32,000 bases of DNA from Corynebacterium glutamicum ATCC 13032 (GTDB taxonomy: Bacteria > Actinomycetota > Actinomycetes > Mycobacteriales > Mycobacteriaceae): NCBI RefSeq assembly GCF_000011325.1, contig NC_003450.3, positions 810,001 through 842,000 of the forward strand, in the 5' to 3' direction. The notes under the pieces were generated by a model that saw only the letters and a program-made list of their open reading frames with translations, ran no database searches and was not told the DNA's origin. Positions 1-32,000 of this stretch are shown one piece after another. Each line of letters begins with the position of its first letter. Position 1 is the first letter of the stretch. The position numbers were made by a program, and so were the translations under genes.

Positions 1-1
1 T

Positions 2-397
2 TCTGGCGACGAGGACCCGGATCTGCGCATTCAACTGACCTCGCTGAGCACTACGCATGAGTTGTGTGGGAATGACATCGAGATGGAAACGAGCTGTTTC
101 TACTCCGATGGCGGACGCGTCATGATCAACGAATCACGATGGATCCGTGGAGCCGCACCTTTTAAGGGCGATCTGGGCTCTTACCGCCAGTACTTAATCA
201 ATCACGAAGTCGGGCACGGCCTCGGCTACGCCGCCCATGATGCCTGCACCGCCCCTGGCGAGCTCGCTCCGATTATGATGCAGCAAACTTTGAGCTTGAA
301 TAATTCTGAACTTTTCCGCATCGACCCAGATGAGGTTTACCCCGACGACGACGCCACCTGCGAATTCAACCCATGGCCGTATCCTCGCGGATTTTAG
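2..397 (+). CDS. DUF3152-like protein with HExxH motif, C-terminal part (5' end lies outside the window)
   Basis: The frame is open from nt 2 with no stop, so the TTG at 62 in the ORF track is probably not the true start. It contains YRQYLINHEVGHGLGY (HExxH) and conserved Cys residues. The stop at 395-397 is followed by an AGGAG RBS for the next gene. Confidence 0.75.
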   Translation, partial: SGDEDPDLRIQLTSLSTTHELCGNDIEMETSCFYSDGGRVMINESRWIRGAAPFKGDLGSYRQYLINHEVGHGLGYAAHDACTAPGELAPIMMQQTLSLNNSELFRIDPDEVYPDDDATCEFNPWPYPRGF

Positions 398-404
398 GAG
401 ATAA

Positions 405-1166
405 ATGTCTAATCAATTACCCGATCACGTCCGCGACGCCTTCCAAGTAGGTGCGGGACCTGCCGAACAACTCGGTCAAGCTTGGGACTTCGGATTCCGC
501 GTCGGCAACACTGTGTTCGCCAAAGTGACGGCGCCGGAAGTGTCGGGCTGGTCGTCGAAAACCCGCGAAACCCTGAAACCAGAAGGCGTGCGCGTCGTAC
601 GACCGATCCGCTCCACCGACGGCCGATTTGTGGTTGCGGGGTGGCGCGCATCGGTGTTCTCTACGGGAACGATCAGCAAGCGAGTCGATGAGACGGTCGT
701 TGCGGGTCTTCGTTTGGCAGATGCATTAGTGGATACGCATGCACCGGAACCTGTGGACAATGTGTTTAACCGTGCTGATGTGCAGGCCTGGGAAGAGCAG
801 CCCGGTCGAATCGGTGAATTGTTGGAGCCGATTAATCGCGTGAACCAGGTTGGTCATGCGGATATGTTGGCGACAACGCTGTATGCGGGAACTCAGCCAC
901 CTGCAGTGACGGATTTGGTGCCAGTGCTGCGTCCGCATGGTTTCACTGCGGCATTGGTGATCGTTGATGGGTTGCTGCTGGGTGCGGTTGATGAGGGAAT
1001 TCTGCGGAGGTTTTCGCATTTGCCGGAAATTGAGCAGCTGGTTTTGAGGGCATTTTTGTTCCGTCGAAACTTGCAGGAGTTCTCTGAGAACAACGATCCG
1101 AATGTTATTTCGAACCTAAACAGGGTGGAATCGACACTCGTGTCGTATGTTTCTGACAAGATTTGA
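405..1166 (+). CDS. conserved actinobacterial hypothetical protein (possibly phosphotransferase-like, TIGR02569-type; function not verifiable here)
   Basis: 253-aa ORF with an AGGAGA RBS at 396-401 and ATG at 405. High-GC codon bias matches its neighbours. It sits directly upstream of adnA with a 3-nt gap. Confidence 0.75.
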   Translation: MSNQLPDHVRDAFQVGAGPAEQLGQAWDFGFRVGNTVFAKVTAPEVSGWSSKTRETLKPEGVRVVRPIRSTDGRFVVAGWRASVFSTGTISKRVDETVVAGLRLADALVDTHAPEPVDNVFNRADVQAWEEQPGRIGELLEPINRVNQVGHADMLATTLYAGTQPPAVTDLVPVLRPHGFTAALVIVDGLLLGAVDEGILRRFSHLPEIEQLVLRAFLFRRNLQEFSENNDPNVISNLNRVESTLVSYVSDKI

Positions 1167-1169
1167 GGT

Positions 1170-4100
1170 ATGTCGGAATACAAACCACCCATTCCATCGG
1201 ATCCACAAGTTCGGCTGATTAAGCCAACATCCAAGCTTCGTCCTCGTTCGTGGGAGGGCGAAGTTTCGCATTTAGTTAAACAAGGCACCGGTTTGTGGCG
1301 GGTGACTGGTGAGGCGGGCTCGGGGGTGAGCTCCGCTGTTGTCGATACTGTCCTTGAACGCATTCGCCAAGGGTGGGAGCCGTCATCGATGTTGGTTGTC
1401 GCCACGTCGAAAGAGGCGGCGAGTCGCTTGAGGCAAGAGATCTCGGAATCCGTAGCCCAGATGGATTATGTGTCGGAGGGGCCGTTGGTGCGATCGGTGC
1501 ACTCGGTGGCTTTCGCGCTGATTCGTGATGCGTCGGATGATGATGTGCGGTTGATTACGGGCGCTGAGCAAGATGCGGTGATTCGGGAGTTGCTGCGTGG
1601 TCATGCTGATGATGGTCGTGGGGGGTGGCCGCAGGAGCAGCGTGAGGGTTTGCGGATGGTGGGGTTCGCTAGGCAGTTGCGTGACTTTTTGCTTCGTGCG
1701 GTGGAGCGTGGTGTGGGCCCTGATGAGTTGGTGGAATTGGGGGAGCGATTTGAGCGCGCCAATTGGGTTGCTGCGGGTGAGTTCCTTCGTGAGTACAAGC
1801 AGGTGATGAAGCTGTCGGGGGCGCATAGTTTTTCTGCGTCTGAGTTGGTGACTGAAGCGCTGCGTGGTCCTGAGCCGTCGGTGAAGTATCGCGGTGTGTT
1901 TATTGATGATGCGCAGCATTTGGATCCGAAGTCGGCGGAACTTGTGTCGCGGTTTTTCCCTGAGGCGGAGTTGGCTGTGGTGGCGGGTGATCCGCAGCAG
2001 TCGGTGTTTAGGTTCCGTGGTGCGAATCCGGATTTTCTCACCAAGTTGAGTGTGGATCACGAGGTGGTGTTGAAGGGGAGGAGGAAAGCGTCGACAAGCA
2101 TTGTCGTGGCAGAGACCGAGTCGGCGCATGCGGACCTGCTTGCTGACACGGTGCGGCGCGCGCATCTCATTGATGGGCGCAGCTGGTCGGAGATCGCTGT
2201 TATCGTGCGCTCGGCCGGCATGATTGCGCCGATTTGGCGCACCCTGCTGGCCGCCGGCGTGCCCGTGCACATCAGCCCGACTGATGTGGTGCTCGCCGAA
2301 CAACGTATCGTTGCCGCAATGATTCTCGGGCTGCGCGCGCTGACGGAATCGCTCAACGCCATCGAGTTGGAGGATCTTCTCCTAGGACCGATCGGTGGCG
2401 CCGATCCGGTGACTCTGCGTCGTTTGCTGCGCGGGTTGCGGCAGGCGGAGATGAAGATGGGTGGGCAGAGGCGAGCGATCGAGGTGCTCAGAAGCCTGCT
2501 CGCAGAGTCGGATGCGGAGATGTTGGGCTTTTTGACCGATCGTGAGCTGAATTTGCTCGAGCGGGTGCGATCTGTGTTGGAAGCGGGTCGTGAAGCGCTC
2601 GCGGAACACGGCAGTATCGAAGAGGTGTTGTGGGCGCTGTGGTCGGCGACCGATCTGTCGAACTCGTTGTCCGCGATCAGCCTTCGAGGCGGCGCATCGG
2701 GGTCCCAGGCCGATCGCGATTTGGATGCGATGATGGCGCTTTTCGACGCCGCCGGCGACTACGTGGAGCGCTACCCGTCAGCGGGCGTGCGGAGTTTCAT
2801 TCTGCATATTTCTGAGCAGGAACTTCCGACCGGCATGCGTGAGCGACGCGGCGCGATCCCGGAGGCCGTCGAGGTGCTGACGGCGCACGCGACGACGGGT
2901 CGTGAGTGGAAGCGCGTGATCGTTGCTGAGGTGCAGGAGGGCAGTTGGCCGTCGCTCGGTGAAACTGGCACGCTGCTTGGTCAGGAAGAGTTCGTCGATT
3001 TGGTGGATGAGGGTATTGATCCCGATATCATCATTTCCCGATCCGCCGAACGACTGGCGGAGGAACGCCGACTGTTCTACCTCGCCACCACCAGATCCAC
3101 CGAATCGCTCCTGGTTACCGCTGTGAATTCCCCCGACTCCGACGAAGTCCGCGAACCCTCCCGGTTTTTGGAATTGCTGAGTCAACCGATCGTTGTTCTC
3201 GAGGGGGAGGAAGCTTCGGCGATCGCGGAACCGGAGGAGATTGGGCATCGGTTGTTGTCGATTCCTGCGATGGTTGCTGAGTTGCGTCGTGTGGTGAATG
3301 ATCCGCGGGATCCGCGTCGGAAGCAGGCTGCGAGGCAGTTGTCGAGGCTTGCGGAGGCGGGGATTCCGGGTGCGAATCCTGCCGAGTGGACGAATCTGCG
3401 CACTCCGTCGACTGATGAGGAGTTGATCAAGGGGGCGGTGTCGTTGTCGCCGTCGCGGATTGAGCAGTTGTTGAATTGTCCGCTGCGCGCTGTGTTGGAT
3501 CGTTTGGACAGTGAGGAGGAAACGCCGATCGCGATGCTCAAGGGCACCTTGGTGCACGCGTTTGCGGAGGCGGTCGCCGGTGGCGTCGATGCGGCGCTCG
3601 CCGAAGAGAAGGTGACCAGCGCCTACATGCAGCTGGCGAACGTGCCGAGCTGGTCGCGCGAAAGCACCGAAATTGCTTTTCGACGCATCCTCTCACGTAC
3701 CGATACCTGGCTGAAGACTTCTCGCGCCGATTTTACGGAAGTGGGAACGGAGATGGACGTATCGGTGACCATCGATGACTCCGTATCGATCCGTGGTCGC
3801 ATGGACCGTTTGGAGCGAAACAAATCCGGCGAGTTGGTGGTTGTTGATTTCAAAACGGGCAAAACTCAAATCGCTGCAAAAGACATGGGCGATCACCCAC
3901 AGTTGTTTGCGTATCAATTGGCGTTGTCGAAAGGCGTGCTGCATGGTGACAAAATCAGTGACCCCAATCCCGGCGAAACCCCCGATCCTGTAGGCGGCGG
4001 ATTGCTTGTCTACCCAGCAACCGACACCAAGGCAGTCGGCCAGCGAATGCAGGATCCGAAAACTCAAGAAGATCTCGACGATTTCGCAGCGATGCTCCCC

Positions 4101-4220
4101 GGCTTGGCAGAACACCTCCGCGGCCCCAATCTGCTCGCCCGAGTAAATCCCACATGCTCGACGTGTCCCGTTCGAAGCCTGTGCCCAGTTCAACCCGAAG
4201 GACGTGTCATCCATGCGTAG
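1170..4220 (+). CDS. adnA: AdnA-type helicase-nuclease subunit (UvrD-like motor with degenerate Walker A plus RecB-type nuclease with a Cys4 cluster)
   Basis: 1016 aa. The Walker A position reads GEAGSGVSS (no Lys). A motif II-like VFIDDAQHLD is present. The C-terminal nuclease has RGRMDRLE...VVVDFKTGK. Cysteines are Cys770 and Cys996-x2-Cys999-x5-Cys1005. The stop overlaps the adnB start. The synteny adnA-adnB-K channel-nudC-uvrD2 is as in mycobacteria. Confidence 0.85.
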   Translation: MSEYKPPIPSDPQVRLIKPTSKLRPRSWEGEVSHLVKQGTGLWRVTGEAGSGVSSAVVDTVLERIRQGWEPSSMLVVATSKEAASRLRQEISESVAQMDYVSEGPLVRSVHSVAFALIRDASDDDVRLITGAEQDAVIRELLRGHADDGRGGWPQEQREGLRMVGFARQLRDFLLRAVERGVGPDELVELGERFERANWVAAGEFLREYKQVMKLSGAHSFSASELVTEALRGPEPSVKYRGVFIDDAQHLDPKSAELVSRFFPEAELAVVAGDPQQSVFRFRGANPDFLTKLSVDHEVVLKGRRKASTSIVVAETESAHADLLADTVRRAHLIDGRSWSEIAVIVRSAGMIAPIWRTLLAAGVPVHISPTDVVLAEQRIVAAMILGLRALTESLNAIELEDLLLGPIGGADPVTLRRLLRGLRQAEMKMGGQRRAIEVLRSLLAESDAEMLGFLTDRELNLLERVRSVLEAGREALAEHGSIEEVLWALWSATDLSNSLSAISLRGGASGSQADRDLDAMMALFDAAGDYVERYPSAGVRSFILHISEQELPTGMRERRGAIPEAVEVLTAHATTGREWKRVIVAEVQEGSWPSLGETGTLLGQEEFVDLVDEGIDPDIIISRSAERLAEERRLFYLATTRSTESLLVTAVNSPDSDEVREPSRFLELLSQPIVVLEGEEASAIAEPEEIGHRLLSIPAMVAELRRVVNDPRDPRRKQAARQLSRLAEAGIPGANPAEWTNLRTPSTDEELIKGAVSLSPSRIEQLLNCPLRAVLDRLDSEEETPIAMLKGTLVHAFAEAVAGGVDAALAEEKVTSAYMQLANVPSWSRESTEIAFRRILSRTDTWLKTSRADFTEVGTEMDVSVTIDDSVSIRGRMDRLERNKSGELVVVDFKTGKTQIAAKDMGDHPQLFAYQLALSKGVLHGDKISDPNPGETPDPVGGGLLVYPATDTKAVGQRMQDPKTQEDLDDFAAMLPGLAEHLRGPNLLARVNPTCSTCPVRSLCPVQPEGRVIHA

Positions 4221-7200
4221 GATTTCTCCTCGACTGCTCTCCCAATATTTGGGACAAGAGCATGCGCCAACTGATCAGCAATCTGCGATCATTGGATCCG
4301 AACCCGGCCCACTGTTGGTAGTGGCTGGTGCCGGCGCAGGAAAAACGGAGACGATGGCTGCACGAGTGGTGTGGTTGGTAGCGAACGGATTCGTCGCCCC
4401 AGATCAAGTGCTGGGTCTGACATTTACCAGGAAGGCGGCGCAACAGCTGTCGCAGCGCATCCGAAAGCGTTTGGAGACTCTTGCTGGTGTGCCTCGCCTG
4501 AAAGACATTGATCCCACCGGCCAGTTGGAGAAAAACCTTCAGGCGATCACCCCAACGGTATCCACCTATGACTCCTATGCGGGCACGTTGATTAGAGAAT
4601 ACGGATTGCTGCTTCCAGTAGAACCTTCCGCAAGGTTGATCACACAAACGGAGCTTTATCACATCGCTCGCAACGTGGTGAACAACTACGACGGTGAGCT
4701 CACCGCCACCCAAACGCCGGCCACTGTCACGGAATACCTCCTCAAGCTGGTATCCGAAATGGACAACCACATGGTTACCGCAGAGGATATCCGTGAGGAG
4801 TCCGATCCGTTCATTAAGCTTTTCGACGAACTCCCCAAGGGCAAGGGTCAGCGCGACAACCTCAACGCCGAAATGACGAAGTGGCGGGATACACAGGTCG
4901 CTCGCCTCCAGTACTTGCCCCTCGTGAAGGCTTTGAAAGAGGAACTGCACAATCAGGCTGTGGTGACGTTTGGTGAGCAGATGTCTAAGGCAGCTCATCT
5001 CGCATCGACGCATCCTCAGGTGGGCTATTCGCAGAGGCGACGGTTCCGCGTTGTCATGCTTGATGAGTATCAGGACACCAGCCACTCGCAGCGTGTGTTG
5101 TTGAGCAGTCTTTTCGGTGGCACCGATCCTGGTCTCACTGTTAATGCTGTGGGCGATCCAATGCAGGCGATTTATGGTTGGCGAGGTGCGACAGCGGCGA
5201 ACTTGGAGAATTTCGTTGACGATTTCCCCGTCATCCATCTCGATGGAAAAACGAGAGCACCGAAAAACGAGTTGACCACAAGTTGGCGAAACCCACCAGA
5301 AGTCCTCACCCTTGCCAACGCAGTTTCGCGGGAGGTGCTTGGGTCGCCCGATGCGCCGACTCGGACGGTGCAGCCGCTGCAGCCTCGGGAAGGCGCACCG
5401 ACCGGTGAAGTGTCGCTCGGATGGTTTGGTACGGCGGCGCAGGAACGTGAGTTTGTGGCTGATGAGATGGTGAAGCATTGGAATGCGCGGGAGGAGAAGG
5501 GCACATTTACTGCTGCGGTGTTGGTGCGTAAGAAGCGTCATTCGGCACCGATGGCGGAGGAGCTGACCAAGCGTGGCATCCCCGTGGAGATCGTCGGACT
5601 GTCTGGTTTGTTGGATATCCCTGAGATTGCCGATCTAATTTCTCTAGCAACTATGCTCGTGCGTCCTCACGATAATCGGGCTGCGTTGCGTATTTTGGCG
5701 GGCCCGCATGTGGGTTTGGGTGTGGCGGATTTGCAGCGGTTGCAGGGTCGTGCGCGCAATATTGCGGGTCGTGTGTCTCGTGAGCGTCGAGAGAAGAACC
5801 CAGATCCATTAGCGGAGCTTGATGCGATTATTGAGGAAGCGACTGCGATTGAACCGGAAGCTGTGGTTGGTCTAGCTGATGCGGTTGCCGATTTGGGTGA
5901 GGGCGATCGTTTCAGCGAGGAGGGGTTGAGTCGTTTGAAGCGACTGGCCACTCAGTTGCGATATTTGCGTAAGTACAGCTTGGGTCGTTCGGTGGCGGAC
6001 ATTTTTGCTGATATTGAAACTGTGTTCAATATTCGCACGGAGGTGTTGTCGAGGCAGGATCCTCACGCCGATGGTGCTGCTGGAACGGTGCATTTGGATA
6101 AGTTCGCAGAAGAGGTCGCAAGTCACGGTGGCATTGGGCTGCCTGAGCTGTTGGACTATTTTGAGCTCGCGAAGGATCAGGAAGAGGGCCTTGAGCCGGG
6201 TGAGGTGACGGTTCGCAGCGATCGTGTGCAGATCCTTACTGTCCACAAGGCTAAGGGTTTGGAGTGGGATATCGTTTCGGTGTTGCATGCCGATGCGTCG
6301 ACCTATGATGCGAAGGCTTCGACGTGGTTGAAAAATGTCACGATGATCCCGTCGTCGCTTCGTGGCGATGCCGGGACCGGCGCCCCAGAGATGGATACCT
6401 CTGAGGCGGACGATCGCAAAGCTCTGGAAGATTCCGGCAAGGAGTACACCAGTGAAGTGCGTGAGGGGTTACGGGAGGAAAATTCGCGACTGTTTTATGT
6501 CGGTATCACGCGCAGCGAACGGGTGTTGCTCGTGACGGGTTCGGCGCTTGATGAAAGTGGCACAAAGGCGAAAGTTCCCTACGGCCACTTGGAGATCCTT
6601 CGGGATAAAGCGCCGGAGTGCGTGGTGTCGTGGTGGGAAGGGGAAGAGGGGGACGTCGAAAAGCAAAAACCTGCGGAAGGCGTCTTCCCGCAACTGCTCG
6701 CCGCTGACTCCTCCGGCGCGGATTTGGTGCGCGGCCCGCGCGCCGAGCCAAACAACGAGGGCGGGCTGGAAAGCTTGTGGGAAAAAGAGGTAAGCGCGCT
6801 TATCGACGAACACCGCCGCCTTTCCAACCCCATCGTCGAAGTCGAAACGCCCCGCGAACTCACGGCCACCGACCTCGTCTCTATGAAAAACAATCCCGAA
6901 CAGTTCGCCCGACGAATGCGTCGCCCTGTCCCGTTCAAACCAAACACCTACGCAAAACGCGGCACACTGTTCCACCAATGGCTCGAAGATCGGTTTGGCA
7001 GCACCGCGCTTCTCGACGAAACCGAGCTCCCCGGCATCGACGAGGACTACTCGGATGACGCATTCATCGAACTCCGCGACGCGTTCCTAGGATCTACTTG
7101 GGAAAACCGCACACCGGAATTCGTCGAACATCCCTTCGAAGTAACGATCGGCGAACACGTCATCCGCGGCCGCATGGACGCCGTCTTCCACACCGATGGC

Positions 7201-7425
7201 ACCTGGATGGTGGTCGACTGGAAAACCGGACGCACCCCAACCGGCCCCGAAATGGACGCAGCGATCATCCAGCTCGCTGTCTATAGACTCGCCTGGGCAC
7301 GACTCAAAGGCCTCGAACCTGAAGAAGTCCGCGCAGCATTCCATTACGTCGCCCACGATCACACCTTTGAGCCGAACGATCTGCCGACTCAAGAAGAACT
7401 AGCCCGGCTGCTCAGTCAGGAATGA
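4213..7425 (+). CDS. adnB: AdnB-type helicase-nuclease subunit (active UvrD-like motor plus RecB-type nuclease)
   Basis: Contains Walker A VVAGAGAGKTETM, motif II MLDEYQDTS, TVHKAKGLEWD, RLFYVGITRS, and nuclease motif RGRMDAVF...MVVDWKTGR. ATG 4213 lies 10 nt after GAAGGA (4197-4202). The GTG at 4204 given in the ORF track is an alternative start. The gene overlaps the adnA stop (TAG 4218-4220). Confidence 0.9.
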   Translation: MRRISPRLLSQYLGQEHAPTDQQSAIIGSEPGPLLVVAGAGAGKTETMAARVVWLVANGFVAPDQVLGLTFTRKAAQQLSQRIRKRLETLAGVPRLKDIDPTGQLEKNLQAITPTVSTYDSYAGTLIREYGLLLPVEPSARLITQTELYHIARNVVNNYDGELTATQTPATVTEYLLKLVSEMDNHMVTAEDIREESDPFIKLFDELPKGKGQRDNLNAEMTKWRDTQVARLQYLPLVKALKEELHNQAVVTFGEQMSKAAHLASTHPQVGYSQRRRFRVVMLDEYQDTSHSQRVLLSSLFGGTDPGLTVNAVGDPMQAIYGWRGATAANLENFVDDFPVIHLDGKTRAPKNELTTSWRNPPEVLTLANAVSREVLGSPDAPTRTVQPLQPREGAPTGEVSLGWFGTAAQEREFVADEMVKHWNAREEKGTFTAAVLVRKKRHSAPMAEELTKRGIPVEIVGLSGLLDIPEIADLISLATMLVRPHDNRAALRILAGPHVGLGVADLQRLQGRARNIAGRVSRERREKNPDPLAELDAIIEEATAIEPEAVVGLADAVADLGEGDRFSEEGLSRLKRLATQLRYLRKYSLGRSVADIFADIETVFNIRTEVLSRQDPHADGAAGTVHLDKFAEEVASHGGIGLPELLDYFELAKDQEEGLEPGEVTVRSDRVQILTVHKAKGLEWDIVSVLHADASTYDAKASTWLKNVTMIPSSLRGDAGTGAPEMDTSEADDRKALEDSGKEYTSEVREGLREENSRLFYVGITRSERVLLVTGSALDESGTKAKVPYGHLEILRDKAPECVVSWWEGEEGDVEKQKPAEGVFPQLLAADSSGADLVRGPRAEPNNEGGLESLWEKEVSALIDEHRRLSNPIVEVETPRELTATDLVSMKNNPEQFARRMRRPVPFKPNTYAKRGTLFHQWLEDRFGSTALLDETELPGIDEDYSDDAFIELRDAFLGSTWENRTPEFVEHPFEVTIGEHVIRGRMDAVFHTDGTWMVVDWKTGRTPTGPEMDAAIIQLAVYRLAWARLKGLEPEEVRAAFHYVAHDHTFEPNDLPTQEELARLLSQE

Positions 7426-7464
7426 TGCGCCTAAGATCAAACAAGAATGAAAGGACGGTGAACA

Positions 7465-8526
7465 ATGGGCCGAATGAAAAACGATGGTGAACTCGCGGAT
7501 CTGCCGGATCATGCACTTTTGAGCATTATTCGAATCCCGCAGGCGGCGAAAAGAAGCCCCTGGGCGCTGATCTTAACGCGCATCGGATACGCGATGGTGC
7601 TGCTGGTTATCGTCACCATGGTTGTCTATTTTGACCGCAACGGATACTCCGAAGACCTCACGTTCATCGACGCGTTGTACTATTCCACAGTCTCGTTGAC
7701 CACCGTGGGCTACGGCGATATCACCCCGGTGACGCAATCGGCACGCCTGATCAACATCATCGTCCTCACCCCAGCACGCATCGGCTTCCTGATCCTCCTG
7801 GTCGGCACCACCTTGTCAGTGCTCACCGAAGAATCGCGCCGGGCCCTGCAAATCCAACGTTGGAGAAAACGCATGCGCAACCACACCGTCGTTGTCGGAT
7901 ACGGAACCAAAGGTCGCTCCGCGGTCGCTGCACTGCTTGCCGACGGCGTCCCCGCCAACCAGATCGTTGTTATCGACACCGATCAAGTCTCCCTCGACGC
8001 CGCCAACAACAGCGGACTCGTCACCGTCAAAGGCTCCGCCACCAAAGCAGATGTGTTGCGTCTAGCTGGCGTGTCACGAGCGCGCGCCGTCGTCGTGGCA
8101 CCGAACCTGGACGATACTGCAGTTCTGGTGACTCTATCGGTGCGAGAAATCGCGCCGCAGGCAATGATTGTGGCCAGTGTCCGAGAATCTGAAAACCAAC
8201 ACCTCCTCGAACAATCCGGTGCGGACTCGGTTGTGATCTCCTCAGAAACCGCTGGCCGAATGCTCGGTCTGGCAACAGTTACCCCATCGGTTGTGGAGAT
8301 GATGGAAGACCTCCTCTCACCCGACGAAGGATTCTCCGTTGCCGAACGACTAGTCGGTGAGGATGAAATCGGCTCCAACCCACGACACCTCGCTGACATC
8401 GTCCTCGGTGTTGTTCGATCCGGTGAGCTCTACCGCATCGACTCCCCAGAAGCAGAAACTGTAGAGCCCGGCGATCGTCTCCTTTACGTTCGCCGAGTAT
8501 TTAGCGAGGAGGTAAATGACAAATGA
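7465..8526 (+). CDS. cglK: two-TM potassium channel with C-terminal RCK/KTN domain (CglK/MthK type)
   Basis: Contains the selectivity filter TTVGYGD, flanking hydrophobic helices, and a Rossmann-type VVVGYGTKGRS RCK domain. AAAGGA precedes ATG 7465. An internal GGAGAA plus ATG occurs at 7862-7875 (Met137). Confidence 0.9.
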   Translation: MGRMKNDGELADLPDHALLSIIRIPQAAKRSPWALILTRIGYAMVLLVIVTMVVYFDRNGYSEDLTFIDALYYSTVSLTTVGYGDITPVTQSARLINIIVLTPARIGFLILLVGTTLSVLTEESRRALQIQRWRKRMRNHTVVVGYGTKGRSAVAALLADGVPANQIVVIDTDQVSLDAANNSGLVTVKGSATKADVLRLAGVSRARAVVVAPNLDDTAVLVTLSVREIAPQAMIVASVRESENQHLLEQSGADSVVISSETAGRMLGLATVTPSVVEMMEDLLSPDEGFSVAERLVGEDEIGSNPRHLADIVLGVVRSGELYRIDSPEAETVEPGDRLLYVRRVFSEEVNDK

Positions 8527-9239
8527 GAATTCTTCCCATCGGCCCCCACGATGAAATCGCCGTCAACGGATCAATAGTCCTTCTATCCGAGCACGACGGA
8601 GACATCGTATCGGTCGGCCCCGACCTCGGCACGGTGCGAGTTACCCTTGAAGAGATCGAAAGTTTAGGTACACCGACGGCACCCCGCGATCTGGGTTCTC
8701 GGGAAGTCGACGCATGCGTATCGTTGCTCCGCAACCGCGAGTTAGTGCGATTCGATCCCCACGATGGCAGTGAATTAACCTATCGGGAACATAGCGTTGC
8801 TTACGGTGCGAGTGGCAAGCCATTGTTTCCCCGATTGGATCCAGCGGTGATCGGCATTGTGGAGCTGCGAGGTGAGGATCGTTTGCTTCTGGGCATGAAT
8901 GCGCAGAAACGCCAACGCTATTCATTAATCGCAGGTTATGTTTCGCATGGTGAGTCGCTGGAAGACGCATTCACCAGAGAAGTGTTCGAGGAAGCGGCGC
9001 GCCGGGTATCTGAGATTTCCTATGTGTCGTCTCAACCATGGCCGATCTCTGGTTCGCTGATGCTGGGTATGAAGGGCTTCACGGAAGATGAGTTGCCTCA
9101 AGGCGAAACTGATGGTGAATTAGCGGAGACAATCTGGGCTTCGCCACTAGACATTATCGATCGTAAGATTCCGATCGCCCCACCCGGATCGATTGCCTAC
9201 GACATGATCAACGCCTGGGCGCGAGATAAACAAAACTAA
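8523..9239 (+). CDS. nudC: Nudix hydrolase, NudC-like (NAD(H) diphosphatase family) lacking the Cys4 zinc ribbon
   Basis: Contains the Nudix box GYVSHGESLEDAFTREVFEEAARRV and the NudC signature SQPWPISGSLMLG. ATGA start/stop overlap with the channel gene (8523-8526). Confidence 0.85.
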   Translation: MRILPIGPHDEIAVNGSIVLLSEHDGDIVSVGPDLGTVRVTLEEIESLGTPTAPRDLGSREVDACVSLLRNRELVRFDPHDGSELTYREHSVAYGASGKPLFPRLDPAVIGIVELRGEDRLLLGMNAQKRQRYSLIAGYVSHGESLEDAFTREVFEEAARRVSEISYVSSQPWPISGSLMLGMKGFTEDELPQGETDGELAETIWASPLDIIDRKIPIAPPGSIAYDMINAWARDKQN

Positions 9240-9253
9240 GGGAGCTTTTTACA

Positions 9254-11290
9254 GTGATCAATTTGCAGGACCTCGACGAGGATCAACGCATCGCTGCTTC
9301 TGCGCCTCGCGGACCAGTGTGCATTCTCGCCGGAGCCGGCACGGGTAAAACTCGAACGATTACTTATCGCATCGCGCATCTGATTGATCAGGGTTTTGTG
9401 AGCCCGAATCGTGTTCTTGCTGTGACGTTTACATCCCGCGCGGCAGGGGAGATGCGTCATCGCTTGAATCTCATGGGGATCGGTGGCGTGCAGGCAAGGA
9501 CATTCCACGCAGCAGCGAGGAAGCAGTTGTTGTATTTCTGGCCTCAGGTGGCGGGTAATCTGCCGTGGCGCCTGTTGGATAATAAGTTTCAACTTGTGGG
9601 TCGTGCGGTTCGTGGTGCGCGGTTGGAATCGCAGACTGAAAAAGTTCGCGATATTTTGGGTGAAATTGAGTGGGCGAAGGCGTCGTTGATTACACCTGAG
9701 CAGTATCCGGATCGTTTGGGTACGAGGACCCCTCCGGCGCCCGCGGAGAAAATCGCTGAGGTGTATCAGCGATACGAAAACATGAAGGCAACCCCTGAGG
9801 GGATGTTGCTTGATTTCGACGATCTGTTGCTTCACACCGCCGGCGCGTTGGAGAATTCCCCGGCGGTGGCGGAGGAGTTCCGCCAGCAGTATCGCAGCTT
9901 TGTGGTCGATGAGTATCAGGATGTGACGCCTCTGCAGCAGCGGGTGCTCGATGCGTGGCTCGGCGATCGCGATGACCTGACGGTTGTCGGCGATGCGAAC
10001 CAGACGATTTATTCGTTCACGGGGGCAACACCTGAATTTTTGCTTAATTTCTCGAGGAAATATCCGGAGGCAACCGTCGTCAAGCTGCAGCGCGACTACC
10101 GCTCAACGCCGCAGGTCACCGCGCTGGCCAATACCGTCATCGGCCAGGCGCGGGGGCGCGTTGCTGGCACGCGCCTGGAGCTTCAGGGAATGCGGATCGC
10201 CGGGCCGGAGCCCGAATTTTCGGCTTTCGACGACGAACCCACCGAAGCCCGCGAAGTTGCGGGCCGCATTTTGACGCTGCTTAAAAACGGCGTTCAGGCC
10301 TCAGAAATCGCCGTTTTGTACCGCATCAACGCGCAGTCGGCGGTTTTCGAGCAAGCGCTTGCCGACGCCGGCATCGTATATCAGGTGCGCGGCGGCGAAG
10401 GCTTTTTCACCCGCCCAGAAATTCGCCAAGCCCTGAGTCAACTGATCCGCACTTCCCAACGCGACGTCGATGAAAGCGATCTGGTGCGTCTGACGCAACG
10501 CACACTCGTGCCACTTGGGTTGAGTTCGGAAGAGCCCAGCGGTGCCCAAGAGCGGGAACGCTGGCAATCGCTCAACGCTTTAGTCGATCTGGTGAAAGAC
10601 CTTGTTAAAGCCACACCAGATTTGGATCTCACAGGCTTGCTGCTGAAACTTCGGGAACGCCAAGAGGCGAAGCATCCGCCGACCGTCGAAGGTGTCACCT
10701 TGGCATCGCTACACGCGGCGAAAGGCCTCGAATGGGATGCGGTGTTTCTTGTCGGACTTGTCGATTCCACGTTACCGATCAGCCACGCCATTAAATCTGG
10801 CGATGAAGCAATCGAAGAGGAACGTCGCCTGTTCTATGTCGGTGTGACCCGTGCCCGCGAACACCTCCACTGCAGTTGGGCACTCGCGAGGCAAGAAGGC
10901 GGACGGAAATCGAGAAAGCGGAGTCGATTCCTCGATGGCATAGTCGTGGAGATGGCCTCCGAATCGGGCACACCTCGCAGCAATCGTCCGAAAAACTGCC
11001 GAGTGTGCGGATCGGTTCTTTCAAGCCCTGCCGAAAAAGCTGTCGGTCGGTGTGCGAGTTGCCCGATCCAAGCGGATGAACGAGTCTTCGAACAGCTGCG
11101 AACGTGGCGCAATGACACCGCGAAGCGCGAAAACAAAGCGGCGTACATGGTGTTCAGCAATGCAACGTTGATGGCGATCGCTGAAATGAACCCCACCAAC
11201 GAAAACGAATTGCTCAGCGTGCCGGGTGTGGGGCCGATGAAGATCGAGAACTATGGCGATGACGTGCTCGCGATTTTGGGAGCACTTTAG
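9254..11290 (+). CDS. uvrD2: UvrD2-type ATP-dependent DNA helicase with tetracysteine module and HRDC domain
   Basis: GTG start 8 nt after AAGGGAG. Contains Walker A LAGAGTGKTRT, motif II VVDEYQDVT, SLHAAKGLEWD, RLFYVGVTRA, and CRVC-x14-CASC (10997-11062). The C-terminal HRDC-like region reads AAYMVFSNATLMAIAEMNP...VPGVGPMKIENYG. Confidence 0.9.
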   Translation: MINLQDLDEDQRIAASAPRGPVCILAGAGTGKTRTITYRIAHLIDQGFVSPNRVLAVTFTSRAAGEMRHRLNLMGIGGVQARTFHAAARKQLLYFWPQVAGNLPWRLLDNKFQLVGRAVRGARLESQTEKVRDILGEIEWAKASLITPEQYPDRLGTRTPPAPAEKIAEVYQRYENMKATPEGMLLDFDDLLLHTAGALENSPAVAEEFRQQYRSFVVDEYQDVTPLQQRVLDAWLGDRDDLTVVGDANQTIYSFTGATPEFLLNFSRKYPEATVVKLQRDYRSTPQVTALANTVIGQARGRVAGTRLELQGMRIAGPEPEFSAFDDEPTEAREVAGRILTLLKNGVQASEIAVLYRINAQSAVFEQALADAGIVYQVRGGEGFFTRPEIRQALSQLIRTSQRDVDESDLVRLTQRTLVPLGLSSEEPSGAQERERWQSLNALVDLVKDLVKATPDLDLTGLLLKLRERQEAKHPPTVEGVTLASLHAAKGLEWDAVFLVGLVDSTLPISHAIKSGDEAIEEERRLFYVGVTRAREHLHCSWALARQEGGRKSRKRSRFLDGIVVEMASESGTPRSNRPKNCRVCGSVLSSPAEKAVGRCASCPIQADERVFEQLRTWRNDTAKRENKAAYMVFSNATLMAIAEMNPTNENELLSVPGVGPMKIENYGDDVLAILGAL

Positions 11291-12087
11291 GAACCTAAAC
11301 TCCAACACATCGGACATTTTGGATGCACAGGGAGGGTGCGTACCGAGTTTGTTCGATCGTGGGGGTTTACTTCCTCCACAACGCCGGGCAACCATGTATC
11401 GGCAGTGACCCAGGCGACGAGTCGGGCAGCCGTCGCCATCTCCGTGACGGGATCAGGAAAGGTGGGACCGTTGGGTTGCTGATTGATAATAGAGAGCCAA
11501 TGCGGATCGATATCGCAGCGATGCAGATCCACACACATCAAACACGGCCCCGATCGTGATCTCCGGCCCGGGCCGATGATGCCACGATTATCGACGATCG
11601 CGGCGCACAGATACGTCGGCGCATATTTGTGAAGCAGCGGGGATAGACGTTGGGAATGTGCGAGCTTGTTGAGAACCAAAATGTGGCTGGAGGGAAGCTC
11701 GAAAAACTCTCGAGGCGACTCATCGATGATCTGGGGTCTGGGAACAAAGCCGGAGGTTTCCAAAAGGAAGGAGGTGACGTCGACAAGCGAACCGTCCCCG
11801 AACAGCAACACCTGCGCCGCCGCCGATTCGCGGACCACACCGAATTCTAAAAGGTCCTCGAGCAAACTGCTCGCAGCGGTGGGTGCGAGGCCTGCAGTCG
11901 TGAGGTCGGCGATGACATCAACGATCGGTCGGGCGGTCCGCAGATTCCGCAGCACCGGGACGACTCGCGACGACAGCGATGGATCGATATTTAAGACGCC
12001 AGCGCGGGTGGCGTCGATGCCGAATTGAATCGCAGAATCCGGGCGGATCAGAACTTGGGCAGAGTTGGCTAAAGCGATGTGTGTCAT
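11287..12087 (-). CDS. hypothetical protein, divergent E1/ThiF-like or cyclodehydratase-docking-like fold (low-confidence family call)
   Basis: ATG at 12087 is preceded by GGGGGAAA. The TTG at 12105 in the ORF track is less likely. The glycine loop is degenerate (VLLFGDGSLVD) and a CxxC-type motif GPCLMCVDLHRC is present. The stop shares 4 nt (TTAG) with the uvrD2 stop. Confidence 0.65.
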   Translation of the reverse strand: MTHIALANSAQVLIRPDSAIQFGIDATRAGVLNIDPSLSSRVVPVLRNLRTARPIVDVIADLTTAGLAPTAASSLLEDLLEFGVVRESAAAQVLLFGDGSLVDVTSFLLETSGFVPRPQIIDESPREFFELPSSHILVLNKLAHSQRLSPLLHKYAPTYLCAAIVDNRGIIGPGRRSRSGPCLMCVDLHRCDIDPHWLSIINQQPNGPTFPDPVTEMATAARLVAWVTADTWLPGVVEEVNPHDRTNSVRTLPVHPKCPMCWSLGS

Positions 12088-12165
12088 CTGAAAAATTTCC
12101 CCCAAAACTTAATCGACACAGTTACTTCATCTGGCCTTATTTCATCACAGTTACAATCATCTGTC

Positions 12166-12672
12166 ATGCAGGAAAAGCCAGAGATGCCAGCGATTGAGGT
12201 CATCCGTTCAGCGAAACGCACCAAAACTGTTCAAGCTCGAATTGTGGACGGGCAAATCCAGGTGCGCATCCCTGCGAGGATGTCTAAAGCGGAGGAAGAA
12301 AAAGCGGTGGGGGAGATCGTCGCAAAGCTAAAGCGACGCACCCAATCGGCCGTCTCAAGCGACGCTGACCTGATTGAGCGCGCCCATAAGTTGAACAAGA
12401 CTGTGTTGGAGGGGCGGGCGCGGGTGGAAAGTATTCGGTGGGTGAGTAATCAGAAGGGGCGGTGGGGGTCGTGCACGGTGGCGACTGCGGAGATTCGGAT
12501 TTCGGATCGTTTAAAGCACGTGCCGGATTATGTGTTGGATGCGGTGTTGGTGCATGAGCTGACGCATACGTTTATTGCGGGGCATTCGGCGGAGTTTTGG
12601 GAGTGGGCAGACAAAACGCCCCTGGCAGAGAGGGCCAAGGGCTATTTGGAGGCGTATCAGCGGTGGGGCTGA
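12166..12672 (+). CDS. DUF45/YgjP-type (M48-like) metal-dependent hydrolase
   Basis: Contains WGSCTVATAEIRISDRL...VLVHELTHTF (HExxH). A TACAAT -10-like hexamer lies at 12152-12157. Alternative start ATG 12184 is preceded by AGGAAAAG. The upstream 29 codons of the track ORF overlap the divergent gene and are rejected. Confidence 0.8.
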   Translation: MQEKPEMPAIEVIRSAKRTKTVQARIVDGQIQVRIPARMSKAEEEKAVGEIVAKLKRRTQSAVSSDADLIERAHKLNKTVLEGRARVESIRWVSNQKGRWGSCTVATAEIRISDRLKHVPDYVLDAVLVHELTHTFIAGHSAEFWEWADKTPLAERAKGYLEAYQRWG

Positions 12673-12676
12673 AGGT

Positions 12677-14104
12677 TTAGTTCTTGTCGGAGGTTCCTTC
12701 AGAACCGTCGTCCTCGGAATCATCTTCGGAATCGTTTTTCTTCTCTGCCTCTTCCGCAAGCAGTTTTTCCAGGGCGGTGATTTCTGCGATGGGGTCGAAG
12801 TCTTCGCCGTCGGATTCGCCGAGGAGTGCGTCGATGAATTCGGCTGGTTTGTCGATATCTTCGGCGGTTGGGAGGAAGTCGGGGTGGTTCCAGACTGCGT
12901 CGCGGCGTTCTACCCCTACTGCGTTTTCGACTCGGCGCCACAGTTCGGCTGCTTCGGAGACCTTCGGTGCGCCGAGCTCAATGCCGACTACCTGGGAGAA
13001 TGCTTGTTCTGCGGATCCGCCGGTTGCGCGGCGGCGCTTCCAGGCTTCGTTCATGGCGTCGGTGGATGGGATGCGTTCGCTCAGGGCTTGGGTAACTACG
13101 ATGTCGACCCAGCCTTCGACGAGTGCGAGGAGAGTTTCCAGGCGGGATACTGCGTTGGCGTTGCGGGATCCGATGCGTGGGGACAGGTCCATACCTTGGA
13201 GTTCGTTCATCATTTCCTGGAGGCGTTCAGGATCTGGGTTGTCCATTTGGAAGTTGCCCATGGCCTCTTGGATGTGTGAGGTGTCGATTTCTAGGCCGAC
13301 GGCGTATTCCTCAACGGAGGAAACGAGGCGCTCGACAAGCCACGGCACGTGCTTGAAGAGGCGTTGGCGGGCGGCTTCGCGGGCACAGATGTAAACGAGC
13401 ATTTCTTGCGGTGCCACGTTGAGGCCTTTGGATGCTTCGGCGATGTTGCCGGGCAGGACGGCAGATACGCCGACTGGGGAGATAGGCAAACCGAAGTCAG
13501 AGCCGGTGAGGGTCTGCTTTGCGAGGTCGCCCAGCGCATTTCCTAATTGAACTCCGAAGTTCATCGAAGACATGGAGTTCATCAAAGAAGACATCGGGCC
13601 CATCATCTCGCGGGCTTCTTCAGGGAGGTTTTCTAATTGGGCTTTGTTCATTTGCTCCGCAACAGGGGAGACAAGACGCTTCCACACAGGCAGGGTGTTT
13701 TCTAACCAGTTTTCTGGATTCCACGCTTCGACGCGGTGCCCGGAAGTGGGGAGCTGGGTGGCGTTATCGAGCCAGAGTTCAGCAAGGCGAAGGGACTCTT
13801 CGACTGCTTCCTTCTCAGAATCCTTCACCGGCGCTACGCGACCAATCTGCTGGCGGGCGATGCGTGCTGCTAAATCATAATTAACCGGGCCTGCTGCTTC
13901 GGGGGAGTTCATCGAATCTCCCATTCCGGACAGCATCTGGCCGAACTGGTTTAAAATATCGCCTAATCCGCCGGGGCCACCAGCGCCACCTTGTCCTCCG
14001 AATCCGAAGTTGCCACCGAAAAGGCCGAATGGGTCGTTGTTGCGGTTTTTGTCATCGTCGTCATCGTTGTTGCCAAAAGAGAAACCAAAGCCATTAGAGT
14101 TCAT
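12677..14104 (-). CDS. DUF2342/zincin-like protein (Rv3195-type) with substituted HExxH site, Gly/Phe-rich N-terminus and acidic C-terminal tail
   Basis: Starts at ATG 14104 (MNSNGFGF...). The conserved block reads ICAREAARQRLFKHVPWLVERL, where the family normally has HExxH..QF..PWL. The gene is long and strongly biased, and the plus-strand ORFs across it are shadows. Confidence 0.8.
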   Translation of the reverse strand: MNSNGFGFSFGNNDDDDDKNRNNDPFGLFGGNFGFGGQGGAGGPGGLGDILNQFGQMLSGMGDSMNSPEAAGPVNYDLAARIARQQIGRVAPVKDSEKEAVEESLRLAELWLDNATQLPTSGHRVEAWNPENWLENTLPVWKRLVSPVAEQMNKAQLENLPEEAREMMGPMSSLMNSMSSMNFGVQLGNALGDLAKQTLTGSDFGLPISPVGVSAVLPGNIAEASKGLNVAPQEMLVYICAREAARQRLFKHVPWLVERLVSSVEEYAVGLEIDTSHIQEAMGNFQMDNPDPERLQEMMNELQGMDLSPRIGSRNANAVSRLETLLALVEGWVDIVVTQALSERIPSTDAMNEAWKRRRATGGSAEQAFSQVVGIELGAPKVSEAAELWRRVENAVGVERRDAVWNHPDFLPTAEDIDKPAEFIDALLGESDGEDFDPIAEITALEKLLAEEAEKKNDSEDDSEDDGSEGTSDKN

Positions 14105-14189
14105 ATTTACCAATCTACAAGGCAACTATTTCCTATTGCTACGATCCGAACAACGCTGTAAGCGAACACAGGTTGTAGGGTGGATATTC

Positions 14190-15242
14190 GTGAATCGCCG
14201 AATCAAGACTCTGACGTGGGGTGCTATCCCTTTGGTGCTGCTGGCATCGTTGGTAAGCATTGACCATATTCCGGGAACAAACATCAACTTGAGCGTGCCT
14301 TATGCCGCTGAAGGCCCAGGTCCTACGATCAATACGCTTGGTCAGGTCGACGGCGAGGATGTTGTGTCCATCAGTAGTGCTGATCTGGATGAGACCGAAG
14401 GTAACCTGAACATGACCACTGTGTCGGTTCGTTCCGGCATGACATTGTCGCAGGTAATTTCCCGATGGCTGTTTACCGATGACACAATCGTTCCCATCGA
14501 GCAGGTTTTCCCTCCCGGCCAATCCACCGAGGAAGTCGAAGAATCCAACCGCACCGCGTTCATCTCTTCGGAGTCTTCCGCAACGATCGCCGCGATGAAT
14601 TACCTCAACATTCCCGTCGAAGTTGAAGTTGCAGAAGTCCTCACCGACAGCGCCGCAACCGGAATTTTCGAACCCGGCGACAAACTTCTCAGCATCGACG
14701 GCACCGCAATCTCCACTCCCGGCGATGCACAAACCATCGTGCGATCGAAAGCTCCCGGCGATGAGATCACGATTTCCTACGAGAGAAACGATGCGGAATC
14801 TCAAGCAACCATCACTTTGAGGGAACACCCGGATGATTCTTCGGTGGCGTTGTTGGGTATTTCAATGTTGTCGGTGCCTTCGAGCGCGATTGAGGTTGAT
14901 TACAACTTGGAAGATATCGGTGGTCCGAGCGCTGGCATGATGTTTTCGTTGGCGGTCGTCGATAAGCTTTCGCCTGGCGCGCTGAATGGTGGCAAGTTTG
15001 TCGCTGGCACTGGCACCATCGCGGAGGACGGGTCGGTGGGCCCGATTGGCGGTATTGCGCACAAGGTGCGCGCTGCGGAGGACGCGGGCGCGGAAGTGTT
15101 TTTGAGCCCTGCGGACAATTGCGCGGAGGCGATGAGTGCGAAGCCTCAGGATATGACGATCTTGAAGGTGGATTCGTTGTCTCAGGCAATCGATCAGATG
15201 GCTGCCTACAACGAGGGCTCTGATTTCCAGACGTGTGGCTAG
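14190..15242 (+). CDS. membrane-anchored PDZ domain / Lon-like S16 serine protease (YlbL/Rv3194c type)
   Basis: GTG 14190 follows AGGGTGGA. Has an N-terminal TM helix (TWGAIPLVLLASLV), a PDZ-like region (FEPGDKLLSIDGTAISTPGDAQTIV), and a Lon catalytic region (GGPSAGMMFSLAVVDKL ... IGGIAHKVRAAEDAGA). Confidence 0.85.
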   Translation: MNRRIKTLTWGAIPLVLLASLVSIDHIPGTNINLSVPYAAEGPGPTINTLGQVDGEDVVSISSADLDETEGNLNMTTVSVRSGMTLSQVISRWLFTDDTIVPIEQVFPPGQSTEEVEESNRTAFISSESSATIAAMNYLNIPVEVEVAEVLTDSAATGIFEPGDKLLSIDGTAISTPGDAQTIVRSKAPGDEITISYERNDAESQATITLREHPDDSSVALLGISMLSVPSSAIEVDYNLEDIGGPSAGMMFSLAVVDKLSPGALNGGKFVAGTGTIAEDGSVGPIGGIAHKVRAAEDAGAEVFLSPADNCAEAMSAKPQDMTILKVDSLSQAIDQMAAYNEGSDFQTCG

Positions 15243-15916
15243 TTTTTAGACGCTGAGGTTTCTTCCGAGGACTCTTCAGTGTCCTTCGGTGTCGACAGCC
15301 CAAGTTCGTAGATGCGTTCCTCCGGATCGATTTTGTCGGAGGACACCATTTGCTGCAGCACTAGGCCTTGGTCATTATCAACGACCGTGATAATCGACAT
15401 CGTGCCAATCGTGGTCCAGCCCACAACCTTGGATCCGGAATCCTCAACCACGCGTGAGCTGCGCAGTTCCGTGAGCAGCTGCGTCGTGCTCGTGGCCTTC
15501 GACGCATTGTCAAAGAATTGGAATTGGCCAACTTCCGGCCCGTTGCACGCGAAGGAATCCTCGACCCCTGACGGGTCGCAGGTTTCGAATTGCTCAAAAA
15601 GCTCGACGGGCGCGAGCGAGGAGAAAGCTTTATAGGCGACTTCAACGTCCTTGGTCATACGAGGTTTGCTTGTCGACGTCTCCCCACTCTCTTTCGTCGA
15701 CGTTTCGGCAGTGCTTGACTCTGTCGTTTCAATTACTGAAGACGAAGCAGTGGTAGCAGGAGTTGTCGTTGCTTCCGTTGTTGTCGCAGGAGTTGTTTCT
15801 GCCGTGGATTCAGTGGAAGTTTCGGTGGATCCGCCGCCCGTACATGCAGCTAAAAGAGGAATGAGCGCCACTAATCCCAGTGCAACGCGGACATGCTTGT
15901 GCGGGGTGGACGCCAC
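15239..15916 (-). CDS. lipoprotein with Thr/Glu/Ser-rich linker
   Basis: GTG start 8 nt after GAGGAG. The signal peptide has the lipobox LLAAC|TGG. It is followed by about 70 aa of T/E/S/A low complexity and then a globular domain. The stop shares CTAG with the convergent protease gene. Confidence 0.75.
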   Translation of the reverse strand: MASTPHKHVRVALGLVALIPLLAACTGGGSTETSTESTAETTPATTTEATTTPATTASSSVIETTESSTAETSTKESGETSTSKPRMTKDVEVAYKAFSSLAPVELFEQFETCDPSGVEDSFACNGPEVGQFQFFDNASKATSTTQLLTELRSSRVVEDSGSKVVGWTTIGTMSIITVVDNDQGLVLQQMVSSDKIDPEERIYELGLSTPKDTEESSEETSASKN

Positions 15917-15992
15917 AGTGTGAACTCCTCAAATAAATTGTGGGCGGGGTTAACTTAATTTATCCTAGCGAACCTGGACGAAAAGTCAGTTT

Positions 15993-16517
15993 TTAGATTT
16001 CGTCTGGGTCCGCTTCGAGGGTGTAGCGCAGTGCTGCGATTACACCCGGTGCAACCCCTGGGCCGCCGCGCAGTTCGATTTCATCTTCAGCAAACGGTCC
16101 GCGTTCTGCCAATTCCTCTTCGGTGGGGCGAAGCTGCAGAAGGGTGAGTTCTGCTTCGCCGCGCAAAACGCCGGAAAAAAGACGAGCGGGTCGTGGTTCT
16201 GAGCCTGCAACGGCAGCATCGGTGAACATAATTTCCTGAGCCAACACCGCGCCGGCAATCTCTGCTGGCCACGCCAAACGGGACACATAGTCACCTAACG
16301 CTTCGGAACCTGGCAGCAAGTTGTCAGGGAGGTTGTCCTGTACAACAAGGGTTAGTGGGGAGTCGTCAGCTGCCTCATCAAGAGTATCCACCAGCATTTC
16401 AGTGGGGACCAATGCGAACAGGGTAGGGCCGGCGTCCCAACCTTCGGCGTGGATAAACTCGACGGCTTCGAGCATCGCTTTATTCAGTGCTTGGGGACTA
16501 AAAATGGAATCGTTCAT
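15993..16517 (-). CDS. conserved actinobacterial cytoplasmic protein of unknown function (possibly PPA1309-type family)
   Basis: 174-aa acidic ORF with an AAGGA RBS 7-8 nt before ATG 16517. Codon bias matches the core. It is divergent from the UPF0182 gene. Confidence 0.7.
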   Translation of the reverse strand: MNDSIFSPQALNKAMLEAVEFIHAEGWDAGPTLFALVPTEMLVDTLDEAADDSPLTLVVQDNLPDNLLPGSEALGDYVSRLAWPAEIAGAVLAQEIMFTDAAVAGSEPRPARLFSGVLRGEAELTLLQLRPTEEELAERGPFAEDEIELRGGPGVAPGVIAALRYTLEADPDEI

Positions 16518-16615
16518 AATTTTTTCCTTTTGTGAACTACTTGTTGGCCTTTATAGGTGATTAAACCGTAGAGTGGGGGAGAAACGCATAATCACGTACA
16601 TATAAGGATATTGTC

Positions 16616-19573
16616 TTGTCGACTGGTCTCACACCTCCTCCCCAACCGATCAAGCGACCTCCCAAGGCGGTGACATGGATCTTCGCCATTATCGCGTTGG
16701 TCATTCTCATCGCCCCAATGAGTGTTGGCTTCTATACCGACTGGCTTTGGTTCGGTGAAGTCGATTTCCGAGGCGTTTTCAGCAAGGTTATTGTCACTCG
16801 CATTGTTCTCTTTGTGATCTTTGCGCTAATTGCTGGGTTTGTCACATGGCTTGCTGGTTATTTTGTGACAAAACTTCGACCTGATGAGATGTCGGCGTTT
16901 GATACCCAGTCGCCTGTGTATCAGTACCGTCAGATGATCGAAAACAGCCTTCGTCGCGTTATGGTGATCATTCCAATTTTCGTCGCGTTGCTGGCTGGCC
17001 TAATTGGTCAGCGTTCGTGGCGCACCGTTCAAATGTGGCTGAATGGCCAGGACTTTGGCGTTTCGGATCAGCAGTTCGGCTTGGATTATGGATTCTACGC
17101 GTTTGATCTTCCGATGCTTCGCCTCATCGCTGACTCACTGTCGATGATGTTGATCGTTGCTTTCCTGATCGCACTCGTTGGCCATTACCTCATGGGTGGC
17201 ATTCGCGCTGGAAACCAGATGACGGGCCAGAAGTCCTTTGTATCCCGTGGTGCGCGCACTCAGCTTGCGGTAACTGCTGGTCTGTGGATGCTTGTTAAGG
17301 TCGCTGGCTACTGGCTGGATCGCTATGACCTGCTGACTAAGGAAAACTCAACCTTCACAGGTGCAAGCTACACCGACATCAATGCACAGCTGCCAGCGAA
17401 GATCATCCTGCTGGTTATCGCATTGTTCGTGGCGATCGCGTTCTTCTCTGCGATCTTCCTGAAGGACCTCCGCATCCCAGGTCTTGCCGTAGTTCTGATG
17501 CTGCTGAGCTCTGTGATCATTGGTGCTGCTTGGCCTTTGATGCTGGAGCGTTTCTCCGTTCAGCCAAACCGTGCAGAAAAAGAAGCCGAGTACATTTCTC
17601 GAAACATTGAATCGACTCGCTATGCCTATGGCATCACCGATGAAGATGTCACCTACGAGGAAAACTGGGGAGCAGGGGAGACCACCAATGAAGAAGTCGC
17701 CGCTGATTCTGCAACGATTTCTAACATTCGTCTGCTGGATCCACAGATCCTGTCACCAACCTTCACCCAGCAACAGCAGCTGCGAAACTTCTACGGTTTC
17801 CCAGACCAGCTGGCGATGGACCGCTTTGAAGTAGATGGCAAACTCCGCGACTTTGTTGTGGCAGCACGTGAGCTCGATCCAAACGCCCTGCAGCAAAACC
17901 AGCAGGACTGGATTAACCGTCACACTGTTTATACCCACGGCAACGGCTTCATTGCAGCTCAAGCAAACCAGGTGGATGAGGTCGCCCGCGACGTCGGATC
18001 CACTCGTGGTGGTTACCCTGTCTACACCGTCTCTGATTTGCAGTCGAATGCTCGTGCTGCAGAAAGCGAAGATGCTGAGGAGCTTGGCATCAAGGTTGAT
18101 GAGCCTCGTGTGTACTACGGACCACTGATTGCTTCTGCGACTGATGGTGCTGACTACGCAATTGTCGGTGACACCGGCGATGGCCCAGTCGAGTACGACA
18201 CTGACACCTCCAGCTACACCTACGAAGGTGCTGGCGGCGTGGACATTGGAAACATGGTCAACCGTGCGATGTTTGCATTGCGCTACCAGGAAATGAACAT
18301 GCTCCTGTCTGATCGTGTTGGTTCCGAATCCAAGATCCTATTTGAGCGCGATCCTCGTTCCCGTGTGGAAAAGGTTGCACCTTGGTTGACCACTGACTCC
18401 AAGACCTACCCAACTGTGATTGATGGTCGCATCAAGTGGATCGTCGATGGCTACACCACCTTGGATAGTCTTCCGTACTCCACGCGCACCTCACTGACGG
18501 AAGCGACTCAGGATGCTGTCATGCCTGACGGCACCCCACAGCCACTGATCACAGATAGGGTCGGTTACATCCGCAACTCCGTGAAGGCTGTTGTTGATGC
18601 GTACGACGGAACTGTTGAACTCTACGAATTCGACACCGAAGATCCTGTTCTGAAGGCATGGCGTGGCGTGTTCCCAGACACCGTGAAGGACGGGTCGGAG
18701 ATTTCCGATGAGCTTCGCGCACACCTGCGTTACCCAGAAGATTTGTTCAAGGTCCAGCGTGACATGCTGGCCAAGTACAACGTTGATGATTCTGGAACAT
18801 TCTTCACCAACGATGCGTTCTGGTCTGTCCCAGGTGACCCAACTGCAGCGGAGGGCCGCCAGGAACTTAAGCAGCCTCCTTACTACGTGGTGGCAGCAGA
18901 CCCAGAGACCGGTGAGTCCAGCTTCCAGCTGATCACCCCGTTCCGTGGACTTCAGCGCGAGTACCTCTCTGCACACATGTCTGCGTCGTCTGATCCAGTT
19001 ACCTACGGTGAAATCACTGTTCGTGTGCTGCCTACCGATTCTGTGACCCAGGGTCCAAAGCAGGCCCAGGATGCGATGATGTCATCTGACCAGGTTGCTC
19101 AGGACCAAACACTGTGGCGTGGATCGAACGATCTGCACAACGGAAACCTGTTGACCTTGCCAGTTGGTGGCGGAGAGATCCTCTACGTTGAGCCGATTTA
19201 CTCGCAGCGCAAGGATCAGGCATCGGCCTTCCCGAAGCTTCTGCGCGTGCTGGTCTTCTACAAGGGTCAGGTTGGTTACGCACCAACGATCGCTGAAGCC
19301 CTATCGCAGGTCGGCATTGATCCGAAGGAAGCGCAGGACATCGAAGAGGTAGATGGCACCGCTACGACGCCATCGACTGATGAGACTGACACTGACACTG
19401 ATCAGCCTGCAACCGAAACCCCAACTGCACCAGTGAGTGAGGCGGAAGGAATCGCGGCCATCAACGATGCGTTGAGCAACCTTGAAGCTGCTCGCGATAG
19501 CTCTTTCGAAGAGTATGGTCGTGCACTCGATGCGCTTGATCGTGCCGTCGATAGCTACCAGTCCGCACAGTAG
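16616..19573 (+). CDS. UPF0182 family integral membrane protein (Rv3193c type)
   Basis: 985 aa, TTG start 7 nt after AAGGA. Has about 7 N-terminal TM helices, a large extracytoplasmic domain and an acidic T/D/E-rich tail. A strong terminator follows. Confidence 0.85.
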   Translation: MSTGLTPPPQPIKRPPKAVTWIFAIIALVILIAPMSVGFYTDWLWFGEVDFRGVFSKVIVTRIVLFVIFALIAGFVTWLAGYFVTKLRPDEMSAFDTQSPVYQYRQMIENSLRRVMVIIPIFVALLAGLIGQRSWRTVQMWLNGQDFGVSDQQFGLDYGFYAFDLPMLRLIADSLSMMLIVAFLIALVGHYLMGGIRAGNQMTGQKSFVSRGARTQLAVTAGLWMLVKVAGYWLDRYDLLTKENSTFTGASYTDINAQLPAKIILLVIALFVAIAFFSAIFLKDLRIPGLAVVLMLLSSVIIGAAWPLMLERFSVQPNRAEKEAEYISRNIESTRYAYGITDEDVTYEENWGAGETTNEEVAADSATISNIRLLDPQILSPTFTQQQQLRNFYGFPDQLAMDRFEVDGKLRDFVVAARELDPNALQQNQQDWINRHTVYTHGNGFIAAQANQVDEVARDVGSTRGGYPVYTVSDLQSNARAAESEDAEELGIKVDEPRVYYGPLIASATDGADYAIVGDTGDGPVEYDTDTSSYTYEGAGGVDIGNMVNRAMFALRYQEMNMLLSDRVGSESKILFERDPRSRVEKVAPWLTTDSKTYPTVIDGRIKWIVDGYTTLDSLPYSTRTSLTEATQDAVMPDGTPQPLITDRVGYIRNSVKAVVDAYDGTVELYEFDTEDPVLKAWRGVFPDTVKDGSEISDELRAHLRYPEDLFKVQRDMLAKYNVDDSGTFFTNDAFWSVPGDPTAAEGRQELKQPPYYVVAADPETGESSFQLITPFRGLQREYLSAHMSASSDPVTYGEITVRVLPTDSVTQGPKQAQDAMMSSDQVAQDQTLWRGSNDLHNGNLLTLPVGGGEILYVEPIYSQRKDQASAFPKLLRVLVFYKGQVGYAPTIAEALSQVGIDPKEAQDIEEVDGTATTPSTDETDTDTDQPATETPTAPVSEAEGIAAINDALSNLEAARDSSFEEYGRALDALDRAVDSYQSAQ

Positions 19574-19582
19574 CGTTTGAGT

Positions 19583-19623
19583 AAACAGCCCGAGAGGATC
19601 GTTCCTCTCGGGCTGTTTTTTCT
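19583..19623. terminator. bidirectional rho-independent terminator between UPF0182 gene and pdxR
   Basis: AAACAGCCCGAGAGGA-tcgt-TCCTCTCGGGCTGTTT is a perfect 16-bp stem followed by a T run. It is A-rich on the other side, for the convergent pdxR. Confidence 0.85.
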
Positions 19624-20985
19624 TTAGCCTAGAGACACCGCATCGCTGATCTCAGCAAGCACCCATCTGAGGGTGTCTTCGTCGTGGGAGCCGAAGCCGA
19701 AGACGATGCCGTTGTCTGCGCCGGTGCCGCCCCAGTAGTGGGAAAGCGCGGTGACGTTAAGGCCTCGGGAGGCGAGTGTGGTGACGACGAGGTCTTGGGG
19801 TTTGTCGCAAAGGAGAACTGCGTGGAGGCCACCGTTGATGGGGCGAAGCTGCGTATTCGGGAGGTCACCGAGGGTGTCTTGGACGATGGAGCGGCGGTGT
19901 CGGTAAAGGCGCCGCAAACGTTGGGTGCGGCGTCGTAAAGCGCCTGAGGCGAGGTAGGACGCGAGCGCGTGTTGGGTGATGGCGCCGACTGGCTGGCCGA
20001 GAATCCCGCGAAGCGTGGCGAGCACGCGCGCCTGGGGCGTCGGCGCGATGAGGTATCCGCAGGCGACTTGTGGTGTGATCACGGAGGAAAACGTGCCGAG
20101 CAGAATCGTGCGATCGGGCGCCAGCGCACGCAGCGGCGGAAGCGGCATACCGACGTAGCGCAGCTCAGAATCGAAGTCGTCTTCAATAAGCAACGCATCG
20201 TTTGCCTCAGCCCACGCGACTAGCGCGGTGCGGCGATCGGCGGGCAGCGAGCCGCCGTAGGGATATTGATGGCTAGGGGTTACCAGTAGCGCGTTGAGGT
20301 CGTGGGGCAGCGCGCGGGGTACGAGGCCGGATTCGTCGGTCGGCACATCGATCGTCTCATGGCCAAGCACCTGCGGGATGCGGCGCAGGCTGGGGTAGCC
20401 GGGCGATTCGACGCCGATGCGGGCAGGCGCATCCATGGTGCGCAGCAGCAGACTCAGCCCCTCGCGCGCGCCGGCGGTGACGATGATCTGCTCCGGCTCG
20501 ACCATGAGGCCACGCATCTGGCGCAGGTGGTCGGCGATCTCGATCCGCAGCCTCAAAAGTCCCTGCTCAGGGGAGTGCGTGGGTGGCTTGGCGCAGGCTT
20601 CGCGCCACGCAGCGCGCCATGCGGAATCGGCGAGCGTCGCGGTATCGGGCACGCCGGGGCTCAGGTTGAGCAGCGGGGGCGGGACGCTTCTCGACGTCTC
20701 CTTCTTCTCAATTTCCACAGGCTTCAACAAATGCAGATCTGGGTTGATCGTTGTACCGGAACCGCGGGCGGTGCTGAGGTAGCCTTCACCGGCCAATTGG
20801 TCATAAGCGGTCACCACACTGCCGCGGGATACCCCCAATTGGGTGGATAGTGAGCGACTGCTGGGAAGCGGGTCTCCTGGGGTGAGAATTCCCCTCGCCA
20901 CGAGACGACGGATCTGTTCTGTGAGCTGCGTGGGGATGGATGTTGGTTCGTGTGGGTTTAAGGCGATGGGAAGGTCGGCAAGCAT
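19624..20985 (-). CDS. pdxR: MocR/GabR-type GntR-family regulator with aminotransferase-like domain (PdxR)
   Basis: Has an N-terminal wHTH ([25 protein letters not shown]) and a fold-type-I aminotransferase-like C-terminal domain. It is divergent from pdxST, with repeated operator boxes in the 89-bp intergenic region. Confidence 0.9.
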
Positions 20986-21003
20986 GGCTTCATCGTCCTC
21001 AAA

Positions 21004-21054
21004 AAAGTGGTCTAATGCAAGTGACTGAAAGTGGATCTACCGCTAGTCCACTTT
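21004..21054. promoter_or_regulatory. PdxR operator-type repeats in the pdxR-pdxS intergenic region
   Basis: There are three copies of AAAGTGG(W)(T)CTA: AAAGTGGTCTA at 21004-21014 and AAAGTGGATCTA at 21028-21039 are direct, and TAGTCCACTTT at 21044-21054 is inverted. Confidence 0.75.
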
Positions 21055-21074
21055 GTGGCGTTGGATCATCTGTC

Positions 21075-21974
21075 ATGACCGAAACTCAAGAAACTTACCA
21101 AGCAACCACTCGTGTGAAGCGCGGCCTTGCCGACATGCTCAAGGGTGGTGTGATCATGGATGTGGTCACCCCTGAACAAGCGCGCATCGCCGAAGATGCA
21201 GGTGCCAGCGCAGTTATGGCACTCGAGCGCGTTCCCGCCGATATCCGTTCTCAGGGCGGCGTTGCTCGCATGAGTGATCCTGACCTGATCGAAGGAATCG
21301 TCAATGCGGTCTCCATCCCGGTCATGGCGAAAGCTCGCATCGGTCACTTCGTGGAAGCTCAGGTTCTGGAAGCTCTCGGTGTTGATTTCATCGACGAGTC
21401 CGAAGTTCTCAGCCCTGCCGACTACACGCACCACATCAACAAGTGGAAGTTCGACGTTCCTTTCGTCTGTGGCGCGACCAACCTCGGCGAAGCTTTGCGA
21501 CGCATCACCGAAGGCGCTGCAATGATCCGTTCCAAGGGCGAAGCCGGCACCGGCGATGTCTCTGAAGCTGTCCGTCACCTGCGCACCATCCGCGGCGACA
21601 TCAATCGCCTGCGCTCCCTGGATGAGGATGAACTCTTCGTCGCCGCCAAGGAATTCCAGGCACCATACGACCTGGTCCGCGAAGTCGCCTCCACCGGCAA
21701 GCTCCCTGTGGTCACCTTCGTTGCAGGTGGCGTCGCAACCCCAGCCGACGCTGCACTCGTGCGCCAAATGGGCGCCGAAGGCGTCTTTGTCGGCTCCGGC
21801 ATCTTCAAATCCGGCAATCCAGCCGCCCGCGCCGCAGCGATCGTCAAGGCTGCAACGCTTTTCGACGACCCCTCCGTCATTGCCGACGTATCCCGCGGCC
21901 TGGGTGAAGCCATGGTGGGCATCAACGTATCCGACGTCCCAGCACCACACCGACTCGCCGAGCGCGGCTGGTGA
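21075..21974 (+). CDS. pdxS: pyridoxal 5'-phosphate synthase lyase subunit PdxS
   Basis: Begins [31 protein letters not shown] and contains ...[13 protein letters not shown]...[14 protein letters not shown]...DESEVL.... This is highly characteristic PdxS/SNZ sequence. ATG 21075 is chosen because the 45 upstream codons of the track ORF run into the operator region. Confidence 0.95.
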
Positions 21975-22573
21975 TCGTTGGAGTTTTAGCTCTCCAGGGC
22001 GGGGTGGAAGAACACCTCACCGCCTTGGAAGCTCTCGGAGCGACGACCCGAAAAGTACGTGTGCCAAAGGACCTTGATGGTCTCGAAGGCATCGTCATCC
22101 CCGGCGGGGAATCCACCGTGTTGGACAAACTGGCTCGGACATTCGACGTGGTAGAACCTCTAGCGAATCTCATTCGCGACGGCCTACCCGTTTTCGCTAC
22201 CTGCGCTGGCCTGATCTATCTGGCGAAACACCTCGACAACCCAGCAAGGGGACAACAAACCTTGGCGGTAGTGGACGTGGTGGTGCGTCGAAACGCATTT
22301 GGCGCCCAACGCGAATCCTTCGACACCACCGTGGATGTTTCCTTCGACGGTGCAACATTCCCCGGAGTGCAGGCCTCGTTTATCCGAGCTCCCATCGTCA
22401 CTGCTTTTGGTCCTACGGTAGAAGCGATCGCTGCTCTCAACGGTGGGGAGGTGGTTGGTGTACGCCAAGGCAACATCATCGCGCTGTCTTTCCATCCCGA
22501 AGAAACCGGCGATTACCGCATCCACCAAGCCTGGCTGGACCTGGTGAGAAAACACGCTGAACTGGCGATTTGA
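21971..22573 (+). CDS. pdxT: pyridoxal 5'-phosphate synthase glutaminase subunit PdxT
   Basis: Class I glutamine amidotransferase: VGVLALQGG, catalytic Cys in [10 protein letters not shown], and SFHPEE. GTGA start/stop overlap with pdxS. Confidence 0.95.
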
Positions 22574-22631
22574 TGTTTTCGGTAGCGCTCTGTATAGTTT
22601 CTACTCGTTGCACAGAGCGCGAAAGCAATCA

Positions 22632-22658
22632 TTGCAAAAGATTAGATGGTTTTATGAT
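22632..22658 (+). promoter_or_regulatory. candidate promoter for the tRNA gene
   Basis: TTGCAA (22632-22637) and TATGAT (22653-22658) lie 8 nt upstream of the mature tRNA 5' end. The 15-nt spacing is suboptimal, so confidence is low. Confidence 0.35.
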
Positions 22659-22666
22659 CATCGCGT

Positions 22667-22743
22667 CGCGGGGTGGAGCAGCTCGGTAGCTCGCTGGGCT
22701 CATAACCCAGAGGTCGTAGGTTCGAATCCTGCCCCCGCTACTA
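22667..22743 (+). tRNA. initiator tRNA-Met (anticodon CAT)
   Basis: The cloverleaf was folded by eye. Acceptor is CGCGGGG/CCCCGCT with a C1-U72 mismatch; D arm GAGC/GCTC; anticodon stem CTGGG/CCCAG with the three G:C pairs typical of initiators; CAT at 22701-22703; T arm GTAGG-TTCGAAT-CCTGC. The discriminator A is at 22740. The next 3 nt are CTA, so CCA is not encoded. Confidence 0.95.
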
Positions 22744-22751
22744 AGTTAAAA

Positions 22752-22783
22752 ATCCCCTCAACTTCGGTTGGGGGGATTTTTTC
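22752..22783. terminator. bidirectional rho-independent terminator after the tRNA and the convergent membrane-protein gene
   Basis: CCCCTCAAC-ttcg-GTTGGGGGG is a 9-bp stem with one G-U pair. It is flanked by AAAAAT on the 5' side and ATTTTTT on the 3' side. Confidence 0.75.
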
Positions 22784-22791
22784 ATTCCTAT

Positions 22792-23157
22792 CTATATGAC
22801 TGATCGGGCCGCGTTGTTAGCGACTCTCGTGGCTAAGAGCAAGACAGCAACCTCGCACAGCATTCCGGCCAAGTCAGAGAGAATACCCCAGGGAGTACCG
22901 AGAGCTAGTTCGGTAGCAATTGCAATTGGGGTCGTTATCGCTGCGACCCATCCAATCGTATAAATAAGTGGCAATGCAGCGGAGTGTCCCTCTTTCCAAG
23001 CAGCGTTGGAAGCTTGAGTGTGGCGGGAGCGAATTCCTGCCGAGCTATGCCTATCTAATTTCGCCTGTGCTGCCATGCGTGTCATTGAAATGCAGACAAC
23101 TGCTATAAGGACTACCGAAAATAGCATCAGTACAACACTGCCTAGACTTGAATCCAT
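22792..23157 (-). CDS. small integral membrane protein, SdpI/YhfL-like
   Basis: 121 aa with 3-4 TM helices. The loop motif SAGIRSRHTQASNAAWKEGH resembles the GIRT..T..S...W...H signature of SdpI-family proteins. AAGGA lies 7 nt before ATG 23157. Confidence 0.6.
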   Translation of the reverse strand: MDSSLGSVVLMLFSVVLIAVVCISMTRMAAQAKLDRHSSAGIRSRHTQASNAAWKEGHSAALPLIYTIGWVAAITTPIAIATELALGTPWGILSDLAGMLCEVAVLLLATRVANNAARSVI

Positions 23158-23496
23158 GAGGAGTCCTTCTCATTGTTTTCTTGAGGATAACACGTGTGGG
23201 AATACATATCTTGGTGTTGCGGTGCAGGCGGAGGAGCTAATCTGCTTCTGAATGTGGACATGACACCAATAAATCATTACCCCTAAATGGGGGATTATGA
23301 GAAATGGGGCTACTTTGGCATTTCGAGGCGGGCGTGTATCTAAAAGATGGAGTTTCCCCAGTTCAAAAGCCTTAATGTATGAAAATATTCGGTATTTCAC
23401 AGCCCTTTCCTAACGTAGCCTTTGAGCGTATTTCGGAAAATGAAGTGAAATTTCTCCCAGTCAGAATTACCTAGGTCACACTTCGAATTTTAGCAA

Positions 23497-23538
23497 GCAA
23501 AAGTTACCTAGAGCGTGGCATTATGTAGTGCATTGCCC
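23497..23538 (+). repeat. upstream motif copy A (shared with 27165-27203)
   Basis: GCAAAAGTTACCTAGAGCGTGGCATTATGTAGTGCATTGCCC lies 34 nt upstream of the protease start. The 12-mer CAAAAGTTACCT is identical in copy B, and the GCGTG..AT.ATGT..GC.AT.GCCC blocks are colinear. Confidence 0.4.
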
Positions 23539-23571
23539 TTTTGCTGTTATGAAAGTGAACTAAAGATATCT

Positions 23572-24636
23572 ATGCGCAGACCGGTCTCACGCCGCGCCAT
23601 TTTTGCAACATCTGTTTTGGTTGCGGGGGTGAGCATCATGTCACCTTCGGCCAACGCAGCTGAGGCTCCGGCATCGGAATGGGTGAATACGACAGCGATC
23701 GTAGATCAAGCGAATGCTCAGTTGTCGCAGTTTGGCGTGAGTCTTGACCGAAGTGCAGCAGAACTTTTTGATGATCAGGCAAACTCCCAAATTGATGCAG
23801 CGCTTTCACCGTATGCCGATAAGGTTCCAACCTCTGGCGGCCAGGTAGTCGAGCAAAGTCTTCAGGTTGTGGAGCAGGAAGTTCAAAAGGCACTGCCCAA
23901 CTATGAAATCCGTACCGATCTGCAATCCCAGGTGATGGGTGCAACTCTAGGAGAGGTGCTGCACCGAGTTCCTGGATCATGGTTTGATGCGCCAGCAGTT
24001 CCTGAAGAATCCAGGATTGTAGAGGAACAGGGTAAATCCCTGTATGGGCCCGGTACCCCGATCTATCTCAACGGAAATTCCATGTGCACGCTTGCGGTGA
24101 CTGGAACTGATGCAGATGGGCGCAAGATCGGTATCACTGCAGGTCACTGTGGAAAATCGGGCGATGCAGTCCGTTCGGCTGACTCCTTCTGGGTCGGCGA
24201 TACCGGAACAGTGGTGTACAACGCGCCTAACGCTGACTACTCCGTGATCGAGTTCGGTTCCAATGCAGAGTTGAGCAATACCTACAACGGTGTCACCGCG
24301 AATGCTGTCGGCGGTGGCGTGACTAATGGCCAAGAAGTATGCAAAAACGGAGTTGCTACTGGCTACACCTGTGGTTTGGTGTGGACTGCTGATGAGCGCA
24401 TGACGATGTCTCAGGTGTGTGCGGGTCGTGGTGATTCGGGTGCTCCGCTGATTGCAGATGGTCGTGTGGTTGGTCTTGTATCTGGTGGTGTAATTCCTGA
24501 TTACAACCTGGCATGCGCCACTCCGTTGCAGGGACCTTTCTTCATGCCAACGCTGTCAGTGAACATGGATACTGTCCTAACTGATTTGGATTCGCAGGAT
24601 CTTCCCGGTCGAGGTTTTCAGCCAACTGCTGGATAG
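23572..24636 (+). CDS. secreted chymotrypsin-fold (S1, alpha-lytic/streptogrisin-like) serine protease with N-terminal pro-region
   Basis: The signal peptide is MRRPVSRRAIFATSVLVAGVSIMSPSANA|AEAP (RR-containing). The catalytic triad context is ITAGHCG, NADYSVIEF and CAGRGDSGAPLI, with paired Cys typical of S1 proteases. A terminator follows. Confidence 0.85.
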   Translation: MRRPVSRRAIFATSVLVAGVSIMSPSANAAEAPASEWVNTTAIVDQANAQLSQFGVSLDRSAAELFDDQANSQIDAALSPYADKVPTSGGQVVEQSLQVVEQEVQKALPNYEIRTDLQSQVMGATLGEVLHRVPGSWFDAPAVPEESRIVEEQGKSLYGPGTPIYLNGNSMCTLAVTGTDADGRKIGITAGHCGKSGDAVRSADSFWVGDTGTVVYNAPNADYSVIEFGSNAELSNTYNGVTANAVGGGVTNGQEVCKNGVATGYTCGLVWTADERMTMSQVCAGRGDSGAPLIADGRVVGLVSGGVIPDYNLACATPLQGPFFMPTLSVNMDTVLTDLDSQDLPGRGFQPTAG

Positions 24637-24643
24637 AATTTAG

Positions 24644-24682
24644 AAAATCCGCCGTTCCACACAAGGAACGGCGGATTTTTTG
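24644..24682 (+). terminator. rho-independent terminator of the protease gene
   Basis: AAAATCCGCCGTTCC-acacaa-GGAACGGCGGATTTT is a 15-bp perfect stem followed by a T run. Confidence 0.85.
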
Positions 24683-24839
24683 ATGACTAAGTGAGTTTGG
24701 ATGCGGAAGATTTGGGCTATTTCCATAAATCGAACCAGGTGACCGAGAGTTAGAAGCCTGGAGAGGACGGTTCGCTTGGAATCTTTCCCCTTGTTCGAGG
24801 GTCCTGCCTTTTATCTGGGTGGTGGAGTTATGAAAAACT

Positions 24840-26467
24840 TGCGTATTAGACCAAGAGCCGCTTTTTTCGGGGAGTCTTTGGTCTCCATTGACTCTGTGTC
24901 GGAGCCGAAAAAAGAGCTTGGATCGCTTGTTTAAATCTAAGCTTCGTTTAGTTCTTGCCGGGCACTTTTTGAACGCGGATCCATCGGCGATGGCTTCAAT
25001 TTTCGATGTGGATTTTGAATCTGGTGTTATTAGTTCCGTCATTAGGGCACGTGAGCTTACGTTGGATGACTTCTCTTTGGGCTGTGTTACGCCTTTGGTT
25101 GCTTTTGTGGGTTGGGAGTTTCCTCAAGGGGTTGAGCCGTGTTTACCGGTGAAGGTTGAGCAGTCGATCATTTATCCGCGTACTAGTGAGGGGGTAGGTG
25201 CTTCTCAAGGTGAAGGGATGGGTGATGCTGATTTTGAAGGGTTCTCTGGTGCGTGGTGTGCTGGTCTGGAGCTCTACCTGGCTCTGAAGCTGGGTGCTCG
25301 TGTGACATGTCAGATGGGGTATTCGCTGGAAGGTCTCACTCGTATGGTCAGCCCTCGATGTCTTTACGGTCTGCGCTTCGGCAAATGGTAATTGATCGAT
25401 CTGCTGCTAAAGAGATTTTCGGTAGAGGGTCTTTGGAAGAGCTCACGATTAAGATTGCGACGAATGCTGGTTATGGGAAGCTCTCTCAAGATGTTGCTCC
25501 TCGTTCAGGCTGGAATGCTTTCGAGGAGACTATGGAGTCTATTGGTGGTTCTGCGGTTACTAGTCCTTATCATGCTGCCATGACTACAAGCTTGGTTCGT
25601 GCCTTGCTTTTGGCTATCTCAAATGAGATTGAGATTCTTAGTGTTACTACTGATGGTTTCATTACCAGGGAATCTAACATTGAGGCTCTTGAGTGTTGTG
25701 GCATTGCTGATGTATTTCGTGATTCGCGTGGTGCGCTGACAGGTGACCGGACGGTGTGGGAGATCAAGCATCTTCAAGATGATTTGCTGAATTTCACAAC
25801 TAGCGCCAATATCTCACCTTCATATGAAGGTGGAGGATAGCGAAGGTCGAGTTATCGAAAAGGGTGGTGTGTGCGCTAAAGGTGGGTTGAAACCCCCAAA
25901 AATATAAAGCGTGGGAGTTTAGAAGAGCGGGTGTGGTTTCGCCACGCCGTGCTTTCACACATAGGTAAAATTAATAATCCTTATCATAGTTTTCCTTCGT
26001 TTCGTGAGCTGTCGTGCTCTCACAACCGTGTTGACTTCGTCAAAGGATCACATTCACCGTAGATTTCTCTGGATTACGATTTTCAACGGATGTCATTGCA
26101 AGAATTTGTAGTTGTTGATTTTATTGATGGTTTTGAAGTAGTGGGTTTCAAGACTGTTGCGTGGGACTCTGTGAAGGACTACCAACGTGCTTGTTATATT
26201 GCTGATCATCGTCCGGGTACCACTGTGGTCCAGATCGTCCTAGGGGGTTGATTACGGATCGAACACGATTGGACTCATTGGTTTGAGAGATTTAACAGTG
26301 AGGAACATCGTCGTATTCGTACTGCCGAGTCTGTGCGCTTGACTAAATTGGTTGCTGGCCATAAAGAGGTCAGGTGGAATCTTCCAGTGTTGTCTTCAAA
26401 AGCTAGTGTGGTTCAGGTCTTTGGGTTACGGGGATTTCACTCGAGCACAGTGGGACCATATGAGTAA
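24840..26467 (+). pseudogene. relic of a protein-primed / primer-independent-type family B DNA polymerase (multiple frameshifts and in-frame stops)
   Basis: Motif B KIATNAGYG (K-x3-N-x2-Y-G) lies at 25451-25477. SPYHAAMTTSLVRALL follows, then motif C-like SVTTDGFIT (TTDG at 25646-25657). Upstream, in another frame, is AWCAGLELYLALKLGARVTCQMGYSLEG. Downstream, 25907-26467 is a single frame broken by TAG 26060-26062 and TGA 26249-26251. At least three frame changes are needed to join the pieces. Confidence 0.55.
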
Positions 26468-27164
26468 AAGCGAGGCGTAAGGACGTTCTCAAGGGTATTG
26501 ACATTGGTGGTGGATGCTTTGATTGCTCAAACTTGATGTGTATCTCTTGACATTAGAGGCTGTTAAAAAAGATCATGAAGATTTTCTTTGGCGTTTAGCG
26601 CTGTGTGTAATCTTTGGTTTTGAATTGTGGGTCACCGATTCATCAGTTGAAGTTTTTTACTGATGGAACGGTATTTTTATGTTGATGAGATTCTGCTAGT
26701 GCGGGAAATATGCAAGATCTGACAAATAAGTACGGGGGCATCGCAAGACTTTTAATTACTATTTAATTGGCACCTTGTAGATACGTGAGTCGGCGCTGAT
26801 GGACGTGTCCGTTACTTTGGCTTTTCGCAGAAGCCGAGATTGTGGCCGGTGTGACAGCCTATATTGCGCTAGATATTTTGGTGCTGCATACGATGATCAC
26901 GTCGCTATGACGCAACGCCATTCGTGATCTGTGTTCTGGAACTTATGCGTGATTTTCCTGCACGAGCAATCAAAGACTGCACCTAGCTGGAGTTCATAGC
27001 TGGAAATGAAGAAACCATTTGCTTCTGAAGTATGTCCGCACTCGCTTAGCTGATGTCATCCAATGTAGAGAAGTTCAAAAGCTGAAGCAGGGGAGCACAA
27101 TTCTACTTCGCTACAGGAAAATCTCCATTCAAGCATCCAGCACACAAGGGCTAAAAAGTCAGTA

Positions 27165-27203
27165 GCCAAAAGTTACCTTTCTCGCGTGATATGTGCCATG
27201 CCC
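27165..27203 (+). repeat. upstream motif copy B (shared with 23497-23538)
   Basis: GCCAAAAGTTACCTTTCTCGCGTGATATGTGCCATGCCC lies about 110 nt upstream of the LGFP-protein start. Confidence 0.4.
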
Positions 27204-27311
27204 GGAACGGGGGTAAAAATACACGTAAAACAATTTTATGCAAAGAACTTATAGTGTTTTCAGGTTAGGGTCAGATCATTCACATCAACTAGTAACGAAA
27301 GGGTTATGTGA

Positions 27312-28895
27312 ATGAAACTGTTTTCTCAAGCTGCAGGTATCATCGCCGCAGCGCTCCTTGTCACAGGTGGTATAGCGCCTGTGGCACAGGGGCAAGCGCT
27401 TCAGGTGGTTACACCTGAGCAGCAAGAGTCCTATGTCCAACAGTTCCATCACGACGGTGATACCCCACCTGTTGTTGATGGGGTTGGTGGCTACACCGAG
27501 CAAGAAGTCGCCGAGATTCATGAGGCTATCCGTCAAGCCCAAGACTCTGGTGCACCTAATGATGAACTTATTCCTGGTGAGATGTGGTCAGATAAGGTCG
27601 AGTTACCCTCAACGATTGATAAAGCAGCTGCTGATGAAGCTGAGATAGCTATTGCACAGCAACAGTCCCAACCCCAGGCGAGAGGACTAGCCGCTGCTGC
27701 AGCGTGTCAGACATTTTGGCCGTCACCTTATCAAGTTTGTGGTGCTATCTTAGAGCGCTATATCCAGCAGGGTGCCCAGTTTGGGTGGATGTTGTTGCTT
27801 ACTGAAGGCCAAGCGCTTAACCCTGATGGTCAGGGATATCGTCAGCGGTTTATGAATGGGTTTATCTATTGGCATCCTTCTACTGGTGCGCACGCGGTTA
27901 ATAATTACAGTGCACAAGTCTGGGAGCGTAACGGTTGGGAGTCTGGGTGGATGGGGTATCCCACTGGTGGTGAAGTCCCTGTGTCTGGGTCTAATCCGAT
28001 TGATGGTGAGTTGAGTGGGTGGGTGCAAACCTTCCAAGGTGGGCGAGTGTATCGCAGTCCGGTATTGGACGGTTTCCAGGTGGCCAGTATTAATGGGCTG
28101 ATCTTGGATAAATGGCTTGAATTGGGTGGTCCTGATAGTGACCTTGGTTTTCCCATTGCGGATGAGGCTGTGACAGCTGACGGTGTGGGTAGATTTTCTG
28201 TTTTCCAGAACGGAGTTGTCTACTGGCATCCGCAACACGGAGCTCACCCTATATTAGGGAATATATACAGTATCTGGAGAGAAGAAGGAGCTGAGAGTGG
28301 GGAATTCGGTTACCCTATCGGCGATCCAGAAAAGTATACAGAAAACATGGCTAATCAGGTATTCGAAAAAGGCGAACTTGCAGCTAACCTATACCCCAAT
28401 CCTCTTGAGGCTTTTATTGAGTTTTTACCCTTTGCTAATCTTGAGGAAGCAATAGAGTATTTTGAGAACGGATTGTCAAATTCTCGTGTAGAGGCGAATT
28501 CACTTAACGCCAAGAAAGATTCGATTCAATGTCAATCGCAATCCGCTAACATTCATGTGAGAACGAAGAGTGACGGAGTCGGGATTAGGGTTCCAAAGAT
28601 TGGGTTTAAGGCTAGGATGGATTGCGACCTTCCTGGAACTGTCTCAGATGTAGTGGGGTATGGATGGATTTACTACGACTATTGGGGACGATGGGCTCAA
28701 GCAGCATATGCACAACAATTCTTCGGTAATAGGAATTCTGTTGTGCAAACCAATTTAGAGGCGGGTTGCAGCGGGGAGAAGAATACATTATTTTGGGGTA
28801 CTTCATATTTTCAGGTGACTTATGAAGGTCAGCCGTATTTCGGTCAGTCAGCAACTAACTACGCTTATCTTCCGTGTACGATAGACCGTAGTTAA
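27312..28895 (+). CDS. secreted LGFP-repeat protein with unassigned Cys-containing C-terminal domain
   Basis: The signal peptide is MKLFSQAAGIIAAALLVTGGIAPVAQG|QA. There are about four LGFP-type repeats (aa 143-358), with the motifs WMGYPTGGE, DLGFPIADE, EFGYPIGDP and G.(V/I)YW(H/R)P. The C-terminal 130-170 aa has 4 Cys and matches no motif I recognise. AAAGGG lies before ATG 27312. Confidence 0.8.
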   Translation: MKLFSQAAGIIAAALLVTGGIAPVAQGQALQVVTPEQQESYVQQFHHDGDTPPVVDGVGGYTEQEVAEIHEAIRQAQDSGAPNDELIPGEMWSDKVELPSTIDKAAADEAEIAIAQQQSQPQARGLAAAAACQTFWPSPYQVCGAILERYIQQGAQFGWMLLLTEGQALNPDGQGYRQRFMNGFIYWHPSTGAHAVNNYSAQVWERNGWESGWMGYPTGGEVPVSGSNPIDGELSGWVQTFQGGRVYRSPVLDGFQVASINGLILDKWLELGGPDSDLGFPIADEAVTADGVGRFSVFQNGVVYWHPQHGAHPILGNIYSIWREEGAESGEFGYPIGDPEKYTENMANQVFEKGELAANLYPNPLEAFIEFLPFANLEEAIEYFENGLSNSRVEANSLNAKKDSIQCQSQSANIHVRTKSDGVGIRVPKIGFKARMDCDLPGTVSDVVGYGWIYYDYWGRWAQAAYAQQFFGNRNSVVQTNLEAGCSGEKNTLFWGTSYFQVTYEGQPYFGQSATNYAYLPCTIDRS

Positions 28896-28924
28896 CATAA
28901 GGAATGGAATAGGAGAATTGCGGC

Positions 28925-29356
28925 ATGTATTCCGACAAGCTGATTCTCTTGTTCCTTTCTGAGCAGGATTCAAGCTATGAATGCTGCGTAGGTTTATTAG
29001 ATGGCTCAGATGGACTTGATTATATTGAAAAGCTTCTGAAGGGTAGGAAGCTGAAGAACCATTTTCTTGAATGGGAAGATATTAACAAGGCTGATGTTGC
29101 TCGTGAAGAAATATATAAAGGGCAATTGGTGCATCTGGTGTTTGTGACGGCTCTTTCCACGCCTGGTGAAATTTCTTTTGTTTTTCCAGGTCAATCTCTT
29201 ATGAGTGCAACACTCGAAGAAGACTTTGCTGCGCTTGTGCTCGAAGAGGAGCGCACATCATTTAGACCTGAACTGTCTCACCTGTGGTCACTCCCCGTAG
29301 GGTGGGTAGCTCCGGGGCTTGAGGGTTTCGTGGAGCGTAATTCCGAGGCAGCTTGA
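28925..29356 (+). CDS. small acidic cytoplasmic protein of unknown function (candidate partner of the upstream secreted protein)
   Basis: 143 aa. A strong AGGAGA RBS at 28910-28915 lies 9 nt before the ATG. The gene starts 29 nt after the upstream stop with no terminator between. It has no signal peptide. Confidence 0.6.
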   Translation: MYSDKLILLFLSEQDSSYECCVGLLDGSDGLDYIEKLLKGRKLKNHFLEWEDINKADVAREEIYKGQLVHLVFVTALSTPGEISFVFPGQSLMSATLEEDFAALVLEEERTSFRPELSHLWSLPVGWVAPGLEGFVERNSEAA

Positions 29357-29629
29357 ACCACCGCTTTCTGAGCCGGAAACCTCACGCGATAATGGCATCG
29401 AAAGACAATTGATTCATGCTGAATTCAGAGATCTACAACCTGTTGCGATAGTCCATCTCACGATGTGCCTAGTGTATGAGCTAATAAAGCTTAGACCTCT
29501 CTGCATCCCTGATAGCACTTTCGTAGTTATCAGATGCTATTTTGAGCTAGAAGTGGATCTTATCTACCAGGGTGAAAGCCAAACAACGCTGTACCTTTCT
29601 TTGCTGATGGGTGCAACGAAGACGGAGTT

Positions 29630-30142
29630 ATGATGAAGGAACGACGAATCAAGACTTTGGCAGCCTTAGTAATCTGCGGCCTGACTGTTTCAGGATGCGG
29701 CAATTATTTGGGAGACATTAATGTCAAAGGGCGCGCTGGTTTTTCAGTATCTGAAGCAGGTGATCTCATTGTTCGTGTACAACCATGTGGGTTGCCTATT
29801 GATACAGTAGACATGGCCGGCCCAATGCCACAGGATCAACCACCCCAAGCAAACCCGGTGTATCTTCAATTGAGTGATCCCGACGGTCGTACTGATCCTT
29901 TCATAGTAGATCCTGAAAACTTAGACCCGAGCTGGGCAATTATAGCAGGTGACGGCCTGCCAACAGATCCTGATGCACTCATCATCGTTAATGCGCATGT
30001 CGAGGGTGAGAGTACTCAAACCTCACAGGTGTCAGCGTATGTTAGGGATGTTCAGGGGTTGAGGACAGATCAAATCTATGTAGGTACCCTTGAAAGCTCA
30101 CGAATAGTTGACGAGAGTACTTTTCTTCATTGTCGCAAGTAG
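29630..30142 (+). CDS. lipoprotein of unknown function
   Basis: The signal peptide MMKERRIKTLAALVICGLTVSGC|GNY carries the lipobox L-(T)V-S-G-C. A GACGGAG RBS is present. The mature part is Pro/Asp-rich. Confidence 0.65.
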   Translation: MMKERRIKTLAALVICGLTVSGCGNYLGDINVKGRAGFSVSEAGDLIVRVQPCGLPIDTVDMAGPMPQDQPPQANPVYLQLSDPDGRTDPFIVDPENLDPSWAIIAGDGLPTDPDALIIVNAHVEGESTQTSQVSAYVRDVQGLRTDQIYVGTLESSRIVDESTFLHCRK

Positions 30143-30332
30143 CGTGTGGATCACTGCTGACGTTGAAGGTCAGGTTGGATTGACGCGTGCAAGTGACGGA
30201 GCGATCTCAATCGTGGTCCAACCATGTGGCCTTGAGATAGACATGGTTGCGATTAAAGGACTTCTCATCTTGCAGACTATTGAGGATTTTCACCAGTGCA
30301 GCACACCCTTGTTGATGAGAGTAGCGATGTAG
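30108..30332 (+). pseudogene. truncated paralogue of the N-terminal module of the preceding lipoprotein
   Basis: ADVEGQVGLTRASDGAISIVVQPCGLEIDMVAIKG parallels INVKGRAGFSVSEAGDLIVRVQPCGLPIDTVDMAG. Shared nucleotide strings are CAACCATGTGG (29780-29790 / 30219-30229) and TAGACATGG. The lipobox Cys is replaced (SSV) and the reading frame ends after about 70 codons. Confidence 0.45.
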
Positions 30333-30366
30333 TTTAGTGTCGCGTAAGTCTTTTTCAATCCTGAAA

Positions 30367-30406
30367 ACAACACCCCGTACTGAATTTATGCAGTACGGGG
30401 TGTTGT
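30367..30406. terminator. strong stem-loop between convergent genes (bidirectional terminator candidate)
   Basis: ACAACACCCCGTACTG-aatttatg-CAGTACGGGGTGTTGT is a perfect 16-bp stem. There is no clear T run on the plus side. Confidence 0.65.
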
Positions 30407-30433
30407 CTGCGTGAATACCGATTTGTGTCATAT

Positions 30434-30745
30434 CTAGAGCACTATGCGTGGAGGGCGGATCGCTAAGCCTCGTTCAACATATGCATAGGACAACGGTTGA
30501 TAGCCGTTGTCCGTATGGAATCCACCGTTGAAAATGTATTCCATAAAAATTGTGCCTTCATTACTGAGAAAATCCGTATCGCGATTGAGTATCTCGTTGA
30601 CCATGTCGATTGAGTCTTTAGTTGAAAAAATCTCTGCGAGCTGTTCAAGCTGATCGTAATGAGGTACAACCCTACCGTTGTTGATCTCCTTAAATTGCTC
30701 GCGGATCATGATCTCTTGTCGAGGAGTGGTGCACATATCAATCAT
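30434..30745 (-). CDS. hypothetical protein, possibly a 3' gene fragment
   Basis: 103-aa ORF from ATG 30745. The same frame stays open for a further 42 codons upstream (to about 30871) with no ATG, GTG or TTG, suggesting the N-terminal part was lost. No recognisable motif. Confidence 0.4.
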   Translation of the reverse strand: MIDMCTTPRQEIMIREQFKEINNGRVVPHYDQLEQLAEIFSTKDSIDMVNEILNRDTDFLSNEGTIFMEYIFNGGFHTDNGYQPLSYAYVERGLAIRPPRIVL

Positions 30746-31513
30746 GTCTTGGAGGTCGCGCTCGTTGAGTGTCGTCGGTTGCTGTAGTTCTTGTTCCGGC
30801 TTTGGTGCTGACGATGTAGCTATGTGTGTAGCTTCTGTGCGTCTTTTTTTCAGCTCTGCGTTCTTTCCAGTTATTTATAGATCTAGGAATCACTACTTCA
30901 AACAGGTGATTGACGCCCTTTTAGGTTAATTGATTTAGTGACGTCACCTATTACTGAAGTCGCAAATGAATTGAGTTTTGATGGGCTTTTAACTAGACGC
31001 GGTTCTTTTACTAGCTCTTCCAGCGTTCCATTTTGGTGTCGCACGCCCCAGAACTTAAGGAATCGTTAGTGACTTTGTTGCCGTTTTTTTGGTGATTTTT
31101 GAGACGTAACCTTCAATCTTTTGAAGATTCGAATTATTTTCGAGAGGCATGCATAAAAAATATATCGTATTGTCGATATTATTGGGATGTTCAGACATAT
31201 TCGGAGCCGAAATATACGTTGGAGGCCAAGACTCGGATTGGCGGGGTCGGTTTTGGTCAGATATGACAGTCAGCCTGCAATTACTATCTGGAACTCTAGA
31301 ATCAGGGTCCTCTCAGGATCGTATATAAGAGGCTGAAATGCTTCAATTATACCTCTCTGAGAAATTTGATCCTTATAAAACGGCTCCTGTGCTCTTTGTA
31401 CTTTCTGGGTAGTGGGGTTGAGGAAAATTCGACCAGGTGGCCGAAAGATCCACCCCACCCCAGACGTCGGTCAAATAGGACGGTATCCGGAAAACCAAGC
31501 AAAACCCGGGAGT

Positions 31514-32000
31514 CTATTTTAAACGATCCAGCGTCTCATCGTGCAGGATGCCGTTGGTGGCTACTGCATCGCCACCGTGTGGTCCATCGACGCCAGCCAG
31601 TGAGGTGAACTTTCCTCCGGCTTCGGTGACCAGGATGGACAGGGGAGCAAGATCCCAGAGGCTGACTTCTGGTTCAGCGGCGATATCGACGGCACCTTCG
31701 GCGACGAGGCAGTAGGAGAAGAAGTCGCCGTAGCCGCGGAGTCGCCAGGTGGTATCAGTTAGGGAGACGAACTGATCGCGCAAATCTCGTTCGGCCCAGC
31801 CGGAGAGGGAGGAGAAGGAGAGGGAGGCGTCGTCAAGCTTGGACACCTGGGACACGGACAGTTTGCGTGGGGAGCTGCCGTTGAAGGTGCGCCATGCGCC
31901 GGCCCCTTCGGATGCCCACCAACGCCTAGCCAGTGCGGGTGCGGAGATGACACCTGCGACGGGTTTGCCGTTGTCGAGCAGCGCGATCAGGGTTGCCCAT
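31514..32000 (-). CDS. hisN: inositol monophosphatase-family protein, HisN-type histidinol-phosphatase candidate (5' end outside the window)
   Basis: The frame is open to the window edge (...[36 protein letters not shown]...), so the GTG at 31855 in the ORF track is internal. IMPase C-terminal motifs are [20 protein letters not shown] and [14 protein letters not shown]. Confidence 0.8.

Follow-up and report, generated by a model that had tools for sequence, protein, structure and literature searches.

A degraded primer-independent DNA polymerase gene near tRNA-fMet in Corynebacterium glutamicum, probably from a decayed pipolin, and a predicted −1 frameshift in its gene lineage

Described piPolBs and the relic in C. 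glutamicum

Primer-independent family B DNA polymerases (piPolBs) act as the replicases of pipolins, a kind of mobile element. Pipolins have already been reported in Corynebacterium, truncated piPolBs are known, and the interest in piPolB lies in a polymerase that needs no primer and can serve as a DNA amplification tool. The piPolBs of E. coli 3-373-03_S1_C2 and S. epidermidis pSE-12228-03 were used here for comparison (Redrejo-Rodriguez et al. 2017, PMC5695915; Mateo-Caceres et al. 2024, PMC11551731). The hallmarks of piPolBs are a motif C of the form SxTTDG, in which the first catalytic aspartate is changed to threonine, and a KH-X8-KTRG motif that replaces KxY (PMC5695915).

The gene described here was found in a 32,000-nucleotide stretch of the C. 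glutamicum ATCC 13032 chromosome, all of which was analyzed and is called the window below. Its intact homologues resemble the described piPolBs in containing ExoI–III, DxxSxYPS, KxxxNSxYG, SxTTDG, and KH-X8-xTRG, and one of them aligned with the pSE-12228-03 protein at 27% identity over ~570 residues (E = 1e-40). The taxa in which they occur (Actinobacteria, Clostridia, Staphylococcus, Vibrio, and alphaproteobacteria) fit the published piPolB tree. As in pipolins, the relatives reside on small elements that also encode a tyrosine integrase, an excisionase-like HTH protein, MobC, and a relaxase, and these elements are located in tRNA genes with direct repeats on both sides. Three differences from the described piPolBs were noted. 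The copy in the window is a pseudogene that lacks a surrounding element; Actinobacteria and Clostridia form a branch that has S, T, I, or V where KTRG has its lysine; and some of the Corynebacterium genes are written in two frames that meet at a slippery heptamer. Overall, the locus is very probably a dead piPolB gene, likely left by a pipolin that decayed at tRNA-fMet and belonging to a gene lineage that is probably read through a −1 frameshift.

Judged by sequence comparison, positions 24906–26480 of the forward strand are a pseudogene from a family of ~1000-aa proteins. An intact homologue, P0017, matched the window with E = 2.6e-139 (tblastn), and residues 23–520 of the stitched relic aligned with the ~1000-aa proteins at 56–60% identity, covering homologue residues ~466–963 (about 60% identity). 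A family HMM of 995 positions, built from 34 intact homologues and searched against the six-frame translation of the whole window, matched seven colinear pieces of the relic in two reading frames and nothing else in the window. The E-values of these pieces ranged from 3e-86 to 2e-8, apart from the weak ExoII piece (HMM positions 218–243), and the relic as a whole scored 748.8 bits. The preliminary description had recognized a family B polymerase continuing across frames at 24840–26467 and had recommended a frameshift-tolerant search. Both tblastn and the six-frame HMM recovered the relic far beyond chance, and the location stood, with its limits refined to ~24906 (the ExoII remnant) through 26477. 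The features of the locus are as follows.

22667–22741, + strand: initiator tRNA-Met (CAT), predicted by ARAGORN; Rfam tRNA, 60.9 bits
24906–24980, + strand: ExoII remnant, ending in SLDRLFKSKLRLVLAGHFLNAD; matches to homologue P0059 and to HMM 218–243, i-E 0.011
24981–25334, + strand: motif A tail (PSAMAS) and motif A–B segment; HMM 469–590, E 7.6e-56
25346–25837, + strand: motifs B and C and the KxY-equivalent strand; HMM 589–754, E 3.3e-86
25838–25862, + strand: decay patch, made up of the stop TAG 25838 and an indel or insertion; three-frame translation against intact homologues
25863–25907, + strand: putative ancestral ORF1 end, GGVCAKGGLKPPKI followed by a stop; heptamer shared with homologues
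25909–25960, + strand: predicted hairpin, 7 nt past the heptamer; RNAalifold consensus stem and pair counts
25901–26396, + strand: putative ancestral ORF2 in the −1 frame, for the C-terminal ~230 aa; HMM 762–815 (E 3.8e-18), 820–878 (E 2.4e-13), and 886–940 (E 1.9e-12)
26397–26480, + strand: last C-terminal piece (KLVWFRSLGYGDFTRAQWDHMSK); HMM 940–965, E 1.6e-8

The N-terminal ~255 codons, including ExoI, are absent from the relic. The ExoII motif itself survives at 24948–24980, and 24915–24980 matched residues 251–273 of P0059 at 65% identity (E = 3.7e-4). The ExoII remnant is followed in frame by the motif A tail across an internal deletion of ~225 codons, by which ExoIII and the motif A aspartate were lost; the intact homologues read DHDIQSAYPSAMAS at the junction point. 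The exonuclease domain had been reported as mostly missing, which is correct for the truncated N-terminus, but the ExoII remnant LVLAGHFLNAD was kept and fused to PSAMAS.

The peptides quoted in the preliminary description were all present at their positions: AWCAGLELYLALKLGARVTCQMGYSLEG at 25251–25334, GQPSMSLRSALRQMV at 25346–25390 in a different frame, and SPYHAAMTTSLVRALL at 25562–25609. The frame of 25346–25837 differs from that of its neighbors because of indels near 25340 and in 25838–25862. Within this segment, motif B is KIATNAGYG (25451–25477; KIATNAGYGK, 25451–25480) with the spacing K-x3-N-x2-Y-G, and motif C is SVTTDG (25640–25657; LSVTTDGFIT, 25637–25666), whose aspartate lies 67 residues past the motif B lysine, as had been proposed for both. 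The peptide LNFTTSAN, tentatively regarded as a decayed KTRG-type motif, proved to be just that: it is part of KH-LQDDLLNF-TTSAN at 25766–25810, and intact homologues have KH-X8-(S/T)TRG at this point, so that KH-X8-TTSA (25766–25807) represents a decayed xTRG.

Further frame changes occur in addition to those originally noticed, and together they lie near 25340, in 25838–25862, at 25901, and near 26397. In particular, the single shift placed near 25840 resolved into two events. The decay patch at 25838–25862, where the HMM pieces switch frame, restores the frame of 24906–25334, and a −1 change follows at 25901, at the end of a slippery heptamer C_CCA_AAA (25895–25901) close to the ORF1 stop TAA (25905–25907). 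The ORF2 frame (25901–26396) is broken by TAG 26060–26062 and TGA 26249–26251, the two stops already listed. The last piece sits after a further frame change, matched residues 983–1006 of P0017 at 75% identity (tblastn), and closes with TAA at 26478–26480. Beyond this stop, a weak possible tail in another frame, judged by eye only, extends to about 26521.

The initiator tRNA gene and the surrounding island

The relic lies 2.2 kb from the 3' end of tRNA-fMet, inside one continuous low-GC block (22742–31513; 47%, versus 57% for the stretch to the left), and a secreted protease gene and an SdpI-like gene are located between the tRNA and the relic. The tRNA-fMet of the window is identical to that of a C. 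amycolatum locus (L009), in which the 3' part of the tRNA is repeated 11.8 kb away, beside an integrase gene. The 35-bp direct repeats thus formed bound an 11.8-kb element containing the integrase, piPolB, MobC, and a relaxase. In a C. kroppenstedtii MAG (L069), a 41-bp tRNA-fMet repeat surrounds a truncated piPolB. The link to tRNA genes drawn in the preliminary description is borne out by these two piPolB elements between direct repeats of tRNA-fMet in other Corynebacterium. The remaining delimited relatives are located at tRNA-Arg (L015) and tRNA-His (L036). With these data, tRNA-fMet joins the sites at which pipolins are documented to attach in Corynebacterium.

No second copy of the tRNA 3' end was detected in the window, either with blastn-short using the tRNA region or as a 23-mer with three mismatches, and no remnants of an integrase, excisionase, MobC, or relaxase gene were found there. 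When 22 neighbor proteins of the related loci L001, L002, and L004 were compared with the window (tblastn), nothing fell below E = 0.05, and the non-coding segments 24637–24906, 26481–27311, and 30746–31513 had no nucleotide or translated match in the related loci. The genes of the island were also considered as pipolin cargo, which we rejected: only the protease has a homologue at a related locus (L069), and there it lies outside the repeats of the element. In each of the four delimited relatives (L009, L069, L015, and L036), transcription of piPolB runs towards the tRNA, and that of the relic runs the opposite way, away from tRNA-fMet. The right part of the island varies among C. glutamicum strains.

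Two readings of this arrangement were weighed. A piPolB fragment may have come to lie near tRNA-fMet by accident, having been imported in a broken state or rearranged, in an island built otherwise. Such an origin would account for the lack of an att repeat, integrase, or mobilization remnant in the window, for an orientation opposite to that in 4/4 delimited relatives, for the protease and SdpI-like genes that intervene, and for an island whose right part differs among strains. However, tRNA-fMet is the repeat-bounded site of intact and decayed piPolB elements in two other Corynebacterium species, and the relic lies 2.2 kb from the tRNA 3' end within one unbroken block of uniform low GC (47%). 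We consider an accidental position rather unlikely, and a pipolin that decayed at tRNA-fMet likely on the sequence comparisons. The preliminary description had proposed the fossil of a self-replicating element integrated at a tRNA gene; this agrees with the use of tRNA-fMet by piPolB elements elsewhere, but the window itself provided no integrase, att repeat, or other pipolin gene. Because of this lack and the opposite orientation, the fossil element and the in-place decay of the whole of it are something that we infer rather than observe. Given the orientation and the intervening protease, decay in situ would require an added rearrangement or a differently organized element.

In the most likely history, a pipolin would have entered an ancestor of C. 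glutamicum and integrated at the 3' end of its initiator tRNA-Met gene. The element would then have decayed, its integrase, excisionase, and mobilization genes and its distal att repeat being lost or replaced by other low-GC cargo, and the polymerase gene would have been reduced to a piece of ExoII joined to the sequence from the motif A tail to near the C-terminus. Genes labeled only as "hypothetical" in the heavily studied industrial strain ATCC 13032 contain what is left of a self-replicating element; the relic in itself is an ordinary case.

Two-frame polymerase genes and a putative −1 frameshift

All 14 distinct split junctions, that of the window among them, had the heptamer C_CCA_AAA without variation, and none of the 22 one-ORF junctions had it. 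Apart from the window, it was found in the same codons and with a stop 2 or 7 codons on in 13 further distinct homologue junctions, some of these 13–14 sequences being close relatives. Since the −1 change at 25901 is common to the intact relatives, it looks ancestral rather than a product of decay, and by this comparison the relic keeps a fossil of a putative frameshift signal. A Tessaracoccus gene (L038) was rejected as a further split case; its frame change lies near, not at, the heptamer site, and it lacks the heptamer, suggesting an unrelated lesion.

Downstream of the heptamer, after a spacer of 7 nt, the junctions share an 8-bp basal stem, in which 96.2% of the cells were paired; none of 500 shuffles scored as high, and slid controls gave 20–64%. 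In the RNAalifold consensus, two stem pairs covary, with both partners altered at synonymous third positions, and the z-scores of single-sequence folds at the junctions ranged from −2.6 to −3.5. The hairpin sequence of the window folds at −20.9 kcal/mol (z = −2.59), with basal arms at 25909–25916 and 25953–25960 and one of its eight basal pairs broken. The arms of the stem fall on codons for conserved R-G and L-S-R residues, and 5–7 of the 8 positions already pair in one-ORF relatives that have those residues, so the evidence from the stem, which comes from a small sample, is tempered by coding constraints that partly favor pairing. Rfam contained no family matching the hairpin.

On its substitution pattern (dN/dS 0.15–0.40, with dS from 0.9 to saturation), ORF2 is under purifying selection. 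At four loci, the −1 frame has no ATG, GTG, or TTG between the upstream stop and a point 45 codons past the site, and at two further loci the first ORF2 start codon is at +36, whereas three loci have ATG (L094) or GTG (L095 and L042) at +1 or +2. The protein is conserved from the first −1 codon and aligns with the one-ORF proteins without an indel, and the two-frame pattern recurs in complete genomes and independent assemblies. SD-like sequences upstream (AAGG/GGTGG) are also present in one-ORF relatives and encode conserved residues, and are uninformative. The V_VV.A_AA.R class of heptamers, to which C_CC.A_AA.A belongs, is the most efficient in E. coli (PMC4066793). In an NJ tree of low resolution, split and one-ORF genes were interspersed and a single origin of the two-frame form was not resolved. 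When metagenomes were scanned for the junction pattern, 7 of the 55 matches were piPolB and the rest were chance matches.

These observations suggest that one lineage of pipolins in Corynebacterium probably makes its piPolB via a conserved programmed −1 frameshift at C_CCA_AAA with a hairpin; that ribosomes actually shift at this site is something we infer. The intact genes of the lineage encode the polymerase in two overlapping frames. Normal reading would give a product of ~800–850 aa that ends at the stop two or seven codons past the heptamer, and frameshifting, most likely stimulated by the hairpin 7 nt downstream, would add the C-terminal ~230 aa. Alternatively, the genes might simply be split, with ORF2 translated alone, or the split forms might be pseudogenes or assembly errors. 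The start codons within two codons of the slip site at L094, L095, and L042 would permit separate translation, gene callers do annotate a separate ORF2, and the stem arms overlap conserved codons at which one-ORF relatives already pair in 5–7 of 8 positions. We judge this alternative unlikely, because four loci lack any start codon and two more have the first only at +36, the protein is conserved from the first −1 codon with no indel relative to the one-ORF proteins, and the heptamer stays constant between variable flanks and is absent from 22/22 one-ORF junctions. Pseudogenes would not be expected to show the ORF2 dN/dS values seen across synonymously saturated lineages, nor would assembly errors be expected to recur in complete genomes and independent assemblies. 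Transcriptional slippage is also disfavored: the A run of the heptamer is only four nucleotides, and a four-A run is too short for efficient slippage.

The predicted programmed frameshift resembles those of dnaX (tau/gamma) and IS3/IS911 OrfAB in having an X_XXY_YYZ heptamer that puts AAA in the A site, a stable hairpin that starts 7 nt past it, and a 0-frame stop soon after the site, and in that one gene for replication or of a mobile element has two putative products; as in IS3, the long fusion is the predicted frameshift product. It differs in its heptamer (C_CCA_AAA versus A_AAA_AAG), in being predicted from sequence, and in its host gene, a family B polymerase. By analogy with phi29 polymerase, the ORF1 product, which ends ~20 residues past the KxY-equivalent strand, may stop before the thumb. 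By analogy with tau/gamma and IS3, the proportion of short to long form would determine the level of full polymerase or supply a second, truncated activity. The word "frameshift" is absent from PMC11551731 and is used only in an unrelated sense in PMC5695915; the frameshift is apparently undescribed and is the novel part, and the relic adds another case of a known gene type. If the lineage is read in this way, its ~800-aa database entries are incomplete proteins, the full enzyme must be rebuilt across the slip site before expression, and the short and long forms point to a regulation of replication that has not been considered in pipolins.

Family assignment and coding state of the relic

By its sequence, the family of the relic is piPolB and not a protein-primed polymerase, because it has SxTTDG and KH-X8-xTRG and matches piPolBs, and has no match to the phi29 or Bam35 polymerase. 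In intact homologues, the conserved motifs are FDTEF, NADL, YGxNDA, DxQSAYPS, KxxxNSxYG, SxTTDG, and KH-X8-xTRG. The exonuclease motifs ExoI–III read FDTEF, HF/YxNADL, and EYGVNDA, and the polymerase motifs A, B, and C read DHDIQSAYPS, KVATNSVYG, and SVTTDG, in that order; the window has PSAMAS (the motif A tail alone), KIATNAGYG, and SVTTDG. S[VAC]TTDG occurs in each of the 13 homologues examined, which range from Actinobacteria to Vibrio. KH-X8-KTRG is present in several proteobacterial homologues (e.g., L078 and L082) and RTRG in others, and in the branch of Actinobacteria and Clostridia the motif is KH-X8-(S/T/I/V)TRG, without the first lysine.

The family HMM scored 241 bits against the pSE-12228-03 protein, 183 against that of Vibrio mytili, and 271 against a Rhizobiales homologue, versus −1.9 and −3.2 bits for the phi29 and Bam35 polymerases. 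The relic itself matched the pSE-12228-03 piPolB (E = 2e-22), the Rhizobiales homologue (2.5e-28), and the Vibrio homologue (7e-18). In tblastn searches, P0017 matched plasmids of Staphylococcus, Pseudosulfitobacter, and Fusobacterium, the first two of which are listed as pipolin hosts (PMC11551731), and no phage record at E <= 10; blastn of the region itself matched no plasmid or phage. PHROG 11768, "DNA polymerase", was matched by the homologue P0055 (E = 1.9e-12) and by the stitched relic across 25346–25837 (E = 0.0059).

Pfam gave no match for the window pieces, the stitched relic, or the full-length homologue P0017. The Pfam family PF03175, which the preliminary description had named as a check, was not reached at the Pfam threshold by any window piece and was touched by 15 of the 34 homologues (best E = 5.2e-6). 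An NCBIfam search returned nothing, and PDB sequence searches with a single protein or a profile gave chance matches only. These negative searches, and the S/T at the lysine position of KTRG in this branch, count against a secure family call. An AlphaFold2 model of P0017 had a pLDDT of 79.9 and a pTM of 0.75, and its best Foldseek match in the PDB, over the full length, was phi29 DNA polymerase (2ex3_A; E = 1.2e-11, TM 0.63). All 50 matches listed were family B DNA polymerases, with 171 matches at E <= 0.001. According to this comparison, made with the homologue rather than the relic, the predicted fold of P0017 is that of a family B polymerase, closest to phi29 polymerase.

The preliminary description had proposed a family B polymerase typical of mobile elements, among which it named casposons, linear plasmids, and tectivirus-like phages along with pipolins; the polymerase family stood, specifically as piPolB, and the protein-primed options were excluded. 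The fold closest to phi29 polymerase, and DNA_pol_B_2, of organellar and viral type, as the only Pfam family touched, would suit such an origin, and the family shares Kx3NSxYG and carriage by mobile elements with phi29 polymerase. However, a protein-primed source is very improbable: the family has no detectable sequence similarity to phi29 polymerase, its motif C is TTDG versus DTDS, and it has xTRG instead of KxY, SVTTDG and KH-X8-xTRG being piPolB-specific (PMC5695915). The homologue also exceeds phi29 polymerase by ~450 residues, being extended at both termini, no phage record was matched, and no terminal protein, Cas1, or capsid gene is present among the neighbors in the related loci.

The lesions of the relic comprise the lost N-terminus, the internal deletion from ExoII to motif A, at least three indels besides the change at 25901, at sites where the relatives are continuous, and three in-frame stops (TAG 25838, TAG 26060, and TGA 26249). 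Hallmark residues have drifted as well, from NS to NA in motif B and from TRG to TSA. As read from its sequence, the relic is incapable of making a polymerase, because it lacks ExoI, ExoIII, and the motif A aspartate and because of these indels, stops, and drifted residues. The possibility that the copy in the window still functions, with several recoding events allowing its expression, could draw on the coincidence of one frame change with the conserved heptamer and on the annotation of its short ORFs, but can be dismissed almost entirely in view of the ~255 N-terminal and ~225 internal codons that are absent, the stops and indels, and a further stop gained within the relic of a near-identical strain. 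In C. glutamicum, the annotation lists the short ORFs of the relic as hypothetical proteins.

A broken piPolB gene in the window

The preliminary description had proposed a PolB-type relic read across several frames, and the peptides, stops and spacings that it quoted all lie at their positions in the window sequence. The relic was borne out by searches that exclude chance. With P0017, an intact homologue of 1036 amino acids, tblastn matched the window at 25331–26425 (54.6% identity, E 2.6e-139) and, in another frame, at 24972–25331 and 26397–26468, and residues 23–520 of the stitched relic align end to end with residues ~466–963 of proteins of about 1000 amino acids, at 56–60% identity. When all six-frame fragments of the entire window were searched with a family HMM (34 intact homologues, 995 positions), seven colinear pieces covered profile positions 218–243 and 469–965, and no match was found in the window outside these pieces. 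Relative to the intact proteins, the first ~255 codons, including ExoI, are missing, and about 225 codons, with ExoIII and the motif A aspartate among them, have been deleted internally between ExoII and PSAMAS. The order of the remains is as follows.

24948–24980, + strand: ExoII remnant LVLAGHFLNAD, fused in frame to PSAMAS
From 24981, + strand: PSAMAS, the tail of motif A (DxQSAY, then PSAMAS)
Near 25340: frame-shifting indel
25346–25837: segment with motif B KIATNAGYG, motif C SVTTDG and KH-X8-TTSA
25838: TAG, with an indel patch to about 25862 that restores the original frame
Ending at TAA 25905: short piece GGVCAKGGLKPPKI
From 25901: homology in the -1 frame, broken by TAG 26060 and TGA 26249
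Near 26397: further frame change, then the last recognisable piece, ending at TAA 26478

All of these lesions, plus one extra stop, occur in a metagenomic or strain variant with 97.5% identity over 5.3 kb, indicating that the pseudogene is older than the divergence of the lineages. A 157-amino-acid ORF within the relic (24918–25391) is annotated as a C. glutamicum hypothetical protein.

The family comprises about 140 clusters at 90% identity (E <= 0.001). In a set of 1.84 billion proteins it has 1843 representatives at 50% identity, of which 671 matched at E <= 1e-30. Nearly all members are unannotated, with one UniRef entry titled "DNA-directed DNA polymerase". Intact members carry the exonuclease motifs FDTEF (ExoI), HF/YxNADL (ExoII) and EYGVNDA (ExoIII) and the polymerase motifs DHDIQSAYPS (A), KVATNSVYG (B), SVTTDG (C) and KH-X8-(S/T)TRG. 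The hallmarks that set primer-independent polymerases (piPolB) apart from other PolBs are SxTTDG in place of YxDTDS and KH-X8-KTRG in place of KxY (Redrejo-Rodriguez et al., PMC5695915). The window and every homologue checked match SxTTDG exactly; the first lysine of KTRG is replaced by S, T, I or V in the actinobacterial and clostridial branch and is K or R in the proteobacterial homologues retrieved by motif search. Among plasmids, P0017 best matched the polymerase of S. epidermidis pSE-12228-03 (tblastn E 3e-33, blastp 1e-40), which has been cited as a pipolin (PMC11551731), followed by Pseudosulfitobacter and Fusobacterium plasmids, and the relic alone matched the Staphylococcus piPolB at E 2e-22. 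The family HMM scored 183–271 bits on piPolB-type proteins of Staphylococcus, Vibrio, Rhizobiales and Polaromonas. Support from curated profiles was weak, with PF03175 touched by 15 of 34 family members (best 5e-6) and a PHROG "DNA polymerase" family reaching 1.9e-12 with a family member and 0.0059 with the relic. The AlphaFold2 model of P0017 (pLDDT 79.9) was closest to phi29 DNA polymerase (E 1.2e-11, TM 0.63 on the phi29 chain), then to archaeal and eukaryotic family B polymerases. The family is piPolB. Of the options raised earlier, the piPolB type thus stands, and the protein-primed polymerases are excluded as far as searches of this kind permit, given the negative HMM scores of the phi29 (-1.9 bits) and Bam35 (-3.2 bits) enzymes and the lack of any match between P0017 and phage records even at E 10.

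A conserved -1 frame change

When the family HMM was mapped on related loci from other genomes and metagenomes, several changed frame at exactly profile positions 763–765, always by -1. These were L033 and L043 (Corynebacterium spp.), L034 (C. macginleyi), L028 (C. falsenii), L042, six loci behind database proteins of ~800–850 amino acids (L093–L098, including C. auriscanis CP168259) and six metagenome contigs, and in at least 8 of the loci both gene parts are otherwise unbroken. Junction regions lie at the following positions.

Window: 25895–25960
L033: 12466–12605
L093: 4413–4552
L094: 5151–5290
L095: 4360–4499
L096: 5367–5506
L097: 5355–5494
L098: 3691–3830
L028: 13609–13748

At each split junction, the heptamer C_CCA_AAA lies in the 0 frame on the Pro-Lys codons of G-L-K-x-P-K, with a 0-frame stop 2 or 7 codons past it. 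The -1 reading from the heptamer, PK-S-(V/I)-x-R-G-S-x-E-E-R-x-W-F, matches unsplit (one-ORF) proteins without gaps, e.g. GLKVPEEVERGTVAERRWF. The heptamer is invariant in all 14 distinct junction sequences, the flanks of which vary, and occurs in none of 22 one-ORF junctions; 17 database protein clusters terminate 1–20 residues past its PK. Because the window keeps the heptamer (25895–25901), the stop (25905–25907) and a downstream hairpin (25909–25960, one basal pair broken), one of the shifts described earlier is inherited architecture rather than damage: the change at 25901 is shared with relatives.

The hairpin begins 7 nt downstream of the heptamer, and all sequences, each folded alone, share its basal stem, with energies of -21 to -38 kcal/mol (z-scores of -2.6 to -3.5 in the five sequences tested). 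RNAalifold recovered an 8-bp stem, the cells of which were paired at 96.2%, compared with 87.8 ± 1.8% in shuffles (0 of 500 as high) and 20–64% when slid. Two pairs vary on both sides (CG to UA; CG to AU, GC or GU), both at the third base of codons, in one case for Arg/Ser and in the other for Gly/Leu. In the split genes, 7.7 of the 8 stem positions pair, compared with a mean of 4.2 in one-ORF relatives, or 5–7 in those encoding the same R-G...L-S-R residues. No Rfam family matched the hairpin.

ORF2, the second of the two overlapping frames, encodes proteins 41–79% identical across seven split lineages. Its dN/dS of 0.15–0.40, at dS from 0.9 to saturation, indicates purifying selection and resembles that of the adjacent ORF1 region, so that the two-frame arrangement is old and both parts appear to be translated. 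The sequence features are best explained by a programmed -1 frameshift, which we consider probable. The piPolB heptamer, C_CC.A_AA.A, falls in the V_VV.A_AA.R class, the most efficient in E. coli, in which C_CC.A_AA.G reached 54% with a strong stimulator (Sharma et al., PMC4066793). The main rival is a split into two independently translated genes. Three loci have a start codon at +1 or +2 of the site, as independent translation of ORF2 would allow; however, in four loci the -1 frame contains no ATG, GTG or TTG between the preceding stop and codon 45 beyond the site, and in two more the first is at +36. Full-text literature searches found nothing tying piPolB or pipolins to ribosomal frameshifting.

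The slip site lies about 20 residues past the xTRG strand (the KxY equivalent in the palm), and in phi29 DNA polymerase the thumb comes after KxY. By this analogy, the 0-frame product of a frameshifting gene may end before the thumb and the helical region at the C-terminus. Split and one-ORF genes were interspersed in a rough NJ tree, meaning either that the frameshift signal was gained or lost repeatedly or that the tree lacks resolution.

Pipolins at tRNA-fMet and the origin of the relic

The single tRNA gene in the window, tRNA-Met(CAT) at 22667–22741 (+), is marked as the initiator by CGCGGGG at its 5' end and by a GGG/CCC anticodon stem. Core genes of the pdxS/pdxT type lie to its left (GC about 57%). 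To its right, an island of 47% GC starts at 22742 and reaches about 31513, the beginning of Inositol_P-family genes that may encode HisN-type phosphatases. Besides the relic, the island encodes an SdpI-like membrane protein, a secreted, weakly trypsin-like protein, an LGFP-repeat protein and several matchless ORFs.

In relatives, piPolB resides in a small integrative mobilisable element with the order tyrosine integrase (opposite strand), ~160-amino-acid protein, HTH_17 excisionase-like protein, piPolB, 2–3 small ORFs, MobC and relaxase. Some of these elements carry cargo after the relaxase, for example an arsenic-resistance cluster. Four elements were delimited by repeats.

L009, C. amycolatum DSM 6922: 35-bp repeat of the tRNA-fMet 3' part at 7720–7754 and 19526–19560; 11.8 kb, complete; tRNA identical to that of the window
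L069, C. kroppenstedtii MAG: 41-bp repeat of the same tRNA-fMet; 9494–15304; 5.7 kb
L015, Trueperella pyogenes MAG: 44-bp repeat, tRNA-Arg; about 8.2 kb
L036, C. nasicanis: 41-bp repeat, tRNA-His; about 13.2 kb

L069 is a second, independent decayed pipolin at tRNA-fMet, with its piPolB cut to about residues 590–990 and further frameshifted; its heptamer is mutated (ACCCCCCAATGG) and the frame change there is +1, not -1. The repeats of L009 and L069 therefore make tRNA-fMet a recurrent pipolin attachment site in Corynebacterium, with a precedent for decay, and the earlier suggestion that the relic is the fossil of such an element is likely. The window itself yielded neither a second copy of the tRNA-fMet end nor remnants of other pipolin genes, and the relic points away from the tRNA, whereas piPolB points towards it in all four delimited relatives. 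These observations would suit import of an already broken piece, or some other route, which we regard as unlikely against the recurrent use of this site in the genus; in-situ decay of a pipolin with rearrangement is the reading we favour with reasonable confidence. Both the gene and the element behind the relic are of known kinds, pipolins have already been reported from this genus (PMC11551731), and the relic is of modest interest; the result worth following up is the candidate recoding signal in its intact relatives.

Other piPolB copies and the variable island

The piPolBs of C. kroppenstedtii subsp. demodicis (L006; 1036 amino acids) and C. amycolatum DSM 6922 (L009 10001–13111) match P0017 at 100%, and those of C. 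tuberculostearicum and Corynebacterium sp. HMSC04H06 (L007, L008) at 98% (best aligned segments for the former two), pointing to very recent transfer of this pipolin between these Corynebacterium species. Metagenome copies of the C. amycolatum type (L001, at 4380–4430; also L002 and L003) are called as 701 + 324 amino acids because a single base is missing from the GGS(V)VTSP codons that lie between motifs B and C; 11 contigs share this product. The position is not that of the heptamer and lacks a slippery sequence, so the split probably represents genuine damage in a single circulating strain. The C. falsenii piPolB (L028) carries, at profile position 292, an insert of about 1.3 kb (10897–12206) encoding ORFs of 112 and 298 amino acids that, by eye, look like IS3-family OrfA and OrfB. 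The Ornithinimicrobium sp. INDO-MA30-4 gene (L057, the same as L004; 9977–12589) is decayed, in four frames and without its N-terminus. Decay of piPolB genes seems to be common.

The island is a variable region among C. glutamicum strains. Its right part (28900–31513) is unlike L085 14440–20474 from strain GCA_013867915.1, in which a 565-amino-acid protein and a KAP-family NTPase take the place of the small ORFs and lipoprotein of ATCC 13032. For the secreted trypsin-like protein encoded at 23515–24636, in the interval from the tRNA to the relic, a 45%-identical homologue (E 3e-50) lies at L069 1591–2244, about 7 kb outside the repeat-bounded pipolin remnant, reflecting either a conserved neighbourhood or coincidence. 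A 166-amino-acid ORF on the opposite strand (24542–25042) is probably spurious, judging from the way it runs across the last part of the protease gene and the first part of the relic. Directly after the tRNA, a GC-rich inverted repeat followed by a T-run (22748–22781; CCCCTCAACTTCGGTTGGGGGGATTTTTT) looks like the terminator of the tRNA gene, and equivalent hairpins follow the tRNA in L009 and L069.
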